Notes under the pieces: generated by a model
What the model was told of the DNA's origin: nothing
The model's input: the letters and a program-made list of their open reading frames with translations, nothing else
The model's database searches: none
Translations under genes and position numbers: made by a program
Assembly (NCBI GenBank): GCA_041659045.1
Contig: JBAZZB010000001.1
Coordinates: 6,111-70,110, forward strand
DNA from: Patescibacteria group bacterium
GTDB lineage: Bacteria > Patescibacteriota > Patescibacteriia > SG8-24 > DYFX01
Reading direction: 5' to 3'
Length of the DNA: 64,000 nt
Shown: piece by piece, positions 1-64,000 of the stretch
Numbering within the stretch: position 1 is the first letter of the stretch
Layout of the letters: every line of letters begins with the position of its first letter

Positions 1-2
1 AA

Positions 3-1862
3 GGTCCGGTGACCGTGCGTGTCAGAGTCGACATGATCCGTACGCGCCGCTCGGCTCGGCAGAATATGTTGCTGACGGAGGCGACGGTTTCCGACGATGT
101 TGGAACAGCCAAAGTTGTGTGGTTCCGGCAACCCTACATTTCGAAAGTCTTGAAGCCGGGGGATCGCGTGCTTTTGTCCGGACGTTTGGAATCAAAACCG
201 TGGGGTTTGGAATTGGTGAATCCGGCGTATGAAAAAGAGCACGCGGGCGCCTCGGTCCACACGGGACGCTTGGTTCCGATCTATTCCATTTCAGGTGCCT
301 TAACGACGAAGCAGATCCGCGCCGTATTACATCTCGCGCTGCCGGCAGCGGAAGCGATTGAGGAAACATTGCCCGCAGAACTTCTCACGCGTCACGATTT
401 GGTACCGCTCGCGACGGCGCTTCGGATGATCCACTTTCCGGAATCGATGGAGGAAGCCGAAAAGGCCGATCGCCGTTTTCGTTTTGAGGAGTTGTTTTTC
501 TTTCAGTTACGCGGCGCTTGGGCGAGACGCGCGCTTGAACGCAAGGTGGCCGTCACGGTGCCGTTCGATCAAACCGCGATTCGGGAATTTGTCGCCTCGC
601 TGCCGTTTGCGCTGACGGACGACCAGAAGCGCGTCGCTTGGAGGATTCTCCAAGACCTGGAAGTCGGACGCCCGATGCAGCGTTTGGTAGAAGGGGATGT
701 TGGCAGTGGCAAAACCGTCGTGGCGCTCATGGCCATGTATGCCTGTGCCTTGGTGGGGCATCGGAGCTTGCTTATGGCGCCGACGGAAATATTGGCCGAG
801 CAACATTACGCGACGATCTCGCGACTTTTAGCGAACACACCATTTCGCGCCGCGCTCCGTACGGCCTCGCACAAGGAGTCCCACGATGATGCTTCAATCG
901 TCGTCGGCACGCACGCCTTGCTGACCAAGGGATTTATCCCGAAATATGTCGCGCTCGTTGTCGTTGATGAACAACATCGTTTCGGCGTGGGGCAGAGACA
1001 AGCGCTTCTTTCAAAACTTCCGAGCACGGCAAAAGAGGAGATCCCACATTTCCTGTCGATGACCGCGACACCGATTCCGCGCTCCTTGGCGCTGGCACTC
1101 TACGGCGACGTCGACTTTTCCGCGCTGCGTCAGATGCCAGCTGGTCGACGCCCGGTTGAGACAGCGTTGATTGGAGAGCGCGATCGCCAAGCGATGATGG
1201 CGCACGTGCGTGCCGAGGCGTCCGAAGGTCGCAAGACGTTTGTTGTCTGTCCGCTGATCGAAGCGTCAGATACGCTTGGCGTAAAATCGGTCGAGGAAGA
1301 AGCGCAGCGTTTGCGCGCGGAGCTGCCCGGCCTTGAGGTTGGCCTGCTGCATGGACGCATGAAGTCCGACGCCAAGCGCGAAATGATGGCGCGCTTTGCG
1401 CAGGGAGATTTGCACGTGCTCGTTTCGACGACGGTCATTGAAGTCGGCGTCGACGTACCGCTTGCGACCGTCATGATTATCGAAGGTGCAGAGCGCTTCG
1501 GCATGGCGCAGCTGCATCAATTGCGCGGCCGCGTCGGGCGATCGTCCTTGCCATCGCGCTGCTACCTCGCCCCTTCCCACGGCGCGCCGCAGGTTGTGGA
1601 GCGCCTGCGTTCTTTCGCGCAGGCCAAAGATTGTTTTGAATTGTCCGAGCTCGATCTGCGTTTCCGCGGCCCCGGCAGCCTCTTCGGAGAAGAGCAGTCC
1701 GGTTTCGCTGATCTCCAACGCTTCCGCCCTGGTGACGCGCAGTTGATTGAAGAAACGCGAGAAGCGGTTCGGATGCTGACGGAATCTGATCCCGATCTTG
1801 AGAATCATCCGCTCCTCAAAAAGAAAATCTCGGCCGAAGCCGAGAAGGTGCATTTGGAGTGA
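3..1862 (+). CDS. recG: ATP-dependent DNA helicase RecG (N-terminally truncated by window edge)
   Basis: Walker A GDVGSGKT, DEQHRFG (DExH), QLRGRVGR motif VI; reading frame open to window start; about 70 aa of N-terminus missing relative to typical RecG. Confidence 0.9.
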   Translation, partial: GPVTVRVRVDMIRTRRSARQNMLLTEATVSDDVGTAKVVWFRQPYISKVLKPGDRVLLSGRLESKPWGLELVNPAYEKEHAGASVHTGRLVPIYSISGALTTKQIRAVLHLALPAAEAIEETLPAELLTRHDLVPLATALRMIHFPESMEEAEKADRRFRFEELFFFQLRGAWARRALERKVAVTVPFDQTAIREFVASLPFALTDDQKRVAWRILQDLEVGRPMQRLVEGDVGSGKTVVALMAMYACALVGHRSLLMAPTEILAEQHYATISRLLANTPFRAALRTASHKESHDDASIVVGTHALLTKGFIPKYVALVVVDEQHRFGVGQRQALLSKLPSTAKEEIPHFLSMTATPIPRSLALALYGDVDFSALRQMPAGRRPVETALIGERDRQAMMAHVRAEASEGRKTFVVCPLIEASDTLGVKSVEEEAQRLRAELPGLEVGLLHGRMKSDAKREMMARFAQGDLHVLVSTTVIEVGVDVPLATVMIIEGAERFGMAQLHQLRGRVGRSSLPSRCYLAPSHGAPQVVERLRSFAQAKDCFELSELDLRFRGPGSLFGEEQSGFADLQRFRPGDAQLIEETREAVRMLTESDPDLENHPLLKKKISAEAEKVHLE

Positions 1863-1863
1863 G

Positions 1864-2220
1864 TCAGCGATCCTTGAGTCCGGCGGCGATGACCGCTCGA
1901 ATTTCGCGTGCGAGGCCGTCGGCATCGAGCCCGGCGAGATGGGCCAGCTGGAAACCGTTGATGATCATCTTGGCTGCCAAGGTTTTAAACTTGCGCCGCG
2001 TGCCGTGATGAAGCTTCTTGCCGTGATCGAGAGCTTCTTCGATGGCGGCTAGGCCGCCGAGGCTCTTGAGCGCATGGAGTAGTACATGATGCCGCGCGAA
2101 TCGGTCGAGTTCCCGCGCACTCGCGCCATCGAGGCTCGGGTACGCACTGTCAGTCCAAGGCCAGTTCACGATCGCGTCTGAGAACAGCTTTCGAAAGGAC
2201 ATCGCTCCTCCTGAACGCAA
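1864..2220 (-). CDS. hypothetical protein (118 aa)
   Basis: ORF convergent with recG, stop 1 nt after recG stop; protein-like composition but no recognisable motif. Confidence 0.35.
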   Translation of the reverse strand: MRSGGAMSFRKLFSDAIVNWPWTDSAYPSLDGASARELDRFARHHVLLHALKSLGGLAAIEEALDHGKKLHHGTRRKFKTLAAKMIINGFQLAHLAGLDADGLAREIRAVIAAGLKDR

Positions 2221-2284
2221 CCTAGCGTATTTCGTGATGAATGGCTAGCAAAAGAAAAGACGCGTCGGAGGACGCGTCGTTGTG

Positions 2285-2872
2285 TCAGAGGTTGGCAGAC
2301 TCGCTCGCTTCGAACTGTTCGCGGAGACGCTTGATCGCGTCGTTGCGCCAGTACTCGCCGTATTCGAGTGTCTGCCGCTCGTCCGGAGTCAGGTGCTTCC
2401 GCATGAACGCCTGGAGACGATCGCGGAGCTTGGTGAAGTCCCCACCGCGCTCCACGACGTTGTTGGGCTGCACCGCGAAGGCGTGCGTCCACCCATCGGG
2501 GGGAGCGAAGACGAGCGTCATGTTGAGGGTTGGCGGCTGGTTTGGGGAGCGCAGACAGGTCGAGAACCTCTTGGAAGGCCCTCCACTGATCTCGCGCGCC
2601 CATGACACGTTGGACTTCACGACGATCAGTACCAGCAGATTGAGGTTGCCATCCTTCCTGCGGATGATGCTGCCGAGACGGATACCCGACTCTCGGTACA
2701 GCCGCTGGGTGGTCTGGCTCTTGGTCGGTTTCCGCGCCCCAGCACCCTTCTTGCCGGTTCCTGGTGAAGATGGCGATCGAACGGTTTTCGTGGAAGACAC
2801 GGGTGTCCTTTCCCGGCGCTTGGCCGGACTCTCTAAGAAAGTGACGCGAGTAGTAAACGCTAAAAAAGACAA
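2285..2872 (-). CDS. hypothetical protein with Lys/Arg/Ser/Pro-rich N-terminus
   Basis: ORF downstream of radA on same strand; C-terminal 80 aa look globular (MTLVFAPPDGW...EYGEYWRNDAIKRLREQF); start uncertain. Confidence 0.4.
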   Translation of the reverse strand: MSFLAFTTRVTFLESPAKRRERTPVSSTKTVRSPSSPGTGKKGAGARKPTKSQTTQRLYRESGIRLGSIIRRKDGNLNLLVLIVVKSNVSWAREISGGPSKRFSTCLRSPNQPPTLNMTLVFAPPDGWTHAFAVQPNNVVERGGDFTKLRDRLQAFMRKHLTPDERQTLEYGEYWRNDAIKRLREQFEASESANL

Positions 2873-2889
2873 AATGTCAAGGCAGACGC

Positions 2890-4200
2890 TTAAAAAAGTT
2901 TCGCGAGCGCGTCTTTCAAATGCGGCGAATTTTTCGGAGTAATCACCTGGCTGAATTGGAGTCGCTTGGCTTCCGCTTCGCGTTTGTCGACAAAGGTGAC
3001 GGGACGCAGTTCTCCGCCCAATCCAACTTCGCCGAAAGCGGCGAGTGAGGCGGGGAGTGGTTTGCCTTTGAGTGCGGAAACAACGGCAAGAACAACGGCG
3101 GCATCGGCGGCAGGTTCTTTCACTTTGTAGCCGCCCGCCACGTTGATATGGATGTCGTGCGTTTGCGTAGGAACGCCCAAGCGTTCGGAAAGAACGGCAA
3201 GGAGCACCTGCAGACGGTTAGCGTCGAAACCGGAAGCACGGCGTTGCGGATAACCGAACGTCGTGCGCGAAGCGAGTGCCTGGATTTCAACCAGAATCGG
3301 CCGCGTGCCTTCCATGATGCAGGTGACGACGGAGCCGGGAACATCTTTGGATCGGTCGTTTAAAAAGAACGACGATGGATTGGCGACTTCCTTAAGGCCG
3401 GAAGCGGTCATTTCAAACACGCCAACTTCGTCGGTTGCGCCAAAGCGGTTTTTGGCAGTGCGGAGCAATCGATAGTTGGAAGAGCGATCACCTTCAAACG
3501 ACACAACGACGTCAACGAGATGTTCGAGCGTTTTTGGTCCGGCCACATCGCCGTCTTTGGTGACCTGTCCGACGATCAGCATTGGCACGCCGCTTTTTTT
3601 GGCGTAGTCCATGAGCTGTGCCGTGAGCGCGCGGATTTGGGTTGCGCCACCTTGCGCGCCGGCCGCTTCGGGGGAGGAGAGCGTTTGGATAGAATCGATA
3701 ATGACGAGCGACGGTTTTTCAGCGTCGATCGTTGCGAGAATCGTCGTGATGTCGGTTTCGGAAAGAAATTTGAGGCTCGGCGCTGCCAAACCAAGACGTT
3801 CAAAACGCAAAGCGACCTGATCGGCCGATTCTTCACCAGAGGCGTAAAGCACGTTCGGAAGAGCGGAAGCGACTTGGAGAAGCAACGTGGACTTACCGAT
3901 ACCTGGCTCTCCCGAAAGAAGTACAAGCGAACCCGGCACGACACCACCGCCGAGCACGCGGTCGAACTCGGCGATACCGGTTGAGCGGTGCGCGGTTTTA
4001 CTGCCCTTCAGTTCAGAGAGGGAATATGTCTTTCCGGGTCGGCCAGTGAGAGCGACAGGTTTTTTTGCTTCCGGAACCGAGGCGAGCTCCGTAACCGTGC
4101 TCCAGCTTCCGCATTCCAAACAACGCCCACTCCACTTGGTGGATTGGGCGTCGCATTTGGTGCAAATGAAGAGCGCTTTCGTGGTCGCTGACATGGACAA
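2890..4200 (-). CDS. radA: DNA repair protein RadA/Sms
   Basis: N-terminal C4 zinc ribbon (CTKCDAQSTKWSGRCLECGSW), RecA-like Walker A GEPGIGKST, KNRFG motif, C-terminal Lon-protease-like domain. Confidence 0.93.
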   Translation of the reverse strand: MSMSATTKALFICTKCDAQSTKWSGRCLECGSWSTVTELASVPEAKKPVALTGRPGKTYSLSELKGSKTAHRSTGIAEFDRVLGGGVVPGSLVLLSGEPGIGKSTLLLQVASALPNVLYASGEESADQVALRFERLGLAAPSLKFLSETDITTILATIDAEKPSLVIIDSIQTLSSPEAAGAQGGATQIRALTAQLMDYAKKSGVPMLIVGQVTKDGDVAGPKTLEHLVDVVVSFEGDRSSNYRLLRTAKNRFGATDEVGVFEMTASGLKEVANPSSFFLNDRSKDVPGSVVTCIMEGTRPILVEIQALASRTTFGYPQRRASGFDANRLQVLLAVLSERLGVPTQTHDIHINVAGGYKVKEPAADAAVVLAVVSALKGKPLPASLAAFGEVGLGGELRPVTFVDKREAEAKRLQFSQVITPKNSPHLKDALAKLF

Positions 4201-4231
4201 AGGATAGCAGAAGACGAGGCGAACGTGTCAA

Positions 4232-5416
4232 TTAGTCCGGTGACCAAGCGCTGATGAGAGGGATAAGCCGCGAGCCACATGTGCTTTTAACGCACCAGGT
4301 ACCGCCGCGCGCACGACTCTTTTCAGTGCCGCGCCCGCCACCGCCACCTTGAACCACCTGCATTTTGCCGCCCGAAGCCCAGCCCATGAAAATGACGGCG
4401 TGCGCACCCACCAAGTCTTCGTTTCCGTTATAGATGACAATACGGTCGCCTGGTCGGAGCTTGTTAGCCCAACCGTCAGGCCAATCTTTCGGAAGTCTTC
4501 CGGCGGCTTTTTCCGCGTTCATAAAATCACGGACTTTCGTCACCGCTTCGGAAGAGCTGTTTACGCACTCACCAGCAGGACGAGCCTTTCCGGGATACTC
4601 TTTTTCGACGCCGCAACGCCATCCAAAGAGGTATCTCCGTTGAGCGGTCGAGACGCTGAAGAGCTGTCGGCCTTTTCCATAATCGTTACAGTTTCCGTCC
4701 TTTGAATCGAGACATGAGACCTTACCGACGCCAGCCAGAGCAGTGATGGTACCGGCCGTATTACCGCATGATCCCCAGTTGACGTCACAGGCGTTGGCGA
4801 TGTCCGCGATCTGAATAACTCTATCGCGTGGATTCGTTGCGGTTACGGCGGAACTCATGGCAGAGCGGAATTGTACTTTTGAAGCTTTGCCGACCGTCAC
4901 GGTGAGCGGTATCGGACAGTTCGTGAAACTTGATGTGTGACTGCCGGGCAACGGTCCGCCCCCAGCGCCGCTGACGCTGTCTGATGCATCGCCGTCTTGT
5001 GCGGTTTCAACGGACGTGGTGCCCATTGTTTGAAAGTCTGCTGTCTCGGTTTGTATTTGCAGCAAACTTAAGGACTTGAACCTCACCAGATCCGGATTAA
5101 TCGTAAAGAGCAAAAGATAAGAACTCAATGCCAGAACGACGCCGATGAGCGCGTCGACGATTCTCTTTCTGGCGGCGCCAATCTTTCCAGAATCTCCCGC
5201 CGACGTTAAATACTGAAACCCGCCGATGATCATCATGACCGCGGCGACGACGCCGATGATGCTGATCAGAAACGTGTACGCGCCGCTCACGTACTGGCCA
5301 ATCCAGGGAATCGAGTACGCGTCCGTATCCGTAAGAGACGTAAGTGTGACGCCCGGGATAGGAATTTCGAGGCGTGGCGGCTCGTTTTGAGCGAGATGTG
5401 AAAATGTATCCTTCAT
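4232..5416 (-). CDS. membrane-anchored CHAP-domain peptidoglycan hydrolase with N-terminal T4SS-pilin-like (TrbC/VirB2-like) two-helix module
   Basis: N-term TM helix + ...IGGFQYLTSAGDSGKIGAARKRIVDALIGVVLALSSYLLLF (pilin-like Gly motif and second helix); C-term Cys (GECVNSS) and GDRIVIYNGNEDLVGAHAVIFMGW resembling CHAP Cys/His amidase. Confidence 0.75.
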   Translation of the reverse strand: MKDTFSHLAQNEPPRLEIPIPGVTLTSLTDTDAYSIPWIGQYVSGAYTFLISIIGVVAAVMMIIGGFQYLTSAGDSGKIGAARKRIVDALIGVVLALSSYLLLFTINPDLVRFKSLSLLQIQTETADFQTMGTTSVETAQDGDASDSVSGAGGGPLPGSHTSSFTNCPIPLTVTVGKASKVQFRSAMSSAVTATNPRDRVIQIADIANACDVNWGSCGNTAGTITALAGVGKVSCLDSKDGNCNDYGKGRQLFSVSTAQRRYLFGWRCGVEKEYPGKARPAGECVNSSSEAVTKVRDFMNAEKAAGRLPKDWPDGWANKLRPGDRIVIYNGNEDLVGAHAVIFMGWASGGKMQVVQGGGGGRGTEKSRARGGTWCVKSTCGSRLIPLISAWSPD

Positions 5417-5418
5417 AC

Positions 5419-6063
5419 TTACCGTACGGCTTCAAGAAGTTCTTCGTACGTCAGGGCGCCGACGTGGCGCTTGCCGTTGATGAAAAACGTCGGCAGCGCG
5501 TCGACGCCAAGTGCCAACCCCTCGTCGACCGTCCGTTCCACGAACGGACGCGTCGCATGGGTCCGCAAACACTCTGCAAACGATTGCATGTCGAGCCCGT
5601 TCTGCCCCGCCTCGAATGCTAAAGACGTTTCGTTAAACGAACCGGAGTAGCTGAAAAGCACTTCATGAAATTTCCAGAAGGCGCCTTGCTGTGCGGCGCA
5701 TAATCCGGCTTCGGCCGCTGTATCGGCGCCTTCGTGTAGGGGAGCGGGCATGTCTTTCCACACGTAGCGTACGCGTGTCGGTTGCTCCGCGAGCAGGCGC
5801 TGCACCGCCAACTCCGCCGTACGGCAATGCGGGCAGAGGTAATCGCCAAACTCGACGATCGTGATGCTGGCGTCTTTTGGTCCGACGATCTGGTCGATGA
5901 ACGTCACGTTCGGTTCCTCGAGTGTTCTCGTGACTGTTTCTGTTTTCGCGACGACGGGCGCGTTGCCTGAGATTGTTGCACGCACGACGTTCCAAAACAG
6001 CACAAGCACGGCTCCGCCAAGAACGAGAGCGACGAAAAGGATGAGAAAGAATTTATTTCTCAT
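5419..6063 (-). CDS. DsbA-family thiol:disulfide oxidoreductase (thioredoxin fold), membrane anchored
   Basis: N-terminal TM, CPHC active-site motif, DsbA-like length and C-terminal PTFFINGK. Confidence 0.85.
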   Translation of the reverse strand: MRNKFFLILFVALVLGGAVLVLFWNVVRATISGNAPVVAKTETVTRTLEEPNVTFIDQIVGPKDASITIVEFGDYLCPHCRTAELAVQRLLAEQPTRVRYVWKDMPAPLHEGADTAAEAGLCAAQQGAFWKFHEVLFSYSGSFNETSLAFEAGQNGLDMQSFAECLRTHATRPFVERTVDEGLALGVDALPTFFINGKRHVGALTYEELLEAVR

Positions 6064-6064
6064 A

Positions 6065-7282
6065 TCAGCGAAGAAGCATTTCTTTCAAGGAGCCGTCTTC
6101 TCCGGTGTAGTAGAGCTTCGTTCCGTCGGAAGAAACGACGAGTGAAGACATTGATGTGGATTCAGACGGCTGGCCGATGAATGAGGAGGTTCCGCTCACG
6201 AGGTCAATCTTCATGACGCGATCGGAAATCGTGCTCGCGATGGAGCGTTCCAAACCAGCGCCTTGCGGCAATGAAATCGGTACGGCGCAGTACAGGGTGC
6301 TGTCTCCTTGAAATGTGCATTTGTCCGCCCAAGTGTTGACGCCCAAGCTTCTGCGACTGCCGCCGACGGTATCACTGCCGGCGTCGACGATCCAAAGCAT
6401 CGGTTTGAAATCGCTAACTTGTCCGGCTGAGCTGTAAAGAAGCCGGCTGCCAGTTGGCGACCAGTTCGGTTCAAAGTCCAAGCCTTCGACGCGAAGGGCG
6501 GGGAAGTTTTCGTGGTTCTGGCCGATGACGAGCAGATCGCGCGTATCAAAGCCGACCGGATCAGCCGTGTCGGAGAAGGCGACGACGGAGGCGTCCGGAG
6601 AGACACTGACGGTGACCTTGTCGCCGTTCTGTCCGAGCGGTTCGATGAGCTTCGCGCTTGAGCCGTCGGAAGCGGCGCTGACCAGCCAGCGGTTCGCGGG
6701 GTCGAGCGCCATCGATTTTGCGATGATCGTCGAGCCGTCGCCGTTGAACGCGATTTCCTGCCAATGACTCGGCAGCGTGACCTGCTTTTGCGATTCGAAA
6801 TCGTAGATGATTTTTGAAGCGTCTGGGAACGTGAGAACGACTTTGTTGCCGGCGGGAGCCCAAACGATGTCTGTTGCGTTGCGGAAGGCTTGCGTGTTCA
6901 AGGATTCCTTCTCGCCGTTCGGCAGCACGCGGTAAAAGCGTCCTTCGATGCTGTTGTAATAGCTGAGCAGTCCGTTCGCCGCGAGTTTGGGATTGCTGGC
7001 GTTGTCTTCGGCGATCGTGACGGTCGAGCCGATGTTGGTTGTTCCGGACGCGCCAGGCGTCGCCGTGCCGGGCGACGTCGGAAGTCCGCCGGTGGGCGTT
7101 TCGGTGCCCGTTGTCGGTCTTCCTGTGCCGGCCGTTGGCAAGCCTCCCGGTGTCGTGACGCCGCCGTTGGTCGTTGGCGGAGGAGTGACCATCGGTGCGC
7201 CAAAAAAGAATCGATAGAGCAAATAGGCGAGACCGAACGTGACGCCGAGGAAGAGGACGATGATGGCAATTTTCTTGAACAT
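6065..7282 (-). CDS. TolB-like beta-propeller (WD40-like repeat) envelope protein with Thr/Pro/Gly-rich linker
   Basis: N-terminal TM anchor (start taken at MFKKIAIIVLFL), TTPGGLPTAGTG low-complexity linker, repeated ...SPDG/ SxDGxxL propeller-blade-like segments. Confidence 0.6.
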   Translation of the reverse strand: MFKKIAIIVLFLGVTFGLAYLLYRFFFGAPMVTPPPTTNGGVTTPGGLPTAGTGRPTTGTETPTGGLPTSPGTATPGASGTTNIGSTVTIAEDNASNPKLAANGLLSYYNSIEGRFYRVLPNGEKESLNTQAFRNATDIVWAPAGNKVVLTFPDASKIIYDFESQKQVTLPSHWQEIAFNGDGSTIIAKSMALDPANRWLVSAASDGSSAKLIEPLGQNGDKVTVSVSPDASVVAFSDTADPVGFDTRDLLVIGQNHENFPALRVEGLDFEPNWSPTGSRLLYSSAGQVSDFKPMLWIVDAGSDTVGGSRRSLGVNTWADKCTFQGDSTLYCAVPISLPQGAGLERSIASTISDRVMKIDLVSGTSSFIGQPSESTSMSSLVVSSDGTKLYYTGEDGSLKEMLLR

Positions 7283-7286
7283 ACGA

Positions 7287-8606
7287 TCAGAGGAAGGGGA
7301 TTGAGTCGACGGCTCGTCCGGCATCCATGATCGCGCCAAGGATGAAACCGAGCGCTCCAAGAATGGCTAAGTCGATGATCAACACCCAGAAGGTGATGAA
7401 AAACATGGCGACGATTTCTCCGAGCTTGAGCGGGAGCAGGGCGTGCGCTGGCATTTTCTTTCCGATCTCTCCGGGGAACCATTCTTTTCCGACTTCGGGA
7501 ATGTATTGTCGCAGGTATTTCGAGGCCCAACCGGCGAAGAAGAGAATGTCGATGATGTAGATGGAATGTCCGAAGGTCATCCAGAGATTCGACCACGACA
7601 TCTTGATGAGCCCGTTGCCGAACATCTTCTTGAGATCCTCGCCGCTCATCGGTATTCCACCAGGCCCCGTGCCTCCGGACGGCGTCGCGAGTTTCATGGC
7701 CAAGCCGGTTGGCGTGGGATTCTTGATGAGCGACATCGCGTCTTTCATCGAGAGGCCGCCGCTCTTTTTTTGCATTCGATCGTTCGTGAGACGATCTCGT
7801 CGTAGACGGTTTTCAAAATTTCGCTCACGACCCTGCCTCCCTTCTCCTTTTTCACCGAAGGCCGTCTTCGTTGTCGTGCCGTCGGCGTTGCGCACGTTCA
7901 TCGAGGATCTGGCCCATAACGGCGTGCTCCTCCGCTTTCTCCGCTCTTCTTCCTCTTCCTCCTCGCTGCGGTTTCCTTTATTTCCGCCCGAGATTTTTCC
8001 GCTGAAGCCCGCCGCCTGCATTTCTTGGGTCGCTCTACCGCTTACTTCCATCTTAAAACCTTCCTCCTTTGAGAGTTTGCCCAGGTTCTTTGCGCCTTGA
8101 CCGACAGATTTCACTCCCTCGCCGACCGATTTTACGCCAGAGCCAAGGCCTGCCACGCCGGAGCCGATGCCTTTTGCTCCGGCACCGAGCGCTTTGATAG
8201 GAGCGCCGAGCACTGAACCAAGTTTGCTGGATGAAAGAGCGGAACCAAGAGCACCGGCCCCCGAACCCACACCGCGCAAACCCTTGCCCGCCATCTCGGT
8301 GCCAGCGCCGACCAATTTCGCGGTACTTCCGAGAAATTTTGTTCCCGTTCCGACGGCGTTTAGCCCCCTCCCGACCTTTTGAAGGCCGCGGCCGACTTTG
8401 ATTCCAGCCTGAGCCTCCTTAGCGTTCATCTCCCGCATCGTACGAGTGAATTCATCCTCCTCATCTTCGTCGTCCTGTGCGCCCGATTGCGCTCCGCGAG
8501 AGGCTGAGCGGATACGTGATGGAGTTTTTGCCGACCGCAAACGCCGCTCTCGTTCCGCATCAACGGAGCTCGGATGGTTCGTAGATTGCGGCTGCATTGC
8601 GGCCAT
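7287..8606 (-). CDS. hypothetical protein with tandem G-x-G-x-K-x-(V/L)-G repeats and C-terminal 3-4 TM domain
   Basis: GGAGG RBS before ATG; repeats KVGRGLQKVGRGLNAVGTGTKFLGSTAKLVGAGTEMAGKGLRGVGSGAGALG...; acidic/basic central region; hydrophobic C-terminus. Confidence 0.55.
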   Translation of the reverse strand: MAAMQPQSTNHPSSVDAERERRLRSAKTPSRIRSASRGAQSGAQDDEDEEDEFTRTMREMNAKEAQAGIKVGRGLQKVGRGLNAVGTGTKFLGSTAKLVGAGTEMAGKGLRGVGSGAGALGSALSSSKLGSVLGAPIKALGAGAKGIGSGVAGLGSGVKSVGEGVKSVGQGAKNLGKLSKEEGFKMEVSGRATQEMQAAGFSGKISGGNKGNRSEEEEEEERRKRRSTPLWARSSMNVRNADGTTTKTAFGEKGEGRQGRERNFENRLRRDRLTNDRMQKKSGGLSMKDAMSLIKNPTPTGLAMKLATPSGGTGPGGIPMSGEDLKKMFGNGLIKMSWSNLWMTFGHSIYIIDILFFAGWASKYLRQYIPEVGKEWFPGEIGKKMPAHALLPLKLGEIVAMFFITFWVLIIDLAILGALGFILGAIMDAGRAVDSIPFL

Positions 8607-8622
8607 ACCTCCTGGAGAGCAA

Positions 8623-11190
8623 TTACGGTTTTACGACCAAGACGTCATCTTTGACGGTCAAACGCACGGTACCGCCCTTGTCGGAGTCGCCTGAAAGGAG
8701 GCGCTCGGCGATGAGATTCTCGACCAGCTCTTGAATCGTTTTGCGGACACCGCGGGCACCTTGAAGCGGAATGAAACTCTTCTCAGCAATAAGTTTCTCG
8801 CCTTTGGACGTGAGCGCCACCTTGATGTGATGCTCGGCTTCCAAGCGTCGGTTCAAGTCGTTGATGTGAAGCGTGACGATCTTCTGCAGGCTTTCGAGAT
8901 CGAGCGGACGGAAAAGGATAACCTTGTCGATGCGGTTGATGAATTCCGGCTTGAACTGGCGCTCAAGGTCTTGCAGCATCGAGCCCTTGGCTTCGTTGAA
9001 CTTGTCGCGCACCGATTCACTCTTGTTGGCGGACGAGTTGAAGCCGACGGACGCGGTGCGCAGATGCTGCGAACCGACGTTCGAGGTCATGATGATGATC
9101 GTGTTCTTGAAGTTGATCTTTTTGCCGGTGGCGTCCGTCAGGTGCCCGTCTTCGAAAATCTGGAGGAAAATGTTGAGCACGTCCGGATGCGCTTTTTCGA
9201 GTTCGTCGAAGAGGACGACCGAATACGGACGGCGCTTCACGGCATCGGCAAATTTGTTCGAGTCGCGGTAGCCGACGTAGCCGGCGGGGGAGCCGATGAG
9301 TTTCGAGATGTTGAAGCTCTCGGTGAACTCCGACATGTCGACACGGACGAACGCTTCCTTATCACGGAAGACGGTTTCGGCGATCGCTTTGGCGAGTTCT
9401 GTTTTACCGACGCCGGAAGGTCCCATGAAGAGGAACGAGGCGAGGGGACGGTTCGGGTTGGCGAGGCCGAGGCGCGCGCGGCGAATGCTTTCGGCGACGG
9501 CTTTGACGGCTTCGTCTTGTCCGATGACGCGTTCGCGCAGCTTGTCTTCAAGACCAGCGAGGTTACGCTTTTCTTCGAAAACAATTTCTTCGACCGGAAT
9601 GCCAGTCGAGCGAGCGAGAACTTTGGCGATATCGCCGGCTGTGACCTCCGTTGCCAAGGCATCAGCGCGACCCTTTTCAAGCGACTCCATTTTTTTCTGG
9701 AGCGCTTTCTCGTGCTCTTTGAGCGTGAGCGCTTCGTCGAAGTTGTCGCTGACAACGGCTTGCTGCTTCTTGGTGCGCACTTCGCTGAGCTTGCTTTCGA
9801 CATCGCGCGCTTCGCGGAGTTCCGGATTCTGTCCTTCGTTGACGCGCAGCATGGCCGCCGCTTCGTCGATCAGGTCGATCGCTTTGTCGGGGAGGAAGCG
9901 GTCTTGGATATAGCGCACGGACATCTGCACGGCGGATTCAATGGCGGCGTCAGAGATCTTCACGTTGTGGAAGTTCTCAAACGACTCGCGCAAGCCGCGT
10001 AAAATATCGGCCGCCTGTTCCGGCGTCGGTTCTGCAACTTGGATCGCTTGGAAGCGGCGTTCGAGCGCGCCGTCGGCTTCGATGTGCTTCTTGTATTCGG
10101 CAAGCGTGGTGGCACCGATGCAGCGAATTTCGCCACGTGCGAGCGCGGGCTTCAGGATGTTGGCAGCATCGATCGAACCAGAAGCGGCGCCCGCGCCCAT
10201 GATCATGTGAAGCTCGTCGATGAACAGGATGATTTCTGGGTGGCTCTTCACTTCGTCGATGATCTGCTTGAGGCGCGACTCGAACTCGCCGCGATAAATC
10301 GTGCCGGCGATGATGAGTCCCAGGTCGATCGAGATGATGCGCTTACCTTCGAGCGCTGGCGGTACTTCGCTGCCCGCGATTTTTTTGGCGAGTCCTTCAA
10401 CGATGGCGGTTTTGCCGACACCAGGCTCGCCGAGGAGAACCGGGTTGTTCTTGGTTTTGCGGCAAAGCACCTGCGTCATGCGTTCGACTTCGCGCTCGCG
10501 ACCGATGACGGTTTCGAATTTTTCAACAAGCTTCTTGCTCGTCATGTCGACGCCGAAGAAATCGAGCGCCGGTGTCTTGGCCGTTTTTGCGGCGGCTGCG
10601 GCGGTCGCGGCGGCGTTCTTGGTGGGGGAGCCGGCCGTGGCTTTCGCTTTGGAACCGTCCTTCTTGCCTTCGCCCTTCGCTTTGCTGTCGAAGGTTTCTG
10701 TCATGTCGGGGAACTTCGATGTCGACTTGAGCACGCTCGCAATTTGGTCTTTGACCATCTTGAGCGGAATGCCGCGCGATTCAAAATACGGTTCAACATC
10801 ATCGCCCGCGACCTGGAGGATCGCTGAGAGCAAGTGTTCGGTGCCGACGTATTTGTGTTCGTGCAAATTGGCGGTCAGAACCGCCTTCTCAATCGTGCGC
10901 TTGGCTTCACCAGAAAGTTTCGGCGATGATTCCGACGCGGCAGCATCCATCTTCGTCGCTTTGCCGGGAAGAGCACCCGCGACGTCACCGACGAAACGCT
11001 TGATGTCTTCCGACGACGCGCCAAGCTTGGCGAGTACTTCCGAAGCGATCGAGCCTTTCTGCGCGGCGAGCGCGTACATCAAATGCGACGGCTCGATCGA
11101 CGACTGGCGAAGTTCTTGCGCCAAAGCGTAGGCGCGAACCAGCGCGTTCTTGAGATGAGTTGAGAACTTGTCGAGAATTTCCGCGTTCAT
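8623..11190 (-). CDS. clpC: Clp/Hsp100 AAA+ chaperone (ClpC/ClpB family, short middle domain)
   Basis: Clp_N repeats, two AAA modules (GEPGVGKT; GPSGVGKT), short M-domain of about 65 aa (ClpC-like), Ala-rich low-complexity insert after N-domain. Confidence 0.92.
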
Positions 11191-11205
11191 AGGCTTGTCG
11201 TTGAG

Positions 11206-12090
11206 TTAAGCGTTGGTTCCCATTTGTCGCAGGGCTTCGATCCGTTTTTCAACGGGTGGATGTGTGGAGAGGAGCCCCGCCATGAATCCTTTTGATCCGA
11301 ACGGGTTTGCAATGTAGAGGTGCGCGGTGGCGGAGCCTGCGTGCTTCAGCTGTCCTTCGTAGCTCGAGATCTTTTCGAGCGCGCGCGCCAGACCTTCGGG
11401 GTAGCGGGTAAGGAGTGACCCCGAGGCATCGGCCAGAAATTCTCTTCGACGCGAGATGGCGAGCTTCACCAGGTTGGCGACGAGCGGAGCCAGGATAATG
11501 GCGACCAATCCGATGATGAGGATGATTCCTCCTCCACGCTTGCGATCGCCTCCGCCGCCGTGCAGGCTGATGCGGAAGAAGAGATCCGACATGAGCGCGA
11601 CGACGCCGACCAGGACAACAACGATGGTCATGACGCGGATGTCGTAGTTTTTGATGTGCGAGAGTTCGTGCGCGGCGACGCCTTCCAGCTCTGTTCGGTC
11701 CAGGCGCGCGAGGAGTCCTGTTGTGAAAGCGACAGAAGCGGTTTCAGGCGTACGGCCTGTTGCGAAGGCGTTCGGCGCCGGGTCGTCGATGAGATGGATC
11801 TTCGGCAACGGTTGGCCGTTTGCGATACAGAGATTCTCGATGACTCTCCACAGTTCTGGTGCGTCTTCTTTTTTGATTTCTTTAGCTCCAGAAGCCATCA
11901 AAGCCATTTTGTCCCCGGCAAAGTAGGCGACCAGCGCCGTCACGACGGCGTAGATGAGTACAACAACCAAAAGACTACCGTCAGCACCGTAATAACTGTC
12001 GATCAACCAGCCCAAACCGAGAACCAACACCATGAACAACGAGATCAATAAAACGCTCTTTCTTTTGTTGGAGGTGATCTGTGAATACAT
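11206..12090 (-). CDS. htpX: zinc metalloprotease HtpX
   Basis: TM helices flanking HELSH (HEXXH) zinc motif, typical HtpX architecture. Confidence 0.9.
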   Translation of the reverse strand: MYSQITSNKRKSVLLISLFMVLVLGLGWLIDSYYGADGSLLVVVLIYAVVTALVAYFAGDKMALMASGAKEIKKEDAPELWRVIENLCIANGQPLPKIHLIDDPAPNAFATGRTPETASVAFTTGLLARLDRTELEGVAAHELSHIKNYDIRVMTIVVVLVGVVALMSDLFFRISLHGGGGDRKRGGGIILIIGLVAIILAPLVANLVKLAISRRREFLADASGSLLTRYPEGLARALEKISSYEGQLKHAGSATAHLYIANPFGSKGFMAGLLSTHPPVEKRIEALRQMGTNA

Positions 12091-12216
12091 AGCCTTATTT
12101 TACCCTTTCTATAAGGAAGGGACAAACGAAGTTCTGCTGTACATCAGCGGCTTTCTTTACTGGAAGTCCTGCACGGTTAGGTCTATACTCCGTTCGGATC
12201 ATTTTTAGGGGGTTTT

Positions 12217-13008
12217 ATGATCGGTTCACGTTGTTTTTCGGTCGTTATCGCCTTCATGGCCCTGCACCTCGATCTCTCCAGTGTTTGGGCAGAGGCGTGT
12301 CCACCCAAGCCCGTCGTTGAAGAGGGCGGCACACATCGTTGCTATGCCGATGGAAGACGCGGACACGTACACCTCTGGACACCCAAGGAGTTTGAGCCGA
12401 AGTCGGCCGTGACCGTCATCTACGTGCACGGACACAACTTGCATGATGACGGCTGTGCGAATGCGCACTATCTCGATTGCGCGTGGGACGCCCACGGTCT
12501 CGCCTCGCAGTTCGCGAAGAGCGGACTCAACGCGCTCTTCGTCGCTGTCGAAGGTCCGGTGCGCGCTGGTCGTGACGTGAAGTGGACGTCGCTCGGTGTT
12601 CTGCTGCGCTCTGTGCGTCGCCGGGGCGGCATCGTTCCGCCGACTCCGGTCGTGGCCGTCGCGCACAGCGCCGGCATCTACACGGTCATGCGTTTCTTGG
12701 GCGACAGTCGTTTGCGTCACGTTGTTTCGCTCGACGCGCTGTATCTGCGTTCTCCGAAGGTGCTCGCGAAGTGGTACCGCGGTTCCAAACGTCGGCGTCT
12801 CACGCTTGTCGGCGCCGAATCGCGGTACGCGCGAACGTCCGCTCTTGGTCGAAAGCTCTCCTGCGCAAGCAAGACGGATGTCTTCGGTCCATACTCCAAC
12901 GCGCGGTGCGTTGTGGCCGTCGATCCTGACATCGGACACATGGATCTCATCCGCGACGGACGCGTCCTGCCAGGTGTTCTCGCTCGCATCAACACGGCTT
13001 CTCGATAA
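12217..13008 (+). CDS. secreted alpha/beta-hydrolase-like protein
   Basis: signal peptide (ending SSVWAEA), candidate nucleophile elbow VAVAHSAGIY (A-H-S-A-G), VIYVHGHN oxyanion-region-like; GC noticeably higher than neighbours. Confidence 0.5.
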   Translation: MIGSRCFSVVIAFMALHLDLSSVWAEACPPKPVVEEGGTHRCYADGRRGHVHLWTPKEFEPKSAVTVIYVHGHNLHDDGCANAHYLDCAWDAHGLASQFAKSGLNALFVAVEGPVRAGRDVKWTSLGVLLRSVRRRGGIVPPTPVVAVAHSAGIYTVMRFLGDSRLRHVVSLDALYLRSPKVLAKWYRGSKRRRLTLVGAESRYARTSALGRKLSCASKTDVFGPYSNARCVVAVDPDIGHMDLIRDGRVLPGVLARINTASR

Positions 13009-13016
13009 AACACAAA

Positions 13017-13045
13017 CCGACCCTCTCGGGTCGGCTTTTCTTTTC
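13017..13045. terminator. bidirectional intrinsic terminator
   Basis: accgaccctctcgggtcgg hairpin followed by cttttcttttcc; sits between convergent genes. Confidence 0.6.
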
Positions 13046-13600
13046 CTAGAACTTCACTTCGACGTTCTGTTGGGCAGCGTCGTTGTCCGGAAGATCGAAG
13101 AATTCGCGCTTCTTGAAGCCAAGCGAGTTGGCGACCAAATTGTTCGGGAAGACCTGCATCTTGATGTTCAGGTCGCGGGCGTTGGCGTTGTAGAAGCGGC
13201 GGGAGGCCTGGATCTTGTCTTCCGCGTCGCGCAGCTCGTGCTGCAAGTCGAGGAAGTTCTGGTTGGCCTTGAGATCCGGATAGGCTTCGGAAACCGCGAA
13301 GAGGGACTTCAAGGTCTGCGAGAGCATGTTCTCGGCTTGAGCGTGCGCACCCGGCGTCTGGGCACCCATAGCGGCGGCGCGAGCTTTTGTTACGTTTTCG
13401 AAAGCGGAGGATTCGTGCGTTGCGTAACCTTTGACGGTGTTGACGAGGTTCGGGATGAGGTCGTAGCGGCGCTTGAGCTGGACTTCGATGTCCGACCAGG
13501 CTTCTTCCGTACGGACGTTCAGCGTGACCAACCCGTTATAGATCGACCAGAGCCACAAGACGACCACGACCACGACGCCCAAAACGATATACAGTGCCAT
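13046..13600 (-). CDS. lemA: LemA family protein
   Basis: N-terminal TM then conserved LemA core (RRYDLIPNLV...VFPNNLVA...). Confidence 0.85.
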   Translation of the reverse strand: MALYIVLGVVVVVVLWLWSIYNGLVTLNVRTEEAWSDIEVQLKRRYDLIPNLVNTVKGYATHESSAFENVTKARAAAMGAQTPGAHAQAENMLSQTLKSLFAVSEAYPDLKANQNFLDLQHELRDAEDKIQASRRFYNANARDLNIKMQVFPNNLVANSLGFKKREFFDLPDNDAAQQNVEVKF

Positions 13601-13640
13601 AGTGGCAATTTTTGGATTGCGAAGTTAAGATACCACCAGT

Positions 13641-14987
13641 ATGGACTATAACCCCTCGATTTTCAAGGCGTACGACATCCGCGGACTGGTCGGCAAGGAT
13701 TTTGATAACGAATTCTGTGAAGCGCTCGGACGCGCCTTCGTGGTGCACACCGGCGCCAAGGTCGTCGTGGCCGGACGCGACATGCGCGGCAGCTCGCCGG
13801 GATATTTCGCGGCGCTGACACGCGGCATCATGATGCAAGGTGCGGACGTGGTTGATATCGGCATGGTTTCGACGCCGATGTTTTATTACGCCGCCGCCGA
13901 ATACGATTTGCACGACGCCGGCATCATGGTGACGGCCTCGCACAATCCGTCCGAGTACAACGGTTTTAAAATGGTCCACGGCGATGCCATGCCAATCGGC
14001 AAGGGGAGCGGCATGGAGGAACTCAAAGCACTCGTCGAGAAAAACGAATTTCCGGATGCGCCGGAAGGTACATTGATAGAAACGGACATCACCGAAGAAT
14101 ATCTCGATCGTCTGTTTGAACTCGTTCCGTCGGAGTCGATCAAGAAGCTCACTGTCGCGGTCGACGCCGGCAATGGCATGGGCGGCGTCATCTTGCCGGA
14201 AATTTTCAAGCGCCTCGACGTGAAAGTACATCCTCTTTTTTGGGAGCCGGATGGCACCTTTCCGAACCACGAGGCGAATCCGCTCAAGACGGAAACGTTG
14301 AAAGATCTTCAGGCAAAGATTCGAGAAACGCGTTCTGACGTCGGTATCGCGCTCGACGGTGACGCGGATCGCATCGGACTCGTTGATGAGAAAGGTGCTG
14401 TTGTTTCGGCTTCCGAAATCATTGCTATGTTGGCGCATGTGCTTTTGCCTGGGCATACGGGGGAGACAGCCACTTATAACGTGAGTTGCGGACGCGTTGC
14501 ACCCGAAGAAATCAAGGCATCCGGCGGCGTGCCGCTCATGACGCCGACGGGCCACGCGCTTATCAAGCACATCATTCGGGAACACGATGCTGTCTTCGGT
14601 GGCGAGCTTTCCGGCCACTTCTATTTTCGCGACTTTGGCGGCGTCGAGAATACCGACTACGCCATGCTCCTCGTGCTACAACTCTTGTCGCGCCAAGAAA
14701 AAACGCTCTCCGAACTCGTCGCACCGTTCCGCCGCTACGTCCATTCGGGTGAAATCAACTTCAAAGTGAGCGACGCGCAGGCGAAAATGGCGGCCATTCG
14801 CGAGCGGCTTGAGGCGGAAGCGGCGACCGTCACCGAGATCGATGGTTTACGCTTTGACTTCTCTGATTGGTGGTGTAGTATTCGCGCGTCAAATACTGAA
14901 CCATTGCTCCGACTGAACGTCGAGGCGTCATCAGCAGATTTGATGGAACGTAAAAAACAAGAACTCGTCTCGCTCATCACCGCTTGA
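13641..14987 (+). CDS. phosphoglucomutase/phosphomannomutase
   Basis: alpha-D-phosphohexomutase active-site TASHNP, Mg loop DGDADR, sugar-binding GEE/GGELSGH region. Confidence 0.9.
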   Translation: MDYNPSIFKAYDIRGLVGKDFDNEFCEALGRAFVVHTGAKVVVAGRDMRGSSPGYFAALTRGIMMQGADVVDIGMVSTPMFYYAAAEYDLHDAGIMVTASHNPSEYNGFKMVHGDAMPIGKGSGMEELKALVEKNEFPDAPEGTLIETDITEEYLDRLFELVPSESIKKLTVAVDAGNGMGGVILPEIFKRLDVKVHPLFWEPDGTFPNHEANPLKTETLKDLQAKIRETRSDVGIALDGDADRIGLVDEKGAVVSASEIIAMLAHVLLPGHTGETATYNVSCGRVAPEEIKASGGVPLMTPTGHALIKHIIREHDAVFGGELSGHFYFRDFGGVENTDYAMLLVLQLLSRQEKTLSELVAPFRRYVHSGEINFKVSDAQAKMAAIRERLEAEAATVTEIDGLRFDFSDWWCSIRASNTEPLLRLNVEASSADLMERKKQELVSLITA

Positions 14988-15001
14988 AGGAGGTAAGGCC
15001 C

Positions 15002-15709
15002 TTGCGCCGAACCATGTACCCTTGCATCGAGGCTGTGTTTTCGGATCTCGACGGCACGTTGGTCGATTCCGAAGAGCCACTCCGCAATTCCTGGGTGGAA
15101 GTGATCGCCGAATGCGGCCATGACTTCTCGAGGTTCAACTACCTCGACATCATCGGCGCGCCGGAGAGCGAAAAAGTCGGGATCGTCCTGGCGTTCTTCG
15201 GGATCAAGGAGGACTCGCAGGAGTTCTACCGTCGCCTCATCGCGAAAATGCGAGAACGATTGCCGCGCGAGATGAAGCTCATGCCTGGTGCCGAGCGCTT
15301 CCTCGAAGCGTGTGTCGGAACCGGTGCACCACGAGGGCTCATCACGTCGGCAACCCAATGGCACGCGGATCTCGCGCTCGACCTGTTCAATCTTCGGAGG
15401 TTCTTCCATCCGAAGTGCATCATCACCGCCGAAACGCCAGGACTCGAAGCGCGCAAGCCGAGCCCGGCGCCGTACGTGATGGGTGCGCAGCGTCTTCGCG
15501 TGAAGCCCAGTCGCTGCGTCGTTTTCGAGGATTCTCCGCATGGTGTTCAAGCCGGTGTTTCCGCTGGCATGAGTGTCGTCGCGATTCCTCACGCGCTTTC
15601 GCCGCGTTCGGTGCTCGAGGCCATCAATCGGAGCGTCTATGTGCTGCCTGAGGGGCAGAACATCGGCGATTTCGAGTTCGACCATATCGAGCATTTGCTC
15701 CCGCAATAA
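15002..15709 (+). CDS. HAD-superfamily hydrolase (beta-phosphoglucomutase-like)
   Basis: DxDGTL motif (FSDLDGTLVDSE), downstream of pgm with GGAGG 8 nt before TTG at 15002 (ATG at 15014 alternative). Confidence 0.75.
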   Translation: MRRTMYPCIEAVFSDLDGTLVDSEEPLRNSWVEVIAECGHDFSRFNYLDIIGAPESEKVGIVLAFFGIKEDSQEFYRRLIAKMRERLPREMKLMPGAERFLEACVGTGAPRGLITSATQWHADLALDLFNLRRFFHPKCIITAETPGLEARKPSPAPYVMGAQRLRVKPSRCVVFEDSPHGVQAGVSAGMSVVAIPHALSPRSVLEAINRSVYVLPEGQNIGDFEFDHIEHLLPQ

Positions 15710-15885
15710 TCTGCCGTGCGGCAGACGCGGGAGCCTTTTCTTTTCAACAAAAATCGTCACGTCACCTTGTTGACAATTGGCCGATTTTCGGCTACGGTGC
15801 GCGGTTCCTCCGATGTCCGTTCGGGCGGGGGAATATTCATCGTCTTTGACAAAAAACCCACCCGAACGGAACACAGGAGCAACCG

Positions 15886-18800
15886 ATGCGAGAAGAGATG
15901 CTTCCGATCCTTGCGAGACGCAAGGAGATCGTGAATGCGATCCGCGAACATCAGGTCGTCGTGCTGGCCGCCGAAACCGGCGCCGGAAAGACGACGTGGG
16001 TGCCGCGCTTTCTCCACGAAGAACGTTTCAGCCGAGGAGGTTTGATCGGCGTCACGCAGCCTCGCAGGGTCGCGGCCATGAGTGTCGCGGCCTACGTGTC
16101 CGAGCAGATGCAGTGTGAACTTGGCACGTTGGTCGGCTACCAGATCCGCCACGAGTATGTCTGTGAAGCCGATCGTACGGCCATCAAGTTCATGACCGAC
16201 GGCATCCTGCTGCGCGAGCTGCAGGCTGATCCGCTGATCGAGAAGTACGACGTGCTTGTACTCGACGAGATGCACGAGCGCAACTTGCACCAGGATTTCA
16301 TTCTGGCTCTCGTGAAGCGCGCACTGCCTCGGCGCCCCGACCTCAAGGTTGTGGTCATGTCGGCGACGATCAACGAGAAGGTGTTTGCCGACTACTTCGG
16401 CGCGAAAGTCGTTCGGATCGAAGGTCGGCAGTATCCGGTCGAGGTCGAATACCTCGATGGTATGCCGTACGACCCGATCGAAGCGGCTGTCACGTCCGTT
16501 ACCTCTGCGCTCACGCGCACGAGCGGCGACGTGCTGGTCTTCGCACCCGATCTCGCGTCGATCGACAAGATCATGCGCTGCCTCGGCGACCAAGCGCTCG
16601 GAGTCGAGATCCACGCGCTCTACGGCGATCAGTCGCCAGAAGAGCAGCGTCGCGTCTTCCGTCCCGGAGGACGCCGCGTCATCGTGGCGACCAACATCGC
16701 CGAGACGTCGATCACACTGGGTGGCGTCACGGCCGTCGTCGACACGGGGCTCATCAAGCAGATGGCCTACCTGCCGCATGTCGCGATGTCGTCGCTTCAA
16801 GCGGTCGAACACTCGCGCGCCGGATGCGATCAGCGCACCGGTCGAGCTGGACGCACCGCGCCCGGCTTGTGCCTGCGCCTCTACACACGCGAGAATTACG
16901 AGTCGCGCGAAGCCTTCACCTCGCCGGAGATCCTGCGTTCGAGCATCGAACAGGTGATCTTGCAGATGAAGGCGATGGAGATGGACGACGCGACGATCGA
17001 CAACTTCGACTTCCTCGACGCACCGTCGAAAGAAGCCTTTGTTGCCGCGCGAGCGACGCTTCACTCGATCGGCGCCATCGACGACGAGGGTCACCTCACC
17101 GACGATGGACACTTCATGACCAAGATTCCCTTGCCGCCGATCGTCACGCGCATGATCTTGAGCGCCCGCACGCACGGATGCGTCGAAGCCGTCGTCACGA
17201 TCGCCGCGAGCTTCTCGACGCGCAGTATCTTCGTCCGCCCGCAAGACAAGCAGGCGGAAGCGGATGCGGCACGCGCACAGTTTCGCGACCCGACTTCCGA
17301 CTTCCTGACGGTGCTGAACGCCGTCGAGGCGTATCGGAACTCCAAGGAGCAGCGCGCGTTTGCCTTCAAGAACTTCTTGCACGCACGCGCGATCGAAGAC
17401 ATTCTCGCGACGGAGGATCAAATCTGCGGCTTGCTCAGGAAATTCGGAATCGATATTTCCGAGGGTCGCGATCGCCTCAGTATCAGCAAGTCTGTTGCGT
17501 CAGGGTTGGTGTCGCGCCTGCTCGTGCATAACGGCGGCATGGCACACAGCTACCAGAACGCATCGCACGATGAGATCTTCATCCACCCCGGTTCGAGCCT
17601 GTTCAAGCAGGATCCTCCGTACCTGGTGGCTGTGGAAATCGTCGAGACGACGAAGGTGTACGCCCGCATGCTGCAGGCGGTCACCCAGCCGATGCTGCGC
17701 GAACTGATTCCTGCGCGCGAGCTCACGAAGACTCCGCTGCGTCACTACGTGCGGTTCCACGGAGATGATCCTGTGGTCTGCTGCGAAGTCGGCGTCTCAT
17801 GGGGTCAAATCAGGCTCGGTATCGAACACGTCGAGAACATTCGCGGGTATGAAGTTTTCGGCATTCTTGTGAAAGAGATTGTCGAGACGCACGTTGGCCG
17901 CGGATGGGGCTGGTACAGCGGCCTCCCAGGGATACACTCCTCGGGGAGCTGGCACGACCACGTCAACGAGAACATCGAAGACATCCGCAGCTTCAACAAG
18001 CGTTTCCGCTCGTTCGTTTCGCCATCCGTGGCGGTTCTGACGCGGTTCTACTGCGAACGCTTGGACGGCATCACGGCGATCGAGGAAGCGCTCACGCGCG
18101 ATCTGAAGATGGACTTGGTGTCCATGCTGGACGAATCCGACAAGGAGGCGTATCTCAATCCGCCAACGTTCGCCTTTTCACCCGCCCCCGAAACCGTTTC
18201 CAGCGACATGTTCGTCCGCACGGAGACGCCTCGTCGGGAAAGGGTACTTGGTGAAACGGAACGGCTGGGAACGCTGGCGTATGAGGCTCTCAAGCGAGAA
18301 GTCGGAACGTGTCCGCTCTGCGGCCGCGAACTGACGGACGTGTGCTACGGTCCGCACGATCGTCGACGCCTGCTCTTCACGGAGCCGACCTGCGTCTATC
18401 TGTCGCTCGCGACCGATGTTGGTCAGGAGATCGCTCGCATCGTTGTTCACAAAAATAACGGCCGCGTCGAACTTCAGAAGAACAAGCGTCTCCTCAACTG
18501 GCACAATTGGTTGGGTAAGCACTTCACGTCCATCGATCCGAAGCGCCGCGCGGACGACATCATTCCGGTGACGGTGCAGGATCTCGAAGGGTTCCTTACG
18601 GCGTTCGAAGAGTTGAAGCGTTGGCGTGCCGAGGCGGAGAGATTGAAGGCTGAGGCCGCGGCGCTCAGCAAGGAGATTGCGCGAGGACACGTGGCACGAG
18701 TCACGTTCGAATCCGCTGGTGGAGGACGTCCCGTCGCGCAGCATCGCGGCATGACGTACATTCCTCCCAATATCCTGCCGTATCCGGAGGTAGGCGAGAC

Positions 18801-18954
18801 GTGGTTCTGCCGACTCACGACGCCCACGCAAAGCAGGCCGACGGCTGCGCTGCTCTGCAAGGACATGCCGTCGGCGACGGAAGAAGAAGCTCTCGTTGCG
18901 GAAATGATCGAAGAGATCCGCCGCACGCACGGCTTCGTTCCGTCGAAATTCTGA
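15886..18954 (+). CDS. DEAH-box ATP-dependent RNA helicase (HrpA/HrpB-like) with about 300-aa non-canonical C-terminal extension
   Basis: GAGKTT Walker A, DEMHER (DEAH), SATI, HA2/OB-like region; C-terminal part contains CPLCGRE...C...C cluster and coiled coil. Confidence 0.85.
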   Translation: MREEMLPILARRKEIVNAIREHQVVVLAAETGAGKTTWVPRFLHEERFSRGGLIGVTQPRRVAAMSVAAYVSEQMQCELGTLVGYQIRHEYVCEADRTAIKFMTDGILLRELQADPLIEKYDVLVLDEMHERNLHQDFILALVKRALPRRPDLKVVVMSATINEKVFADYFGAKVVRIEGRQYPVEVEYLDGMPYDPIEAAVTSVTSALTRTSGDVLVFAPDLASIDKIMRCLGDQALGVEIHALYGDQSPEEQRRVFRPGGRRVIVATNIAETSITLGGVTAVVDTGLIKQMAYLPHVAMSSLQAVEHSRAGCDQRTGRAGRTAPGLCLRLYTRENYESREAFTSPEILRSSIEQVILQMKAMEMDDATIDNFDFLDAPSKEAFVAARATLHSIGAIDDEGHLTDDGHFMTKIPLPPIVTRMILSARTHGCVEAVVTIAASFSTRSIFVRPQDKQAEADAARAQFRDPTSDFLTVLNAVEAYRNSKEQRAFAFKNFLHARAIEDILATEDQICGLLRKFGIDISEGRDRLSISKSVASGLVSRLLVHNGGMAHSYQNASHDEIFIHPGSSLFKQDPPYLVAVEIVETTKVYARMLQAVTQPMLRELIPARELTKTPLRHYVRFHGDDPVVCCEVGVSWGQIRLGIEHVENIRGYEVFGILVKEIVETHVGRGWGWYSGLPGIHSSGSWHDHVNENIEDIRSFNKRFRSFVSPSVAVLTRFYCERLDGITAIEEALTRDLKMDLVSMLDESDKEAYLNPPTFAFSPAPETVSSDMFVRTETPRRERVLGETERLGTLAYEALKREVGTCPLCGRELTDVCYGPHDRRRLLFTEPTCVYLSLATDVGQEIARIVVHKNNGRVELQKNKRLLNWHNWLGKHFTSIDPKRRADDIIPVTVQDLEGFLTAFEELKRWRAEAERLKAEAAALSKEIARGHVARVTFESAGGGRPVAQHRGMTYIPPNILPYPEVGETWFCRLTTPTQSRPTAALLCKDMPSATEEEALVAEMIEEIRRTHGFVPSKF

Positions 18955-18955
18955 C

Positions 18956-18989
18956 GCCCGCATCAATCGATGCGGGCTTTTTCTTTTTC
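18956..18989 (+). terminator. intrinsic terminator after helicase gene
   Basis: gcccgcatcaatcgatgcgggc hairpin + tttttctttttc. Confidence 0.7.
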
Positions 18990-19012
18990 GGAGGCGCAGG
19001 TAGGATCAACAC

Positions 19013-19807
19013 ATGATCGGCCTCTTCGATTCGGGAATTGGCGGGCTCACTGTCGTCCGCGCACTTCGAGCCGCGTGCCCTGATTTGTCGTACGTCTATC
19101 TCGGCGACACCGCCCGGACGCCGTATGGTCCGAAAAGCCCGGAAACGATCCGTCGCTACTCCGAAGAAGCCGTCGATTTCTTGAAATCGAAAGGCGCCAA
19201 GGCAATCATCATTGCCTGCAACACCGCCTCCTCGCTCGCCGCCGCGCATCTTCGCGCGCGCGATCCAGAACTCCCCATCTTTGAGGTCGTGGGTCCGGCC
19301 GTGCGCATGGCGGCCCGCGTTTCCCTCAAGAAAAAAATCGGCTTGATCGGTACGCGCGCCACAGTTGGTAGCGGCGTGTATGAGCAGCGCTTGAAAGAAC
19401 TTGATCCCTCGATCGAAGTCTTCTCGAAGGCGGCACCGCTTCTCGTGTCGCTTGTGGAAGAGGGCTGGATCGATCAGCCGGAAACATCGACGATCATTGG
19501 AAAATATCTGGCGCCAATTCGCGAGTCTGAAATCGATGCGCTCATCCTTGGTTGCACGCATTACCCGATCCTCAAAGATGCGATCGCGCGTACGATGGGG
19601 GAGGGCGTCAAACTTGTTGATTCCGCCGAGGCTGTCGTGCACGAGTTCTGTGCTACACTTGAGAAAGATCCGGCTTTTGCCGCGTCGCTCGCGAAAGACG
19701 GTCGCGCTTCGTATTTCACGACCGATCCTACGCCCGCGTTCTCCGAACTCGGTTCCCGCTGGCTCGGTACCGAGATCCTCGTTTCACACGCCATCCTTTC
19801 AGCATAA
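19013..19807 (+). CDS. murI: glutamate racemase
   Basis: GLFDSGIGGLTV and IACNTAS motifs, second catalytic region GCTHYP. Confidence 0.92.
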   Translation: MIGLFDSGIGGLTVVRALRAACPDLSYVYLGDTARTPYGPKSPETIRRYSEEAVDFLKSKGAKAIIIACNTASSLAAAHLRARDPELPIFEVVGPAVRMAARVSLKKKIGLIGTRATVGSGVYEQRLKELDPSIEVFSKAAPLLVSLVEEGWIDQPETSTIIGKYLAPIRESEIDALILGCTHYPILKDAIARTMGEGVKLVDSAEAVVHEFCATLEKDPAFAASLAKDGRASYFTTDPTPAFSELGSRWLGTEILVSHAILSA

Positions 19808-19810
19808 ACC

Positions 19811-20941
19811 ATGGAAACCCTTCTCGTGCACGGCTCGACCGTGCTGCTCTTCATTATCGTTCTCGCCGTTCTTGTGCTCGTGCACGAGCTCGGTCATTTT
19901 CTGACCGCCCGATGGTTCGGCATCGACGTTGAAGAGTTCGGTTTCGGTTTTCCGCCGCGCATCTTCGGCGTGAAAAAAGGTAAGACGCTCTACACCCTCA
20001 ACTGGATTCCGCTTGGCGGCTTCGTGAAGATTAAAGGCGAAGACGATCCGGAAGCGCATGGTCCCGGTACGTTTGCCAACAAACCCGCTTGGGCGCGCGC
20101 GATTGTGATCGGCGCCGGCGTGTTCATGAACCTTGTTCTCGCGTCGATCTTGTTCGCAATCGGCCTTACGATCGGTATGCCGCAGGCGGTCGACAGTTTG
20201 CCCGCAAACGCCCGTGTGCGCGATCGCCAAGTGCAGATCATCGAAGTCCTGAAAGGCACGCCTGCTGAACAGGCCGGTTTGATGGCGGGGGATACCATCG
20301 TTTCGATCAATGATCAGGCCTTCACGAAGATTGAAGACATTCAAAACATCGTCAACATCGCGGAATCTTCCGTTAGTATTGAAATCCGTCGCGGGAAGAA
20401 AACTTTCACACAGGAACTTACGCCCGTGCTTGAACCGACACTCGGCAAGCGCGTCATGGGCGTCGGTTTGGTTGAAGCGGCCACGGTTTCCTATCCTTGG
20501 TACATTGCGATCGTTAAAGGTGTTCAAGCTACCGGTTTTTACCTGAAGGAGATCCTTCTGTCCTTTGCCGACCTCTTTAAAGGTCTCTTTGTCGGACAGA
20601 AATCCGACGTCGAATTCTCCGGCCCCGTTGGCATCGCCGTTTTGACCGGCCGCGCCGCCCGCCTCGGCTTCACGTATCTCCTGCAATTCGCCGCGCTTCT
20701 CTCCATCAACCTCGCCGTCATCAACGTCTTGCCGATTCCAGCGCTCGACGGCGGACGCCTCCTCTTCATCATCATCGAAAAAATCCGCGGCCGCTCTGTC
20801 CGTCCGGTCGTCGAAGCCGTCATTCACCGCATCGCCTTCTTCCTACTACTGGGCCTCATCGTGATCGTCACAGCCAAAGACCTCTCACGTTACGGAAACC
20901 AGATTTTGAAGGCACTGGGAAGTTTGATCGGGGTGTCTTGA
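19811..20941 (+). CDS. rseP: RIP (site-2) zinc metalloprotease RseP
   Basis: HELGH zinc motif in TM1, PDZ-like middle domain, LDGG motif in C-terminal TM; 3 nt after murI stop. Confidence 0.88.
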   Translation: METLLVHGSTVLLFIIVLAVLVLVHELGHFLTARWFGIDVEEFGFGFPPRIFGVKKGKTLYTLNWIPLGGFVKIKGEDDPEAHGPGTFANKPAWARAIVIGAGVFMNLVLASILFAIGLTIGMPQAVDSLPANARVRDRQVQIIEVLKGTPAEQAGLMAGDTIVSINDQAFTKIEDIQNIVNIAESSVSIEIRRGKKTFTQELTPVLEPTLGKRVMGVGLVEAATVSYPWYIAIVKGVQATGFYLKEILLSFADLFKGLFVGQKSDVEFSGPVGIAVLTGRAARLGFTYLLQFAALLSINLAVINVLPIPALDGGRLLFIIIEKIRGRSVRPVVEAVIHRIAFFLLLGLIVIVTAKDLSRYGNQILKALGSLIGVS

Positions 20942-21003
20942 CGTGAACGCTCAAACGTGATGGTGTGAAACCAGCGTGACTTCTGCGCGGAAAGAAGGCT
21001 GCG

Positions 21004-21543
21004 ATGTATCCCGTGACCTATCTCTCGAACCTCGTACACCGTCTCGTCAACCCCATGAGCCGTGCGCGACCGGCCAGGAGAACACGACCTGTCAGGGTCT
21101 TCGTCTGTTCGGATGAGACGCTCCCGGCGCTCATTGATCGCAGTGGGTACTGGCGTCTCTCCAGCTACGGTGTCCCGAAGGATTTTCACCGCGCCGAGTA
21201 TCCCAACCGAAACGTGCTGCCGCTCGTGAGCGGCTGGTCGACGGTCCAGGGGATCTTCTTCGATGCGCCGATCAGTTACGTGGAACTGGAGGATTTCTCG
21301 CGCGAGTCCGGTCTCGCCTTCGGCAGTAATTTCGAGCATGTGGCGCTCGATATGCAGCATCCGATGGCGATCGACGGTCGCAGACTCTGCTCCTTCGACC
21401 CCTACCCGTTTCTCATCTCCAAGGGCGCACGCGGTCGGCGGGAGCTATACCCGGACTGGGTACCCGGCCTCGGTTTTCCATGGCCGCAAGAGCACTGCTG
21501 GCTGTTTCGCCTACCGGAACCGTGCAACACTTCGTCGTCGTGA
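21004..21543 (+). CDS. hypothetical protein, paralogue 1 (C-terminal ...WLFRLP)
   Basis: ATG with conserved leader gacttctgcgcggaaagaaggctgcg; shares C-terminal motif with next gene. Confidence 0.45.
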   Translation: MYPVTYLSNLVHRLVNPMSRARPARRTRPVRVFVCSDETLPALIDRSGYWRLSSYGVPKDFHRAEYPNRNVLPLVSGWSTVQGIFFDAPISYVELEDFSRESGLAFGSNFEHVALDMQHPMAIDGRRLCSFDPYPFLISKGARGRRELYPDWVPGLGFPWPQEHCWLFRLPEPCNTSSS

Positions 21544-21652
21544 TCGCCTCATTCTCGAGGCGGTTTTTGTTTCAAGGTCTTCATTGACAAAAAATCAAAA
21601 TCATGATGCGCTGTCGGCAGCGCGACCTCTGCGCCGAAAGAAGGTGACCGTC

Positions 21653-22219
21653 ATGTGTCAATTGAAAAGCAATCTCTTCTCCAGTCTGCTCGAGTTCGTT
21701 GTTGCGATCGAGGCGCGAGAGGTCCATGTCCCTCCCGACGTGTCGATCAACGCGCTTATCGATCGCGCCGTCGGTCTGGGGATCCTTCCCGCCATCCACG
21801 AGTCGGAGCGCGCCATCCGCTACTTCGCCTCGCCGCACCAGAGCCAGCTCGGCTTGCGAGCCACGCAGCACGGCGTTTCTCGTGTCGCGGCCCTGGCCTT
21901 CGATCAGGACGTGAGCGATCACGAGGTCAAAGGGTTGGTCCGGCAGTACAACGAGCGTTGCGGCCTCGGCAAGCAGATCGCCTTCGCCACAGCTTTCGAA
22001 CTCATCGATCTCGAGATGCGGCATCCGGAGTTCCTACGCGGTCACGACGTCAGGGCTATCGAACCGGGTTTCAAGCTCGGCGGCGGCTCCTATCACCTCG
22101 CGATTTCTGATGCGCCGAACGGCAAGCGTCAGCATCGTGTGGAGTGGCACAAGCCCGGTAACAGTCGGCTTTCGGGCTGGTACTGGCTCTTCCGACTCCC
22201 GTCCCAACCGCCGGCCTGA
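21653..22219 (+). CDS. hypothetical protein, paralogue 2 (C-terminal ...WYWLFRLP)
   Basis: ATG preceded by near-identical leader gacctctgcgccgaaagaaggtgacc; followed by short hairpin + T-run. Confidence 0.45.
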   Translation: MCQLKSNLFSSLLEFVVAIEAREVHVPPDVSINALIDRAVGLGILPAIHESERAIRYFASPHQSQLGLRATQHGVSRVAALAFDQDVSDHEVKGLVRQYNERCGLGKQIAFATAFELIDLEMRHPEFLRGHDVRAIEPGFKLGGGSYHLAISDAPNGKRQHRVEWHKPGNSRLSGWYWLFRLPSQPPA

Positions 22220-22293
22220 CCCCGCACCTACTCGCGGATCATGCGCCGCGGTTTTTTATTTACAAAAACAGGTCTTTCCCTTAAAGTACCCGT

Positions 22294-23352
22294 ATGAAAG
22301 AGAAGTTTGAACGGCTTCAAACCGAAGCCTCCTCGGCCTTTGCTGAGGCCAAAAATGCCGCTGAACTCGAAGCCGCGGAAATCAAATACCTCGGACGCAA
22401 AGGCTCCATGGCCGCTCTCATGCAAGGGATGGCCGGTTTGGCTTCGCATGAACGTCCGATGATGGGCAAGCTCGCCAATGAAGTGAAAGTCGCGATCGAC
22501 CGTGCGCTCGCCGAACGGAAGAAGGAACTCGAAGCTGAAAAGCTGGGCAAGCTCGCCACGGAAGAATGGATCGATCTCACGGCACCCGGCACGCGCCCAC
22601 CCGAAGGACACCTCCACCTTGTCACCGACGCCGTCTCGGCGATTACGGAAATTTTTTCGCGCATCGGTTTCACTCGCGTGCGCTATCCCGAAGTCGAATG
22701 GGATTGGTACGCCTTCGAAGCGCTCAATATGCCGAAAGATCATCCTGCGCGCGATGAGTGGGAAACATTCTTCATGGACGCTCCTGAGCATCCGAAGCTC
22801 GGCAAGATGGTGCTGACTCCGCATACTTCGTCCGGACAGGTGCGCGAGATGCAGAAAGGAAAGCTTCCGATCCGCATGATCAACATCTCGAAAACGTACC
22901 GCCGCCAGAGCGACGTGACGCATGTGCCGATGTTCCATCAGTTCGAAGGTTTGATGATCGACAAGAATGTTTCCGTCACGCACCTGAAAGGCGTGCTCGA
23001 TCATTTCGCGCGCGAATTTTTCGGACCGACGCGCGTGACGCGTCTGCGCCCCTTCCACTTCCGCTTCACCGAACCGTCGTTTGAAATTGATATCTCCTGC
23101 GACCTTTGCGGCGGTACTGGCAAAATCGGCGAAGCGAAATGTCGCGTCTGCAAAGAAGGCTGGCTCGAGCTCGGTGGCGCCGGCATGGTGCACCCGAACG
23201 TCCTCAAAGCCGGCGGCGTCGATCCGGAGAAGTGGAGTGGCTTCGCCTTCGGTTGGGGCGTCGAACGCACCATGATGATGCGCGAAGGCGTGAAGATCGA
23301 CGACATTCGCAGGCTCTATAAGAACGATTTCCGCTTCCTTCAACAGTTCTAA
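22294..23352 (+). CDS. pheS: phenylalanine--tRNA ligase alpha subunit
   Basis: class II aaRS motifs (FRFTEPSFE, GAGMVHPNVL, GFAFGWGVERTMMM). Confidence 0.95.
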   Translation: MKEKFERLQTEASSAFAEAKNAAELEAAEIKYLGRKGSMAALMQGMAGLASHERPMMGKLANEVKVAIDRALAERKKELEAEKLGKLATEEWIDLTAPGTRPPEGHLHLVTDAVSAITEIFSRIGFTRVRYPEVEWDWYAFEALNMPKDHPARDEWETFFMDAPEHPKLGKMVLTPHTSSGQVREMQKGKLPIRMINISKTYRRQSDVTHVPMFHQFEGLMIDKNVSVTHLKGVLDHFAREFFGPTRVTRLRPFHFRFTEPSFEIDISCDLCGGTGKIGEAKCRVCKEGWLELGGAGMVHPNVLKAGGVDPEKWSGFAFGWGVERTMMMREGVKIDDIRRLYKNDFRFLQQF

Positions 23353-23353
23353 T

Positions 23354-23689
23354 ATGGCCGCTTTCCTCGCCATTCTCGTCGCTCAGCTGCTGTACACCAC
23401 GGCCGACGTCTTTCAGAAGAAGGCGCTCGGCAATCTTGGATTTTCGTTTCGCACGTTCATTAATCCGGCGTTTGCCTTCACGTTCCTGATCTCCGCCACG
23501 GGCTTCGTCTTCCAAATGTACGCGCTCTCACGGATGGAACTCTCGCGCGCCATCATTCTCCTCGGCGTGATCGGTGTTGTCACCGCAGCTGTCGCCGGTA
23601 TCATCGTCTTCCACGACAAGTTCACCTGGTGGAATTGGCTCGGCGTCGCCTTCGCGATCGCAGCGATCGTGCTCGTCAAACTGAAATAG
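23354..23689 (+). CDS. small 4-TM DMT-superfamily (SMR/EamA-like) membrane protein
   Basis: 111 aa, four hydrophobic helices; wedged between pheS (stop 23352) and pheT (start 23691). Confidence 0.55.
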   Translation: MAAFLAILVAQLLYTTADVFQKKALGNLGFSFRTFINPAFAFTFLISATGFVFQMYALSRMELSRAIILLGVIGVVTAAVAGIIVFHDKFTWWNWLGVAFAIAAIVLVKLK

Positions 23690-23690
23690 C

Positions 23691-26102
23691 ATGAACCTCC
23701 TCGTCTCCTACAATTGGCTGAAGCAGTACGTAAAGCTGAAACAGACGCCGCAGGAATTTGCGGCGCGACTTTCGCTTTCCGGCCCGTCGATTGAGCGCAT
23801 CTATCCGCAAGGCGCGGCTCTGAACAATATTGTCGTCGGTAAGATCGTGAACGTGAAGCCGCATCCGAATGCTGACAAGCTCCGTGTCGTTGAAACGGAT
23901 TTGGGAACGATGACGAAAGATATTGTCTGTGGCGGATCAAACCTCGCTCCCGGGCAGCTCGTCGTCGTGGCACTGCCGGGTTCTTGGGTGAAGTGGCATG
24001 GAGAAGGGGAGCCGGTCGAAATCAAAGCGGCGGCACTGCGCGGCGTCGAATCCTACGGCATGATCTGCGGCGCCGACGAAGTCGGATTGCTTGATCGATT
24101 CCCCAAAAAAGAAGAGAAAGAAATTGTCGATCTCTCCGCACTGAAACTCAAACCAGGCACGCCGCTCGCTGAAGCCTTGAAACTCGATGACGTCATCTTT
24201 GACGTTGAAGTGACTTCTAACCGCCCCGACGCGTTTTGCATGACCGGCATGGCGCTTGAAGCATCCGCAATTTTGAACGCGCCACTCGTCTGGAAGACTC
24301 CTTCTCTTCCCACCCCGGCGAAAGCCGGGGCCCAGAAATCCTTGCCGCTCGCGGTTTCGGTTGAAGCGAAAAAACTCTGCCCGCGCTATCAGGCCGTCGT
24401 CATGAAAAACGTGAAGGTCGGCCCGAGCCCGGCTTGGATGAAAGAGCGCCTCGCCTCTGCCGGTGTCCGCTCGATCAACAATCTCGTTGATATCACCAAC
24501 TACGTCCGCCTCGAACTCGGGCAACCGATGCACGTGTTTGATTACGAAAAACTCGCCGGCGCCAAAATCATCGTGCGCGAAGCGAAAGCGGGGGAGAAAC
24601 TCAAGGCGCTCGACGGCAATGCGTACGAACTCAAGGCCGGACAGCTCGTGATCGCTGATGCCGCGCAGCCTGTTGCCGTGGCTGGTGTCATGGGTGGAGA
24701 AGAAAGCGGAACAACAGAAGGCACGACGACGATCGTTTTCGAATCGGCGTCTTTCGACTCCGTTTCGGTGCGCCGTACCGCCCGCGCCCTCAACCTGCAT
24801 TCCGATTCCTCGCAGCTTTACGAAAAGGGTCTCTCGACCGAGATCACTTCCGCTGCGCTCGCGCGCGCGGCCGAACTCGCCAACGAACTCGCCGGAGCCG
24901 AACTCGTCTCTAAGATCATCGACGTCCGCGCTTCCACCTACAAACCGCTTGTCTTTCCGTTCCGCCCGTCGCGCGCCGCCGAACTCATCGGCGTCGATCT
25001 TCCGGCCAAGGAAATGCTTCGGATTTTGAAAGCGCTGGGATTCAAAACGACCGGTACTGGCAAGCAATGGAAAGTTACGGTTCCACCTTGGCGCGATCAT
25101 GACATCGAAGGTGAACGCGACCTCGTCGAAGAAGTCGCGCGCGTCTACGGCTACGGCAATCTTCCTTCGGTGCTGCCGGAGGGCCAGTTGCCGCTCGCCA
25201 CGCCGGATCGTTCGCTTGTATGGGAAGACCGTGCCAAGCGCCATCTGAAAGATTGGGGCTTCACCGAGCTCATGACCTACTCGTTCGTGTCGAAAGACTT
25301 GGCCGAGAAATCGAGCTGCGGCGAACAATCGATGGTGCGCATCAACAATCCGCTGACGGAAGAGTTTGAATACATGCGCGATCGCTTGATTGGCAGCGTG
25401 CTCAAAGTCATTGCTGAAAACCAAGAGGAGTCGGTAGAGGGGCGCACTTTCGAATTGGCCAACGTCTACACGCCGCGCCCAGGCGACTTGCCGCTCGAAA
25501 CTCCGCGCCTCGTCATCGCTTCTTGGAGCCGTCATGAAGATGGACGCGATGTTTTCGCGATCAAAGGCATCATCGAAGCCTTGCTTGAAACGTTCGGCAT
25601 TCGCGGCGCGAAGTTCGAACGTGGTACGGGTTCCGACGTCTGGCACCCGGGTCGCAGTGGCGTCGTGAACGTCGGCGATCAAACGCTTGGCGGTTTCGGA
25701 GAATTCCACCCGCAGTTTTTGAAGCGCTTCGGCATCGACCGTCGCGTGGCCGCCGTCTCGCTCGATTTCCCGATGCTCGCTTCGTGGGCCAACGAAGCCA
25801 AGTTCTACGCCCCGATCCCGGAGTTCCCGCGCGTGAAGCGCGACTTGGCTTTCGTCGTCGAACGCCACTTGGAACACGCCGCGATTGCCGCCAAGCTCGA
25901 AAACGCCGATCCGCTCGTCGCTTCTGTCGAGTTGTTCGACGTGTACGAGGGCGAGAACCTTGGCGCAGGCAAGAAGAGTATGGCGTATCATCTTGAATTC
26001 GCCGCCACCGACCGCACGCTCAAGGCCGAAGAAGTCGATCAAGTTCTCGAGGCTCTCCGCGTAAAACTAAAAAGCGACTTCGGAGCCGAAGTCCGTTCCT
26101 AA
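23691..26102 (+). CDS. pheT: phenylalanine--tRNA ligase beta subunit
   Basis: tRNA-binding OB N-term, B3/B4, B5, catalytic-like and FDX-ACB C-terminal domains; 803 aa. Confidence 0.95.
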   Translation: MNLLVSYNWLKQYVKLKQTPQEFAARLSLSGPSIERIYPQGAALNNIVVGKIVNVKPHPNADKLRVVETDLGTMTKDIVCGGSNLAPGQLVVVALPGSWVKWHGEGEPVEIKAAALRGVESYGMICGADEVGLLDRFPKKEEKEIVDLSALKLKPGTPLAEALKLDDVIFDVEVTSNRPDAFCMTGMALEASAILNAPLVWKTPSLPTPAKAGAQKSLPLAVSVEAKKLCPRYQAVVMKNVKVGPSPAWMKERLASAGVRSINNLVDITNYVRLELGQPMHVFDYEKLAGAKIIVREAKAGEKLKALDGNAYELKAGQLVIADAAQPVAVAGVMGGEESGTTEGTTTIVFESASFDSVSVRRTARALNLHSDSSQLYEKGLSTEITSAALARAAELANELAGAELVSKIIDVRASTYKPLVFPFRPSRAAELIGVDLPAKEMLRILKALGFKTTGTGKQWKVTVPPWRDHDIEGERDLVEEVARVYGYGNLPSVLPEGQLPLATPDRSLVWEDRAKRHLKDWGFTELMTYSFVSKDLAEKSSCGEQSMVRINNPLTEEFEYMRDRLIGSVLKVIAENQEESVEGRTFELANVYTPRPGDLPLETPRLVIASWSRHEDGRDVFAIKGIIEALLETFGIRGAKFERGTGSDVWHPGRSGVVNVGDQTLGGFGEFHPQFLKRFGIDRRVAAVSLDFPMLASWANEAKFYAPIPEFPRVKRDLAFVVERHLEHAAIAAKLENADPLVASVELFDVYEGENLGAGKKSMAYHLEFAATDRTLKAEEVDQVLEALRVKLKSDFGAEVRS

Positions 26103-26111
26103 CCATCATCT

Positions 26112-26402
26112 ATGGCTACACGCAACGAATTCATCCAGCGCCAGCACGACGAAGTCCGCGAGACGCTCGAACGCCTGCGCGAGCACGCCATGGGGTTTGA
26201 AGAAAAAATGCAGGAAGGCGAAGACGCCGAAGAGTGGCAGCCCCTCGTCGACGAGGCAAAAGCCGGCGTCGCCGCGCTCGAACCGGTCCTGGCCGACTTC
26301 GACAACGTCGGCGTCGATCCTGAAGAGCTCGTGCAATACGCGCAAATCATCGAACACTGGCAGATGCGCGAAGCCGAGTTCGCCAAGACGCTTCAGTCGT
26401 GA
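26112..26402 (+). CDS. hypothetical acidic protein
   Basis: 96-aa ORF 10 nt after pheT; no motif. Confidence 0.4.
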   Translation: MATRNEFIQRQHDEVRETLERLREHAMGFEEKMQEGEDAEEWQPLVDEAKAGVAALEPVLADFDNVGVDPEELVQYAQIIEHWQMREAEFAKTLQS

Positions 26403-26426
26403 TATCCTAAGGCCATAAAGGAGGAT

Positions 26427-26798
26427 ATGGTCATCGCATCATCAAAAGACATCTTGTTCGTCGTCTTGGCGTTCTGCGCCCTCTGGTTCACGGTCTTCGT
26501 GTGCTGGGCGCTCTATTACGTCATCGGCATGCTCCGCGACGCCTCGTTTATCATGCGTGAGATCCACGATAAGATCTCCGCTATCGATAAGGCGATCAGC
26601 GCGGTACGCGAAAAGGTGGAAACCTCGTTCGGCAGCTTCGGTATCGCCGCGGCTGGACTCAAGATGCTCGGCGGATACCTCGACAAGCGCAAGGGAAAAG
26701 CGGCGGCTCAAGTCGAAAAAGCGGCTGAATTGCTCAAGAAGAAAGCCAACAAAGTGAAAAAGAAGATTCAGGAAGAACTGGAAGAAGATAGCGACTGA
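26427..26798 (+). CDS. hypothetical membrane protein with Lys-rich C-terminal coiled coil
   Basis: one TM helix then charged helical region; followed by hairpin aaacccctttggccaacaccgaaggggttt + T-run. Confidence 0.45.
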   Translation: MVIASSKDILFVVLAFCALWFTVFVCWALYYVIGMLRDASFIMREIHDKISAIDKAISAVREKVETSFGSFGIAAAGLKMLGGYLDKRKGKAAAQVEKAAELLKKKANKVKKKIQEELEEDSD

Positions 26799-26886
26799 CG
26801 CAAGAAACCCCTTTGGCCAACACCGAAGGGGTTTTGATTTACGGCGAGAAGCTGCTATTCTTTGGGCGAAGATTCACTTTACGCTT

Positions 26887-27330
26887 ATGGAAACGCAACA
26901 CGGACTCCCGGGTGTCAGCTGCATGGACTTGAGGAAAATTCAGGAAAGCGAAAAGCCGCACGTCTTAATCGACGTACGCGACTTGGCCGACTACGAAGCT
27001 GGTCACGTCGAAGGCTCGATTCACGTGCCGCTGCGCGAGCTTGAAACGAACATTGATGGTGTTGTGCCGTTGAAAGACGAATACGTCATCGTGATCGGCG
27101 AAGAGCGCGGTTTCGCCCCAGAAACATACGAACAGTTGAAGAACAAAGGCTATACGAACGTCGAATTCCTGCTCGGAGGTTTCGATGAATGGTGCAAACC
27201 CGCGACTCCGGACATCAGCGATCTCAAAGAAGACGCAGAAATGGAAAAAGAGATTGCGGAAGACCGTTCTGGGCACGGCGAAGACCAGGACAACATCGAG
27301 CAAGGTACTCAGGACGAGCCCTTGATGTGA
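26887..27330 (+). CDS. rhodanese-homology-domain protein lacking catalytic Cys
   Basis: rhodanese fold pattern (HVLIDVRDLADYEAGHVEGSIHVP ... LGGFDEW) but active-site loop is IGEERGF (no Cys). Confidence 0.6.
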   Translation: METQHGLPGVSCMDLRKIQESEKPHVLIDVRDLADYEAGHVEGSIHVPLRELETNIDGVVPLKDEYVIVIGEERGFAPETYEQLKNKGYTNVEFLLGGFDEWCKPATPDISDLKEDAEMEKEIAEDRSGHGEDQDNIEQGTQDEPLM

Positions 27331-27432
27331 GGTGGGGAGGGGAATTGACAAAAAAGCCGATATTCATTGGCTCCCCGCCAGATAGTTGCTATACTTCCTA
27401 ACGTATCTAAGACTTATCCACAGAGAGATTGT

Positions 27433-27714
27433 ATGGCTAAGATGAGCAAGTCCCAGGTCGTCGCCGCGATGGCCGAAAAGAGCGGTTTGTCCAAGAAGGA
27501 CGCCGGCATGTACCTCGAGAACCTCGCTAAATTGGCTGAAACGGAAGTGAAGAAGGCCGGCGAATTCGTTCTCCCGGGCTTCGGCAAACTCGTGAAGATG
27601 CACCGCAAGGAGCGCATGGGCCGCAACCCGGCCACGGGCCAGCCGGTCAAGATCGCCGCAAAGACGGTCGTGAAGTTCCGCCTCGCGAAAGCGATGAAGG
27701 ACGCCGTTCTCTAA
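27433..27714 (+). CDS. hup: DNA-binding protein HU
   Basis: HU/IHF signature (GFGKL...RKERMGRNPATGQPVKIAAKTVVKFR). Confidence 0.9.
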   Translation: MAKMSKSQVVAAMAEKSGLSKKDAGMYLENLAKLAETEVKKAGEFVLPGFGKLVKMHRKERMGRNPATGQPVKIAAKTVVKFRLAKAMKDAVL

Positions 27715-27721
27715 GAGAACC

Positions 27722-27756
27722 AAAAAAAAACCCCGCATGCGCGGGGTTTTTTGATT
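27722..27756 (+). terminator. intrinsic terminator after hup
   Basis: aaaccccgcatgcgcggggtttttt. Confidence 0.8.
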
Positions 27757-27837
27757 TTGCCGTCGCTGCCATGCTCTCTTGACGAAAGGGCCATTTTTTG
27801 GTAGCTTCGATCGGTCTTTCATTACGAGGAGCATACA

Positions 27838-29016
27838 TTGCACTACGACGACATTGTCATCGGACTCGGTGCCATGGGCAGTTCGACGGTCTATCAGCTC
27901 ACCAAGCGCGGGCGGAAAACGCTCGGGATCGACGAGCGCGAGGTGGGACAGAAGCATCTGCCTGGAGAACGTGGGGCGCGCGTCACGCGCACGGCGATCG
28001 GCGATGATGGGGTACACACTCCGTTCGCCCGTCGTTCGGACGAACTGCTCGACGAGCTCGAGCGCGCGTCGTCCGTGCGACTCCGTATGAAGACAGGCGG
28101 CTTGCTTGTCAGAAAGCCGGACTCCGAGGCGTCCGAACTCGTGTCGAAACCCTTCGAACGGGAGGCAGCCTCGGCTCGGTCCTACGGCGTCGGCTACGAG
28201 TGGCTCGAAGCCAAGGATATTCGCCGCCGGTTTTCGCCACTACGTGTGCGGTTCGGCGAGATCGGTTACTACGAACCCGAATCCGGGTACGTGAAGCCCG
28301 GACATTGCGTTTCGATCCAGCTCGGTTTGGCCGGCCTCTCCGGAGCGGAGATTCGTCGTGGCGAGCGCGCGCTGTCGTTCCACGCATGTTCTGATGGCGT
28401 CTCCGTCGAAACCAATCGCGGAACGTATCGTGCCGAGCGCTTGATCGTCTGCGTCGGGGCATGGGCGTCGGATCTGCTCGGTGAGGCGTTCGCGGAACGC
28501 AGCTCGTTGCGGCACGAGACCGTCTACTGCTTCGAAGTCGCCGACGAGCGGCCTTTCCTGCCCAAGAACTTCCCGGTCTTCACGTGGGGACAGCAGAACT
28601 CCCACAAGGAGATCCATGGCTTTCCAGCCGTCGACGGTTTCGAGGGCGGCGTGAAGATCGCCACCGAACGAAACGTCAAAGCGGGAATCTCTGTGAAGTC
28701 GGAGCGCGTCGTGAGTCCCGAGGAAGCGGCTGCCATGCACGAAAGCTGTATTGCGCCGCGTATGCGAGGCGTCACCTCCCGGATCCTCAAGGCCTGGACC
28801 CGCACGTGTGCGGTTCCTAACAACGCGGGGTTCACCGTCGATCGGCATCCCGAGTCCGCCGCGATTACGGTTGTCTCGGCTTGCACGGGCTTCGGTTCCA
28901 AGTATGCGCCTGCCGTCGGCGAAGCGATTGCACAGACGCTTGTCGACGGTCGCAGCGCGCTCGATCTCACAGCCTTTCGATCGGATCGTTCACGAGACTC
29001 CATGGCCATCGCCTAG
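27838..29016 (+). CDS. FAD-dependent oxidoreductase (DAO/sarcosine-oxidase-like family)
   Basis: TTG start with ACGAGGA RBS; Rossmann dinucleotide motif DIVIGLGAMGSS; DAO-family length; high GC. Confidence 0.75.
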   Translation: MHYDDIVIGLGAMGSSTVYQLTKRGRKTLGIDEREVGQKHLPGERGARVTRTAIGDDGVHTPFARRSDELLDELERASSVRLRMKTGGLLVRKPDSEASELVSKPFEREAASARSYGVGYEWLEAKDIRRRFSPLRVRFGEIGYYEPESGYVKPGHCVSIQLGLAGLSGAEIRRGERALSFHACSDGVSVETNRGTYRAERLIVCVGAWASDLLGEAFAERSSLRHETVYCFEVADERPFLPKNFPVFTWGQQNSHKEIHGFPAVDGFEGGVKIATERNVKAGISVKSERVVSPEEAAAMHESCIAPRMRGVTSRILKAWTRTCAVPNNAGFTVDRHPESAAITVVSACTGFGSKYAPAVGEAIAQTLVDGRSALDLTAFRSDRSRDSMAIA

Positions 29017-29160
29017 GGGTCTCTTTTTCTTTCGAACGCGGTTTCGTGTATACTCTCTTCATTACGCTTTTATTTTTTCCATATGGCCAAAGGGAACAAC
29101 TCCCAGCAGCGCGAAAAGAAGAAGCCCAAAGGCGGCAAGAAAAAGTAGTCTTGCAAGGCA

Positions 29161-29190
29161 CCTCCGTACGGGGGTGTTTTTCTTTTGTGG
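29161..29190 (+). terminator. intrinsic terminator after 22-aa Lys-rich sORF (29082-29150)
   Basis: cacctccgtacgggggtg hairpin + tttttctttt. Confidence 0.5.
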
Positions 29191-29224
29191 CGTGGCTGCG
29201 CGTTTTTGTATAGACTTTTGGTAT

Positions 29225-29680
29225 ATGACGCAAGAGAATTTCAGTATCGCGCATACGCGCGTGATCGGCGCGACTCGCAAACGCGTCTGGCAGGCTTTCA
29301 CCGATCCGGAACACATTTCCGAATGGTGGGGGCCGAACGGTTTTACGACCGAGACGGAAACGATGGACGTGCGACCCGGCGGCGCGTGGCGCTCGGTCAT
29401 GCGCGGACCCGACGGCGAAACATATCCCAACCATTTCACATACAAGGAAGTCGTCGAGCCCGAGCGGCTTGTCTATGCTCACGGAGATTTTCAAGTCGGT
29501 GAGACGTGGTACAAGGGCTTCACGTCTGAAGTGATGTTTGAAGAGGAGGGGAGAAAGACGAAGGTGACGCTTCGCGCTGTGTTCGCTTCGGAGGAAGAAC
29601 TCGAAAAGCAAAAGATGCTCGGTGCCGACGAAGGGGGAGCACAAACGCTCGCTCGGCTCGATAGCTATCTCTCAAAATAA
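29225..29680 (+). CDS. SRPBCC-superfamily protein (AHSA1/activator-of-Hsp90-ATPase-like)
   Basis: about 150 aa, TRVIGATRKRVWQAFTDPEHISEWWGP signature typical of AHSA1/START-like fold. Confidence 0.7.
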   Translation: MTQENFSIAHTRVIGATRKRVWQAFTDPEHISEWWGPNGFTTETETMDVRPGGAWRSVMRGPDGETYPNHFTYKEVVEPERLVYAHGDFQVGETWYKGFTSEVMFEEEGRKTKVTLRAVFASEEELEKQKMLGADEGGAQTLARLDSYLSK

Positions 29681-29683
29681 TCT

Positions 29684-30100
29684 ATGGAGAACAACACCAT
29701 CCTCATCACGCACCTAGTCGGCGCGCCGCGCGAGCGCGTCTACAAAGCGTTTCTCACGCCGGACGACCTCGTCCACTGGAGCCACGCCGGTGACGGCTGG
29801 GTGACGCCGTATGCTCGCGTCGACGCCAAGCCGGGTGGGGAGTTCCATATCGGCTATCAATCGGGAGACGGCGCGCAGACGTTTGATTTCACCGGCACGT
29901 ACGACGAGTTGGTTGAGAACGAAAAGATCGTTTACACGATCATCGATGGTCGCAAGGTTTGGGTCGCGTTCTCTGATCAAGATGGAAAAACCAAGATTGA
30001 TCTGACGCTGACGCTTGAGACGGAGAATACGGCTGAACTTCAGCGCAAAGGCTGGTCCGAGCACCTCGTGAACCTCGACGCCTATCTTGCTAAGGTCTAA
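29684..30100 (+). CDS. SRPBCC-superfamily protein (AHSA1-like), tandem paralogue
   Basis: 138 aa, RERVYKAFLTPDDLVHW, same fold pattern as upstream gene; 3-nt spacing. Confidence 0.7.
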   Translation: MENNTILITHLVGAPRERVYKAFLTPDDLVHWSHAGDGWVTPYARVDAKPGGEFHIGYQSGDGAQTFDFTGTYDELVENEKIVYTIIDGRKVWVAFSDQDGKTKIDLTLTLETENTAELQRKGWSEHLVNLDAYLAKV

Positions 30101-30159
30101 GACCTCAAGAAACACCTCCGTAGAGAGGTGTTTTGCGTTTTCTGCTAGACTGGGTGTAC

Positions 30160-31215
30160 ATGCTTCCCCCTTTCCTCGCCCAGCACAAGAAACTGATCTT
30201 CGTCGCTGTTGGCGTCGTTGCTTTGGTTGGTAGCGGGGCGTTTGCCGCGCGCTATTTTGTTGAAAGCGCGTCGTCTTTGCAGGAGGAGGTTCCTACTACA
30301 GCAGCCGAGCCCGTCATCGACGTCGCCGACTACGACCGTCGTCTGCGCCGGCTGGCACACGTGCCGGAAACCGCCACGAATACCGACGGCTTGAAGTGGC
30401 CGGTTAAAGCCGCCTATCCCGAGGTTGGCGCGATCCTGCCGTTCAAGCGCATTGTCGCGTACTACGGAAATTTTTATGCCAAAGGCATGGGTGTGCTCGG
30501 GGAATACCCCGAAGCCGTCATGCTTGAGAAATTCAAAAAAGAAATCGCCGCCTGGGAAGCGGCTGATCCGGAAACACCTGTGCTTCCGGCCATCGATTAC
30601 ATCGCGATCGTCGCCCAAGCGGGTGCTGGCAAAGACGGCAAGTACCGCGCGCGCATGCCGCACGACCAGATCGACAAAGCGCTCGCTGTTGCCGAGAAAG
30701 TAAACGGCATCGTCATTCTCGAAGTGCAAGCGGGACTTTCCGACGTGATGACGGAAATCAAATCGCTCGAGCCGTATCTCGTGAAGCCGAACGTGCATCT
30801 TGCGATTGATCCTGAGTTCGCGATGCTGCGTCGTAAAACGCGCCCTGGTCTCATGGTCGGTACGGTCGACGCCTGGGAAGTGAACGCAGCAGCCGAGTAT
30901 CTCGCAGAGCTCGTGCGCGCGAACGCGCTTCCTCCTAAGGTGCTGGTAGTGCATCGTTACACCAAACCGATGCTCACCAACGCCACAAAAATTGTCCCGC
31001 TTCCTGAAGTGCAAATCCTTATCGACATGGATGGCTGGGGTGGTATGTCCAACAAAATCAGCAGCTACGAGGCTTACGTCAAATCCGAACCGGTGCAATT
31101 CACGGGCTTCAAGTTGTTCTATAAGAACGACGTGAAGTGGCAAGGCTCGCGCATGCTGACGCCAAAGGAAATTTTGGATCTAACGCCGTCACCTTCGTTC
31201 ATCCAGTACCAGTAG
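30160..31215 (+). CDS. hypothetical membrane-anchored protein (possible glycan-active TIM-barrel-like domain)
   Basis: N-terminal TM, about 320-aa extracytoplasmic domain; immediately upstream of GH3 gene; antisense ORF is R/H-rich artefact. Confidence 0.5.
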   Translation: MLPPFLAQHKKLIFVAVGVVALVGSGAFAARYFVESASSLQEEVPTTAAEPVIDVADYDRRLRRLAHVPETATNTDGLKWPVKAAYPEVGAILPFKRIVAYYGNFYAKGMGVLGEYPEAVMLEKFKKEIAAWEAADPETPVLPAIDYIAIVAQAGAGKDGKYRARMPHDQIDKALAVAEKVNGIVILEVQAGLSDVMTEIKSLEPYLVKPNVHLAIDPEFAMLRRKTRPGLMVGTVDAWEVNAAAEYLAELVRANALPPKVLVVHRYTKPMLTNATKIVPLPEVQILIDMDGWGGMSNKISSYEAYVKSEPVQFTGFKLFYKNDVKWQGSRMLTPKEILDLTPSPSFIQYQ

Positions 31216-31222
31216 CAGGCGT

Positions 31223-33028
31223 ATGTTTAGAAATAACGCATCGGCAAAAAAAGCTATCGTCTTCTGGTTGCTCGTCGTGCTCGTTATTGTTGCGAGCGCT
31301 TTTGCGTTTGTTGCCACGCAGCCGAGCCGCGTCGTTGTTCCCGTTGATACGACAGGCGCCGTGTTTCGCGATGCGGGGCAGTCAATCGATGCGCGCGTCG
31401 AAGACCTGCTGCAACGCATGACCGTCGCCGAAAAGATCGGCCAGATGGCGATGGTTGAAAAAAACAGCATCCATGATCGGGACGATATCGCCCGCTATGG
31501 AATTGGCGCGATGATCAGCGGCGGTGGCGGCAAGCCGGAGCCGAATACTCCGGCCGGGTGGCTTGCGATGGTCAACGGATTCCAAGAGGATGCCCTGCGT
31601 TCGCGTCTCGGCATTCCGCTGCTCTATGGAGCGGACGCCGTGCACGGGCATTCCAACGTACCTGGCGCGACGGTTTTTCCGCACTTCATCGGCCTCGGAG
31701 CCACACAGAACCCGGATCTCGTACGTCGGGTGGCAGAAGCGACGACAGCAGAATTGGCGGCGACGGGAATTTATTGGAACCTTTCCCCGAACCTCGACGT
31801 CGCGCAGGATGCACGTTGGGGGCGTATGTATGAATCGTTCGGTTCGGACACGGCTTTGGTGAGCGCGCTAGGTGCCGCTTACATGGAAGGGGTCAGCGCT
31901 GGAGGTGCCGCTATCGGCACGGCAAAGCATTTCGTGGGCGCGGGAGGTATGCGGTGGGGAACCTCTTCGAACAAAGAGTTCAAGATCGACCAAGGCACGA
32001 CCGACGAAGATGAAGCAATACTGCGGCGCGTGCATCTGCCGCCGTTCAAAGCAGCGATCAGTGCTGGTGCCGCCAGTGTCATGGTCGGTTTGAATAGTTG
32101 GAACGGGATAAAACTTTCCGCGAACCAGTACTTGCTGACCGACGTGCTCAAAAAAGAACTTGGCTTCGATGGCTTCGTTGTTTCCGATTGGTACGGCGTC
32201 TACGAGATTCCGGGAGGGGACTATCGCGCCGCAGTCACAGCCATCAATGCGGGCGTCGACATGGTCATGCTTCCGTTCGATTACAAAACGTTTATTCGCA
32301 ATGTCCGCGTCGCGATGGAGCGAGGCGAAATTTCGGAAGCGCGCATCGACGACGCCGCTCGCCGTATTTTGACGGCCAAATTCAAGGCGGGCTTGTTTGA
32401 TCGCTCACTCGCCGGCGATGAGGGGCTTTCAGTTGTTGGCTCAGAAGAGCATCGCGCCTTGGCGCGCGAGGCGGTGCGCGCGTCGCAAGTGCTTTTGAAA
32501 AATACGGCGAACACCTTGCCGCTCAGCAAAACTGCGTCGCGCATCGTCGTCGCCGGTTCTTCGGCGCACAACATCGGTCGCCAAAGCGGCGGCTGGACGG
32601 TGGAATGGCAGGGGATCGACGGCAACTGGATTCCCGGCACGACCATTCTCGATGCAATCAAGGGCGCGGTTTCTTCGCAGACGGAAGTTGAATACGATCT
32701 CGAAGGAAACTTTGTGGCGTCGAAGCCGTTGGCCGACGTGGGCGTTGCCGTTGTCGGCGAAGCGCCGTATGCCGAAGGCTGGGGTGACAGCGAACATCCA
32801 GCCCTCACGCCGGAAGATCTCCAGACGATCGACAGAGTCAAAGCTGCCAGTAAAAAAATCGTCGTGATTATCGTCTCCGGTCGCCCGCTCGATATTCGCA
32901 CGCATGCCTCAGCATGGGACGCTGTCGTCGCAGCCTGGCTTCCGGGAAGCGAGGGTCAAGGCGTTTCCGATGTGCTCTTTGGCGAGTATCCATTCACCGG
33001 AAAATTGCCGGTGGCCTGGAAGTTGTAA
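31223..33028 (+). CDS. glycoside hydrolase family 3 (beta-glucosidase/NagZ-like), membrane anchored
   Basis: GH3 N-terminal motifs KHFVGAGG, GFDGFVVSDW (catalytic Asp), plus C-terminal alpha/beta sandwich domain. Confidence 0.88.
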   Translation: MFRNNASAKKAIVFWLLVVLVIVASAFAFVATQPSRVVVPVDTTGAVFRDAGQSIDARVEDLLQRMTVAEKIGQMAMVEKNSIHDRDDIARYGIGAMISGGGGKPEPNTPAGWLAMVNGFQEDALRSRLGIPLLYGADAVHGHSNVPGATVFPHFIGLGATQNPDLVRRVAEATTAELAATGIYWNLSPNLDVAQDARWGRMYESFGSDTALVSALGAAYMEGVSAGGAAIGTAKHFVGAGGMRWGTSSNKEFKIDQGTTDEDEAILRRVHLPPFKAAISAGAASVMVGLNSWNGIKLSANQYLLTDVLKKELGFDGFVVSDWYGVYEIPGGDYRAAVTAINAGVDMVMLPFDYKTFIRNVRVAMERGEISEARIDDAARRILTAKFKAGLFDRSLAGDEGLSVVGSEEHRALAREAVRASQVLLKNTANTLPLSKTASRIVVAGSSAHNIGRQSGGWTVEWQGIDGNWIPGTTILDAIKGAVSSQTEVEYDLEGNFVASKPLADVGVAVVGEAPYAEGWGDSEHPALTPEDLQTIDRVKAASKKIVVIIVSGRPLDIRTHASAWDAVVAAWLPGSEGQGVSDVLFGEYPFTGKLPVAWKL

Positions 33029-33051
33029 AATCTTGATGACACGCAGCCTCT

Positions 33052-33456
33052 ATGAAAGCCGTATACAAAACAGTCGCCGCATATAACCGCGGGCAAGCGA
33101 AGAACGACAAGATCATCTGCGACGCGCTGAAGCGCGAGATCGAAAAAGCCATGCCGAAAGCCGAGAGCAAAATTTGGCACGGAAGTCCGGTCTGGTTTTT
33201 GGAAGAGAATCCGATCGTTGGCTATCACAAGTTGAAGGACGCGGTGCGTCTACTTTTTTGGAGTGGGCAATCGTTCGATGAAGATGGTTTGAAGCCGGAA
33301 GGAACGTTCAAGGCAGCCGAAGCGCGCTTTGTTGACGCCAAAGAAATCAAACCTACCGCGCTGCGCCGCTGGCTCGCGAAGGCCAAGAAGATTCAGTGGG
33401 ACTACAAGAACATTGTGAAGCGGAAGGGGAAGCTCGTGCGGTTGAAAACCTCGTGA
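33052..33456 (+). CDS. DUF1801 (YdhG-like) domain protein
   Basis: 134 aa, pattern consistent with YdhG-like family; neighbour of YdeI-like gene as commonly seen. Confidence 0.55.
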   Translation: MKAVYKTVAAYNRGQAKNDKIICDALKREIEKAMPKAESKIWHGSPVWFLEENPIVGYHKLKDAVRLLFWSGQSFDEDGLKPEGTFKAAEARFVDAKEIKPTALRRWLAKAKKIQWDYKNIVKRKGKLVRLKTS

Positions 33457-33464
33457 AGAAGCGT

Positions 33465-33719
33465 ATGAAAGCAAAAAAAGACAGCGCCCGCGTGCCGCAC
33501 CCTGTCGCGCCGGCTGATGTAAAGAAAATGCTCGCTGGCTCCCCGAAGGCGAAAGCCGTCTGGGACGCCATCACGCCGCTCGCCCGCAATGAATGGATCT
33601 GCTGGATCACCTCCGGCAAGCTGGCGGAGACGCGGAAAATCCGTCTCGAGAAAGCGCAATCAAAACTCTCCGGCGGCATGCGCCGGCCGTGCTGCTGGGA
33701 AGGATGCTCGCATCGCTGA
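33465..33719 (+). CDS. YdeI/OmpD-associated-family-like small protein
   Basis: 84 aa with ...EWICWITSGKLAETRKIRLEKA... typical of YdeI C-terminal domain. Confidence 0.5.
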   Translation: MKAKKDSARVPHPVAPADVKKMLAGSPKAKAVWDAITPLARNEWICWITSGKLAETRKIRLEKAQSKLSGGMRRPCCWEGCSHR

Positions 33720-33750
33720 ACCCTCTTGCGTGAAAAATGGCGTCTTTGCT

Positions 33751-33836
33751 AGGACCTGTCGGTGGGCCCGAGTCCTTGGTGGGCGAACCGGTCTTGCCAG
33801 TCTGGTTTTGGGGGTTCGATTCCCCTCGGGTCCACC
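33751..33836 (+). tRNA. tRNA-like element (canonical T-arm + acceptor stem + CCA; D and anticodon arms non-canonical) - possible degenerate or unusual tRNA
   Basis: GGGGGTTCGATTCCCCT T-arm directly followed by CGGGTCC-A-CCA; two possible 5' acceptor partners (GGACCTG at 33751, GGGCCCG at 33763); I could not fold a standard anticodon arm by hand. Confidence 0.3.
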
Positions 33837-33920
33837 ACCGCGTTGACAAGCATGCGGTGAACGGCTACCATTTAGCCATGGCAAGGCCGGTTTGAATCCC
33901 TCCGGGATCAGAACCAGCGG

Positions 33921-33947
33921 AAACTCCCCGAAAGGGGAGTTTTCGTT
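33921..33947 (+). terminator. intrinsic terminator closing the tRNA-like/structured RNA region
   Basis: aactccccgaaaggggagtt + ttcgttt. Confidence 0.7.
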
Positions 33948-33959
33948 TACACTCCAAAT

Positions 33960-34277
33960 ATGAAGAAGCGAAACCTGTTCAGCGAACGCGTCATCGAGCT
34001 CGCGCTCTCAATCCCGAAAGGCCGCGTCACGACCTACGGACGACTCGCCCGCGCCGCCGGCGGGGCTCTGCACCGGCCGGTGCAGAGCGGGGGAACGATG
34101 GCCTCGCAAAGCATCACGTCGATTCTTTGGAAAGCCGAACAGCGCGGCGTCAAGAATATTCCGTATCATCGGATCGTGTATGCGGATGGGAGGATTTGGA
34201 TTGATCCGAAGCGGCGAGGGAGAGGTTGGCGCTTTATAAGAAGGAGGGGATTAGAATTGACGAAAGAGACAGGATAA
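33960..34277 (+). CDS. MGMT-fold DNA-binding protein, alkyltransferase-like (ATL) with active-site Cys replaced (PYHRIV)
   Basis: helix-turn-helix TTYGRLARAAG and P-Y-H-R-I-V where O6-alkylguanine transferases have P-C-H-R-V. Confidence 0.65.
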   Translation: MKKRNLFSERVIELALSIPKGRVTTYGRLARAAGGALHRPVQSGGTMASQSITSILWKAEQRGVKNIPYHRIVYADGRIWIDPKRRGRGWRFIRRRGLELTKETG

Positions 34278-36640
34278 TAGCCTTGTAACAAGGTCGTGTT
34301 ATAGTCAAAAGGTGTCTTAAAATGCAATACGATTTTCAGAATCTTTCTCCAATAGAGTTTGAACATCTCGTTCAAGATCTTTTGCAAGAAGAATTCAAAA
34401 TCTCTTTAGAGAGCTTTGCTCCTGGTCGAGACCAAGGAATTGATTTGAGATACGCGAAAGCAAAGAAAAAAGACCTGATTGTTCAATGTAAAAGATATAA
34501 ATCGGCAACAGATTTGATGCCTGTTTTAAAAAAGGAACTTGAGAAAGTAAAAGCCTTAAAACCAGGTCGATACATATTAGCGACATCTGTCAGTCTCACC
34601 CTAAACCAAAAGCTAAAGATAAAAAAGCTCTTTAAACCGTATATCCGTGCTACGGGAGATATTTTAAGTAAGGAAAGTATAAACAATCTAATTACAAAAA
34701 ATGAAAATGTTGAACTAAGGCACTTTAAGCTTTGGCTATCAAGTACAAACATTCTACGGAAGATTATTCACAGCAAGGTCATAAACCAGGGGAAGTTAGA
34801 ATTGGATAAAATAAAAGAGGAAATTAAATTTTTTGTAGATAACTCGAGTATTGGAGATGCGCTCGATATTTTAAGAAAGACAAAAGTTATTGTTATTTCT
34901 GGTCTACCAGGTATTGGTAAAACAACACTGGCAAGAATGTTGGCCTACCATTACTTGGCAAGAAATTCATACGAAGAGTTTGTATATATATCTGATTCAA
35001 TTAGTGAGGGGTATGAAAATTTTCAAGAAGGAAAAAAGCAGGTATTTTTATTTGATGATTTTTTGGGCAGAAGTTTTCTGACAAAAGACCTACCTACAAA
35101 CGAAGACAAAAGAATAATTGAATTCATTGAAAGTATTAAACGGGCGCCAAACAAGGTTTTGATTGTCACTACTCGCGAATACATTCTTGAACAAGCAAAG
35201 AAGAAGTATGAAAATTTAAATAGCGTTGAGGTGGGTTTTTCCAAATATGTTCTGGATCTGGCCGTTTATACAAAAATGATTAAGGCAAAGATATTGTATA
35301 ATCATTTGTTTTTTTCGACGGTCCCTCAGGGGTACATCCTGGATCTATTAAAATCAAAGCACTATTTAAACATTATTAATCACAAGAACTATAGCCCTAG
35401 AATCATAGGTGCTGTCACAAAACCAGCAATTTGGGAAAAAATTGTGCCAGATAAGTACTCTGAGTTTTTTAAGAATTCTTTGGATCATCCAGACAGTATT
35501 TGGGAACACGTATTTTCAAATCAGATCACCCCGCTATCCCGCTTGATAGTCTTAACTAAATTTACTTGTGGGGAAGGATCGACATTTCTTACGGATCTCA
35601 AGGATGCGACTGAAAAGTTAGTTAAAGAGTGTGGTTTAAATTATGGAGCTGTATTTAATGCAGAAAACTTTAATAATTCGATAAAAGAGCTTGAAAGAAC
35701 ATTCATTCAAATATCAAAGGATGATTCTAACCAATTGGCAGTCGAATTTCAAAATCCATCCATCACTGATTATTTGCGTGACTATTTAAAAAACAATGAA
35801 TCTGTAGTTTCAGATTTAATTGGAGGAGCATTGTTTTTTGACCAACTCTCCCTTCCGTATTCTTTTGAGAGTGAAAAAAAATATGGAGGCATACTTTTAA
35901 GAAAACCATTGATAGAGAAAGTGGTTGAAAGAATGTCTAAAGAGTATCAATCGTTGGTATACGCGCGCCTTACGAGAGTTTATTCTATTGGTGAAGAGAG
36001 TTTTAGATGGGATAGAACTGAGGCGGGTGTGATTCAGAAGGCACAGACTGTTATAGATAAAATTGGTACTTCAATAATCGGGCAAGTTAGGCCGTTGCTA
36101 CCCACCTTAGTCAAAGATCTTATTTTAAAACGTCTTACCTATGTAGAAAGAGGACAGGTTCCAGCACTCGTTTACAAGTTAAGAAAATTTCTCACCACGG
36201 ATTTCCATGAAATCATGGAGAATTACTTAAATAGCATTTACTACTTTCCAGATGTCTTGCGTTTTTTGGAGTTTAAGCGAGTCTCAAGAAAAGAGTATAG
36301 AAAGTTTCTTAAGAAGAATCTTCAAAAGTTAATAGAAAAGATCAATTTTGCCTTAGAAAATGAGATGGATTTTATAGATAATACAGAACTCCCCAATCTT
36401 ATAAACCATGTTCAAGATGTTCAATTACGACTAGGGATCGATCTCAGCGCGTTTATTGAAAGAATAGAAAATGAAGTTCAGCTTAGAGAAAAGAAGAGTG
36501 ACCCCGAAGTTAAAGAGATTAATTTTGAAAGAGAAGAAATTGGATCCGAGATTGATATTGTAAAAATGTTTGATTCATTAGTGGATCAAAACAAAGATTG
36601 AGGTACATTTCCCCGTTCGCCCTTCCTCCTGTAAGATCGG
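34230..36640. mobile_element. AT-rich horizontally acquired island (single gene, no integrase)
   Basis: abrupt drop to roughly one-third GC by eye between high-GC ATL gene and dnaE; AT-rich codon usage throughout the ORF. Confidence 0.55.
34322..36601 (+). CDS. Mrr-type restriction endonuclease domain fused to NB-ARC/STAND-like P-loop NTPase with helical C-terminal region (Avs-like candidate defence protein)
   Basis: N-term FEHLVQDLL...GRDQGIDL...LIVQCKRY (Mrr_cat PD-(D/E)xK pattern); Walker A GLPGIGKTT; Walker B KQVFLFDDFLG; sensor-1-like KVLIVTTREY (compare NB-ARC GxGGxGKTT / LLVLDD / TTR). Confidence 0.8.
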   Translation: MQYDFQNLSPIEFEHLVQDLLQEEFKISLESFAPGRDQGIDLRYAKAKKKDLIVQCKRYKSATDLMPVLKKELEKVKALKPGRYILATSVSLTLNQKLKIKKLFKPYIRATGDILSKESINNLITKNENVELRHFKLWLSSTNILRKIIHSKVINQGKLELDKIKEEIKFFVDNSSIGDALDILRKTKVIVISGLPGIGKTTLARMLAYHYLARNSYEEFVYISDSISEGYENFQEGKKQVFLFDDFLGRSFLTKDLPTNEDKRIIEFIESIKRAPNKVLIVTTREYILEQAKKKYENLNSVEVGFSKYVLDLAVYTKMIKAKILYNHLFFSTVPQGYILDLLKSKHYLNIINHKNYSPRIIGAVTKPAIWEKIVPDKYSEFFKNSLDHPDSIWEHVFSNQITPLSRLIVLTKFTCGEGSTFLTDLKDATEKLVKECGLNYGAVFNAENFNNSIKELERTFIQISKDDSNQLAVEFQNPSITDYLRDYLKNNESVVSDLIGGALFFDQLSLPYSFESEKKYGGILLRKPLIEKVVERMSKEYQSLVYARLTRVYSIGEESFRWDRTEAGVIQKAQTVIDKIGTSIIGQVRPLLPTLVKDLILKRLTYVERGQVPALVYKLRKFLTTDFHEIMENYLNSIYYFPDVLRFLEFKRVSRKEYRKFLKKNLQKLIEKINFALENEMDFIDNTELPNLINHVQDVQLRLGIDLSAFIERIENEVQLREKKSDPEVKEINFEREEIGSEIDIVKMFDSLVDQNKD

Positions 36641-36653
36641 GTACACTTAGAGT

Positions 36654-39600
36654 ATGCCCGCCAAATTCACCCACCTCCATTGTCATAGCCATTATTCCCT
36701 TCTAGAGGCCCTGCCTCAGGTGGATAAGCTGGTTAAGTTTGCCAAGTCGCAGGGAGCGACGGCCGTCGCCCTGACGGACAACGGCAACATGTTCGGGGTG
36801 ATCGAATTCGTGCAGGAGTGCCAGAAGGCGGAGATCAAGCCGATCATCGGGTACGACGCCTTCGTGGCGGTCGACACCATCGACTTGAAGCGCCACCGCA
36901 TCGACGACAAGAATGGACGCCTCGTGCTTCTGGCCGAGACGATGGAGGGCTATAAGAATTTGATGAAGCTCGCGTCGGTCGCGTACCTCGACGGCTTCTA
37001 CTACCGCCCGCGTATCGATCGCAATCTCCTTCGCCAGCATGGGAAGGGGATCATCGCGCTTGCGGGTCCGCGCAGCGACGTCGGCAAGGCGCTCGTCGAT
37101 GGCGATATGGAAAAAGCGCGAGAGAGAGCGGTAGAGTATCGCGATATTCTCGGCGCGGAGAATTTTTTCTTTGAACTCGTCTACCAGCCGGACAGTCCGA
37201 CGCAGAAAGAAACGAACGACGCCTTCATCGCGCTCGGCAAAGAACTGAGTATCGGCGTCGTCGCCTCACGGAACGTCTATTATTTGAAACCGGAACAAGC
37301 CGAAGCGCGGTCGCTTTTGTTGTGCATCAAAGATAACCGCACACTTGAAGATCGCGAGCGTTCCGTTGCGGCCGACAACGATCTTTCGATGTCATCGCCG
37401 GAGGAAATCGAAGAAGCGTTTAAAGACGTTCCCGAGGCGATCGAGAACAACGCGCGCATCGTGGAGCGTTGCAATGTGAAGCTCGAGCTCGGCAAATGGA
37501 ACTTCCCCGTCTTTGAGATTCCGGACGGCCTCACGGCTATCGAGTATTTGAGAAAAATTTCCTTCGAGCGCTTGCCGCTGCTTTTGAAGCGTCCGCTCGA
37601 ACAGCGCGAGATCGATCGACTGAACTACGAAATCGACATTGTCGAGAAGAAAGGTTACGCCACCTACTTCCTCGTCGTCGCCGACTACGGTTCATGGGCG
37701 CGGGCTCAAGGAATCGTGCTGACCACTCGTGGTTCGGCCGCCGGTTCGCTCATGGCCTATGCCATCGGCATCGTCACCGTAAACCCGCTCGACTACAACC
37801 TGCCGTTCGAGCGCTTCTTGAACCCGCAACGTCCGTCCGCGCCGGATATTGATATGGACTTCGCCGACCACCGTCGCGGTGAGGTCTTGGAATACGTGAA
37901 AGGAAAGTACGGCGCCGATCACGTGGCGCAGATCTGTACCTTCGGAACAATGGCCGCCCGCGCTTCGATGCGCGACGTCGGCCGCGCTTTGGGCTACCCG
38001 GTGGCGTTTTGCGATCAAATCGCCAAGACGATTCCGTTCGGCCAACAAGGCTTCGCCATGACGATCGACCGCGCGCTGGCCGAAACGCCCGACTTCAAGC
38101 GCCGCTATGACAACGAACCAGAAGTAAAACGCCTCGTCGATTTGGCCAAGCAGCTCGAAGGCAACGCCAGACATTGTTCAGTGCACGCCGCCGGCGTTGT
38201 TATTTCCGACAAGCCGCTCGTGGAATACACGCCTCTGCAGAGAGAAGCAGGAGGCGATGCCATCATTACGCAATACGAAATGCACGCGGTCGAAGATGCC
38301 GGCGTGCTCAAGATGGACTTCCTGGGTATTCGCAACCTTTCGATTTTGGAATACGCGATCGCGCTCGCCAAGCGCACCAAAGGCGTCGAGGTCGATTTGG
38401 TGCACATGGATTTGAAGGACAAGAAGACCTTCGAAATGCTGGCCGCCGGAAAAACGATGGGTCTGTTTCAGTTGAACGGCGACGGCATGACGAAGTACCT
38501 GATGCAGCTCAAGCCCACGATGATCGAAGACATCATGGCTATGGTCGCGCTGTATCGCCCGGGCCCGATCGATATTATTCCAGAGTTCATCAAGCGCAAG
38601 CAGAACCCGAGGCTCATCACGTACCTCGATCCGCGGATGAAGGAATATTTGGGCATGTCATACGGCATGCTCGTCTATCAGGACGACGTGCTCATGACCG
38701 CCATCAACCTCGCGGGCTACGACTGGCTCGAGGCCGACAAGTTCCGCAAGGCCATGGGCAAGAAGATTCCCGAGGAAATGGCCAAGCAGGAAATCAAGTT
38801 CAAGGATGGTTGTGTCGAGCACGGCATGACCAAGGCCAAAACGGAGGAATTGTGGGAACTCATCAAACCGTTCGCGGCCTACGGTTTCAACAAGGCGCAC
38901 GCCGCCTCGTACGGCATCGTCGCGTACCAGACGGCCTACATGAAGGCCAACTTTCCGGCCGAATACATGACGGCACTCATGACGGCGGAATCCGGCGATC
39001 TCGACACGATCGCGCTGGCGGTTAAAGAATGCGACGCGCTTGGCATCAATGTCTTGCCTCCGGACGTGAACAGTTCCGAAGCCGACTTCACGTACATCGA
39101 CGACCGCACGATTCGTTTCGGTCTCGGCGTCATCAAGGGTCTCGGCATCGATACGGTCAACGCCATTATCGACGAGCGCAAAGACAAGGGATTGTTCAAA
39201 GACCTCGCCGACTTCTCAGGACGCATTCCCGGCAAGGCTTTTAATAAAAAATCTCTTGAAGCTCTGGCAAAGTCGGGCGCGCTCGACGCACTTGGCGAAC
39301 GCAACCAGATCGTCGAGAACTCCGATGTGCTCACGACGTACAACAAGAATCTCCTCAAGGAGCGTGACAACGGCCAGTCGAACCTCTTCGCGTTCGTTGT
39401 GCCGACCGGAACCGAACTCATTCCGACACTCGGTCTTCGGAGCGTGCCGCCCGCTTCGCAGCGTAAGAGATTGGATTGGGAAAAAGAATTGCTCGGCCTG
39501 TACGTCAGCGCGCATCCGTTCGAGGAAACCTCCAAAGAATTCGGTGATCTGCTCATGCCGATTTCCAAAGCGTTCACGCTGCCAGAAAAATCTCCCGTGC

Positions 39601-40172
39601 GCGTTGGTGGAACCGTCACGGCCGTGAAGCAAATCGTCACCAAAAAATCCGGCGAGCCCATGCTCTTCGCGACGATCACTGACCCGAGCGGTACGGTCGA
39701 ATGTTTGGTATTCCCAAGCGTCTTTAAAGAGAATGGCGCCGTCTGGATTGAAGGCGCAAACTTGGCCGTGACCGGACGCGTCTCGCGCAAAGACGACGAG
39801 TTCAAAATTCTCGCCGATCGCGGCTGGACGCTCAACAACGAAACGATCCCGGTCTACAAAGCGCATTTCAACGGAGAGACGGTGAGTTCCGACATGATGC
39901 TTTCGATGCAGCGTCCGCGCCCCAAAGCGGGGAGTGGGGAAGTGCGTATCGTGCTGCCGTCCAAAATGCCACCGTCCGCCGTCACCGCACTCAAAGCTAC
40001 GCTCGCCAAGTATCCGGGAAAAACAATGGTCGCACTCGACGTCCGTGCTGAGGGTGGATATCAGCGCGTCGAAACTTCATTCATGGTCGATCCGTCACCC
40101 GACGCCGTGGCTGCCATCGAAAAGCAGGTTGGCATGGGGAATGTGAAAGTGACTCTGCCCACGGGTGTATAA
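36654..40172 (+). CDS. dnaE: DNA polymerase III alpha subunit
   Basis: PHP domain start (HLHCHSHYSLLEA), Pol IIIalpha palm/fingers, OB domain; 1172 aa. Confidence 0.95.
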   Translation: MPAKFTHLHCHSHYSLLEALPQVDKLVKFAKSQGATAVALTDNGNMFGVIEFVQECQKAEIKPIIGYDAFVAVDTIDLKRHRIDDKNGRLVLLAETMEGYKNLMKLASVAYLDGFYYRPRIDRNLLRQHGKGIIALAGPRSDVGKALVDGDMEKARERAVEYRDILGAENFFFELVYQPDSPTQKETNDAFIALGKELSIGVVASRNVYYLKPEQAEARSLLLCIKDNRTLEDRERSVAADNDLSMSSPEEIEEAFKDVPEAIENNARIVERCNVKLELGKWNFPVFEIPDGLTAIEYLRKISFERLPLLLKRPLEQREIDRLNYEIDIVEKKGYATYFLVVADYGSWARAQGIVLTTRGSAAGSLMAYAIGIVTVNPLDYNLPFERFLNPQRPSAPDIDMDFADHRRGEVLEYVKGKYGADHVAQICTFGTMAARASMRDVGRALGYPVAFCDQIAKTIPFGQQGFAMTIDRALAETPDFKRRYDNEPEVKRLVDLAKQLEGNARHCSVHAAGVVISDKPLVEYTPLQREAGGDAIITQYEMHAVEDAGVLKMDFLGIRNLSILEYAIALAKRTKGVEVDLVHMDLKDKKTFEMLAAGKTMGLFQLNGDGMTKYLMQLKPTMIEDIMAMVALYRPGPIDIIPEFIKRKQNPRLITYLDPRMKEYLGMSYGMLVYQDDVLMTAINLAGYDWLEADKFRKAMGKKIPEEMAKQEIKFKDGCVEHGMTKAKTEELWELIKPFAAYGFNKAHAASYGIVAYQTAYMKANFPAEYMTALMTAESGDLDTIALAVKECDALGINVLPPDVNSSEADFTYIDDRTIRFGLGVIKGLGIDTVNAIIDERKDKGLFKDLADFSGRIPGKAFNKKSLEALAKSGALDALGERNQIVENSDVLTTYNKNLLKERDNGQSNLFAFVVPTGTELIPTLGLRSVPPASQRKRLDWEKELLGLYVSAHPFEETSKEFGDLLMPISKAFTLPEKSPVRVGGTVTAVKQIVTKKSGEPMLFATITDPSGTVECLVFPSVFKENGAVWIEGANLAVTGRVSRKDDEFKILADRGWTLNNETIPVYKAHFNGETVSSDMMLSMQRPRPKAGSGEVRIVLPSKMPPSAVTALKATLAKYPGKTMVALDVRAEGGYQRVETSFMVDPSPDAVAAIEKQVGMGNVKVTLPTGV

Positions 40173-40182
40173 TGGAACGACT

Positions 40183-41259
40183 ATGACTGTCGACCCCAGA
40201 GAGGAAGCGGTGCGGCGTGCCTATGAAGCGGCCCGCTTTGACGAACGCACCCCCGACGAGCGAGGTTTCGCGGAAACGTTCGAAAAAGAAATCAAGCCGA
40301 AACTTATCGCGGGTGTCGGGTTTAACAGAAGCGTCAAAGAGGCGCGCTTGCGTCGACGTAAAATCGCCTTCGCGCTCGCAGTGTCTTACGTCGTGGTTTC
40401 TCTTTTTGTTCTTGCGATACTTGATCTTCCAGACAGTGGTGTTGGTCTCCAATTGTTTCTTTTCGGTAGCTTCTTCGTCGGTTCCGCTTTGTGGAACTAT
40501 GCGTTCATGAAACGCGCTGGCGAAGAAGATCCCAACAACGCAGCGGTGATCGATGCGGTTCTCGCTCGCTTCGGTTGCCGGATGGGCTCAGGGTTTGCAA
40601 AGTATGTTGCGCTGCCGTTTGCCGCGCCGATCACGCCGTCGTACAGCGACTTCTCATTCGTCAACGAGCATCTGACGGGCACGTTTGATGAACGCATTCC
40701 ATTCGTCGCCTTGCGGTTAACGATGAAAGCAAAGTCGGGAAAGAGCAAAATAACCACGTTCAAGGGGTGGTATCTCAATATTGAACTGCCCTTCTCGTTT
40801 TCGGGCACCACGATTATTCACGAACGACTCTCCGTTTATCACCGCATTCCGGGTGGTCGGAACCTCGGCGTCGTTTCTTTAGAAAGCCTCGAGTACGAAA
40901 AACGTTTCACGGTAAAATCAAGTAATCAAACCGAGGCGCGCGTGATTCTGACTCCGGATGTCATGCATCACCTGGCACTCGAGGCCGATCGTTTTGCATC
41001 TGAAGGAAAGGGCTGGAACCCCTCCGGCAACTTGATGCTTGGTTTCTCGGAGAATCGCGCTCACATATGGATGCCCTCCCGCGAGACCGCACTTTCTGTC
41101 TGGAATCCGCTCGACCCCACCGCGATGATCGAAGGTCTGCATGGTGCGTTTGAAGAACTTGCGGAAATGCGCGCCTTTCTTCGTGATATCGACGTCATTG
41201 CCGAATCCGAAGGTTTCCGCGCCTTGGCCGCCAAAAACGGGAGAAGCGAAGCGTCTTGA
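40183..41259 (+). CDS. hypothetical membrane protein (2 TM + C-terminal domain)
   Basis: ATG 10 nt after dnaE stop; two adjacent TM helices then about 230-aa domain. Confidence 0.5.
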   Translation: MTVDPREEAVRRAYEAARFDERTPDERGFAETFEKEIKPKLIAGVGFNRSVKEARLRRRKIAFALAVSYVVVSLFVLAILDLPDSGVGLQLFLFGSFFVGSALWNYAFMKRAGEEDPNNAAVIDAVLARFGCRMGSGFAKYVALPFAAPITPSYSDFSFVNEHLTGTFDERIPFVALRLTMKAKSGKSKITTFKGWYLNIELPFSFSGTTIIHERLSVYHRIPGGRNLGVVSLESLEYEKRFTVKSSNQTEARVILTPDVMHHLALEADRFASEGKGWNPSGNLMLGFSENRAHIWMPSRETALSVWNPLDPTAMIEGLHGAFEELAEMRAFLRDIDVIAESEGFRALAAKNGRSEAS

Positions 41260-41585
41260 CACCGACCATCTTTTCCGCTAAGGTCGTCTGTCCTGAACGG
41301 GAGATTCCCCATCAGGGGGCTCCTTCTCGAAACCCTAACCCACGCACGGAGCGCACGGTATGAGCGACCCCGGAAACCAACGGCCTCTGTATCGGCCGTC
41401 CCAACCGACCCCAGAGCAGGAAGAGCAGATGGCTTCCTTGCTCGAGCGTCTTGGTACCTCTTCTGGTGTGCCGTCCGCTTCCGAAATTCCGGCCGACCCT
41501 TCGTCGCCCACTGCGACCTAGCGTTGTTCCGAAGCGTGTTCCGTGATATATTTGTGAGCGAAAGCTCACTTTTTTGTATTTCCGT

Positions 41586-42827
41586 ATGCAGGAAGACGAA
41601 CGCTCCAGAGAACGCGCGGAACGCCTGAATCAGGTGTTTGAATCCCTGCTCAAAGGGCGCCAAGCGGAGCGAGCTGAGCAGCAAGAAGGGGGAGAGTCCT
41701 GGCTCGAGGACCGTATCGGTAATTTGCCGGAGCGGGCGCAAACCCAGATCCGTTCCTTTGAACGCAAGCTCACCGAATCCGGCGTGGCAAATCCTGCCAA
41801 ACGCGCTGAGTTGGTCGAGGAAAAGATCGTCGCCTTCGAGCAGACGTACCAAGACCGCCGCTTCACCGTGAAAGACGGCGAGCACATGCTCAACAAAGCT
41901 TTTGCTAAAGAGCAGGCTGTTTCCTATTTGAAAGAAATTTTGGGCGATTCGCCGACCCCGCAGGATTTAAAGAAAGTCGCGCTTCTGAACGCCGACGCCA
42001 ACGGCCTCAAAGCCGTGAACGATCTTTCCGGCTCCCACGAGAAGGGGACGGAGTATCTGAAACGCGTCGCTGAAGTTTTTGCGGATGATGCGAGCCCGGA
42101 AGCCAAACGTTTGAAGGAACTTGGTATCGATGTCGTTCTGCCTGTCACGGCGGGCGGTGACGAGTACAGCACACTGCTTCGTTCCGACAAGGTCATCACG
42201 CCAGAAGTCATGGAGGAAGCCATTCGTTTGTACGATCAAGCAATTCAGCGCGTCGATGTTTCAGACCTGGTTGATTTTACGGAGGAGAGCACGCTCTTGC
42301 GCTACCTCGGCGTATCCGAGCAGCAATTCGGCTTGATGAAAGAGGAACAGCGCCAAAAACTTCTTGATGACGGCCGCAAGGAAGTTCCGAAGGGTTTTAA
42401 GATGCGTGCCAGCGCTTCGCTTGGAGGCTCAACGCTCTACGAAGGATTGCTCATGGCCATGGAGCATCAATCCAAGCCGCTGACCGGCGAAGACGATTTC
42501 AATCGCGCGGTCGACAAGATCGTCGGCGGCATGTGGGACGCCTCCGACAAGGCGGCGATGGAGAACAAGACAACCTTCAAAGAAGGGTTGCGCGCCGAAG
42601 GGAGTCCGGAAGGAGACCGCTTCTTTTCAAAGGTGCTGGCACGCACCAGCGAAGCACGCGTGCTCGAAGCGAAACTCGATGCCATGACGATGGAGCTTAA
42701 GAAGAGTGAAACGATGGAGTCCGAGCTGGCGAAGCTCGATGAACTCATGGATCAGGGCGTGATGGATGAAGCCGCGTACGGTCGAAACATGCGCGAGATT
42801 CGCAAGAAGTACCGGACGAACGCTTAA
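41586..42827 (+). CDS. GGDEF-domain protein (motif GGDEY) with charged N- and C-terminal extensions
   Basis: ALLNADANGLKAVNDLSGSHEKGTEYLKRVAEVF...VTAGGDEYSTLL matches GGDEF-domain core (D-x-D...FK-x-ND-x-GH...GD...GGDEF). Confidence 0.55.
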   Translation: MQEDERSRERAERLNQVFESLLKGRQAERAEQQEGGESWLEDRIGNLPERAQTQIRSFERKLTESGVANPAKRAELVEEKIVAFEQTYQDRRFTVKDGEHMLNKAFAKEQAVSYLKEILGDSPTPQDLKKVALLNADANGLKAVNDLSGSHEKGTEYLKRVAEVFADDASPEAKRLKELGIDVVLPVTAGGDEYSTLLRSDKVITPEVMEEAIRLYDQAIQRVDVSDLVDFTEESTLLRYLGVSEQQFGLMKEEQRQKLLDDGRKEVPKGFKMRASASLGGSTLYEGLLMAMEHQSKPLTGEDDFNRAVDKIVGGMWDASDKAAMENKTTFKEGLRAEGSPEGDRFFSKVLARTSEARVLEAKLDAMTMELKKSETMESELAKLDELMDQGVMDEAAYGRNMREIRKKYRTNA

Positions 42828-42847
42828 CGTGATATACTCAAAACGAT

Positions 42848-44371
42848 ATGCCGCCTAGGAGGAAAAAAGCGGCTGAGGAGGAAACGCCGATGACGCCGGA
42901 GAGCGACGCATCGAACGTTTCTTCCGAGGCAAAACCCAAGAAGAAGAGTATTACGCGGGCCAAAAAGCCGGCGGTCTTGAAGATTTCGGAACCAGAAGAG
43001 AAGCCGACCCCGCTTGAGCGCATTCCGGCCATTATTCCGATCAAAACGCCTCTTACTCCGGCGCCGCGCATTTCGATCGAGCCAGATGTCATGATGGGCC
43101 AGGAAGAGCAGCCTTGGACCCCGACGCTGCGCAATGATCCCGACCTTTCCATGCCGCCGAAGCCGCTCATGCAGAACAAGAAATTCACGACCCAAGATGT
43201 CGAAGACATCATGAAAGCGGACGACGACGAAGACCCCGAATACCGCAACACCTTCCAGCTCCCGGTCAGAACCGGTGTGTTCCGGAAGATCGCTCTGGGT
43301 TTCACGGTGCTGGCACTGCTTGTCGGTGCGGGAGTCGCCTATGTGGTCTACGCGCACGCGACGGTCGCCGTGTATCCGCAGAAGGCTGAAGTAAAAACCG
43401 AACGCGTTTTGTCGGTCGTGGTGAATCCACAGAACAGTGATGAGATTAACGGTGAAGTCACCGAAGTGACCGTGGCAGGGGAGAAGACAGGTGTTCCTGA
43501 AACTTCTACCAAAACCGACGGCATCGCGACCGGGAGCGTAACCCTTATCAACGAAACATCGAGCGATCAAACGCTTGTGGCGACGACGCGCTTGCTGACG
43601 GAAGACGGTGTGTTGTTCCGTCTGAAGGCTCGGGTGAATGTTCCGGCCAACGGCCGCGTCAAAACCGAAGCGTACGCCGACAAGGCCGGAGAAAGCGGCA
43701 ACATCACTCCGACGCGCTTCACGATCCCTGGTCTGACGACCGAGCTCCAGAAATCAATTTACGCCGAATCCGAAGCGGTCATGACCGGAGGTATCGTCAC
43801 CGTTGGTACGGTGACAACCGCCGACATTGAAAAAACAGAATCCGATCTCCGACAGGAACTGATCGCACAGGCGCGCCAGGAACTCGTCAAAGCGGTCGAG
43901 AGTCCGTGGACCGGTCATGCGGTTATCGCCGAGACGATGGCGCGCGCCGTCAGCGCGGGTCCGGGTGAAACAGCAAACGGCGTTACGGTACGTCTCACGC
44001 TCCGCGTCCGCTCGGTAGACTTCGATCGCGTCAAAGCGGTCGGCGCCGCCGCCGAAGACTTGAAACGCAGCCTGACCTCTGACCGCGAACTGATCGGTGT
44101 GAAGGTTGAGGACTCTTCCTTCACGATCGATAGGGCTGACGCAAAGAGCGGCACGGCATCGCTGCGCGTTGCTCTCACGGGACAATCTCGCGTTTCTCTG
44201 GGCAGCCCGCTCTTCGATGCGAGCAAGCTCCGAGGCCTCGGTATTGAAGACGTGCGGAAATACTTCGAGGGGATTGAGGGCGTTGAGCGCGTGGACGTGA
44301 AATTCCGCCCCTTCTGGCTCAAGCGGATGCCGCTCCTTCCGGACAGAATCGAGTTCCAAGTAGAGAAATAA
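42848..44371 (+). CDS. hypothetical membrane protein with disordered Lys/Pro-rich N-terminus and large extracytoplasmic domain
   Basis: single TM (FRKIALGFTVLALLVGAGVAYVVYAHA) then about 330-aa Thr/Val-rich beta-rich domain; followed by terminator. Confidence 0.55.
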   Translation: MPPRRKKAAEEETPMTPESDASNVSSEAKPKKKSITRAKKPAVLKISEPEEKPTPLERIPAIIPIKTPLTPAPRISIEPDVMMGQEEQPWTPTLRNDPDLSMPPKPLMQNKKFTTQDVEDIMKADDDEDPEYRNTFQLPVRTGVFRKIALGFTVLALLVGAGVAYVVYAHATVAVYPQKAEVKTERVLSVVVNPQNSDEINGEVTEVTVAGEKTGVPETSTKTDGIATGSVTLINETSSDQTLVATTRLLTEDGVLFRLKARVNVPANGRVKTEAYADKAGESGNITPTRFTIPGLTTELQKSIYAESEAVMTGGIVTVGTVTTADIEKTESDLRQELIAQARQELVKAVESPWTGHAVIAETMARAVSAGPGETANGVTVRLTLRVRSVDFDRVKAVGAAAEDLKRSLTSDRELIGVKVEDSSFTIDRADAKSGTASLRVALTGQSRVSLGSPLFDASKLRGLGIEDVRKYFEGIEGVERVDVKFRPFWLKRMPLLPDRIEFQVEK

Positions 44372-44374
44372 GCT

Positions 44375-44407
44375 TAAAGCCCCTCGAAAGAGGGGCTTTT
44401 CGATTTC
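44375..44407 (+). terminator. intrinsic terminator
   Basis: aaagcccctcgaaagaggggctttt. Confidence 0.75.
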
Positions 44408-44457
44408 CAGCCCGCTATGTTAAGGTAAAGCCTGTACTACAACCTGAAACCCTCGAT

Positions 44458-46290
44458 ATGGCCGCCAAAAAACCCGCTGATTTCGACGAACTTGACCGGA
44501 TGCGCCACTCGGCCGCCCATCTTTTGGCCGCGGCAATTATGAAGATGTTCCCTGATGCCAAGCTTGGTGTAGGGCCCGTCATTGAGAACGGTTTCTATTA
44601 CGACATGCTGCTCCCGCGCGCCCTCGCTCCCGAGGATTTTATCGCGCTCGAGAAAACGATCGAAGGGCTCAAAAAAGAGAATGCCGAGTTCCGCCGCGAA
44701 GAAATGCCGATCGATCAGGCAATTGAGTTTTTCCGCTCTCGCAACCAGGACTTTAAGGTCGAACTTCTCAGCGACCTCAAAGCGCACGGCACGACGAATT
44801 TGAAAGACGAAGACGCACAGGATCTCGATGGCTCCGGCACGGCCTCCTTGTATTGGACGGGGGATTTCGTCGACCTCTGCCGTGGTCCGCACGTCGCGCG
44901 TTCGAGCGAAGTCGGAGCCGTCAAAGTAAAATCGGTCGCCGGCGCGTACTGGCGCGGCAAAGCGGAGAACGCGCAGATGCAGCGCGTCTACGGCTGGGCC
45001 TTCCGCACGCAAGAAGAACTCGACGCGCATCTCAAAATGCTCGAAGAGGCCGAGAAGCGCGATCATCGCAAGCTCGGTAAGGACATGGGCTTGTTCGTTT
45101 TTTCCGAACTGGTCGGCCCGGGTCTGCCACTTTGGACGCCGCGCGGCACCATGCTTCGCGAAACGCTCAACGAGTATGTTTGGGAACTGCGCCGTGCGCA
45201 CGGCTATCAGCGCGTGACGATTCCGCACATCACCAAGAAAGATCTCTACGAAACCTCCGGTCACTGGGCGAAATACGGCGATGATCTTTTCAAGATCAAG
45301 ACGCGCGAAGACCATCTCTTTGCGATGAAGCCGATGAACTGCCCGCACCACACGCAAATTTTTGCCAGCGAACCGCGCAGCTATCGCCAGATGCCGGTGC
45401 GTTATTGCGAAACGACGATGGTCTATCGCGACGAACAGTCTGGCGAACTCTCCGGCTTGTCCCGCGTGCTTTCCATTACCCAAGACGACGCGCATGTCTT
45501 CTGCCGCCTGAACCAGGTGCGCGAGGAGGCTGAAAAAGTCTGGAATATCATCGAGACGTTCTACAAGACGTTCGGTTTCGAACTGAGCTTGCGTCTTTCG
45601 CGCCGCGATCCCGCGCACCCGGAGAAGTATCTGGGCGCGCCGGAAGACTGGGATGCCGCCGAGACTTCGCTCCGCGAGATTCTCGAGGCGCACAAAGTGG
45701 AATGGGTCGACGGTATCGGTGAAGCCGCCTTCTACGGCCCGAAGATCGACTTCATGGCCAAGGACTCCATCGGTCGTGTTTGGCAGGTTGCCACGATTCA
45801 GCTCGACTTCAACCAGCCGCGAAGCTTCGGCTTGACCTGTACCAACGAAAAGGGCGAAAAGGAACAGATCTTGATGATCCACTGCGCTATCATGGGCTCG
45901 ATCGAGCGCTTCATGAGCGTCATCATCGAACACTTTGCCGGCTCTTTCCCGCTCTGGCTGGCGCCTGAACAGCTGGCACTTTTGCCGGTCGGCGAGAAAC
46001 ATCGTGAAGCGTGCCGCGCCTTGGAATCCAAACTGCGCGCCCTCGGCGCCCGCCCGTGGCTCGACGAATCCGACGAGTCGGTCGGCAAGAAGGTGCGTGG
46101 CGCGGAGAAAATGAAAATCCCGTACAGTCTCGTGCTCGGCGACAAAGAGATTCCCGCAGATGGCGTGTGGAACGATGACGTAAAGCTCGCGGTTCGCGTC
46201 CGTGGCACCAAGGATGCGGTTGAAATGACGCTTGGTGAGCTCTCGTCACGCCTCAAGGATGAGATTGAGATGAGAAAGCTGGCTCCGTAG
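44458..46290 (+). CDS. thrS: threonine--tRNA ligase
   Basis: class II motifs, HSAAHLL zinc site, anticodon-binding C-term. Confidence 0.95.
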   Translation: MAAKKPADFDELDRMRHSAAHLLAAAIMKMFPDAKLGVGPVIENGFYYDMLLPRALAPEDFIALEKTIEGLKKENAEFRREEMPIDQAIEFFRSRNQDFKVELLSDLKAHGTTNLKDEDAQDLDGSGTASLYWTGDFVDLCRGPHVARSSEVGAVKVKSVAGAYWRGKAENAQMQRVYGWAFRTQEELDAHLKMLEEAEKRDHRKLGKDMGLFVFSELVGPGLPLWTPRGTMLRETLNEYVWELRRAHGYQRVTIPHITKKDLYETSGHWAKYGDDLFKIKTREDHLFAMKPMNCPHHTQIFASEPRSYRQMPVRYCETTMVYRDEQSGELSGLSRVLSITQDDAHVFCRLNQVREEAEKVWNIIETFYKTFGFELSLRLSRRDPAHPEKYLGAPEDWDAAETSLREILEAHKVEWVDGIGEAAFYGPKIDFMAKDSIGRVWQVATIQLDFNQPRSFGLTCTNEKGEKEQILMIHCAIMGSIERFMSVIIEHFAGSFPLWLAPEQLALLPVGEKHREACRALESKLRALGARPWLDESDESVGKKVRGAEKMKIPYSLVLGDKEIPADGVWNDDVKLAVRVRGTKDAVEMTLGELSSRLKDEIEMRKLAP

Positions 46291-46384
46291 ACTCACCCCC
46301 TAGCCCCCTCTCTTTCAGAGAGGGGGAATCAGATCCGAATCCCTCCCCTGAAAGGGGAGGTGCCCGCAGGGCGGAGGGGTCTTA

Positions 46385-46417
46385 AAAACTCCCATGACGC
46401 GCGTCATGGGAGTTTTT
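46385..46417. terminator. bidirectional intrinsic terminator (last of three hairpins after thrS)
   Basis: aaaactcccatgacgcgcgtcatgggagttttt; preceded by two further GC hairpins 46297-46360. Confidence 0.75.
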
Positions 46418-46425
46418 GTTCTCGA

Positions 46426-47364
46426 TCATCGTCCAAACAGTCTGGCAAAGAAGCCAGGTTTTTTCGAGGTGCCGCTCCCTGGTTTCATGGCAGGCTTCGG
46501 TAGTGGCATACCTTCGCGAACTTCGACTTCTTCGTAATCCGGAGCGACTTTGCGAGCTGTATCGCGTGCGCCGGCGCGTTCGCTGCTGACACTCGCAAGC
46601 TGCTGCTCGTAGTCGGCAAGATTCTTTTGTGTCTCTTTGAGCTCGGCGCGGAGCTTACGCGCTTGCCACCAGCCGGCGGTTTCCAGCTCGCGGTCGAGGC
46701 GCGCTCTCTCCATCAGCTGAAAGCGGTAATCCTTAGCGTTAAAGACCTCGGGATTGAGCTCGCCGTTGGCAAGCATGATTTCAGCGTGTTTCGTGGCCGC
46801 CTCAAGTTCTTCGTCCGTATCGATGATCGTGTCCGTTTTCTTTGTGTCGTAGGATTCGGCGATCGAGCGGCGAACATCAGCTTCCTTGCGGGCGTCCTCG
46901 GTTCTCTGCTTTTCGGCAAGAGATTTCACGTACGATTCGTCCTCGCCTTGTTTGAACCAGGCTTCTTCTTTCTGGCTCGACTCCGGAGCCTCAGGCGTTG
47001 TCTCGACGCTAGCCGCGACAACCTTCGCAAGCTCTTCTTTGGTGAACGACTGTCGTTTTGCGCGCTTCACGCTCGGTTTCTTCTCTGCAACAACATCTTC
47101 CGTAATCGAAATTTCTTCGTACGGCTCGTTATCATTTGCAGGTACGCTCGGTTCTTTTCCTGCGTCTACGTCTTCGACCAAGTGTTCAGTGAGATCCTCG
47201 ATCTCTTCAACCTTCGGTGCCGTCGCTTTCTTGCGTGAGCGAGGTTTTTTTGCGGCAGCAACGGGTTTGTCCAAGTCGCTGACGTCGAAGCGATCGGTAA
47301 TATCATCATCTTTCGCTTCGGGGACGGCTTCAGGAGTCGGATTTTTGCGATATTCGCGAGCCAT
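46426..47364 (-). CDS. hypothetical acidic protein, IEDLT-motif family member 1
   Basis: start taken at MAREYRK; EEIEDLTEHLVED motif; C-terminal basic tail KKPGFFARLFGR. Confidence 0.5.
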   Translation of the reverse strand: MAREYRKNPTPEAVPEAKDDDITDRFDVSDLDKPVAAAKKPRSRKKATAPKVEEIEDLTEHLVEDVDAGKEPSVPANDNEPYEEISITEDVVAEKKPSVKRAKRQSFTKEELAKVVAASVETTPEAPESSQKEEAWFKQGEDESYVKSLAEKQRTEDARKEADVRRSIAESYDTKKTDTIIDTDEELEAATKHAEIMLANGELNPEVFNAKDYRFQLMERARLDRELETAGWWQARKLRAELKETQKNLADYEQQLASVSSERAGARDTARKVAPDYEEVEVREGMPLPKPAMKPGSGTSKKPGFFARLFGR

Positions 47365-47433
47365 AGGCGCTGCTATGTGGATGAAATCACTGTAAGTATA
47401 ACACAAAACCGCCCGAAGGCGGTTGTCGTGTGC

Positions 47434-47772
47434 TTAGGAAGCTTGGCGTTTTTTCTTATCAAGATCCTCGAGGATTTTCCGTTCCAAGGTGTCCGTATCC
47501 TCATCGGTTGGCGTGCGAACAGATTCTTTCTGAATGCCATACGACTCCGGTGTGCGAAGCTCCGGCGCGACAGCATCCGTCAGATCCTCGATCATGTCGT
47601 CCTCGAGCTTTGCAAGCTGGCTTTCGTAGCTGCGAAGCTTTTCTTTGAGGAAGTCATGCTCGGGAGCATCGGCCGGCATGCCGGCAAGCTCAGCCGCCGC
47701 TTTGCTGATCTCCTCGCGGAGAAGGTCGGCTTCGGATTTTGGCTGTTCGAGTGAGGGAGTTTCAAAGCTCAT
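47434..47772 (-). CDS. hypothetical acidic protein, IEDLT-motif family member 2
   Basis: ATG at MSFETPS downstream of TTGACA-17-TATTCT promoter; DMIEDLTDAV motif. Confidence 0.5.
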   Translation of the reverse strand: MSFETPSLEQPKSEADLLREEISKAAAELAGMPADAPEHDFLKEKLRSYESQLAKLEDDMIEDLTDAVAPELRTPESYGIQKESVRTPTDEDTDTLERKILEDLDKKKRQAS

Positions 47773-47826
47773 GGGAGTGTGATTATCACTTGCCAGAATA
47801 GCATAAAAATGGGAATTTGTCAACGC

Positions 47827-48726
47827 ATGAAAGCACTTCCGCGCATCATCGTCATCGTCGGTCCAACGGCTTCAGGGAAGTCTGCTTTAGCGCATCGTTT
47901 GGCAAAAGCGATCGGTGGAGAGATTGTATCTGCTGATTCACGCCTGCTCTATACGGGTATGAATATCGGCACGGCAAAACCATCGCTCTCTGAGCGAGAA
48001 GAAGTGCCGCATCATTTGATTGATGTGGTGTCTCCCTCAAAAACGCTGACGCTTTCAGAATATAAGCGCAAGGCCCTTCGCGCGATTCGCGATATCTTGA
48101 AACGCGGACGCGTACCGATCGTTGTCGGTGGTACCGGCCTCTACGTTCGTGCTCTCGTCGAGAATCTTGAAATACCGGAAGTGCCGCCAAACCCCGTATA
48201 CCGCGATTTTCTTAGAAAAAAAGGGGATGCGTGGATTTTGACGCAGGTTGGAAAACTCGACCCGGAGTACGCGAAACGTATTGGTCCAAACCCACGCTTT
48301 GCGACGCGTGCTCTTGAAGTTATGAAAGCGACGGGCAAACCGTTTAGCGCGTTGCAAGGAAAAGGACCTCAACTGTTTGACGCGCTTCTTCTTGGCTTGT
48401 CTCCAGGCACTCCGATACTCAAACAACGGATCTTGAAACGCGTCACGAAGATGTTTCGCGCAGGCTTAGAAAAAGAAGCGAGGGCGATCGCGGAAAAATA
48501 CGACGAGGCGCTGCCAAGCATGAGCGGAATCGGCTATCGCGAGCTTTGGCCGCACCTGCGCGGAGAGATTTCGCTCGCGGAAGCGAAAAAAACAATCGTA
48601 AGGAACACAGAACAGTACGCCAAGCGGCAAATGACGTGGTGGCGTGGCATGAAGGGGATCGAGTGGCACGTTCAACCTCAAACCGCCTTTCGTTCCGCTA
48701 AAAAATGGCTAATTTCAGCAAAATAA
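47827..48726 (+). CDS. miaA: tRNA dimethylallyltransferase
   Basis: P-loop GPTASGKS, ADSRLLY, typical MiaA length. Confidence 0.9.
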   Translation: MKALPRIIVIVGPTASGKSALAHRLAKAIGGEIVSADSRLLYTGMNIGTAKPSLSEREEVPHHLIDVVSPSKTLTLSEYKRKALRAIRDILKRGRVPIVVGGTGLYVRALVENLEIPEVPPNPVYRDFLRKKGDAWILTQVGKLDPEYAKRIGPNPRFATRALEVMKATGKPFSALQGKGPQLFDALLLGLSPGTPILKQRILKRVTKMFRAGLEKEARAIAEKYDEALPSMSGIGYRELWPHLRGEISLAEAKKTIVRNTEQYAKRQMTWWRGMKGIEWHVQPQTAFRSAKKWLISAK

Positions 48727-48795
48727 CAGTCTTCGGGCTTTTCAAAAGCCTTATTTTGTGGCATAATAAGCTCAGAATTATTAACGTCCCACCGT

Positions 48796-48966
48796 ATGGA
48801 ACCCATCATGGGCTACTGCGTGAAGTGCAAGGACAAGCGCGAAATCAAAGACGCGCAAGAGGTACAGATGCCCGCCAAGGGCGGCAAGACCCGCCCAGCG
48901 CTCAAGGGCGTCTGCCCGATCTGTGGAACTGGTATCTTCAAGATCCTGCCTTCCAAAGCGGCGTAA
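48796..48966 (+). CDS. small zinc-ribbon protein (56 aa; below the 60-aa ORF-track cutoff)
   Basis: CVKCK...17 aa...CPICG Cys4 pattern, Lys-rich; followed by strong terminator. Confidence 0.5.
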   Translation: MEPIMGYCVKCKDKREIKDAQEVQMPAKGGKTRPALKGVCPICGTGIFKILPSKAA

Positions 48967-49000
48967 GCCACGTCGGTCGCGACCGACGTGGTAAGCCGGA

Positions 49001-49025
49001 CTCCTCCCTCATGGGAGGAGTTTTT
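49001..49025 (+). terminator. intrinsic terminator
   Basis: ctcctccctcatgggaggag + ttttt. Confidence 0.75.
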
Positions 49026-49088
49026 ATTTATACACATGTGAATCTTGCCGCGCTCGCTTGCTGATGGTAAACTCCTTTTTTCGCCAGT

Positions 49089-49191
49089 GAGCCGCAGGGG
49101 ATTTTTCGCCGGTGCTACTTCTTACGCACCTGCGAAATCTCTCAGAGGGTCGGGCGCGCCGCGTCGTGGTCGACCAGTACCCCTGCGGCTC
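49089..49191 (+). ncRNA. candidate structured RNA (unknown family) enclosed by 12-bp helix, between two terminators
   Basis: gagccgcagggg (49089-49100) pairs with cccctgcggctc (49180-49191); internal hairpin ggtgc...gcacc; no protein-like ORF; strand uncertain. Confidence 0.25.
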
Positions 49192-49202
49192 CTTGGTGGA
49201 AA

Positions 49203-49228
49203 AGAAAAAGCCCCACGTGGGGCTTTTT
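49203..49228. terminator. bidirectional intrinsic terminator
   Basis: aaaaagccccacgtggggcttttt. Confidence 0.8.
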
Positions 49229-49232
49229 ACAA

Positions 49233-49721
49233 TCACTTCTTGCTGAACCAGCCTTTGATCCGACCCAACAAAGATGGCTTTGGCTTGTTGCTGCGAGCAA
49301 TCGTGTTATCCATCGGATAGACTTCATCAGCGCTTCGTACGCGAGCTTTCCGCGCTGCATCAGCCGTCAGCTCCTCAACGCGATCACTTTCGTCCATCAA
49401 GCGCGCTTCCTGCGTCATGTCCGGGATGGCATCCAGGTTTTTCCGAGCTTCTTTCATCATCGCCTCATCTCGAATGCGCCGCGCTTCGTGCGTCATGTCT
49501 TCGATCTCTTCCAAGTCACTCGTCTTCAGTTCGGTCTCCTGCTCTTCCTCGGGCTCCTCCTTCACGTGATCGGACAGGTCCTCGATTTCCTCGAGGTCGC
49601 TTTCTTTGAGTTGGATTTCTTCCGTGCCCTCGACCAGTTTTAAGTGGTTTTTCTTTTTTTCCGGTTTCGCGGCTTTTGGTTCGGGTGCGGGCATTGCCTC
49701 AGCGAAGTTGCGGCGGGGCAT
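49233..49721 (-). CDS. hypothetical acidic protein, IEDLT-motif family member 3
   Basis: two copies of motif (EEIEDLSDHVKEE, EEIEDMTHEARR); C-terminal basic tail KPSLLGRIKGWFSKK similar to member 1. Confidence 0.5.
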   Translation of the reverse strand: MPRRNFAEAMPAPEPKAAKPEKKKNHLKLVEGTEEIQLKESDLEEIEDLSDHVKEEPEEEQETELKTSDLEEIEDMTHEARRIRDEAMMKEARKNLDAIPDMTQEARLMDESDRVEELTADAARKARVRSADEVYPMDNTIARSNKPKPSLLGRIKGWFSKK

Positions 49722-49732
49722 AGGAGAAAAGG

Positions 49733-51268
49733 TTAAAGCTTCCCAAGTTTGGCTTCGAGAATCTCGCGGACAAGATCCGGTTTTGCTTTTCCTTTGGTTT
49801 CTTTCATGACCTGGCCGACCAGGAACATGATCGCGGCTTGCTTGCCGGCTTTGTAGTCACCAACCACTTTTTCGTTGGCGAGGATGATGTTGTCGCACGC
49901 GAGTTCGAGGTCGCCGACGTCGGAGACTTGCTCGAGGCCGCGCTCGGAAACGATCTGGGAAGGATCCTGGCCACTTTCGAGCATGGCACGCAGTACTTCT
50001 TGCGCCGCGGTCGAGTTGATCTTGCCGGCGTGGAGCAAGGTGAGGAATTCGGCAAAATTCTCCGGCGTAACCTTGGCAATGCGAATGTCCGTTTTGATTT
50101 CGGCCATGAGGCCGAGGAGTTTCGAGAGAAGCCAGCCGGAGACAAGTTTGGCGAACTTCGGCTTGACCGCATCCCACGTTTCTTTTTCGCCACTCGACGA
50201 GAGCCATTCTTGAAGTTCGGAGAACGTTTGTTCGGTGAAGTCGGCGAGACCGGGCGTTTCAACAATTTGCTTGGCGTCGGCAGGAGAGAGAGCATATTCC
50301 TCGCGGAAGCGCTGGCGCTTGGCTTCGGGAAGTTCCGGCATTGTTTGTCGTACGGTACGTTCGAGCTCAGCGAGTTCAAGCGGCGGCAGATCTGGTTCGG
50401 GGAAGTAGCGATAGTCGGCAGAATCTTCCTTTACGCGTTGTTCGACCGTAATCTGCTTGTCTTCATCCCAGCCGCGCGTTGTTGTGATCATGGGTGGCGT
50501 ACCGATCTCCCACAGCTTCGTTTGGCGCATGATCTCGTATTCGAGAGCGCGCTCGACGGCCTTGAAAGAGTTCAAGTTCTTCACTTCCGTTTTTGGGTTG
50601 AAGCGCGCGACCGATTCCTTCTCGATCGCCGGATCATCGATCACTTGGCGGAGGCTGACGTTGGCGTCGCAGCGCAGGTGTCCCTTTTCCATTTCAGCGT
50701 CGGAAACACCGAGCGTGCGCATGATGAGGCGCAGCTCGTGCAAGAAGGCTTTAGCTTCGGAAGCCGAGGCGAAGTCGGGTTCGGTGACGATTTCGGCGAG
50801 CGGCGTGCCAGCGCGGTTGAAGTCGACAAGCGAAGCGCGGCCGCCGTCGGCGTGCTGCAGCTTGGCGGCGTCTTCTTCAAGATGGAGGCGCGTGATGCCG
50901 ATCGTGAAGACCGTGCGCTCATTGCCCTTGGCGTAGGGATTCTCAAGCGTCATCGTGCCGGCGACGCCAACAGGTTTGTCGAATTGCGAAATTTGGTACC
51001 CCTTCGGCAAGTCGGGGTAGAAGTAGTTCTTGCGGTCGAATTTCGATTGCGGGGTGATGCGGCAGCCGATCGCGAGCGAGGCCAAAATACCGAAATGAAT
51101 AGCCTGTCGGTTCGCAACTGGAAGCGTGCCGGGGTGCCCCATGCAGATCGGGCAGACGGCGGTATTCGGCGGTGCGTCCTCGGCACGGTTATCGCAGCCG
51201 CAGAACATCTTCGATTTTGTTTTGAGCTGGACGTGGATTTCCAGCCCGATTACGGGCTCCAAAGTCAT
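49733..51268 (-). CDS. gatB: aspartyl/glutamyl-tRNA(Asn/Gln) amidotransferase subunit B
   Basis: GatB N-terminal GLEIHVQL...CGCDN motif and C-terminal YqeY-like domain. Confidence 0.93.
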   Translation of the reverse strand: MTLEPVIGLEIHVQLKTKSKMFCGCDNRAEDAPPNTAVCPICMGHPGTLPVANRQAIHFGILASLAIGCRITPQSKFDRKNYFYPDLPKGYQISQFDKPVGVAGTMTLENPYAKGNERTVFTIGITRLHLEEDAAKLQHADGGRASLVDFNRAGTPLAEIVTEPDFASASEAKAFLHELRLIMRTLGVSDAEMEKGHLRCDANVSLRQVIDDPAIEKESVARFNPKTEVKNLNSFKAVERALEYEIMRQTKLWEIGTPPMITTTRGWDEDKQITVEQRVKEDSADYRYFPEPDLPPLELAELERTVRQTMPELPEAKRQRFREEYALSPADAKQIVETPGLADFTEQTFSELQEWLSSSGEKETWDAVKPKFAKLVSGWLLSKLLGLMAEIKTDIRIAKVTPENFAEFLTLLHAGKINSTAAQEVLRAMLESGQDPSQIVSERGLEQVSDVGDLELACDNIILANEKVVGDYKAGKQAAIMFLVGQVMKETKGKAKPDLVREILEAKLGKL

Positions 51269-51316
51269 AGTATGCCTATCCTAGCAGGTGTTTACGCATA
51301 AAAAAAGGGGCCAGAG

Positions 51317-51832
51317 CTATGTCTGAACCCGGGCGGAAGCCGTCCTTCGTTCGGCGGCTTCGAAGTAGGAAGATGGCGTTCTTTGGAGGTAGATGCTGCC
51401 CAGGAGTCCGAGGAGGCTCACGGCGCAGCCAGCGGCGACCGGTGCGGCCGCGTTCGATGTCGAGCCGATCGCAGCGAGGACGGCGATCGCGCCGATGGCC
51501 GAGATCTTCAGAAAAGCGACGATGGCGCGCTCGAGGATGTAATACTGCCAGGGATGGGGACGCTTCCGTGCTGGCTCCAAGCCAGTGCCCAACGCGTGAT
51601 AGCCGGCGAAGATGAAGAAAACGGCCAGTGCGGCCTTTTCCAGCGCCATACCCGGGCGCGTCAGCGCGCCGGCCGCGAGCGGCACGAAGGAGACGACAGT
51701 GATCAACCCGAGCATGAGTGCCAGGACGGAACGACTGCAGCTCAGGCGGTGCATCAGACGCAGGGTAAGACGATCGAAGGCCGCCTGAATCTTCTCGTCG
51801 ACCCAGCGGAACGGAAAGAGCAGAAATCGCAT
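51317..51832 (-). CDS. small multi-TM membrane protein, paralogue A of tandem family
   Basis: ATG with GGAGGA RBS; own TTGACA-17-TATGTT promoter upstream (51859-51886); N-term motif F..R..D..IQAAFD shared with B and D. Confidence 0.5.
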   Translation of the reverse strand: MRFLLFPFRWVDEKIQAAFDRLTLRLMHRLSCSRSVLALMLGLITVVSFVPLAAGALTRPGMALEKAALAVFFIFAGYHALGTGLEPARKRPHPWQYYILERAIVAFLKISAIGAIAVLAAIGSTSNAAAPVAAGCAVSLLGLLGSIYLQRTPSSYFEAAERRTASARVQT

Positions 51833-51858
51833 GGAATCCTCCGGATGTTTGACGTGAA

Positions 51859-51886
51859 GAACATACGGGCACGCCCAGTCGTTGTC
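51859..51886 (-). promoter_or_regulatory. sigma70-like promoter for paralogue A
   Basis: minus-strand TTGACA (51886-51881) - 17 nt - TATGTT. Confidence 0.45.
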
Positions 51887-51891
51887 AAGAA

Positions 51892-51978
51892 AAAAGCCCA
51901 GACTTACGTCTGGGCAGGAGCGGTCTGCGGCGTTCCGACATGTTCCCGTGCCTTTTCGGCGGGCGGGTTCATGGGGGT
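51892..51978. repeat. 87-bp perfect direct repeat copy 1 (3' coding tail of paralogue B + terminator with stop codon in hairpin loop)
   Basis: identical to 52988-53074; contains gcccagacttacgtctgggc hairpin, minus-strand reads GCCCAGACG-TAA-GTCTGGGC-TTTTTT. Confidence 0.9.
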
Positions 51979-52455
51979 TTTGGCGAGGTAGAGAAGAAGG
52001 AGTGATGTGAAGCAGGCGAGCGAGAGGCCGAGCATGCACACCATGGTTTCTATCTTATAGCGGACATAGACCGCCGTAACCAGAAGCCACAGACTGACGG
52101 CGAGAAGCGCACACTTCATTAGTAGTGTCGCCGAAGCGAGTTGTCGCAGATCCGATCCCGAGAGGATAGATGTTGCTCTGGATTCTGCCTCGCGATCCTC
52201 TTCGTACTGGGCGACGTCGCTCCATGCGAATAAGGCCAGGAGAAACAAGACGAATGCGGCGCCGCCATAGATACGCGCTTGAACGAGCATCGCAAGCGAC
52301 GGACCGAAGAAGGTGAAGGTACAGCAGCATTGCAGTCTGTAGCGGATTACGGACTTCTTGAGCCCGAACTTCAACATGAGGAAGAAGCAGACGGAATCAA
52401 ACCGCTTCTGGATCGCGGCATCCGCGCGCTCTAGGAAAGAAACGACGTACTTCAC
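51904..52455 (-). CDS. small multi-TM membrane protein, paralogue B
   Basis: GTG start overlapping stop of paralogue C (GTGA); C-terminal 25 aa identical to paralogue D (...KTPMNPPAEKAREHVGTPQTAPAQT). Confidence 0.5.
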   Translation of the reverse strand: MKYVVSFLERADAAIQKRFDSVCFFLMLKFGLKKSVIRYRLQCCCTFTFFGPSLAMLVQARIYGGAAFVLFLLALFAWSDVAQYEEDREAESRATSILSGSDLRQLASATLLMKCALLAVSLWLLVTAVYVRYKIETMVCMLGLSLACFTSLLLLYLAKTPMNPPAEKAREHVGTPQTAPAQT

Positions 52456-52928
52456 GGAGCGTCTCCTTTCTCCGGATCTGGCCGGTATCCGAGCGGCGCA
52501 GCGCTCATCACGGCCATGCAGATGGCGACGAGCGCGATGCCGATCGAAAAGAGTGAAACGAGCGCGGCGTGCTCCGCAAATGAGAGGCCGATTTCTCGGA
52601 CGGTTGCCGGAGGTCGGACAAGCATCCAGACGATCTCGATCAGGAGAACGAGTCCGGCCGCTTTTGAGAACCTGCCCCACTTCGCAATGAGCGGATCGTC
52701 TTCTTGGTCGACGGCTTCGAGAAGCGCCGCCGGGAGCACGAAGATCCCGATCATGATGATCGACGTGATCACCGTGATCACCAGCGCTGGGTCAGCCGTA
52801 TCCGCCAGACATGCTCCGATCAAGAGCGCCAGACAGATGATACCATGGCCGAGATAGCAAAACAGCCGCATGCACGACGACTTCTTCCAGCCACGGCGCA
52901 TGAACGCATGAAGGATCAATTGCCCCAT
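52452..52928 (-). CDS. small multi-TM membrane protein, paralogue C (N-terminally shorter)
   Basis: shares FMRRGWKKSS-like segment with D (FMRRFGVRKS); 4 predicted TM helices. Confidence 0.45.
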   Translation of the reverse strand: MGQLILHAFMRRGWKKSSCMRLFCYLGHGIICLALLIGACLADTADPALVITVITSIIMIGIFVLPAALLEAVDQEDDPLIAKWGRFSKAAGLVLLIEIVWMLVRPPATVREIGLSFAEHAALVSLFSIGIALVAICMAVMSAAPLGYRPDPEKGDAP

Positions 52929-52987
52929 TGGTGCCTCCTTTGTGGGACGCTTGAACCTACCCCAGAAGAGTCATCTCGTCAAGATAT

Positions 52988-53074
52988 AAAAGCCCAGACT
53001 TACGTCTGGGCAGGAGCGGTCTGCGGCGTTCCGACATGTTCCCGTGCCTTTTCGGCGGGCGGGTTCATGGGGGT
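52988..53074. repeat. 87-bp perfect direct repeat copy 2 (3' coding tail of paralogue D + terminator)
   Basis: identical to 51892-51978. Confidence 0.9.
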
Positions 53075-53524
53075 CTTTTTCAGGTATTCGTGCGCCAGCG
53101 TGCAGATGAAGAAGTGTCCGATGCAAAGAGAGATACTGGCGGGCTTGTCCATGAGGGCGGTCACGGTCACGATCCCGATGATCGTACAAGCGATCTTGGC
53201 GACTCCGTCCGTGCCGATGTCGGCCACCGAGGCTGTTTGGATCGAGCCTTCGGCTTCATGATCCTTCCCAAGGTTGTTCGTTTGCTCGACCACGATGACA
53301 AGCGCAGAGAACGCGGCGATGATGCCGAAGATCAACGGGTGTCCGTACCACATGCCGAGCTGCACGAGCGCCGAAGCGAGCGTCACAGCCGCGACGGCGG
53401 CGAGCGCGTACCGAATCATCGACTTTCGTACGCCGAAGCGGCGCATGAAGAAGAAGCAGATCGAGTCGAAGCGCTTCTGAACCGCGGCGTCGAGTTTGGT
53501 AAAGAACGCGAAGAGAAAGCTCAT
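53000..53524 (-). CDS. small multi-TM membrane protein, paralogue D
   Basis: ATG (MSFLFAFF) with GAGGAGG RBS; TTGACA -35 element just upstream inside end of tmk; N-term motif KLDAAVQKRFDSICFF matches B. Confidence 0.5.
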   Translation of the reverse strand: MSFLFAFFTKLDAAVQKRFDSICFFFMRRFGVRKSMIRYALAAVAAVTLASALVQLGMWYGHPLIFGIIAAFSALVIVVEQTNNLGKDHEAEGSIQTASVADIGTDGVAKIACTIIGIVTVTALMDKPASISLCIGHFFICTLAHEYLKKTPMNPPAEKAREHVGTPQTAPAQT

Positions 53525-53574
53525 CAGGACCTCCTCGTAAGACATCAGAACAAAAACACGCCTCGACGTTGTTG

Positions 53575-54291
53575 TCAAGACGTGGTGGGTGCAAGTTGCA
53601 GGGCGCGTTCGACGTGCGGCCAGACGAGACCATGACAGTCTTCGATTGAAGGCAGATTACCCTCGGGGGTTATGCAGTCGATCAGGACGTGATTGGGAAA
53701 CTGGTTGGCAAGCTCGCGGTACGCGATCTCGACGTTTTCTTGGTAGGCGCGGTCGCGTTCGTGCATATCTTTTTCCTGGCCGGCGGTGTAGGCACGCGCT
53801 TCCTTTTTTGCCACAAGCGTATCGCGTAGGTCAGCGGGAACCGACATGATGAGCGTAAGGTTCGGGCGGGGGAGCATCATGCGGACAAATTCCAGGTCTT
53901 CAACCCAGAGGCGAAAGGTCGTCCGCTCTTTTGGATCGGCAAAGAAGGCGCTTTCATACGCCATAGCCGAAGCGACAAAACGGTCTGCGATGACGATTTT
54001 TCCCGCGTTGAGCCAGCCTTGAATTTTTTCTTTCGTGGTCTGACGATCGCGGGCGTAGAGCGCAGCCACGACGTATGCGCCAACTTCGTCGCGCGTGCCG
54101 AACTCGCCACGTAGGTACATGTCAATGATTTTTGCCGACGGCGCGCCGTGCTGCGGAAAGCTGATCGTTTCGACCTCGCGGCCGAGCGCACGCAAACGAT
54201 CGACCAGCAATTTCATCTGGGCACTTTTGCCGGAACCGTCACCGCCTTCAAAATTGAGGAAGAATCCACGCATGCTAGGAACCGTCTTCAA
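53575..54291 (-). CDS. tmk: thymidylate kinase
   Basis: P-loop FEGGDGSGKS, DRY-like region, LID; overlaps thyX end by 17 nt. Confidence 0.88.
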   Translation of the reverse strand: MKTVPSMRGFFLNFEGGDGSGKSAQMKLLVDRLRALGREVETISFPQHGAPSAKIIDMYLRGEFGTRDEVGAYVVAALYARDRQTTKEKIQGWLNAGKIVIADRFVASAMAYESAFFADPKERTTFRLWVEDLEFVRMMLPRPNLTLIMSVPADLRDTLVAKKEARAYTAGQEKDMHERDRAYQENVEIAYRELANQFPNHVLIDCITPEGNLPSIEDCHGLVWPHVERALQLAPTTS

Positions 54292-55900
54292 GCGCGGCTT
54301 CTTTCACGCGCTGCTTGGCTTCGGAATCGGCTCGACTCCAGAAGTAGTCGCCGTGGTCGGCGAACTTCATCGCCTCGGCGCGCCAGGATGAACGGGCCGC
54401 GACGGCTTTGTGCATCAGCTGCGCGACGCGACGATACGAAGGATGGCCTTGCGGCGTGGTGCGCAGCTCGATGAGGTGCATGAGCGCGCGGTCGTTGATG
54501 CCGAGCGTCCAGCGGATGAGGGAGCCGTGCAGGGTGGCGTAGGGAGCTTGCTCGGGGAACTCCGGCGCCAAGCGCTCGTACAGCGCGACGGACTTTTCTC
54601 GGCAGGCTTCTACCCGCCCCGCGAAACCGGCGTTTTTGATGTCTTCTGGTACGACGAAACCGAGTATCGGCGTGAACTTCTGGCGATCCTGACTGGCCAT
54701 GCGATGCCGCTCCAAGTCCTTGTAGGTGCCGTAGTCGACCAGCATGTCGAACGTATACGGATAGCCGCTCTCCATGGCTCGGCCCGGGCGGTCACGTCGG
54801 CTCTTGCGATTGCCGACGTACGTGGCAATGATTGCCCCGCGCTTCTCATCGGAAAGAGAGTGCACCACTTCGCGAATTTGCGCGAGCGGATGATTCAGGT
54901 GCGGATAGAGCATGAGCGCGAGCGTCAGGTCGTCGGACTCACGCTCATTCGTGGCGCGGTCCATGAGTGCGACCGTCTGAGCTTCTTGCGGCGCGATGCC
55001 GGCGAACAGTGCCTGTGCCAGCGCGCGCACGGCGTTCCTGGTTTCAATGACGTAGTCGTTTGCCTTTGCGCGTTTCACGTAGCGCGGAATGATCTTGTCG
55101 AGTGCGGTTTGCGTGCGCGCCGCAATGTCGCGCACTTCGGGAATGGCAGAGGAGTAGCAATGGGTCATGACCGTCTGGAAGAAACGGCCGTTGCCGAAAA
55201 TGCCGACGTTCGTGAGTGTCGAGAGCGGCAAGAGCGCGCGGAGCGCGTCGCAGGCTTTGGAACGGATGTCGGCTTGGTAGGTGGTGCGGAAAGCCTTCTG
55301 GAGCTTCTCATCTTTCAGCTCGGCATAACGCTCCTTCGCGCCATCGCCGTTTACATCGTATTCGGCGATGTCGAGCGGTTTGAGCTGTTCGTAATACGCC
55401 TTCATGGGCGGGATCAGCTCGCAATAGGTCGAAAAAATAAAATCCATCGTTTCGACATACGCTGCACCATGCGACGAAGCCATGATGGCCGGATCGCGGT
55501 AGTAACGGTAGTGGCCCTCAGCATTTTTCTGATCGTAAAAAACGTACCGCGTCGACTGTTCGATGGGGGAGCCGCCGATACGGCGATCTTCGATCTCCTT
55601 CGTAGAAAGCGTCGAAATGTTTTCAAAAGAAACATGCGCGCCTTCGAGTTCGCCAACCGAGTCGTCGCCGTAGGCGATCAATACGCGCTCAATAAGGTCT
55701 CCGGCCTTCTTCGCGTCAATCGCGCCTTCGCGAATGAATTCCTTGAGCAGTGTTTCACGGAAACCGCCCGGGGCGCGGCTGTAGCGCGCGTACACCGCCC
55801 CTGTCATGCCGTCCAAACCCTTCACAGCAAAAATATCGTCTTCGGTGCTGGTGACGTACGGGGCAAGCAGGATTTTTTCTTCGTCGGAAAATTTCGGCAT
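54275..55900 (-). CDS. thyX: flavin-dependent thymidylate synthase ThyX, tandem-domain (541 aa) form
   Basis: N-half has ...EQSTRYV, C-half has RHRMAS...; two ThyX-like halves in one polypeptide. Confidence 0.7.
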   Translation of the reverse strand: MPKFSDEEKILLAPYVTSTEDDIFAVKGLDGMTGAVYARYSRAPGGFRETLLKEFIREGAIDAKKAGDLIERVLIAYGDDSVGELEGAHVSFENISTLSTKEIEDRRIGGSPIEQSTRYVFYDQKNAEGHYRYYRDPAIMASSHGAAYVETMDFIFSTYCELIPPMKAYYEQLKPLDIAEYDVNGDGAKERYAELKDEKLQKAFRTTYQADIRSKACDALRALLPLSTLTNVGIFGNGRFFQTVMTHCYSSAIPEVRDIAARTQTALDKIIPRYVKRAKANDYVIETRNAVRALAQALFAGIAPQEAQTVALMDRATNERESDDLTLALMLYPHLNHPLAQIREVVHSLSDEKRGAIIATYVGNRKSRRDRPGRAMESGYPYTFDMLVDYGTYKDLERHRMASQDRQKFTPILGFVVPEDIKNAGFAGRVEACREKSVALYERLAPEFPEQAPYATLHGSLIRWTLGINDRALMHLIELRTTPQGHPSYRRVAQLMHKAVAARSSWRAEAMKFADHGDYFWSRADSEAKQRVKEAALEDGS

Positions 55901-55969
55901 AGGCAGTATCAGGATTTGTACCTGCAGTACATCACTTCGCTCACAGCCGTAGAAGTGGACAAGCCTGTG

Positions 55970-55995
55970 GATAAGAAAAAGGGGCCAAAGCCCCT
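55970..55995 (-). terminator. intrinsic terminator immediately after dut stop
   Basis: minus strand AGGGGCTTTGGCCCCT + TTTTTCTT. Confidence 0.6.
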
Positions 55996-56421
55996 TTATC
56001 CGGTAGTTCCGAACCCGCCACGCGTCTTGTCTGTAAGGGCTGGGCCCTCGTCCCAGACTGCGCGGTCGACCCGGACGAAACCAGCCTGGCAGACGCGGTC
56101 GCCCTTCTTGATTTCGACCGGTGCCTCGGTGAAGTTCATGACTCGAAGCTTGAGCTCATCCTCAGGGCCGCAGTAGTCCTGATCGATGATACCGATGCCA
56201 TGCGGCAGCTGGACGCCCTTTTTCGGAGTCGAGGAGCGCGAAGCGACAAGGAGCATGTAGCCCTCGGGAATGCCAAAAACGAGACCGGTCGGCAGGTCGG
56301 CCATGGCTTTTGGCGCGAGGGTGATGTCTTCGACGCAGACGAGGTCGAAGCAGACGGCACCGGGCGTTTTATATTCAGGCAGCGCGACGTCGGGGCGGGT
56401 TTTTGTGATTCTGACTTTCAT
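55996..56421 (-). CDS. dut: dUTP diphosphatase
   Basis: dUTPase motifs (AVCFDL, ASRSS, GIGIIDQDYCG, GGFGTTG). Confidence 0.88.
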   Translation of the reverse strand: MKVRITKTRPDVALPEYKTPGAVCFDLVCVEDITLAPKAMADLPTGLVFGIPEGYMLLVASRSSTPKKGVQLPHGIGIIDQDYCGPEDELKLRVMNFTEAPVEIKKGDRVCQAGFVRVDRAVWDEGPALTDKTRGGFGTTG

Positions 56422-56432
56422 CGCGTTTTTTT

Positions 56433-56511
56433 GTCATCCCGAGCGCAGTCGAGGGATCTATTCTTCGAGCCAATAGATCCCTCCACTTCGCTGCGCTTCG
56501 GTCGGGATGAC
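56433..56511. repeat. about 80-nt imperfect inverted repeat (long hairpin) in kinase-dut intergenic region
   Basis: gtcatcccga/tcgggatgac, gcgcag/ctgcgc, agggatctatt/aatagatccct arms around cttcgagcc loop. Confidence 0.7.
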
Positions 56512-56513
56512 AA

Positions 56514-57119
56514 TTAAGGACTGGTGTGCAATTTATTCCGATGCGGGTGCGGGTGGTCGAAGTCGCCGGCTTTGATGTATTCGAGGATCGACCGCACGGA
56601 CGCGTAGTACTCCTCGATCGATCCGGTATTGTCGAGCATGAAGCCAGCGGAACGGCCGATTTCCGGAATGTCCTTTTCGGTCGACAGGTTTTCTTCTTCT
56701 TTGAATGTTTCAAGCGACATTTCGGATTCTCCGACTTTCTCGCCGCGCCCGCGCGCGCGCTGCCAGCGGATCTCAACGGGTGCCGTGATGTAGAGAAGGT
56801 GGAAACCGGGAAGATCTTTCAATGCTTCCACATCGCCCCAGCGACGAATGCCGTCGATGACGATGAGTGGGGTTGCGGCATTTTTCGCATCGCCGGCGAT
56901 CACTTGTGCAAACAAGTTTTGGCCAAAGGCTTCGCGAAGCGTGACCGACATCTTTGTCTGGTTTTCGCGCGTCTGTGGGATGTACAAACGGTCGAGTACG
57001 TCGTTCAGAATCTTGCTGAAGCGGAACGTTTGCGCGCCGTATTTTTCAACCAAATACTGGGCGGCGGTGCCTTTACCTCCGACTTTCTCGCCGACGAGGC
57101 CGATGATGATCTTGTTCAT
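56514..57119 (-). CDS. P-loop nucleoside/nucleotide kinase-like protein (CoaE/dNMP-kinase-like fold)
   Basis: start at MNKIIIGLVGEKVGGKGT (Walker A); overlaps deaminase stop by 4 nt (ATGA). Confidence 0.55.
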   Translation of the reverse strand: MNKIIIGLVGEKVGGKGTAAQYLVEKYGAQTFRFSKILNDVLDRLYIPQTRENQTKMSVTLREAFGQNLFAQVIAGDAKNAATPLIVIDGIRRWGDVEALKDLPGFHLLYITAPVEIRWQRARGRGEKVGESEMSLETFKEEENLSTEKDIPEIGRSAGFMLDNTGSIEEYYASVRSILEYIKAGDFDHPHPHRNKLHTSP

Positions 57120-57634
57120 GCTTTGGAGACGTAATTTTCGAGCGGCGCGGTAAAGGCCTGCGCCAGGCGTTCGGTCCATTCACGCGAAGGCTGGTAGGAG
57201 TCGAGCGTGACGCCGGCTTCATGGAGCGCGGCGACGACGGCGGGGGAGCGATACTCGGCGCCGGCCAGGATGCGTTTCACGCCGGCGACCGTCAGCGCTT
57301 TGAAACAGTGGTAGCAAGGCGAGTGCGTCGTGTAGAGCGTCGAACCGACCGTGCTGCCCGCGCCCATGACGGCGGCTTGGAGTACGCAGTTCTCTTCAGC
57401 ATGCACCGTACGGATGCAGTGATTGTCCTCCATAAGGTGTCCGGCCGGGCCGTCGCAGTGGGGCATGCCGGGCGGCGCGCCGTTGTAACCCGTCGCCACG
57501 ATGCGGCGGTCTTTCACCAGCACCGCGCCAACCTGGAGGCGATTGCAGGTGCCGCGCGTCGCCACGATTTTGGCGATGCCCATGAAGTAGTCGTCCCAGG
57601 ACGGGCGCTGGAGAGAAGGAGTCATAGTGTTCAA
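57116..57634 (-). CDS. dCMP deaminase (cytidine/deoxycytidylate deaminase family)
   Basis: zinc motifs HAEENC and PCYHC. Confidence 0.88.
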   Translation of the reverse strand: MNTMTPSLQRPSWDDYFMGIAKIVATRGTCNRLQVGAVLVKDRRIVATGYNGAPPGMPHCDGPAGHLMEDNHCIRTVHAEENCVLQAAVMGAGSTVGSTLYTTHSPCYHCFKALTVAGVKRILAGAEYRSPAVVAALHEAGVTLDSYQPSREWTERLAQAFTAPLENYVSKA

Positions 57635-57702
57635 ACCTTACCGTCTTGAGCGAGGTGCCGCAAGAGACGAAAAACCGACCCCTTTCGGGATCGGTTTCGT
57701 CC

Positions 57703-58374
57703 TTAGATCGTGCGGATGGCCGGACCCATGGTGGTCGCGACCGTGACGTTCTTCAGGTAGACGCCCTTCGAAGAGGACGGCTTGATTTTGCGAACGGCTT
57801 CGAGCAGCGTTTCGTAGTTCTCGGCGAGCGCCTTGGCGTCGAACGAGACTTTGCCGATGACGGTGTGGACGATGCCGTAGTCGTCGCTCTTGAAGGCAAC
57901 TTTGCCCTTCTTGAGTTCCGAGATCATCTTCGTCACGTTCGTGCTGACGGTTTCAGACTTCGGGTTCGGCATGAGACCCTTCGGACCGAGGACTTTTGCG
58001 ACCTTGGCCATCTTCGGCATCATGTCCGGCGTTGCGACCGCGAGGTCCCACTCGAACTTACCGGTCCTGGTGATTTCGGCGAGCGTTTCTTCCGTACCGA
58101 TTTCATCGGCGCCGGCTTCCTTCGCTTCCTTCTCCTTATCAGCGGAGACGAAGGCGATGATCTTTTTCGTTTTGCCGCTGCCGTTCGGGAGCGAGACGGT
58201 GCCGCGGACCTGCTGGTCGGACTTCTTCGGGTCGATGCCGAGGCGGAGGTGGACTTCCACGGTGGCGTCGAACTTCGACGGCGAGGTCTGCTTGGCCAGT
58301 TCCATCGCTTCGGCGGTCGAATACGTTTTCTTCGAGTCGACGAGCGCGGCGGCGGCCTTATACTTCTTTCCCAT
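57703..58374 (-). CDS. rplA: 50S ribosomal protein L1
   Basis: uL1 signature; start taken at MGKKYKAAA. Confidence 0.93.
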   Translation of the reverse strand: MGKKYKAAAALVDSKKTYSTAEAMELAKQTSPSKFDATVEVHLRLGIDPKKSDQQVRGTVSLPNGSGKTKKIIAFVSADKEKEAKEAGADEIGTEETLAEITRTGKFEWDLAVATPDMMPKMAKVAKVLGPKGLMPNPKSETVSTNVTKMISELKKGKVAFKSDDYGIVHTVIGKVSFDAKALAENYETLLEAVRKIKPSSSKGVYLKNVTVATTMGPAIRTI

Positions 58375-58431
58375 ATATAGGTGTGGTCGGGCGCCTTTCG
58401 GCTCCCACATGCCTTATGTATTAATGCCCGC

Positions 58432-58460
58432 ATCCTAGCGGAAGCGGGCATTCGTGTCAA
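58432..58460 (-). promoter_or_regulatory. sigma70-like promoter for rplA (TTGACA-17-TAGGAT)
   Basis: minus-strand TTGACA at 58460-58455, TAGGAT at 58437-58432. Confidence 0.45.
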
Positions 58461-58464
58461 TCTT

Positions 58465-58869
58465 TTAGGCGTTCATCTTGAGCTCCGTCTCGCGCTCTTT
58501 CTGGACCCACTTGAAATGGAGGACGAAGAGCGGGGCGGAGACGACGAGCATCGCGATGTACTGAGCCAGCGAGTTTTGGCGCTGGGCGTCGCGCTGCTCT
58601 TCCTGGTTCTTCTCGCATTCTGACTTCTGCGCGTCGAGATCGGCCTGCGACGGCTGTTTCGCACCCTCCTCGACGGCGACGGGCATCGGCCGCGCGTAGC
58701 CCATGTCGCAGGAGTTATAGGCGAAGTCTGCCTTGGTGAAGACGTAGGTCTTCATGCCGAGGTTGAGGAGCGAAATCGCCGCGATGACCGACATGATCAG
58801 GAAGATCAGGGTCGCCGCGTAGAAATAAATCTGGCGGATGGTGTTTTTCATATAAGGAAAGGCTAGCAT
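58465..58869 (-). CDS. hypothetical 2-TM membrane protein inserted between rplK and rplA
   Basis: start after rplK terminator (MLAFPYMKNTIRQ...), two TM helices with Cys-containing acidic loop. Confidence 0.5.
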   Translation of the reverse strand: MLAFPYMKNTIRQIYFYAATLIFLIMSVIAAISLLNLGMKTYVFTKADFAYNSCDMGYARPMPVAVEEGAKQPSQADLDAQKSECEKNQEEQRDAQRQNSLAQYIAMLVVSAPLFVLHFKWVQKERETELKMNA

Positions 58870-58875
58870 AAACAA

Positions 58876-58900
58876 AAACTCCCGCAAAGCGGGAGTTTTC
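58876..58900 (-). terminator. intrinsic terminator directly after rplK
   Basis: minus strand aaaactcccgctttgcgggag + tttttgttt. Confidence 0.65.
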
Positions 58901-58906
58901 GAAGCC

Positions 58907-59332
58907 TTACGGCTTGACCTCGAGACCCATCTGGCGCGCGGTACCTTCGATGGTACGCATGGCCGATTCGATCGAGGTGGTGTTGAGGTCAGGGAGCTTC
59001 TTCTCCGCGATTTCGCGGATCTGGGCTTTCGTGACCTTACCGACTTTTTCCTGAAGGGGCTTGCCGGAACCTTTTTCGAGGCCGGCGGCCTTCATGAGGA
59101 GAGTCGATGCAGGCGGCGTCTTGAGGATGAAGTCGAACGTACGATCTTCGTAAATCGTCAGGACGGCCGGGACGATGTCGCCCGCCATTTTGGCGGTGGC
59201 GGCGTTGAACTTCTGGACGAAGTCCTGGATGTTCACGCCGTGCTGACCCAGGGTCGGACCGATCGGCGGGGCGGGAGTCGCTTTGCCGGCGGGGGCCTGG
59301 ATTTTGACGATGGCTTTGACTTTCTTGGCCAT
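58907..59332 (-). CDS. rplK: 50S ribosomal protein L11
   Basis: [34 protein letters not shown]... canonical uL11. Confidence 0.93.
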
Positions 59333-59479
59333 GAATTTGGGTTTGCGCGTCGGAGAGAAGCTGGCTAAATGCCACGCCGCGCACGTAGCCAGGAGAGTAC
59401 CCGAAACTGGGAAACTTGGCAAGAGACGGGGATTGACGTTCAGCAGGGTCGGGTTTAGGCTCATCGTAGGAGGCACGTC

Positions 59480-59632
59480 ATGCAAGAGATCCTTCAGATG
59501 ATCGAAGCGCTTGGGATCTTTCTGACCGCGCTCGTGACGCTTCTGGTTTTCTTTCCGCTCTGGCCGCTCGGGATCTGGGCGTTCATCGAGTGGCATTGTG
59601 CGCCACTCCTGCCTGACTCGGCGATCGACTGA
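59480..59632 (+). CDS. candidate 50-aa hydrophobic small protein antisense to rplK leader
   Basis: TAGGAGG RBS 6 nt before ATG; [50 protein letters not shown]; followed 60 nt later by bidirectional terminator. Confidence 0.35.
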
Positions 59633-59687
59633 TCCATACACCTCGGCATCTGCCGCGGTGTTTTTCTTTGTCATTCTGCGTGAAAAG

Positions 59688-59722
59688 AAAAATCCCTCTC
59701 CGATTCGGAAAGGGATTTTTCG
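59688..59722. terminator. bidirectional intrinsic terminator after nusG
   Basis: near-perfect palindrome atccctctccgattcggaaagggat flanked by T-runs on both strands. Confidence 0.65.
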
Positions 59723-59746
59723 CTTCGTTTAGGATGACAGATCTGA

Positions 59747-60292
59747 TTAGATCTTCTTGACCTGGAGGAAGTCGAGCTCGATCGGCGTTTCGCGGCCGAA
59801 CATGTTGACGAGCACTTTGATTTTGCCGCGTGCTTCGTCGATTTCGGCGACCTTGCCTTCGAAGCCCTTGAACGGACCGTCGGCGATTGAAACGGCCGAG
59901 CCGGTTTCGACGTCGATCTTGTATTCCGGTTCGTCGACGCCCATGCGCTTCTGAAGCGACTTCACTTCCTCGTCGGAAAGCGGACTCGGCGTCGTGCCAG
60001 TGCCGATGAAGCCGGTGACGTTCGGCGTGTTGCGAACGACGTACCAAGAGTCGTCGGTCACGACCATTTCGACCAACACATAGCCGGGGAAGATTTTTTC
60101 TTCAACCGTCTTGCGCTTGCCGTTTTTGATCTTGATCTTCTTCTCCTTCGGAATCATGACACCGAAGATCTTGTCCTGCATGTCGAGCGATTCGATACGC
60201 TGCTTCAGGTTGTCGCAGACGTTCTCCTCGTAACCCGAATAGGTGTGAATCGCGTACCAGCGGCGACCTTGCTGAAGTATCTGCTTTGCCAT
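59747..60292 (-). CDS. nusG: transcription termination/antitermination factor NusG
   Basis: NGN and KOW domains (WYAIHTYSGYE...GPFKGFEGKV). Confidence 0.93.
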   Translation of the reverse strand: MAKQILQQGRRWYAIHTYSGYEENVCDNLKQRIESLDMQDKIFGVMIPKEKKIKIKNGKRKTVEEKIFPGYVLVEMVVTDDSWYVVRNTPNVTGFIGTGTTPSPLSDEEVKSLQKRMGVDEPEYKIDVETGSAVSIADGPFKGFEGKVAEIDEARGKIKVLVNMFGRETPIELDFLQVKKI

Positions 60293-60294
60293 AG

Positions 60295-60495
60295 TTACTT
60301 GGCGGCGATGATCGCTTGGAGCGCCAGGTTCAGTCCGTAGTCGAGACCGCCCAAAACCGCGGCCGTACCGACCGAAACGCCGATCACGATCAGGGTCGAA
60401 ATAATGGTCTGGCGGCGGGTCGGCCAGGCGACTTTTTCGAGCTCTTCCTTCGCTTCGTAGAAGTACCGGATGACCTTGTTTTCCTTGAGGCTCAT
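60295..60495 (-). CDS. secE: preprotein translocase subunit SecE
   Basis: 66 aa, single TM, ELEKVAWPTRRQ motif; 2 nt upstream of nusG. Confidence 0.85.
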   Translation of the reverse strand: MSLKENKVIRYFYEAKEELEKVAWPTRRQTIISTLIVIGVSVGTAAVLGGLDYGLNLALQAIIAAK

Positions 60496-60543
60496 ACCAA
60501 ATGAAGTTTTTTAAAGAGACCCCTGGGGGTCTCTGTTCGCAGC

Positions 60544-60578
60544 CACTATAGCAGGTGCGCGCGAATCTGTCAATTTGA
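60544..60578. promoter_or_regulatory. overlapping divergent sigma70-like promoters (secE-nusG leftwards; 60631 gene rightwards)
   Basis: minus: TTGACA-17-TATAGT; plus: TTGACA-16-TACTCT; secE transcript would begin with hairpin agagacccccaggggtctct. Confidence 0.5.
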
Positions 60579-60630
60579 CACCCCAGTGCTTCAAGGTACT
60601 CTGTGTCAGAACCGTCAGGAGGAAACCTGC

Positions 60631-60975
60631 ATGTCGGAAAAGCGATTCTTCATCGCTCCGTCCGATCCGGACGCGGGCGACCAGCTGATTGCGTATCTTC
60701 TGCGCGTCGAACACCGTGTCTCACTCAACGATGTCTTCGATCTTTTCTCCGCCAAGAAGGACCCCGTGAAGAAGACGAAGGTTTTCGGTCTGCTCACGGA
60801 CCTGATCATCGCGGAACGTCTGGTCGAGGTGGAACGACATCTCTACTGCTTGCCGAAGCTGAGGTTCCCGGTTCTGGCCGTCGTCGACGTTTCCGTGTTG
60901 CGACGCTCTATCGGAAACAAGGAAGCGCTTCGGTTGAAGCCGTTGTGCCGCGATTCTCCAAAAGATGACGACTGA
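60631..60975 (+). CDS. hypothetical protein (114 aa)
   Basis: AGGAGGA RBS; followed by terminator gatgacgactgacgtcatc + tttttctttt. Confidence 0.5.
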   Translation: MSEKRFFIAPSDPDAGDQLIAYLLRVEHRVSLNDVFDLFSAKKDPVKKTKVFGLLTDLIIAERLVEVERHLYCLPKLRFPVLAVVDVSVLRRSIGNKEALRLKPLCRDSPKDDD

Positions 60976-60991
60976 CGTCATCTTTTTCTTT
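60959..60991 (+). terminator. intrinsic terminator
   Basis: gatgacgactgacgtcatc hairpin + T-run. Confidence 0.7.
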
Positions 60992-61055
60992 TAGCTTGAC
61001 GCGAGGGGGTTCGAACGGCAAGCTGGTCACGCGTGCAACACCCAGGAGGTGGAAC

Positions 61056-62162
61056 ATGACAGCAACCAAGTTCCTTCAGACGCGTCAGGTGGAGAGACGA
61101 CTGCTTGCGGCGCTGAAAGGCCGGAGGGAAACCTTCACGGCCCATCAGCTCTACGAGCTGTGCGGCATTCCCCTTAAGGACGAAAACGCGAAGTTCACGC
61201 TTCGTCAGGTCGCGACCGAGCTTGCGAAGTCACGCAAGATCAAAGCGATCGGCGGCGGCATGTATCGCAGTATGGAACCTGACGCGGAGCGGGAAGAGAT
61301 TCCTGAGCCCGTTCCAGAGCCCGTCGTGGTCGTTGAGGAAGTCGCTGCTGAAGAACTTGTCGATGACGCACATTCGGAACCGGACTTCGAGTCCGGAGAC
61401 GAAGAAGAAGTCGTCGTTGAGGAAGCTGGCAGCAACACCGAAACGGCGCAGCCCAAGATCGATCCTATCGAAGCGCCGGCGTCGAGGGCTCCTCAGGGAG
61501 CGTTCCGCGCGTGGCTTCTTGGATACCTGCGACCGAACGTGATTCTCAGCACGAAGGATATCCTCAACCGTGCGCTTGAAGCGAAAGTGGCGGTGAGTCG
61601 TCAGTCGGGACAGCTCTCGCTCGGGGCGATGGTGAAGCGAGGAGATGTGCGCCGCGTGCGCAAGGGATACTTCTCACTGCCTCAGTCGCCCACGTCCGCA
61701 AGCCAATCAATGAGCGTCGTCGCCGTTCCAGACGCACCGAAGGATCCGCCTGTTCTGAGTGTTGTCCCGAATCCACCGGTGGAATCGGAACGCAAACCGG
61801 AGCCGGTGGTTGAAGAGGGATCCTCGGTTGATGCGGATCTTCCGCCGGATCCGGAGACAGGTGCCTTGCAAGAGGAAGTGAAGCTGCCCACCCCGAAGCG
61901 AAAAGCGGCTCGATCGGAAGAAGATGTCTTCATGCGTATCGACCGCATGTTTCGCGAGAAGGACAGGCTGCTCCGTCAGCGCATCGTGGAGGGTGAAGCC
62001 TACAAGAAGGAGCTCACCGCCATGATTCGCAAAGGCGAACGACAGCTGATCGAGATCGAGCGCTGCTGCGTGGATGCACGCTCGTTGCTTCTGCAAGTCA
62101 CCAAGGCGCGACAAGAACTTACAAGACTCGAACGCTCCTTGCGTCCTCGAAAGAGACGATGA
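61056..62162 (+). CDS. hypothetical protein with two N-terminal winged-helix-like modules, acidic linker and C-terminal coiled coil
   Basis: GGAGG RBS; repeated pattern (...HQLYELCG...RQVATELAKSRKIKAIGGGMY / ...KDILNRALEAKV...LGAMVKRGDVRRVRKGYF). Confidence 0.45.
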   Translation: MTATKFLQTRQVERRLLAALKGRRETFTAHQLYELCGIPLKDENAKFTLRQVATELAKSRKIKAIGGGMYRSMEPDAEREEIPEPVPEPVVVVEEVAAEELVDDAHSEPDFESGDEEEVVVEEAGSNTETAQPKIDPIEAPASRAPQGAFRAWLLGYLRPNVILSTKDILNRALEAKVAVSRQSGQLSLGAMVKRGDVRRVRKGYFSLPQSPTSASQSMSVVAVPDAPKDPPVLSVVPNPPVESERKPEPVVEEGSSVDADLPPDPETGALQEEVKLPTPKRKAARSEEDVFMRIDRMFREKDRLLRQRIVEGEAYKKELTAMIRKGERQLIEIERCCVDARSLLLQVTKARQELTRLERSLRPRKRR

Positions 62163-62235
62163 CCGCTCCTGTTTCCAGCTGCGGTCTTTTTTATTTCTGA
62201 TTCCTCGTTTGTTTCCAAGAGAGTACACTCTTCAT

Positions 62236-62832
62236 ATGAATCGTCTTTCACCGACGCTGGAACGCATGCTGATTTTCACGGCTGTCTCGGCATTTTGGGT
62301 GCTGGTGTATTTTGGCGTTGGGAACGTGAATGCCGCGCGTCACGCCTGGATGCTCGAATGGGATCCGATTCGATACGTGCCGCTCTTGAGCCCCTTCGTG
62401 TTCGTGTATCTTTCTGCTTACATCATGCCGCTCGCACCCTACCTCGCTCTGCGAGATCGTGCGCGTACGCGAAGATTTGCTGCGGTGACTTTTGGGGTCA
62501 TCGCGTTCTGCGGTGTCGTTTTCCTCTTGCTTCCGTTCACGATCGAACGTCCATCGATTTTTTCTGACGCAAGTTCAGATCGATTGCTTGGCTGGTTGTA
62601 TGCAACGGATCGCCCGATCAATTTGTTTCCGAGCATGCACGTGGCGCTGGCTTATCTCTTTGCCTATGGTACAGGGCAAGAACGGCCTCGTTGGAAAAAG
62701 TTCATGATGCTTTGGGCCACGCTCATCGCTCTCTCGACGCTGTTTACGCATCAGCACTACGTGGTCGATGTCCTCGGGGGAATCATTGTTGCTATGGGCG
62801 CGTGGAGGATTTTTTTGAAAATGACAAAATAA
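62236..62832 (+). CDS. PAP2-family (type 2 phosphatidic acid phosphatase-like) membrane phosphatase
   Basis: PAP2 motifs PSMH and THQHYVVDVLGG within multi-TM protein. Confidence 0.8.
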   Translation: MNRLSPTLERMLIFTAVSAFWVLVYFGVGNVNAARHAWMLEWDPIRYVPLLSPFVFVYLSAYIMPLAPYLALRDRARTRRFAAVTFGVIAFCGVVFLLLPFTIERPSIFSDASSDRLLGWLYATDRPINLFPSMHVALAYLFAYGTGQERPRWKKFMMLWATLIALSTLFTHQHYVVDVLGGIIVAMGAWRIFLKMTK

Positions 62833-62865
62833 AAACGGGATGCTGAGCATTCCCGTGTGCTGCGT

Positions 62866-63402
62866 CTACGGCGCGAGCGCGAGCTCGTCGTAGCGCGGCT
62901 TCGGTCCCGAGGTTGTGTCGTATCCCGACCAGTTGAACTTCTCCGACTGCGCGTTGTACTCGCGCACCAGGTTGTTCCGCTGGGAGATGATGGCGAGGAG
63001 ATCATCCTTCGCCTGCTTGTAGTCCTCGCCGTACTGCATCTGCGCTGTCGGCGGCCACGTCGCGCGATCCTTGCCGTGGGTCAGCTCGTACTGCGTCGTG
63101 GTGTCCGCGACACGCTGCCGGTACAGCTTCACGTCCGCGTCCATCTTGTCGATGTAGGTCGCCTGATCGACGAACCACTCGTACTTCTTCAGGCTGGCAC
63201 GCGGACCGTGCTGCTCGCGCGCGACGTCGGCCGCTTCGCCGACCCAGCCGAGGCCGTAGGCGAGCGATCCGATCACGACGCAGAGCGCGGTGATCGGCAA
63301 GACGACGCGGGTGATGATCTTGCCGAGCGTCCAGCCGGACTCTCCGGTGACAGCCTCGACGCCCTTGCGATACTCCTTGCGTCCTTCATCCCAGTTGGTC
63401 AT
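62866..63402 (-). CDS. hypothetical single-TM protein
   Basis: ORF with N-terminal cytoplasmic segment, one TM, conserved-looking C-domain; high GC. Confidence 0.45.
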   Translation of the reverse strand: MTNWDEGRKEYRKGVEAVTGESGWTLGKIITRVVLPITALCVVIGSLAYGLGWVGEAADVAREQHGPRASLKKYEWFVDQATYIDKMDADVKLYRQRVADTTTQYELTHGKDRATWPPTAQMQYGEDYKQAKDDLLAIISQRNNLVREYNAQSEKFNWSGYDTTSGPKPRYDELALAP

Positions 63403-63429
63403 GACGATGCTCCTTCTTCTCGTTCGAGT

Positions 63430-64000
63430 TCACTGCGGGTTGCTGGTTTCTGCCGGCGAGGCGGGGGAGCGTCCTTGCATGCGAGCTTCTTGCTCGGCCT
63501 GCCAGGCTGCCGCCGCCTTGTCGGCGTTGTAGAGACCGGAGATCTTGTCCGTCGGGTTCTCGAGGTCGATCGGGTAGTCCGTCAGCAGGTAGCCGAGGCC
63601 GCCGGCCGTACCGTACTGGTGGTAGCGACCCGAGGTGTCGAACCAGTAGATGTAGGGATCCGAGCTGCCATAGGTGCCGTCGGGCTGCATCAGCTCGTCG
63701 ACGTAGTAGCCGTTGTAGGCGGGGAAGCTGCCGCCGGACTCGTGCGGATCGACCACGACCTTGGCGGGCTCGAGACGCTTGCCGGAGCTCGTGACCTTGT
63801 TGCGCACGGGCATCCGGCGGATGATCGTGCCGTCGAGGCCGATCAGGTGGATCCACATCACCTTGGTCGGGTTGGTGGTGACCTCCTGGCGGTCGTAGAT
63901 GTTCTGCTGCTCGACGGTGTGCCCCTTCCCGTTCCTGGGAACGTGGTAGGGGTCCGCCTGCTTGGCGCCGCTCGACGACACCTGGTCGTTACCGGGCTTG
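63430..64000 (-). CDS. hypothetical protein (N-terminus possibly beyond window)
   Basis: ORF reaching window end; Tyr/Gly-rich. Confidence 0.35.
   Translation of the reverse strand, partial: KPGNDQVSSSGAKQADPYHVPRNGKGHTVEQQNIYDRQEVTTNPTKVMWIHLIGLDGTIIRRMPVRNKVTSSGKRLEPAKVVVDPHESGGSFPAYNGYYVDELMQPDGTYGSSDPYIYWFDTSGRYHQYGTAGGLGYLLTDYPIDLENPTDKISGLYNADKAAAAWQAEQEARMQGRSPASPAETSNPQ

Follow-up and report, generated by a model that had tools for sequence, protein, structure and literature searches.

The gene considered here occupies positions 4232..5416 of the minus strand of the window, by which we mean the whole 64-kb stretch of Patescibacteria DNA that was analysed. It encodes a protein of 394 amino acids (plus the stop codon) that joins a pilin-like hairpin, a linker and a Cys-rich, CHAP-like domain. 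Patescibacteria are ultra-small bacteria with minimal cells. A public protein, 'MAG: pilin [Patescibacteria group bacterium]' (P0001), is identical to the product listed for this open reading frame, and 21 full-length homologues of the 394-aa protein were found at 30-82% identity; judged from this sequence record, the reading frame is a genuine gene, far above chance. In a collection of 1.84 billion proteins, a profile of the C-terminal domain retrieved 205 cluster representatives, and 184 of these scored E ≤ 1e-10; the N-terminal module alone, used as the query in a homologue search, returned two truncated fragments only. Nearly all relatives that carry a name are Patescibacteria; the other labels look like mis-binned MAGs. 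Residue conservation is given below for 130 diverse family members, Pfam matches for 104 members and the comparison of the two modules for 92 members. Eight orthologous loci were obtained from a genome scan with a narrower alignment of the C-terminal domain.

Directly upstream, at 5419..6063 of the same strand, lies a gene for a DsbA-like thiol-disulfide oxidoreductase of 214 residues with an N-terminal TM segment (PF13462, 2.2e-24; PF01323, 7.7e-15). Its stop codon stands 2 nt ahead of the start of the target gene (junction ...CGG TAA GT ATG...), and a DsbA-like gene adjoins the target in every orthologous locus examined. Gene calls from locus L015 place two further genes of a conserved block upstream on this strand, one for a membrane-anchored beta-propeller (6065-7282; weak match to the PD40 repeat) and one for a membrane protein with no Pfam match (7287-8597). 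The target gene is part of a conserved housekeeping block, HtpX-ClpB-x-propeller-DsbA-gene-RadA-RecG, whose synteny holds across loci down to 42% ClpB identity. An origin as a phage or mobile-element lysin was ruled out by this synteny with housekeeping genes across deep divergence.

The protein begins with a tail of 36 residues (aa 1-36; 5309..5416, minus strand) that, by charge count and homologue alignment, carries a net charge of -3 and a P-x-LEIPIPG motif at aa 14-22. In most homologues a cleavable signal peptide ending in ...A-x-A-Q lies immediately ahead of this conserved motif; the window protein itself lacks one, as its stop-to-stop frame leaves just five extra codons upstream. The tail leads into a VirB2/TrbC-like two-helix membrane hairpin (aa 37-113; 5078..5308, minus strand) composed of TM1 (~aa 43-67), a K/R-rich loop of net charge +2 (aa 68-88) and TM2 (aa 89-106), after which comes an INPxLVxF motif. 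Residues 45-99 (nt 5120-5284) match the Pfam family T4SS_pilin (PF18895) at 27.9 bits, above the gathering threshold of 26.6 (E 2.5e-6), and 86 of the 104 family members match it as well (E ≤ 0.01; best 2.1e-11). AlphaFold (AF2) models helices at 37-71 and 76-106 as a two-helix hairpin with pLDDT ~67-78. The module is thus a hydrophobic hairpin with a short basic loop that passes the PF18895 gathering threshold, and the TrbC/VirB2-type N terminus put forward in the preliminary description is supported; the motif quoted for it is found at aa 61-103 (MMIIGGFQYLTSAGDSGKIGAARKRIVDALIGVVLALSSYLLLF). Beyond the hairpin lies a linker of ~45 residues (aa 114-158; 4943..5077, minus strand) that is acidic and Ser/Thr/Gly-rich and appears disordered: pLDDT is below 50 over aa 120-157, the net charge across aa 107-158 is -5, and identity among homologues is low (11-39%).

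The rest of the protein, aa 159-394 (4235..4942, minus strand), is a globular domain with nine Cys, so that the architecture as a whole is that of a VirB2-like hairpin, a flexible linker of about 45 residues and a globular domain of 236 residues. The AF2 model of the domain (pLDDT 94.9, pTM 0.92) predicts an N-lobe of helices together with a sheet of five strands, a layout that resembles the papain/CHAP fold. No enzyme family was matched in Pfam (E ≤ 10), NCBIfam, PHROGs or PDB sequences, whether the query was a single sequence or a profile built from 19 or 130 sequences. CHAP (PF05257) and NlpC/P60 were matched at E ≤ 10 neither by the window protein nor by 19 C-terminal domains; at E ≤ 0.01, CHAP matched none of the 104 members, and NlpC/P60 (PF00877) matched none of the members scanned. 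Amidase_6 (PF12671) was matched below threshold by 2 of the 104 members (best listed E 0.0051) and by 1 of the 19 C-terminal domains scanned alone (E 0.0015); in P0013, the alignment of aa 438-504 with Amidase_6 positions 69-137 covers the GD...H region and scores 17.4 bits, where the cutoff is 23.2. Resemblance to the NlpC/P60-type amidases (clan Peptidase_CA; PF12671 and DUF1175, PF06672) is confined to such sub-threshold matches in 2-3 of the 104 members. By these profile comparisons, the C-terminal domain defines a conserved family of ~200 representatives outside current family models.

Structurally, the confident model comes closest to CHAP lysins, though the scores are borderline (E 1e-3 to 1e-2, TM ≤ 0.34). 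Foldseek ranked Ly7917 (5d76) first in the PDB (E 1.4e-2), followed by PlyPy, 5t1q, Gsp amidase, LysK CHAP-K and PcsB; in BFVD the best match had E 1.1e-3 (prob 0.98), and 'CHAP domain' proteins dominated the list. NlpC/P60 structures stood further down these lists than CHAP, and IdeS was also among the neighbours. As examples of CHAP proteins we take LysK CHAP-K, Ly7917 (5d76), PlyPy (5udm/5udn), PcsB and Gsp amidase. A first CHAP alignment, built by homologue search with LysK CHAP-K (a query with 98% identity to a PF05257 cluster), proved too narrow, and hhalign of the 130-sequence profile of the C-terminal domain against it was not significant (Prob 0.2%). Widening the alignment by 12 CHAP domains from phages of staphylococci, enterococci and streptococci left the comparison non-significant (Prob 0.9%, P=0.058). 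Within this non-significant hhalign comparison, His339 is in register with His117 of CHAP-K and Gln356 with Glu134, and the spacing of 17 residues between the two CHAP-K residues recurs between His339 and Gln356. As in CHAP domains, the model of the window protein has a Cys ahead of the His, the former at the N terminus of a helix and the latter in a strand after a (P)GD hairpin. Unlike CHAP domains, which span ~140-165 aa, the domain is ~236 aa long, its helical N-lobe is large and Cys-rich, an insert of ~85 residues (aa 230-315) varies between members, its family has 3 to 8 inferred disulfides, and the residue preceding the Cys is Ser rather than the Gln usual in CHAP (the 'QC' motif in the alignment). 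It is best read as CHAP-like in fold but not demonstrably a CHAP member. The CHAP hydrolase named in the preliminary description is thus partly supported, by a conserved Cys/His pair and, at borderline scores, by the nearest structures; the assignment to PF05257 by sequence fails, with no match even at E ≤ 10 and an hhalign P of 0.058 at best.

Three residues make up the putative catalytic center. Cys217 (codon 4766..4768, minus strand), in the motif G-S-C-G-x-T-A-G, is the proposed nucleophile; its position is Cys in 128 of 130 members (98%), and DSSP on the AF2 model makes it the first residue of helix 217-227. We infer this role for Cys217 from among an invariant trio, C167/C210/C217. Cys243 was considered for the same role and rejected, since its pairing with the CHAP Cys in hhalign carried zero confidence, the pair 235/243 is missing in most 7-Cys members, and Cys243 is not at a helix start. 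His339 (codon 4400..4402, minus strand), the proposed general base, is His in all 130 members, lies within modelled strand 338-346 and follows G323-D324 (G323 in 100%, D324 in 98%) by 15 residues; the GD...H segment that had been singled out from the sequence is found at aa 322-343 (PGDRIVIYNGNEDLVGAHAVIF). The proposed third residue, Gln356 (codon 4349..4351, minus strand), was chosen from column composition (Q77/N15/E14/S11/D4 of 130) and the CHAP-K alignment, and it ends strand 351-356 of the AF2 model. In the model, the Cys, the His and the polar residue are placed by secondary structure as in papain-fold enzymes. HMM support for at least one of the two domains and conservation of the Cys/His pair, on which the preliminary description had let its proposal stand or fall, are both found.

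The number of Cys in the domain is odd (7, 9, 11, 13 or 15) in 120 of 130 members, a parity with P ~2e-25 if the counts were independent and random, which they are not, as the sequences are related. Cys pairs are gained and lost jointly across members, and the 167/210/217 trio is always retained. An odd count fits a set of disulfides plus one free catalytic thiol. The domain might instead be non-catalytic and serve at the surface as a disulfide-stabilized module, for example an adhesin or a head that binds a receptor, in which Cys and His would be structural or metal-binding. In favor of this are the very high Cys content of the domain, the absence of sequence matches to enzyme families, and a sister family that joins the same hairpin to a different Cys-rich domain with no catalytic signature. 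We nevertheless regard this reading as highly improbable, because the odd Cys count points to one deliberately unpaired Cys, and His339, G323-D324 and the polar residue at +17 are conserved in the pattern, and at the secondary-structure positions, of a papain-fold triad. Kinship between the C-terminal domain of the window protein and the other Cys-rich pilin-fusion domain was rejected (hhalign Prob 0.1%).

We favor, with moderate confidence, the view that the protein is a membrane-tethered extracytoplasmic cysteine hydrolase whose most likely target is the peptide moiety of peptidoglycan. The loop that joins the helices is positively charged and would stay cytoplasmic, and both hairpin ends and the enzyme domain would therefore face outward; because the window protein lacks a signal peptide, this topology is argued from the positive-inside rule and from homologues. 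The DsbA, presumably co-transcribed, would make four disulfides, for which we propose the pairs 167-210, 235-243, 268-284 and 375-380, leaving Cys217 free as the nucleophile, with His339 acting as the base and Gln356 orienting His339. The linker would allow the enzyme domain to reach the cell's own wall, where its role might be housekeeping remodelling for growth or division, or the opening of the wall for envelope machines. The hairpin, being better conserved than the enzyme domain, is probably more than an anchor and might, for example, dock to a membrane partner. A VanY-like pilin fusion adjoins the orthologue in three loci (L004, L005 and L014), and in such genomes the two enzymes might be paired.

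Papain-fold enzymes include non-wall activities, among them glutathionylspermidine amidase, proteases, transglutaminases and acyltransferases. Because the activities of this fold vary, the wall substrate is deduced from the domains of relatives, which carry the same hairpin fused to VanY, SLT, 3D and Peptidase_C39_2/C70 domains. These relatives bear in two directions on the possibility that the protein is a papain-fold enzyme with no activity on peptidoglycan, merely anchored by its hairpin, for example an extracytoplasmic protease, a transglutaminase or an acyltransferase acting on surface proteins, pilins or host molecules. Peptidase_C39_2 and C70 are protein-cleaving families, and the presence of Gsp amidase and IdeS among the structural neighbours reflects the catalytic versatility of the fold class. 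Moreover, Pfam detected no wall-binding module (LysM, SH3b or PG_binding) in the window protein or the 104 members, although a membrane tether could stand in for one. Wall lysins are, however, the top-ranked structural neighbours, and the other domains at the same position in relatives, VanY, SLT and 3D, are wall enzymes; we consider a substrate other than peptidoglycan distinctly unlikely.

The favored reading, a tethered wall hydrolase, must also be set against known T4SS machinery. The VirB2/TrbC-like pilins of Patescibacteria (Quinonero-Coronel et al. 2025, PMC12102498) fall in the same Pfam family as the window protein and share with its family a hydrophobic two-helix hairpin, a basic loop and, usually, a signal peptide. 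In that study PF18895 was used to detect VirB2-like pilins beside virB4, and these are small, stand-alone proteins, often encoded in arrays of 2-11 genes (PMC12102498). The window protein, by contrast, is 394 aa long, carries a linker and an enzyme-like domain, and has only one copy of its gene in the window, downstream of DsbA within a housekeeping block; it is not the small stand-alone subunit beside virB4 or other T4SS genes by which a VirB2-like pilin is recognized. With respect to domain make-up it can be likened to TraG of pIP501 and PrgK of pCF10, which combine a membrane anchor with SLT and CHAP domains, in that it is predicted to hydrolyze the wall from outside the cytoplasm, held by a membrane anchor and equipped with a cysteine peptidase module of CHAP type. 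It differs from both in having no SLT domain, in being anchored by a VirB2-like hairpin rather than a single TM segment, and in being encoded outside a T4SS operon, with DsbA, the propeller and a membrane protein as partners.

These comparisons raise the question of whether the protein is a component of a T4SS or pilus, in which a VirB2-like subunit is joined to a VirB1-like wall hydrolase, so that the hairpin would dock at, or co-polymerize with, VirB2-like pilins and the enzyme would open the cell's own wall or that of a host for a pilus or channel. Most Patescibacteria genomes with a T4SS lack a recognizable VirB1, for which other hydrolases may substitute according to the authors, and VirB1 proteins of monoderms, such as TraG and PrgK, contain a CHAP domain (PMC12102498); the window protein as conceived here would fit the VirB1 missing from most Patescibacteria T4SS loci. 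In 84 of 92 members conservation of the hairpin exceeds that of the catalytic domain, as though the hairpin made specific contacts with other proteins. In addition, L004 and L005 contain genes for a VirB4-like ATPase (DUF87/AAA_10/P-loop_TraG) and a TraC-like protein at ~5.7 kb from the orthologue. These two loci are, however, near-identical and represent one lineage (VirB4 96.5% identical), and VirB4 was not found in the other loci within the sequenced flanks (0.3-10 kb, on the RecG side). No T4SS genes were found in the operon or elsewhere in the 64-kb window, the conserved partners are DsbA, the beta-propeller, ClpB, HtpX, RadA and RecG, and a head of 240 residues on each subunit would probably be hard to pack in a VirB2-type filament. 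A T4SS component is consequently an unlikely reading, and the suggestion in the preliminary description that the enzyme serves pilus insertion or attack on a host draws no support from a housekeeping block without T4SS genes. Further-reaching, and in our estimation quite improbable, is the idea that the PF18895 hairpin is a polymerization or docking module and that the window protein and its sister fusions with VanY, SLT, 3D, C39-like and other Cys-rich heads are minor subunits of the essential VirB2-like pilus. If so, the pilus would bear wall-degrading enzymes on its surface or tip, breaching the host wall or supplying the missing VirB1, and the heads would be folded by DsbA proteins from dedicated genes upstream.

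A membrane-tethered wall hydrolase remains our preferred interpretation, and it has consequences for how pilin annotations in this group are read. The public label of the protein is 'pilin' only, yet an enzyme-like domain outside all family models makes up two thirds of it. In 1,948 assemblies PF18895 matches have been scored as VirB2 pilins, and in just 1,135 of these does the gene lie near virB4 (PMC12102498); some of the remaining matches may be fusions in housekeeping loci like that of the window gene. If they include such fusions, the hairpin may serve more generally for anchoring or export and would not prove the presence of a pilus. A second Cys-rich pilin-fusion family likewise lies directly after its own DsbA gene. 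That DsbA genes repeatedly precede pilin fusions whose outer domain is rich in Cys suggests that these minimal cells have oxidative folding dedicated to their surface enzymes. The Patescibacteria T4SS is essential for epibiotic growth and its role has been described as completely unknown; the set of fusions of a VirB2-like hairpin with wall-active domains supplies concrete candidates for study.

The reading frame at window 4232–5416 (minus strand) begins with ATG and encodes 394 aa identical to the public entry 'MAG: pilin [Patescibacteria group bacterium]', which derives from a 646-kb contig. The protein has 21 full-length homologues at 30–82% identity, and its gene is real and under selection. 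Both motifs quoted in the preliminary description are present, MMIIGGFQYLTSAGDSGKIGAARKRIVDALIGVVLALSSYLLLF at aa 61–103 and PGDRIVIYNGNEDLVGAHAVIF at aa 322–343, and the T4SS-pilin-like N-terminus proposed there was borne out by the T4SS_pilin model (PF18895), which matches aa 45–99 just above its gathering score (27.9 vs 26.6 bits). The NCBIfam model of the Mbov_0395 pilin-like conjugal transfer family was matched below threshold (22.4 vs 40 bits). Across the family, PF18895 was matched in 86 of the 104 members scanned (best E 2.1e-11), and TrbC/VirB2 weakly in a few. AlphaFold2, run on the full-length alignment, predicts two long helices (37–71 and 76–106) in the target, C-terminal to which lies a segment (aa 120–157) with pLDDT below 50, whose structure is not confident.

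Net charge is −3 in the N-terminal tail and +2 in the loop between the helices. The positive-inside rule would place this loop in the cytoplasm and both ends of the hairpin, and hence the C-terminal domain, outside. Most homologues begin with a cleavable signal peptide directly ahead of a conserved P-x-LEIPIPG motif. This peptide is absent from the target, upstream of whose start only five further codons are open, and from the homologues P0002, P0003, P0010 and P0018 in the full-length alignment; these members retain a remnant of the cleavage site (HLAQNEPPRLE vs ...ARAQDAPRLE), and the alignment suggests that they have lost the signal peptide and that their N-terminal tail is translocated another way. 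The hairpin exceeds the enzyme domain in conservation in 84 of 92 members of the target family (means 46% vs 38%), which is suggestive of a role beyond anchoring, but only suggestive because membrane helices draw on few kinds of residue, which raises identities.

A profile built from 19 C-terminal domains and searched against 1.84 billion representatives retrieved 205 proteins at E≤1e-3, 184 of them at E≤1e-10; the pilin module is present in 138 of the 161 members examined, the remainder being mostly short fragments. Over 130 complete, diverse domains, the conserved residues are Cys167 (97%), Cys210 (98%), Cys217 in the motif G-S-C-G-x-T-A-G (98%), Gly323 (100%), Asp324 (98%), Asn332 (92%), His339 (100%), and Cys375 and Cys380 (98%), while position 356 is Gln in 77, Asn in 15, Glu in 14, Ser in 11 and Asp in 4. 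The domain had been proposed to be a CHAP peptidoglycan hydrolase. The Cys/His pair of that proposal (Cys217 and His339) is conserved, but HMM support is lacking: neither the target nor the C-terminal domains matched CHAP (PF05257) or NlpC/P60 in Pfam even at E≤10. The recurring Pfam hints, all sub-threshold, were Amidase_6 in two or three members, the match in the homologue P0013 spanning the GD...H region, and DUF1175 in one. PHROGs yielded only unnamed families, each matched by single members (best E 0.0054), and no enzyme family; no PDB sequence matched the domain in single-sequence or profile queries. With hhalign, the 130-sequence profile scored a Prob of 0.2% against an alignment of the LysK CHAP domain (CHAP-K) and of 0.9% (P 0.058) against a CHAP alignment widened by 12 phage lysins. 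These non-significant alignments place His339 and Gln356 on the catalytic CHAP-K residues His117 and Glu134, respectively, with a 17-residue spacing in both proteins.

In the model of the domain (aa 159–394, 130-sequence alignment; pLDDT 94.9, pTM 0.92), helix 217–227 starts with Cys217, His339 lies within strand 338–346 and Gln356 ends the following strand (351–356), a predicted placement that matches the papain-fold triad layout. Foldseek searches with this model against PDB and BFVD found nothing at E≤1e-3. The PDB list was headed by Ly7917 (5d76; E 1.4e-2, prob 0.84), with PlyPy, S. aureus 5t1q, Gsp amidase, LysK CHAP-K, LysGH15 and PcsB as further top matches, and the BFVD list by numerous phage proteins named 'CHAP domain' (best E 1.1e-3, prob 0.98); TM-scores were only 0.2–0.34. 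Judged from the model, CHAP wall hydrolases, none at E≤1e-3, would be the nearest structural kin, and we conclude that the domain probably has a papain fold that has diverged far and stands nearest to CHAP, and that it is no demonstrable member of PF05257. It differs from CHAP in an enlarged, Cys-rich N-lobe of its own. Beside this likeness to wall hydrolases, a substrate other than the wall is an unlikely alternative; that the domain, with its conserved Cys/His pair, is a non-catalytic head is less likely still.

All nine Cys of the target lie in the C-terminal domain. Family members have 6 to 17, an odd number in 120 of 130 (P ~2e-25 under independent random parity, although the sequences are related and hence not independent). 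Minimal members with seven Cys usually retain 167, 210, 217, 375 and 380 plus the pair 268/284 or 235/243, so that Cys pairs are gained and lost jointly, with one Cys always left over. Odd, pairwise-varying numbers would be expected if the domain lies outside the cytoplasm, is held by disulfides and keeps a single catalytic thiol free, and the motif and modelled helix position point to Cys217 as that thiol among 167, 210 and 217. The gene directly upstream encodes a DsbA-like oxidoreductase (PF13462 at 2.2e-24), whose stop codon precedes the target ATG by 2 nt. On balance we favor the view that the target is an outward-facing cysteine hydrolase of the CHAP/NlpC-P60 type: the co-transcribed DsbA would fold it, the hairpin would tether it in the membrane, and its core role in the envelope would be to cut the peptide portion of the cell's own wall.

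In the chief rival reading, the target works with or within a T4SS pilus, as VirB2 and VirB1 combined. The T4SS of Patescibacteria is related to monoderm conjugation systems, and VirB2-like pilins (PF18895 and PF04956) occur in 1,948 assemblies (1,135 near virB4, often in arrays); VirB1, which in monoderms combines SLT and CHAP domains, is missing from most of these genomes, and other hydrolases may fill its role (2025 survey, PMC12102498). In Southlakia epibionticum the T4SS and pilin array are essential, the system's role being described as completely unknown. The hairpin family and the absence of VirB1 agree with this rival, which therefore retains a minor share of our belief. Gene context speaks against it, and lends no support to the pilus link or the action on a host suggested in the preliminary description: neither a second pilin module nor any VirB4, VirB6 or VirD4-type gene lies in the 64-kb window. 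All loci on contigs that reach far enough show the arrangement HtpX-ClpB-unknown membrane protein-beta-propeller-DsbA-target-RadA-RecG, among them one in a complete 1.17-Mb Patescibacteria genome and some with only 42% ClpB identity to the window. In the near-identical lineages of loci L004 (14918–17239) and L005 (10107–11744), genes for a VirB4-like ATPase (DUF87/AAA_10/P-loop_TraG) and a TraC-like protein are found ~5.7 kb from the target orthologue, past RadA and RecG. Neither occurs in the other loci, where RecG-side flanks span only 0.3–10 kb, and since the window starts at RecG, the counterpart of this region falls just outside it.

The block's first gene in the window, 7287–8597 (minus strand), encodes a membrane protein with no Pfam match, of 436 aa vs 218–286 in relatives; its N-terminus is extended by a long, repetitive stretch rich in glycine (VGRGL/GxGAK-like repeats), and conservation is confined to the C-terminal ~174 aa. 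Several MAG records (among L007 and L009–L013) titled 'uncultured Gammaproteobacteria bacterium' carry the Patescibacteria-type block, and the homologue P0019 is labelled Candidatus Baltobacteraceae; all are probably mislabelled or mis-binned. Elsewhere in the window, 31223–33028 (plus strand) encodes a glycoside hydrolase of family 3 with a membrane anchor (601 aa, PF00933 at 1.7e-74), and a sharp low-GC island (34001–36601; 37.7% vs ~57% elsewhere) contains an ORF (34322–36601, plus strand; 759 aa) with Mrr_cat restriction-endonuclease and nSTAND3 NTPase domains, apparently a defence gene gained by horizontal transfer.

The hairpin is also joined to other domains. Between DsbA and the target orthologue, L004, L005 and L014 encode a second, larger fusion; in that of L004 (697 aa), the PF18895 hairpin lies centrally, between an N-terminal domain and a weakly VanY-like C-terminus. 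A secreted 263-aa protein of the window (12217–13008, plus strand; signal peptide, no Pfam match) matches part of this L004 fusion, probably its N-terminal domain, with 38% identity over 257 aa, so that a domain fused to the hairpin elsewhere appears free-standing here. Proteins sharing only the N-terminal module of the target (41–77% identity over ~100 residues) end in VanY, SLT, 3D, Peptidase_C39_2/C70 or several domains without known family. The largest group, of 27 proteins, has a Cys-rich domain (~300 aa, ~20 conserved Cys) unrelated to that of the target, and its genes directly follow a second DsbA paralogue in another housekeeping block, SecG-DsbA-fusion(s)-UvrA, with one or two fusions following the DsbA-like gene (L016 9205–11314; L017 7855–11488).

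No description of pilin-hydrolase fusions was found in the literature searched, and the novelty lies in a divergent CHAP-like domain, for which there is no family model, carried on a VirB2-like hairpin. Counts of 'pilins' call for caution, as the hairpin also occurs in fusions such as the target, which offers a testable lead to how Patescibacteria handle cell walls.

Follow-up and report, generated by a model that had tools for sequence, protein, structure and literature searches.

A divergent PDC-S73 family protein as a probable NLR-like anti-phage sensor-effector, encoded in an AT-rich segment upstream of dnaE in a Patescibacteria genome

The immune repertoires of CPR/Patescibacteria are poorly known. 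Among the described Avs proteins, Avs4, Avs2 and Avs8 combine an N-terminal Mrr-family nuclease, a helical linker and a STAND NTPase with long TPR-like sensors for portal, terminase and major capsid protein, in chains of ~1,300-1,600 aa or more. The nuclease of Avs2 and Avs8 is needed for defence and DNA is degraded upon their activation, while defence by Avs2 also depends on the NTPase Lys. Avs5 (AVAST type 5, SIR2-STAND), the NTPase of which belongs to Pfam family PF20720, is grouped in the literature together with Avs6 and Avs9 and with SAMD9. In addition to these systems, a set of 145 phage defence candidates, designated PDC, has been predicted (Payne et al., 2024, preprint, bioRxiv 10.1101/2024.01.29.577857). 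A literature search for one of these families, PDC-S73, by name found no paper.

We analyzed a 64-kb stretch of Patescibacteria DNA (the window) that carries an ORF of 759 aa with an ATG start on the forward strand (34322..36601, +), in agreement with a preliminary description of this locus. The chance of a stop-free run of 759 codons under the local base composition is ~10^-27.5, and the N-terminus MQYDFQNLSPIEFE coincides with the start of the family consensus in the homologue alignment. The PADLOC PDC-S73 HMM (PDLC05079) aligned aa 1-756 to model positions 1-721 of 752 with a score of 502 bits (E = 8.4e-151). Judged by its sequence, the ORF product is a divergent member of the already catalogued, large PADLOC PDC-S73 family of candidate anti-phage proteins. 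It shares with the proteins of this family (NCBI 'nSTAND3 domain-containing NTPase') a length of ~740-780 aa, the combination of Mrr_cat and nSTAND3 domains and the invariant motifs, as seen in more than 100 listed homologues. However, it is only 37-50% identical to other full-length members (the closest among the matches listed being at 50%), with the identity dropping to 17-29% over the C-terminal 280 aa. Its host belongs to the Patescibacteria (CPR), whereas the other members, more than 1,900 homologues in total, are found predominantly in Bacteroidota.

An Mrr-type PD-(D/E)xK nuclease domain occupies aa 1-93 (34322..34600, +), where Pfam Mrr_cat (PF04471) matched aa 6-68 with 39 bits (cutoff 21; E = 1e-9; model positions 2-66 of 115 only), and its core follows an alpha-beta-beta-beta-alpha-beta order in the structure model. 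The catalytic residues D37/D41...Q55-x-K57 of this domain are encoded at 34430-34492; together with E14 and E30, these four residues are invariant in 50 homologues. The Mrr-type nuclease had been proposed in the preliminary description, and all of the motifs quoted there (GRDQGIDL...IVQCKRY, GLPGIGKTT, VFLFDDFLG, and VIVTTREY) were found in the translation. A helical linker (aa 94-170, 34601..34831, +), with helices spanning aa 94-168 in the model, connects the nuclease to an nSTAND3 P-loop NTPase domain (aa 171-331, 34832..35314, +). The latter was matched by the whole Pfam nSTAND3 model (PF20720, 1-155/155) with 172.6 bits versus a gathering cutoff of 27.2 (E = 6.2e-51), and it contains Walker A GLPGIGKTT (34901-34927, +), Walker B VFLFDD (35042-35059, +) and a TTR motif with the sensor-1 Arg285 (35168-35176, +). 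The residues G194, P196, G197, G199, K200, T202, D245, D246, T284, R285, and E286 of the NTPase are invariant in the 50 homologues. The NB-ARC and NACHT models scored below their cutoffs (17.1 vs 23.5 bits and 17.2 vs 26.7 bits, respectively) and matched the P-loop only, around aa 185-226, and both assignments were therefore rejected. By these profile matches the NTPase class is nSTAND3, not NB-ARC or NACHT, so that the STAND half of the earlier NB-ARC/STAND assignment stands and the NB-ARC half falls.

The NOD-like module is completed by a helical domain and a winged-helix-like domain (aa 332-478, 35315..35755, +), a region that folds as helices followed by a beta-hairpin in the structure model and that may thus include a winged-helix-like element. 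The features of a STAND protein are present in their usual order, namely a P-loop with Walker A, an hhhhDD Walker B, the sensor-1 Arg, helical and winged-helix-like domains, and a C-terminal region. This last region (aa 479-759, 35756..36598, +) is a hypervariable helical domain that, by its divergence and its model, is a candidate sensor. The median identity to homologues is 57% in the nuclease, 57% in the NTPase, 40% in the helical and winged-helix-like domains and 20% in the C-terminus; such a fall in conservation toward the C-terminus is what a diversifying sensor would be expected to show. The C-terminal domain was modelled with confidence (pLDDT 86.8, pTM 0.79), and a search of its fold against solved structures gave nothing significant (best E = 0.3) and matched no known sensor. 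In the comparison of this region with Avs sensor domains that the preliminary description had suggested, no likeness emerged, the match with the AVAST5 filament being non-significant at E = 1.3.

Structural comparison with Foldseek placed Avs5, Avs4, and NLRs as the closest solved structures, with more than 300 residues aligning to Avs5 and to the plant NLR WRR4A. The similarity to Avs5 (EfAvs5, PDB 9jap; AVAST5 filament, 9nc9) comprises the nSTAND3-type NTPase and the overall NOD fold. In contrast to Avs5, which has a SIR2 NADase effector, the ORF product has an Mrr nuclease and no SIR2 match, and the two share no sequence-level match in the PDB or PADLOC searches. The family profile matched PDB sequences by the P-loop only and hit no solved Avs; the PADLOC models at E <= 1 represent eight families, none of them with an Avs/AVAST or PD-lambda name. 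Avs5 chains in solved structures measure 833 and 768 aa, which contradicts the earlier statement that the protein is 'much shorter than described Avs'. The best Foldseek match of the ORF product was Avs4 (E = 1.3e-8), with which, as with Avs2 and Avs8, it has in common the order of an N-terminal Mrr-family nuclease, a helical linker, and a STAND NTPase. It differs from these three in the clade of its NTPase (nSTAND3) and in having only ~280 aa after the NOD, with no fold match, versus a TPR-like sensor of at least ~700 aa. Human SAMD9 (9zjs) was also among the top Foldseek matches (E = 3.5e-7), although SAMD9/SAMD9L and the SAMD9-like Avs6/Avs9 are much longer, carry AlbA_2, PNP, or SIR2 effectors and contain OB-fold and TPR regions. 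The N-terminal part of the ORF product resembles the Mrr-TIR-APAZ partners of short Argonautes: aa 1-155 matched the N-terminus of PADLOC Aga_TIR-PNTD1-PNTD2 (E = 1.7e-38), and up to ~179 N-terminal aa matched Aga_REase-TIR-PNTD1-PNTD2 (E = 4e-24). Beyond aa ~180, however, there is nothing alike, and neither TIR, APAZ, nor an Argonaute gene occurs nearby. Given these matches of the Mrr domain and linker to the N-termini of Argonaute partners, we take the nuclease module to be a shared, portable defence effector.

Taken with the genomic evidence presented below, the ORF product is probably an NLR-like (Avs-type) member of the PDC-S73 / Mrr-nSTAND3 family that unites anti-phage sensor and effector in one polypeptide, and its gene was probably acquired horizontally at a cassette-exchange hotspot between a tRNA-like element and the dnaE promoter. 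Its ligand sensing, oligomerization, DNA cleavage, and abortive infection are steps that we infer by analogy. At rest, the nSTAND3 NTPase would be ADP-bound and auto-inhibited, held in this state by the C-terminal helical domain. Binding of a phage-derived ligand by the fast-evolving C-terminal domain would free the switch, and ATP binding would then drive oligomerization, either into a tetramer as in Avs3/Avs4 or into a filament as in Avs5. The oligomer would gather the N-terminal Mrr PD-QxK nuclease domains, and the activated nuclease would cut dsDNA indiscriminately, so that the infected cell would stop making phage.

An NTP-dependent restriction enzyme, following a type IV or McrBC-like logic, could be built from similar parts; its C-terminus would read DNA modification or structure, the NTPase would work as motor or clamp, and foreign DNA would be the direct substrate of the Mrr domain, with neither protein-ligand sensing nor abortive infection. 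Type IV enzymes have Mrr_cat as their catalytic domain, the structure model contains the winged-helix-like element, and 'restriction endonuclease' is the name in the source annotations; protein P0001, identical to the ORF product, is listed by NCBI as 'MAG: restriction endonuclease [Patescibacteria group bacterium]'. The NCBIfam McrB model matched aa 170-299, but with 20.7 bits against a cutoff of 637. Although a genuine Mrr type IV enzyme occupies the same site in one relative (L085), the ORF product has no Mrr_N DNA-binding domain in Pfam and no PADLOC mREase_IV match, in contrast to that enzyme, in which Mrr_N, Mrr_cat, and the mREase_IV match were all detected. Furthermore, the complete nSTAND3 with its TTR sensor-1 followed by the helical and winged-helix-like domains is a switch architecture with a structural alignment of more than 300 residues to Avs5, and so low a C-terminal identity is typical of arms-race sensors rather than of DNA-modification readers. 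We therefore regard a restriction enzyme as unlikely.

The genomic neighbourhoods of the homologues are defence-rich, and the neighbours are predominantly recognized anti-phage genes. OLD/GajA-like nucleases were found next to homologues twice; other neighbours include a ThsA-like SIR2 protein, an HD protein and a deaminase, as well as HEPN_AbiU2 and TerB_N inside a recombinase-bearing element. These contexts, along with the full-length PDC-S73 match and the nearest solved structures, bear out the earlier proposal of an Avs-/NLR-like defence candidate. Next to one homologue are a transposase and a SymE/HTH toxin-antitoxin pair; a second homologue lies within a recombinase/primase element. Such surroundings would also suit a conflict or selfish gene that is not anti-phage and is carried as a passenger of no benefit to the host, for example a toxin-like addiction module belonging to mobile DNA, a factor directed against plasmids or transposons, or a regulator. 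A search for signals at the locus detected no promoter or terminator of the ORF's own above chance expectation, and the lack of a promoter would fit a passenger. In contrast, no antitoxin gene accompanies the ORF, which is uninterrupted and whose catalytic residues are all conserved; recognized anti-phage genes prevail near the homologues, and validated Avs proteins have the same architecture. All of this makes a selfish gene quite improbable.

The ORF makes up most of an AT-rich inserted segment (34281..36606, +) that consists of a 41-nt spacer upstream, the ORF itself and 5 nt past the stop codon. Its edges were defined by homology, since the similarity of the relatives' ATL gene stops at ~34280-34285 and the similarity of the dnaE leader restarts at ~36602-36608 in all relatives. 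The sharp compositional contrast with GC-rich flanks that had been noted by eye was confirmed by computation. The segment has a GC content of 0.34 versus 0.57 for the 64-kb window, and in sliding windows the GC content was 0.31-0.38 over 34200-36600 and 0.54-0.62 in the flanks. For the ORF, GC is 0.343 and GC3 is 0.321, compared to a GC3 of 0.59-0.73 in the neighbouring genes. The lowest GC content of any 2.3-kb interval in the 64 kb was that starting at 34301 (z = -15.1 versus the rest), and no 500-nt interval elsewhere in the 64 kb fell below 0.47, so this AT-rich segment is unique there.

An abrupt, gene-sized jump in composition, in a metagenome-assembled genome and with a closest listed homologue at just half identity, might also arise from an assembly or binning artefact, in which an AT-rich gene of another organism, e.g., of Bacteroidota, was misjoined into a Patescibacteria contig. 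However, the same junctions are present in the separately built Logan assembly of SRR18595301, the junctions contain no repeat that could cause a chimera, and the contig runs on for hundreds of kb on either side. Both junctions also coincide precisely with the borders of a region whose content varies independently in eight relatives. An artefact is thus very improbable.

The ORF is absent from all eight close relatives examined, which have DnaE proteins 84-88% identical to that encoded here. Two of the eight (L084 and L105, both on metagenome contigs) have an empty site, and the others carry different cargo at the same spot. In L085, the Mrr type IV restriction enzyme described above is accompanied there by a NERD nuclease, and the cargo of L081 and L082 had no Pfam or PADLOC match. 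The L081 cargo proteins were putatively assigned by eye as 'HEPN-like Rx4H'. The closest relative in the genome collection, L001, was considered as a possible empty site and rejected, as its contig breaks off 427 nt before dnaE, within unrelated sequence of 46% GC. Horizontal acquisition of the ORF is supported by its foreign composition and its absence from the relatives. The combination of this absence with two empty sites and different cargo elsewhere points to a hotspot of cassette exchange, with a tRNA-like RNA gene on one side and the dnaE promoter on the other. The preliminary description of a lone cargo gene with no integrase was accurate, given that no recombinase or integrase ORF was found at the segment; no flanking repeats were found either. 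An integrase-mobilized genomic island was rejected on the basis of the missing recombinase, the missing direct repeats and the lack of insertion at a tRNA/tmRNA 3' end.

The locus documents, cleanly and with well-defined limits, the entry of a defence-type gene into a reduced CPR/Patescibacteria genome, through a variable single-cassette slot directly upstream of the essential gene dnaE. It also gives PDC-S73 a divergent member with a confident model of a small candidate sensor domain, and the family could be an attractive minimal Avs-like system for trigger finding. It is no new kind of system, as existing catalogues already include both the family and its architecture of nuclease, STAND and variable sensor. 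We put forward only tentatively, and with more doubt than belief, that two further possibilities hold jointly. First, PDC-S73 would be a distinct, unnamed Avs-type family of the nSTAND3/SAMD9-like clade, with an Mrr DNase, a compact, ~280-aa, non-TPR hypervariable sensor and a new trigger class. Second, ultra-small Patescibacteria genomes would swap single-gene immune cassettes at a fixed tRNA-like/dnaE-promoter slot without recombinase or repeats.

On the right side, the site is anchored by the host core gene dnaE (DNA polymerase III alpha; 36654..40172, +), which had been identified in the preliminary description along with an ATL gene on the left; both were found. A conserved dnaE leader (36607..36653, +) with a promoter-like TTTCCC/TTGCCC-N18-TAAGAT sequence bounds the variable spot on the right. 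Six of the seven aligned relatives match from the start of this leader whatever their cargo, while L085 matches only from approximately the start of dnaE. The pair of inverted-repeat-like sequences once placed near the two GC transitions was absent from a repeat search and was rejected as spurious. Its right arm, cctcctgtaagatcg, is part of the dnaE leader and promoter that are kept in relatives lacking the segment, and its left arm falls within coding sequence of ATL that is common to relatives.

On the left side, a tRNA-like element (33764..33837, +) precedes the variable spot, the left edge of which follows after ~120 nt. The acceptor stem of the element contains G3:U70, its T-arm is canonical and its CCA is encoded. 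The minimum-energy fold of the element is a cloverleaf (-37 kcal/mol, z = -2.5), and the element is kept in L082, L084, and L105 and, as the 3' part only, in L085. The Rfam tmRNA model matched it with 27.3 bits, below the gathering threshold of 47 and at the ends of the tRNA-like domain only; at gathering thresholds Rfam found nothing across the 64 kb. ARAGORN found no tRNA or tmRNA gene in the window or in seven relatives, the tRNA-like element included. A tRNA/tmRNA gene as an integration target was rejected on these results; the element is located 440 nt upstream of the inserted segment, with the ATL gene and a small transcription unit intervening. This small conserved unit (33843..33947, +) comprises a promoter-like TTGACA-N17-TACCAT sequence, a transcript of ~70 nt and a hairpin terminator (33921-33947), and its 3' part folds at z = -5.2. 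The variable cargo starts directly after it. The left neighbour of the inserted segment (33960..34289, +) encodes an MGMT-type DNA_binding_1 domain and was classified as ATL-like since PYHRIV replaces the active-site Cys. Comparison with L081 and L085, in which ATL is intact, shows that this gene is damaged. A 1-nt deletion near 34217 shifts its reading frame, a palindrome of 24 nt (34065-34088) is additional, and its 3' end is replaced at the junction with the inserted segment. The frameshift hints at some local decay or a sequence error.

The 759-aa open reading frame reported in the preliminary description was located at 34322..36601 on the forward strand, with a start that agrees with the family consensus; at the composition of this gene, 759 stop-free codons would arise by chance with a probability of about 10^-27.5. 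Pfam searches of the encoded protein (the STAND protein) revealed an N-terminal Mrr_cat nuclease domain (aa 6-68, E = 1e-9) and a complete nSTAND3 NTPase domain (PF20720, aa 171-331, E = 6.2e-51). The proposed fusion of an Mrr nuclease with an NB-ARC/STAND NTPase is thereby retained in its nuclease and STAND parts, whereas the NB-ARC, NACHT, and AAA_16 models matched the P-loop only, all below cutoffs. The anticipated defence candidate was recovered by PADLOC as PDC-S73, a single-gene phage defence candidate family matched end to end (E = 8.4e-151), with no Avs/AVAST-named model at E <= 1; nothing specific was obtained from NCBIfam and PHROGs. PDC systems comprise 145 candidates predicted from their location inside or beside known systems, and no mention of PDC-S73 was found in the papers searched. 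The Mrr-NTPase combination could also be read as an NTP-dependent restriction enzyme, or the gene as a non-phage conflict or selfish gene; both explanations are less well supported. In membership tests, the STAND protein was assigned to PDC-S73, nSTAND3, Mrr_cat, and STAND and fell outside the Avs1-5 HMMs, the Avs5 effector and sensor, NB-ARC/NACHT, the Mrr type IV enzymes, and McrB.

The family includes more than 1,900 detectable homologues, many of which are currently named 'nSTAND3 domain-containing NTPase' at NCBI. Among the matches listed, full-length homologues shared 37-50% identity and came mostly from Bacteroidota, as well as from Limnohabitans, Doudnabacteria, and Aminicenantes. The active sites are intact: in an alignment of 50 sequences, the Mrr residues E14, E30, D37, D41, Q55, and K57, the Walker A motif G194-x-P-G-x-G-K200-T-T, the Walker B residues D245 and D246, and T284-R285-E286 were invariant. 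Median identity to homologues followed a gradient along the protein, from 57% in the Mrr nuclease, 49% in the linker, and 57% in the NTPase to 40% in the helical/winged-helix region and 20% in the C-terminal region (aa 479-759). The first 155 residues (Mrr domain and helical linker; window 34322-34786) matched the N-termini of Aga_TIR-PNTD1-PNTD2 (E = 1.7e-38) and, with the same module, Aga_REase-TIR (E = 4e-24), two PADLOC models of proteins associated with short Argonautes. Because of this match to Argonaute-associated Mrr-TIR N-termini, the nuclease and linker are taken as a portable effector module reused in Argonaute-linked systems.

Structurally, the STAND protein is akin to Avs proteins. 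PaAvs5 combines SIR2, nSTAND3 (PF20720), and helical repeats; EfAvs5 assembles into filaments, with T7 gp1.7 as its trigger; and the SAMD9-like group (Avs5, Avs6, and Avs9) carries SIR2, PNP, and AlbA_2 effectors. The Mrr plus STAND layout is common to Avs2, Avs4, Avs8, and the STAND protein. Avs2 and Avs8 both depend on their nuclease and degrade DNA upon activation, and Avs2 depends on its NTPase lysine as well. The evidence best supports an Avs-type sensor-effector consisting of one protein: by analogy to Avs2, Avs4, Avs5, and Avs8, the variable C-terminal domain would detect a ligand derived from phage, oligomerisation of the nSTAND3 switch would follow, and the activated Mrr nuclease would cut DNA. 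A 2026 survey distinguished 589 STAND clades, 198 of them defence-associated and nSTAND clades included, with clustering restricted to sensors measuring 400 aa or more. The gene belongs, as a divergent member, to a catalogued family of candidates with an already known plan, and is of moderate interest for its compact sensor without a match, its host from the CPR, and a cassette slot before dnaE that has no recombinase.

The AT-rich island described earlier was borne out by computation, with GC of 0.31-0.38 within about 34200-36600 versus 0.54-0.62 outside. The gene has a GC of 0.343 and a GC3 of 0.321 (0.59-0.73 in the six surrounding genes); its window has the lowest GC of all 2.3-kb windows in the 64 kb (z = -15.1), and no other 500-nt window in this sequence fell below 0.47. 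Both named neighbours were found, dnaE on the right and, on the left, an MGMT-fold gene assigned as ATL-like since PYHRIV stands where the catalytic Cys would be. Alignment with relatives placed the left junction at about 34280-34285, within the ATL 3' end, and the right junction at about 36607, at the start of the conserved dnaE leader (TTGCCC-N18-TAAGAT). An assembly artefact is a less well-supported explanation; the same arrangement occurs in an independent Logan assembly. Public databases hold an identical protein from a Patescibacteria MAG (646-kb contig). As claimed, no integrase was found in the window, nor were tRNA genes. The inverted-repeat-like island ends did not hold up: the arms correspond to the dnaE promoter (right) and to coding sequence of ATL (left), and no terminal repeats were found.

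The ATL-like gene itself (33960-34289, +) appears damaged and could be a pseudogene or reflect a sequence error. Compared with L081, L085, and L106, three relatives' contigs covering this slot, it carries a frame-shifting 1-nt deletion near 34217 (alternative frame ...ERLALYKKEGIRIDERDRIIAL*), and at the island junction other sequence takes the place of its final ~10 codons. A perfect 24-nt palindrome within it (34065-34088; GCTCTGCACCGG/CCGGTGCAGAGC) coincides with an extra segment, 'ALHRPVQSG', missing from the L081 and L085 proteins; it may represent either a small insertion or an artefact of assembly.

On its left side the variable slot is bounded by a conserved non-coding block, which comprises a tRNA-like element and a small unit of promoter and terminator. 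The acceptor stem of the 74-nt element (33764-33837, +) spans 7 bp and includes G3:U70; the T-arm (GGGGGTTCGATTCCCC) is perfect, CCA is encoded, and a CTTGCCA loop (UGC = Ala) is possible. The minimum-energy cloverleaf, however, gives the anticodon arm a loop of 4 nt. It was not called by ARAGORN and scored 27.3 bits against Rfam tmRNA (gathering score, 47). The element is kept in L082, L084, and L105, with an apparently compensatory change from G-C to T-A at acceptor pair 7, and in its 3' part only in L085; it may once have served as an integration target. Directly after it, a conserved unit (33843-33947, +) combines a promoter-like TTGACA-N17-TACCAT, a predicted ~70-nt transcript, and a strong hairpin terminator (33921-33947; fold z = -5.2); the transcript, without a match in Rfam, is a candidate small RNA. 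The variable cargo begins just beyond.

Horizontal origin of the island is evident from eight relatives with 84-88% identical DnaE, all of which lack the STAND gene. The expected empty site was found in L084 and L105, which also lack ATL; in both, about 33 nt separate window 33722-33943 from 36602. Other relatives carry different cargo: ATL and 0.8 kb (L106), unrelated sequence of 46% GC (L001), about 1.1 kb of other sequence (L082), or ATL followed by 1.8 kb coding for two proteins without assigned identity (L081). The cargo proteins at L081 777-2172 and L082 9309-9827 (-) (292, 181, and 172 aa) had no Pfam or PADLOC match. R-x4-H strings (LRNKIAHG, LRCAMLHQG) that recall HEPN motifs occur in both L081 proteins, an unconfirmed resemblance. 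L085 (8154-9974) encodes a 252-aa NERD-domain protein and a complete Mrr type IV restriction enzyme (Mrr_N and Mrr_cat; PADLOC mREase_IV, E = 2e-87), cargo that supports a slot collecting defence genes. A second variable spot lies right behind dnaE (40145-41251), where a DUF3137 gene (40165..41259, 364 aa) is absent in L001 (homology jumps from 40144 to 41252), apparently absent from L085, and matched only in part by L082 and L084.

In two of the six neighbourhoods examined, including that of the nearest homologue (50% identity among the matches listed; L120 313-4483), the homologue directly adjoins an ATPase-TOPRIM gene of the OLD family (PADLOC Old/AriA/GajA matches). In the Doudnabacteria locus (L116 6129-10277), a gap of 4 nt separates the homologue from an OLD/GajA-like gene upstream of it on the same strand. 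OLD and STAND may form a recurring gene pair, in which case the system would not be strictly single-gene. One homologue accompanies TerB_N and HEPN_AbiU2 on an element bearing a serine recombinase and a primase, another adjoins a SymE/HTH pair and a transposase, and the Sphingobacterium copy lies among HNH, NUDIX, ThsA-like SIR2, HD, and deaminase genes. At three of four loci of this kind, AT content was higher in the homologue gene than in the flanking sequence. The Doudnabacteria pair is flanked by tRNA genes (L116 4118-13620; Leu, Val, Phe, Gly ... Cys, Leu), and the partly duplicated tRNA-Gly 3' end (5715-5746), the tRNA-Phe and tRNA-Cys 5'-end duplicates, and the GIY-YIG fragments are traces left by repeated integration or recombination.

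What the first reader, a model, noticed from the sequence alone, without database searches (positions are those of the whole stretch)
51317..53578. Tandem array of four paralogous small multi-TM membrane protein genes with own promoters and translational coupling
Four consecutive minus-strand genes (A 171 aa, B 183 aa, C 158 aa, D 174 aa) are each predicted to have about 4 TM helices. A, B and D share an N-terminal amphipathic motif (F-x-x-[RK]-x-D-x-x-[IV]-Q-x-x-F-D...R-x-G...S-x-I-R-Y). C shares the FMRR-G/F-W/G-K/R-KS segment but lacks the first 20 residues. B starts with GTG overlapping C's TGA (GTGA coupling). A and D each have a TTGACA-based promoter and strong Shine-Dalgarno sequences. 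Arrays of diverged small membrane paralogues wedged between core genes (gatB and tmk) are typical of immunity-protein or holin/antiholin-like cassettes and of lineage-specific transporters. The family has no recognisable motif.
Basis: seen in the sequence. Interest (0 to 1): 0.65.

Follow-up and report, generated by a model that had tools for sequence, protein, structure and literature searches.

The report
Expanded uncharacterised small membrane-protein gene array
Four neighbouring genes in a Patescibacteria genome are a local expansion of a conserved four-helix membrane protein family that no searched database describes; relatives carry one or two copies between the same two housekeeping genes, some phages carry it too, and its function is still unknown.

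Summary
The four minus-strand ORFs are real. D is 53000-53524, C is 52452-52928, B is 51904-52455 and A is 51317-51832. All four show coding signal in frame.

D and B are clear paralogues (blastp E 1.7e-35). A is a divergent full-length member (51 bits against a family HMM built without window sequences; 0 of 3000 hydropathy-preserving shuffles reach that score). C is a probable member lacking the N-terminal helix and the tail motif (18 bits, shuffle p about 0.001-0.004).

The family matches nothing in Pfam, NCBIfam, PHROGs or PADLOC and has no significant PDB match. It has at least 164 cluster representatives and a sharp signature: an N-terminal D-x3-Q-x3-D helix, MRRxGxxKS, a D-x3-E loop, and a Y-L-x2-T-P-x2-P-P tail. 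All conserved parts are predicted to face the cytoplasm.

In ten Patescibacteria loci the order is dut-thyX-tmk-X-gatB, with one copy (seven loci), two (two loci) or four (this window only). Distant members lie in phage contigs, two of them between a dUTPase and a deoxyribosyltransferase-like gene.

The identical 3' ends of B and D point to recent recombination. An immunity or holin cassette is not supported. A link to deoxynucleotide salvage is a guess from gene context only.

The parts
53557..53584 (-). Hairpin plus T-run that overlaps the tmk stop codon.
   Evidence: The terminator scan finds an 11-bp stem. Relatives have a comparable hairpin containing TTGAC at the tmk stop codon (L001, L003, L007, L009), and three of them (L001, L003, L009) have TTGACn-17-TACGTT there; read by eye from the sequences printed.
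53000..53524 (-). Gene D (174 aa, ATG start, GAGGAGG Shine-Dalgarno). It is the orthologue of the single-copy tmk-gatB membrane protein of relatives and has the full family signature.
   Evidence: 68% identity to P0002. Family HMM score 145.8 bits. AlphaFold2 pLDDT 82.5. dN/dS 0.29 against the L001 orthologue.
52988..53086 (.). Copy 2 of the 99-nt direct repeat: the last 25 or so codons of D, the stop codon and the terminator hairpin.
   Evidence: 95% identity over 99 nt. Codon-level comparison.
52992..53011 (-). Intrinsic terminator after D (GCCCAGAC-gtaa-GTCTGGGC plus a T-run). Its 5' arm is made of the last codons of D.
52954..52982 (-). Candidate promoter for the C-B unit (TTGACG-17-TAGGTT).
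   Evidence: Read from the sequence. It scores 8 of 12, below the threshold of the scan, so it is inferred only.
52452..52928 (-). Gene C (158 aa, ATG start, AAAGGAGG Shine-Dalgarno). It has four hydrophobic helices and keeps FMRRGWKKS, but lacks the N-terminal D-x3-Q-x3-D helix and the TPxxPP tail. It is a probable highly diverged paralogue with no homologue elsewhere.
51904..52455 (-). Gene B (183 aa, GTG start overlapping C's TGA). It has the full family signature and is a second-copy-type paralogue.
   Evidence: it is P0007. Family HMM score 137.2 bits. It groups with P0012 and with L003 copy 2 in the tree.
51892..51990 (.). Copy 1 of the 99-nt direct repeat: the last 25 or so codons of B, the stop codon and the terminator hairpin.
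51896..51915 (-). Intrinsic terminator after B, identical to the one after D.
51860..51888 (-). Promoter-like site for A (TTGACA-17-TATGTT, 10 of 12 matches).
51317..51832 (-). Gene A (171 aa, ATG start, GGAGGA Shine-Dalgarno). It is a divergent full-length family member that keeps D12, Q16, D20, M27, K110, Y147, T151 and P152 (D numbering) and has lost G31, K34 and the PP of the tail. It has no homologue elsewhere.
51300..51330 (-). Imperfect hairpin (GGGTTCAGA...TCTGGCCCC) plus T7. It spans A's stop codon and stands in the position of the family's terminator in front of gatB.
   Evidence: Read from the sequence. The scan did not report it, because of stem mismatches.
51278..51286 (-). Conserved extended -10 element for gatB (TGCTAGGAT), 9 nt before the gatB ATG. 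It marks the constant right-hand junction of the array.
   Evidence: Conserved as CCTG(C/T)TAG(G/A)(A/G)T...TACTATG in five related loci.

Best explanation
SHOWN
- The locus is a lineage-specific expansion, to four copies, of a conserved small inner-membrane protein family that none of the searched libraries describes. I call the family X.
- X has an N-terminal amphipathic helix, four transmembrane helices and a proline-rich tail, with both ends predicted to lie in the cytoplasm.
- In related Patescibacteria, X is a single gene (sometimes two) with its own terminator, sitting between tmk and gatB at the end of a dCMP deaminase-kinase-dut-thyX-tmk block.
- D is the orthologue of that single gene and is under purifying selection.
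- B belongs to an older second-copy lineage.
- A and C occur only in this genome and are strongly diverged.
- The last 25 codons plus the terminator of B and D are nearly identical in DNA, while the rest of the two genes is about as different as unrelated DNA.

INFERRED
- The array grew, or was homogenised, by recombination at the conserved 3' tail/terminator. That same spot is the constant right-hand breakpoint of divergent tmk-X alleles among relatives.
- The working part of X is a cytoplasm-facing charged surface held on a variable four-helix anchor. It would be built from the N-helix (D12, Q16, D20, R28, K34), the TM2-TM3 loop (D88, E92, D102, K110) and the juxtamembrane tail (Y147, T151, P152, P155, P156). 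Such a surface could bind a partner protein or a metal-phosphate ligand at the inner leaflet.
- Because X sits next to dut, thyX and tmk in Patescibacteria, and between a dUTPase and a deoxyribosyltransferase-like gene in two phage contigs, its most likely role is a membrane-tethered accessory of pyrimidine deoxynucleotide salvage. This last step is weakly supported.
- C is translationally coupled to B and lacks both cytoplasmic motifs, so it may be a partner subunit of B.
For: ORFs are real genes
- Coding signal in frame 0 for all four ORFs.
- Only these four ORFs in the 64-kb window hit a family HMM built without window sequences: E 7e-44, 4e-40, 1.3e-14 and 6.7e-5.

Family
- 18 close relatives, all from Patescibacteria metagenome-assembled genomes or from unnamed metagenomic contigs.
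- 164 representatives at E<=1e-3, all listed ones 107-203 aa.
- No Pfam, NCBIfam, PHROG or PADLOC match.
- No PDB fold match; best Foldseek E 0.87.

Signature and topology
- In a 155-sequence alignment, D12, Q16, Y147, T151 and P156 are 96-99% conserved.
- K+R averages 15.9 in the N-terminus, the TM2-TM3 loop and the tail together, against 2.3 in the two other loops.
- AlphaFold2 model: pLDDT 82.5, pTM 0.71.
- Synonymous codon variation within TPMNPPAEK across loci shows that selection acts at the protein level.

Synteny and copy number
- dut-thyX-tmk-X(n)-gatB in 10 distinct loci, with n = 1, 1, 1, 1, 1, 1, 1, 2, 2 and 4.

Selection
- dN/dS for D against the L001 orthologue is 0.29. The neighbours give 0.034 (GatB), 0.058 (Dut), 0.074 (Tmk) and 0.075 (ThyX).

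Recombination
- B versus D, codons 150-174: 97-100% nucleotide identity and 92-100% third-position identity, against 17-58% third-position identity elsewhere.
- The 99-nt repeat.
- Mosaic identity profiles against L003 and L009, with the breakpoint at the X/gatB junction.

Phage contexts
- L020 and L021 carry an integrase, and L020 also a tail protein; in both, the dUTPase and X lie a few small ORFs apart and are followed by a DUF7768 gene, which in L020 also hits a nucleoside 2-deoxyribosyltransferase PHROG.
- L016 and L022 are phage-like blocks carrying replication or recombination genes.
Against: - No expression data exist for any of the four genes.
- A and C have no homologues at all, so selection on them cannot be measured. 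They may be decaying copies.
- C's family membership rests on an 18-bit score.
- The link to nucleotide metabolism may be mere gene order. X has terminators on both sides and, in relatives, its own promoter. gatB, on the other side, is unrelated to nucleotides. Only two related phage contigs show the dUTPase/deoxyribosyltransferase-like neighbourhood, and the other two phage-like contigs do not.
- tmk and X being replaced together can be explained by adjacency alone.
- The neighbour-joining tree used to call B an 'older copy' is rough.
- The model coordinates could not be inspected, so clustering of the conserved residues in space is assumed, not shown.
Confidence: 0.55

Rival explanations
1. 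X is a small transporter or channel subunit, for example for nucleosides, deoxynucleotides or an ion, that works as an oligomer. The paralogues would form hetero-oligomers or give different specificities.
For: - It is a four-transmembrane protein of about 170 aa, like several small oligomeric transporters (established knowledge).
- Patescibacteria depend on scavenged nucleotides (established knowledge).
- It sits next to salvage genes.
- The best PDB sequence hit of the family profile is the N-terminal TM1-3 region of the nucleoside transporter CNT3, E 0.008.
- C and B are translationally coupled.
Against: - No polar or charged residue is conserved within the transmembrane helices, and the transmembrane region is the least conserved part.
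- The CNT3 hit does not survive hydropathy-preserving shuffles once multiple testing is considered (p about 0.005 per sequence), and it is inconsistent between subfamily HMMs.
- A de novo designed membrane protein scores nearly as well.
- TM1-3 of CNT3 are not needed for transport (PMC7440666).
- No fold match to any transporter.
Confidence: 0.15
2. This is the first reader's view: an immunity, holin/antiholin or phage-exclusion cassette. X would be a conflict gene, carried by phages and kept by hosts, and the array of diverged copies would reflect an arms race.
For: - Distant members lie in phage contigs.
- X evolves 4-9 times faster than its neighbours by dN/dS.
- The tmk-X segment exists as very divergent alleles on similar backbones.
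- Copy number varies.
Against: - No PADLOC, PHROG or Pfam holin or immunity match.
- No toxin, lysin or secretion genes are nearby.
- The position is fixed in core synteny even in a distant subgroup (26.9% identity to D, L018).
- dN/dS is well below 1, even in the variable middle part (0.36).
- The conserved parts face the cytoplasm, whereas phage-contact surfaces would face outward.
Confidence: 0.1
3. Only D, and perhaps B, is functional. A and C are decaying leftovers of duplication or recombination that still read as open frames, so the 'array' has no collective function.
For: - A and C have no homologue in 5.8 billion proteins.
- A has lost G31, K34, R38/Y39 and the PP of the tail. C has lost the whole N-helix and the tail motif.
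- The closest relative manages with one copy.
Against: - Both keep intact ORFs of 158-171 codons, strong Shine-Dalgarno sequences, coding-type codon usage with GC3 of 0.72-0.77, and four hydrophobic helices.
- A has a good promoter.
- C is translationally coupled to B.
- Streamlined Patescibacteria genomes rarely keep dead genes (established knowledge).
Confidence: 0.25
4. X is a small membrane enzyme or lipid-facing housekeeping protein unrelated to nucleotides. It would resemble DgkA in having a surface helix plus a transmembrane bundle with a cytoplasmic acidic site, and its position by tmk would be historical accident.
For: - The invariant D, Q, D, D, E, D, K, Y and T residues on the cytoplasmic face look more like a catalytic or metal-binding site than a scaffold.
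- X is its own transcription unit.
- Gene order in these genomes mixes unrelated functions: secE-nusG-rplK ... tmk-X-gatB.
Against: - No sequence or fold similarity to DgkA, PAP2, CDP-alcohol transferases or any other enzyme family.
- The recurrence beside a dUTPase in phage contigs would then be coincidence.
Confidence: 0.2

Closest known systems
CvpA (colicin V production protein, PF02674), encoded in the cvpA-purF operon of enterobacteria
   Same: A small (about 160 aa) four-transmembrane inner-membrane protein of unclear function, encoded directly beside nucleotide-biosynthesis genes (my own knowledge).
   Different: No sequence similarity: no Pfam hit for any of 63 family members. X also has its own N-helix and TPxxPP tail signature.
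DgkA-type small membrane kinases
   Same: The architecture is similar in principle: an N-terminal amphipathic surface helix followed by a short transmembrane bundle, with conserved acidic and basic residues at the cytoplasmic interface (my own knowledge, compared).
   Different: DgkA has three transmembrane helices and about 120 aa. No sequence or Foldseek match was found. No catalytic activity is known for X.
Holin/antiholin (CidA/LrgA-type) and bacteriocin-immunity gene cassettes
   Same: Small multi-transmembrane proteins, sometimes in tandem with overlapping genes. Some X members are phage-borne.
   Different: No family match. No lysin or toxin partner. X is single-copy in conserved core synteny and under purifying selection.
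N-terminal TM1-IH1-TM3 module of eukaryotic concentrative nucleoside transporters (SLC28A3/CNT3; PDB 6KSW, 8TZ1)
   Same: It is the best PDB sequence hit (E 0.008). It shares a similar pre-TM1 basic motif (RRYDTVCGFCRKHKTTLRH against KRFDSICFFFMRRFGVRKSMIRY) and the order helix, TM, TM, loop, TM. Both are tied to nucleoside salvage.
   Different: The score is largely explained by hydropathy. There is no Foldseek match. The CNT module is an accessory part of a large transporter and is not itself a transporter (PMC7440666).
Unnamed viral protein A0A345MMT6 in BFVD (154 aa)
   Same: The only fold match of note: Foldseek probability 0.99, TM-score 0.57/0.62 over 157 columns. It fits the presence of the family in phages.
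   Different: E-value is only 0.15 and identity 10%. No name or host was available, and its sequence could not be retrieved to test for the signature.

Membership tests
X family (unnamed tmk-gatB four-transmembrane family, defined here) | N-terminal helix with D-x3-Q-x3-D (D12, Q16, D20) | tested here: met
   Present in D, B and A. Absent from C, which starts about 22 residues later. D12 is 98% and Q16 99% conserved in 155 sequences.
X family (unnamed tmk-gatB four-transmembrane family, defined here) | Juxtamembrane M-R-R-x-G-x-x-K-S before TM1 | tested here: met
   D has FMRRFGVRKS, B has LMLKFGLKKS and C has FMRRGWKKS. It is degenerate in A (LMHRLSCSRS).
X family (unnamed tmk-gatB four-transmembrane family, defined here) | C-terminal Y-L-x2-T-P-x2-P-P directly after TM4 | tested here: inconclusive
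   D and B have it in full (YLKKTPMNPP, YLAKTPMNPP). A keeps YLQRTP but has SSYF in place of xxPP. C has only a loose APLGYRPDPEK.
X family (unnamed tmk-gatB four-transmembrane family, defined here) | Significant score against a family HMM built without window sequences | tested here: met
   D 145.8, B 137.2 and A 51.2 bits, with 0 of 3000 shuffles reaching these scores. C scores 18.3 bits, reached by 4-11 of 3000 shuffles, and E 6.7e-5 among all window ORFs.
X family (unnamed tmk-gatB four-transmembrane family, defined here) | Four transmembrane helices with both ends inside the cell | tested here: met
   AlphaFold2 helices at 34-60, 63-93, 107-123 and 129-150. Positive-inside count of 15.9 against 2.3. 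Hydropathy of A-D. No dedicated topology predictor was available.
Holin/antiholin (LrgA/CidA and phage holin families) | Match to a holin or antiholin profile (Pfam or PHROGs) | tested here: not met
   No such hit for A-D or for 63 family members.
Holin/antiholin (LrgA/CidA and phage holin families) | Adjacent endolysin or murein hydrolase gene | tested here: not met
   The flanks are tmk and gatB. The same holds in ten related loci.
Bacteriocin or toxin immunity cassette | Cognate toxin, bacteriocin or export genes in the neighbourhood | tested here: not met
   None lies between dut and the genes downstream of gatB, in the window or in relatives.
Known anti-phage defence systems (PADLOC) | Match to a defence-system protein model | tested here: not met
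   No match for A-D, P0113 or P0077.
Concentrative nucleoside transporter (SLC28) N-terminal module | Sequence similarity beyond what the hydropathy pattern gives | tested here: not met
   E 0.008. However, 9 of 2000 block-shuffled decoys reach the score, and subfamily HMMs A5 and A6 give no signal.
Concentrative nucleoside transporter (SLC28) N-terminal module | Fold match to CNT3 structures | tested here: not met
   6KSW and 8TZ1 are not among the Foldseek PDB matches listed; the best match overall has E 0.87.
Secondary transporters in general | Conserved polar or charged substrate-binding residues inside transmembrane helices | tested here: not met
   Columns 40-80 and 111-146 have low information and no conserved polar residue.

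The most novel reading that the evidence does not exclude
X is an unrecognised membrane component of pyrimidine deoxynucleotide salvage shared by Patescibacteria and phages. For example, it could tether the dut-thyX-tmk enzymes to the membrane or link them to uptake. Its genes would behave as exchangeable cassettes that recombine at a conserved 3' tail/terminator, producing divergent tmk-X alleles and, in this genome, a four-gene array.
Probability: 0.15. Interest if true: 0.7.

Novelty: new variant of a known kind. Interest (0 to 1): 0.4.

Why it matters
Patescibacteria have tiny genomes, cannot make nucleotides de novo, and carry many conserved genes of unknown function.

- **A handle for annotation.** This family sits at a fixed place beside the thymidylate genes, reappears in phage nucleotide-metabolism modules and has a sharp cytoplasmic signature. 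It is a concrete candidate for the missing membrane side of nucleotide scavenging. Even if that guess is wrong, the family is a well-defined domain of unknown function that the curated libraries searched here lack.
- **A small case study in gene-family turnover.** The locus shows how a conserved 3' coding tail plus terminator can act as a recombination anchor, producing copy-number change and allele replacement in streamlined genomes.
- **Limits.** The tandem array itself is an ordinary lineage-specific expansion.

Tried and rejected
**Known families**
- Pfam, NCBIfam, PHROGs and PADLOC scans of A-D and of 63 family members gave only scattered chance hits.

**Fold searches**
- Foldseek against PDB found nothing (best E 0.87).
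- Foldseek against BFVD gave one unnamed hit.

**CNT3 similarity**
- The E 0.008 hit was rejected as evidence of homology after the block-shuffle and subfamily-HMM tests.

**Homologues of C and A**
- Each search returned only the query itself.

**Viral, plasmid and metagenome collections**
- Five IMG/VR scans with the A2, A4, A5, A6 and A7 alignments found no relative.
- tblastn of P0113, P0077, P0148, P0088, P0134 and P0111 against INPHARED phages, and of P0077 against plasmids, found no match.
- The broad alignments A3 and A8 were too diverse for the locus finder.
- The single metagenome scan returned one 1-kb fragment.

**Hosts of the phage contigs**
- They could not be assigned from tail-protein or exonuclease matches.

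**Other checks**
- No conserved small partner ORF is shared between the two phage groups.
- A by-eye HAD-like DLDGTL motif in the ORF upstream of X in L021 got no Pfam support.
- Cluster look-ups gave a taxon name only for P0042, Candidatus Magasanikbacteria.
- Rfam found nothing in 46000-58000.
- Literature searches found no description of the family.

Full report
**1. What is in the sequence**

On the minus strand between tmk (53575-54291) and gatB (49733-51268) lie four ORFs (flanks confirmed by Pfam):
- D, 53000-53524: ATG start, 174 aa.
- C, 52452-52928: ATG start, 158 aa.
- B, 51904-52455: GTG start, 183 aa.
- A, 51317-51832: ATG start, 171 aa.

Each is preceded by a Shine-Dalgarno sequence. 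B's GTG overlaps C's TGA (GTGA).

All four have coding-type codon usage in frame 0 only. Values are 0.31-0.48 bits per codon, against 0.48 for tmk and 0.58 for gatB, and GC3 is 0.68-0.79.

The consensus scans find these transcription signals:
- A hairpin plus T-run over the tmk stop codon (53584-53557).
- Identical terminators after D (53011-52992) and after B (51915-51896).
- A TTGACA-17-TATGTT promoter for A (51888-51860).

A weaker TTGACG-17-TAGGTT precedes C; I read this by eye.

Three relatives (L001, L003, L009) have TTGACn-17-TACGTT there, but in this window the -10 is TTTTGT.

The likely transcription units are therefore D, C-B and A.

**2. Are they paralogues?**

- B and D are clearly related (blastp E 1.7e-35, 38% identity).
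- A is weak in pairwise comparison (E 0.008 against D). It is a clear member once profiles are used: hhalign gives 96.9% probability and E 1.6e-10 over 154 columns. Against an HMM of 150 family representatives built without any window sequence it scores 51.2 bits, and none of 3000 hydropathy-preserving block shuffles reaches that score.
- C is borderline. It matches over FMRRGWKKS plus TM1 (hhalign 80% probability) and scores 18.3 bits, reached by 11 of 3000 and 4 of 3000 shuffles.
- Among all ORFs of at least 60 aa in the 64-kb window, the family HMM hits only these four, with E 7e-44, 4e-40, 1.3e-14 and 6.7e-5.

I take C as a probable paralogue (about 75%) that has lost the N-terminal helix and the tail motif. 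A and C have no homologue other than themselves in 5.8 billion proteins.

**3. The family**

D has 18 close relatives. The named ones are all from Patescibacteria metagenome-assembled genomes; this window carries locus tags WC866_00270 to WC866_00285.

A profile search of 1.84 billion cluster representatives finds 164 proteins at E<=1e-3. All those listed are 107-203 aa.

No member matches Pfam, NCBIfam, PHROGs or PADLOC.

An alignment of 155 members shows a sharp signature, given here in D numbering:
- D12 (98%), Q16 (99%), D20 (88%).
- M27, R28, G31, K34, R38.
- D88, E92, D102, K110.
- Y147 (98%), T151 (96%), P152, P155, P156 (99%).

The transmembrane segments and the two short loops are poorly conserved.

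The AlphaFold2 model of D has pLDDT 82.5 and pTM 0.71. It shows a long N-terminal helix (2-30) and four transmembrane-length helices.

Lysine plus arginine average 15.9 in the N-terminus, the TM2-TM3 loop and the tail together, against 2.3 in the other two loops. This gives an N-in, C-in topology, so all conserved residues face the cytoplasm.

Codons for TPMNPPAEK differ at synonymous sites between loci, so the tail is conserved as protein and not as DNA.

The last codons of the gene form the 5' arm of its own terminator. The stem changes between loci but stays paired.

**4. Genomic context**

In ten distinct Patescibacteria loci the order is dut-thyX-tmk-X(n)-gatB on one strand. Copy numbers are:
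- n = 1 in seven loci.
- n = 2 in two loci (L003 and L013).
- n = 4 only in this window.

In the loci held far enough upstream, a dCMP deaminase and a kinase precede this block.

A distant subgroup (26.9% identity to D, low-GC genomes) keeps the arrangement with one extra UPF0259 membrane gene.

D is the orthologue of the single-copy gene: 68% identity to P0002 on a complete 1.17-Mb genome.

B groups with P0012 and with the second copy of L003. A sits on a long branch. This comes from a rough neighbour-joining tree.

Between the window and L001, dN/dS values are:
- GatB 0.034.
- Dut 0.058.
- Tmk 0.074.
- ThyX 0.075.
- D 0.29 overall (0.36 in the variable middle, 0.15-0.2 at the two ends).

D is therefore constrained, but it evolves much faster than its neighbours.

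**5. Phage members**

Four distant members lie in phage or phage-like contigs.
- L020 (67-kb contig) and L021 (109-kb contig) both carry an integrase; L020 also carries a tail protein and a T4-type RNA ligase. In both, X lies two or three small ORFs after a dUTPase. A DUF7768 gene follows, after one further small ORF in L020; the L020 copy also hits the nucleoside 2-deoxyribosyltransferase PHROG.
- L016 and L022 (GC 70-73%) are blocks of small co-directional genes. L016 has an HNH endonuclease, GroES, an AAA ATPase and an exonuclease; L022 has a serine recombinase.

No member was found in IMG/VR, INPHARED or PLSDB. The best fold match in BFVD is one unnamed 154-aa viral protein with TM-score about 0.6.

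**6. How the array arose**

B and D are 97-100% identical in DNA over codons 150-174 and the terminator. Third codon positions there are 92-100% identical, against 17-58% in the rest of the genes. In the equally conserved N-terminal motif, only 11 of 20 identical residues use the same codon. That pattern indicates recent recombination or gene conversion, not selection.

The upstream region of A resembles that of D (TCTTGACAAC...GGCGTG...TGTTC...GGAGG).

Sliding-window comparisons with relatives show mosaicism:
- Against L003, thyX is 86-100% identical in DNA. Identity drops to 54-65% in tmk and 41-48% in D, then returns to 83-91% in gatB.
- Against L009, the whole dut-thyX-tmk-X stretch is divergent (29-71%) between flanks of about 82-89%.

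The right-hand breakpoint is always the X tail, terminator and gatB promoter. I infer that this conserved junction acts as a recombination anchor. It would explain both allele replacement and the addition or homogenisation of cassettes in this genome.

**7. Function**

Nothing tested here shows what X does.

The pattern of invariant charged and polar residues on the cytoplasmic face of a variable anchor argues for a docking or ligand-binding surface. It argues against a classical transporter, because no polar residue is conserved within the transmembrane helices.

The neighbourhood in Patescibacteria and in one phage lineage points weakly to pyrimidine deoxynucleotide salvage. I give that specific link about 30%. 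The reasons for caution are:
- X is its own transcription unit.
- gatB, on the other side, is unrelated to nucleotides.
- Only two related phage contigs show the nucleotide-metabolism neighbourhood.

The best PDB sequence hit was the N-terminal TM1-3 region of the nucleoside transporter CNT3 (E 0.008). I reject it as evidence of homology for these reasons:
- Block-shuffled decoys reach the score at p about 0.005 per sequence.
- Three of five subfamily HMMs give little or no signal.
- A designed membrane protein scores almost as well.
- There is no fold match.

In CNT3 itself, those helices are dispensable for transport (PMC7440666).

**8. Verdict**

The immunity or holin reading is not supported.

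The locus is an ordinary kind of event, a local expansion of a membrane-protein gene. It affects a protein family that none of the searched libraries describes but that is well defined, has a conserved place in Patescibacteria genomes and reaches into phages.

Interest is moderate. It would rise if the link to nucleotide salvage, or the cassette-exchange mechanism, were confirmed.

Noticed in passing
window 53000-56421 and 49733-51330, compared with L001, L003 and L009: The dut-thyX-tmk-X stretch exists as very divergent alleles on otherwise similar backbones. Against L003, thyX is 86-100% identical in DNA but tmk is 54-65% and D 41-48%. Against L009, the whole stretch is 29-71% identical while both flanks are about 82-89%. 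The right-hand breakpoint is always at the X/gatB junction.
   Followed up: partly
window 51268-51300 (upstream of gatB): gatB has no Shine-Dalgarno sequence. A conserved extended -10 (TGCTAGGAT) ends 9 nt before its ATG, and the motif CCTG(C/T)TAG(G/A)(A/G)T...TACTATG is kept in five related loci. This suggests a leaderless or near-leaderless gatB mRNA that starts right after the X terminator.
   Followed up: partly
window 54275-55900: ThyX is 541 aa with two separate Thy1 (PF02511) matches, about twice the usual size, as if two ThyX domains were fused. The same length (502-564 aa) is seen in the relatives. Its 3' end overlaps the tmk start by 17 nt.
   Followed up: no
window 53557-53584, and the tmk-X intergenic regions of L001, L003, L007 and L009: The tmk stop codon lies inside a hairpin whose 5' arm reads TTGAC, in this window and in these four relatives. 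In L001, L003 and L009 the same TTGAC is also the -35 of a TTGACn-17-TACGTT promoter-like site, so a terminator and a promoter appear to overlap.
   Followed up: partly
L020 5880-8090 and L021 6767-9298: Two related temperate-phage contigs carry a compact module: dUTPase, small ORFs (DUF4031 in L020; in L021 an ORF with a HAD-like DLDGTL motif seen by eye only), the X homologue, and a DUF7768 gene (in L020 also a nucleoside 2-deoxyribosyltransferase PHROG hit). Their hosts are unknown.
   Followed up: partly
L018 3416-4186 and L017 355-1122: In a distant Patescibacteria subgroup, an additional UPF0259 (YciC-like) membrane protein gene sits between tmk and X. The tmk-gatB gap therefore seems to collect membrane-protein genes.
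   Followed up: no
window 49233-49721: The gene downstream of gatB encodes a 162-aa Glu/Lys-rich protein with no Pfam match. The gene at this position varies in length (131-247 aa) in the relatives and also lacks any family assignment.
   Followed up: no
window 56526-57649, compared with L003 3094-4214: This stretch upstream of dut is 95% identical in DNA to L003, much higher than gatB (83-91%). This is further evidence of recent exchange between these lineages.
   Followed up: no
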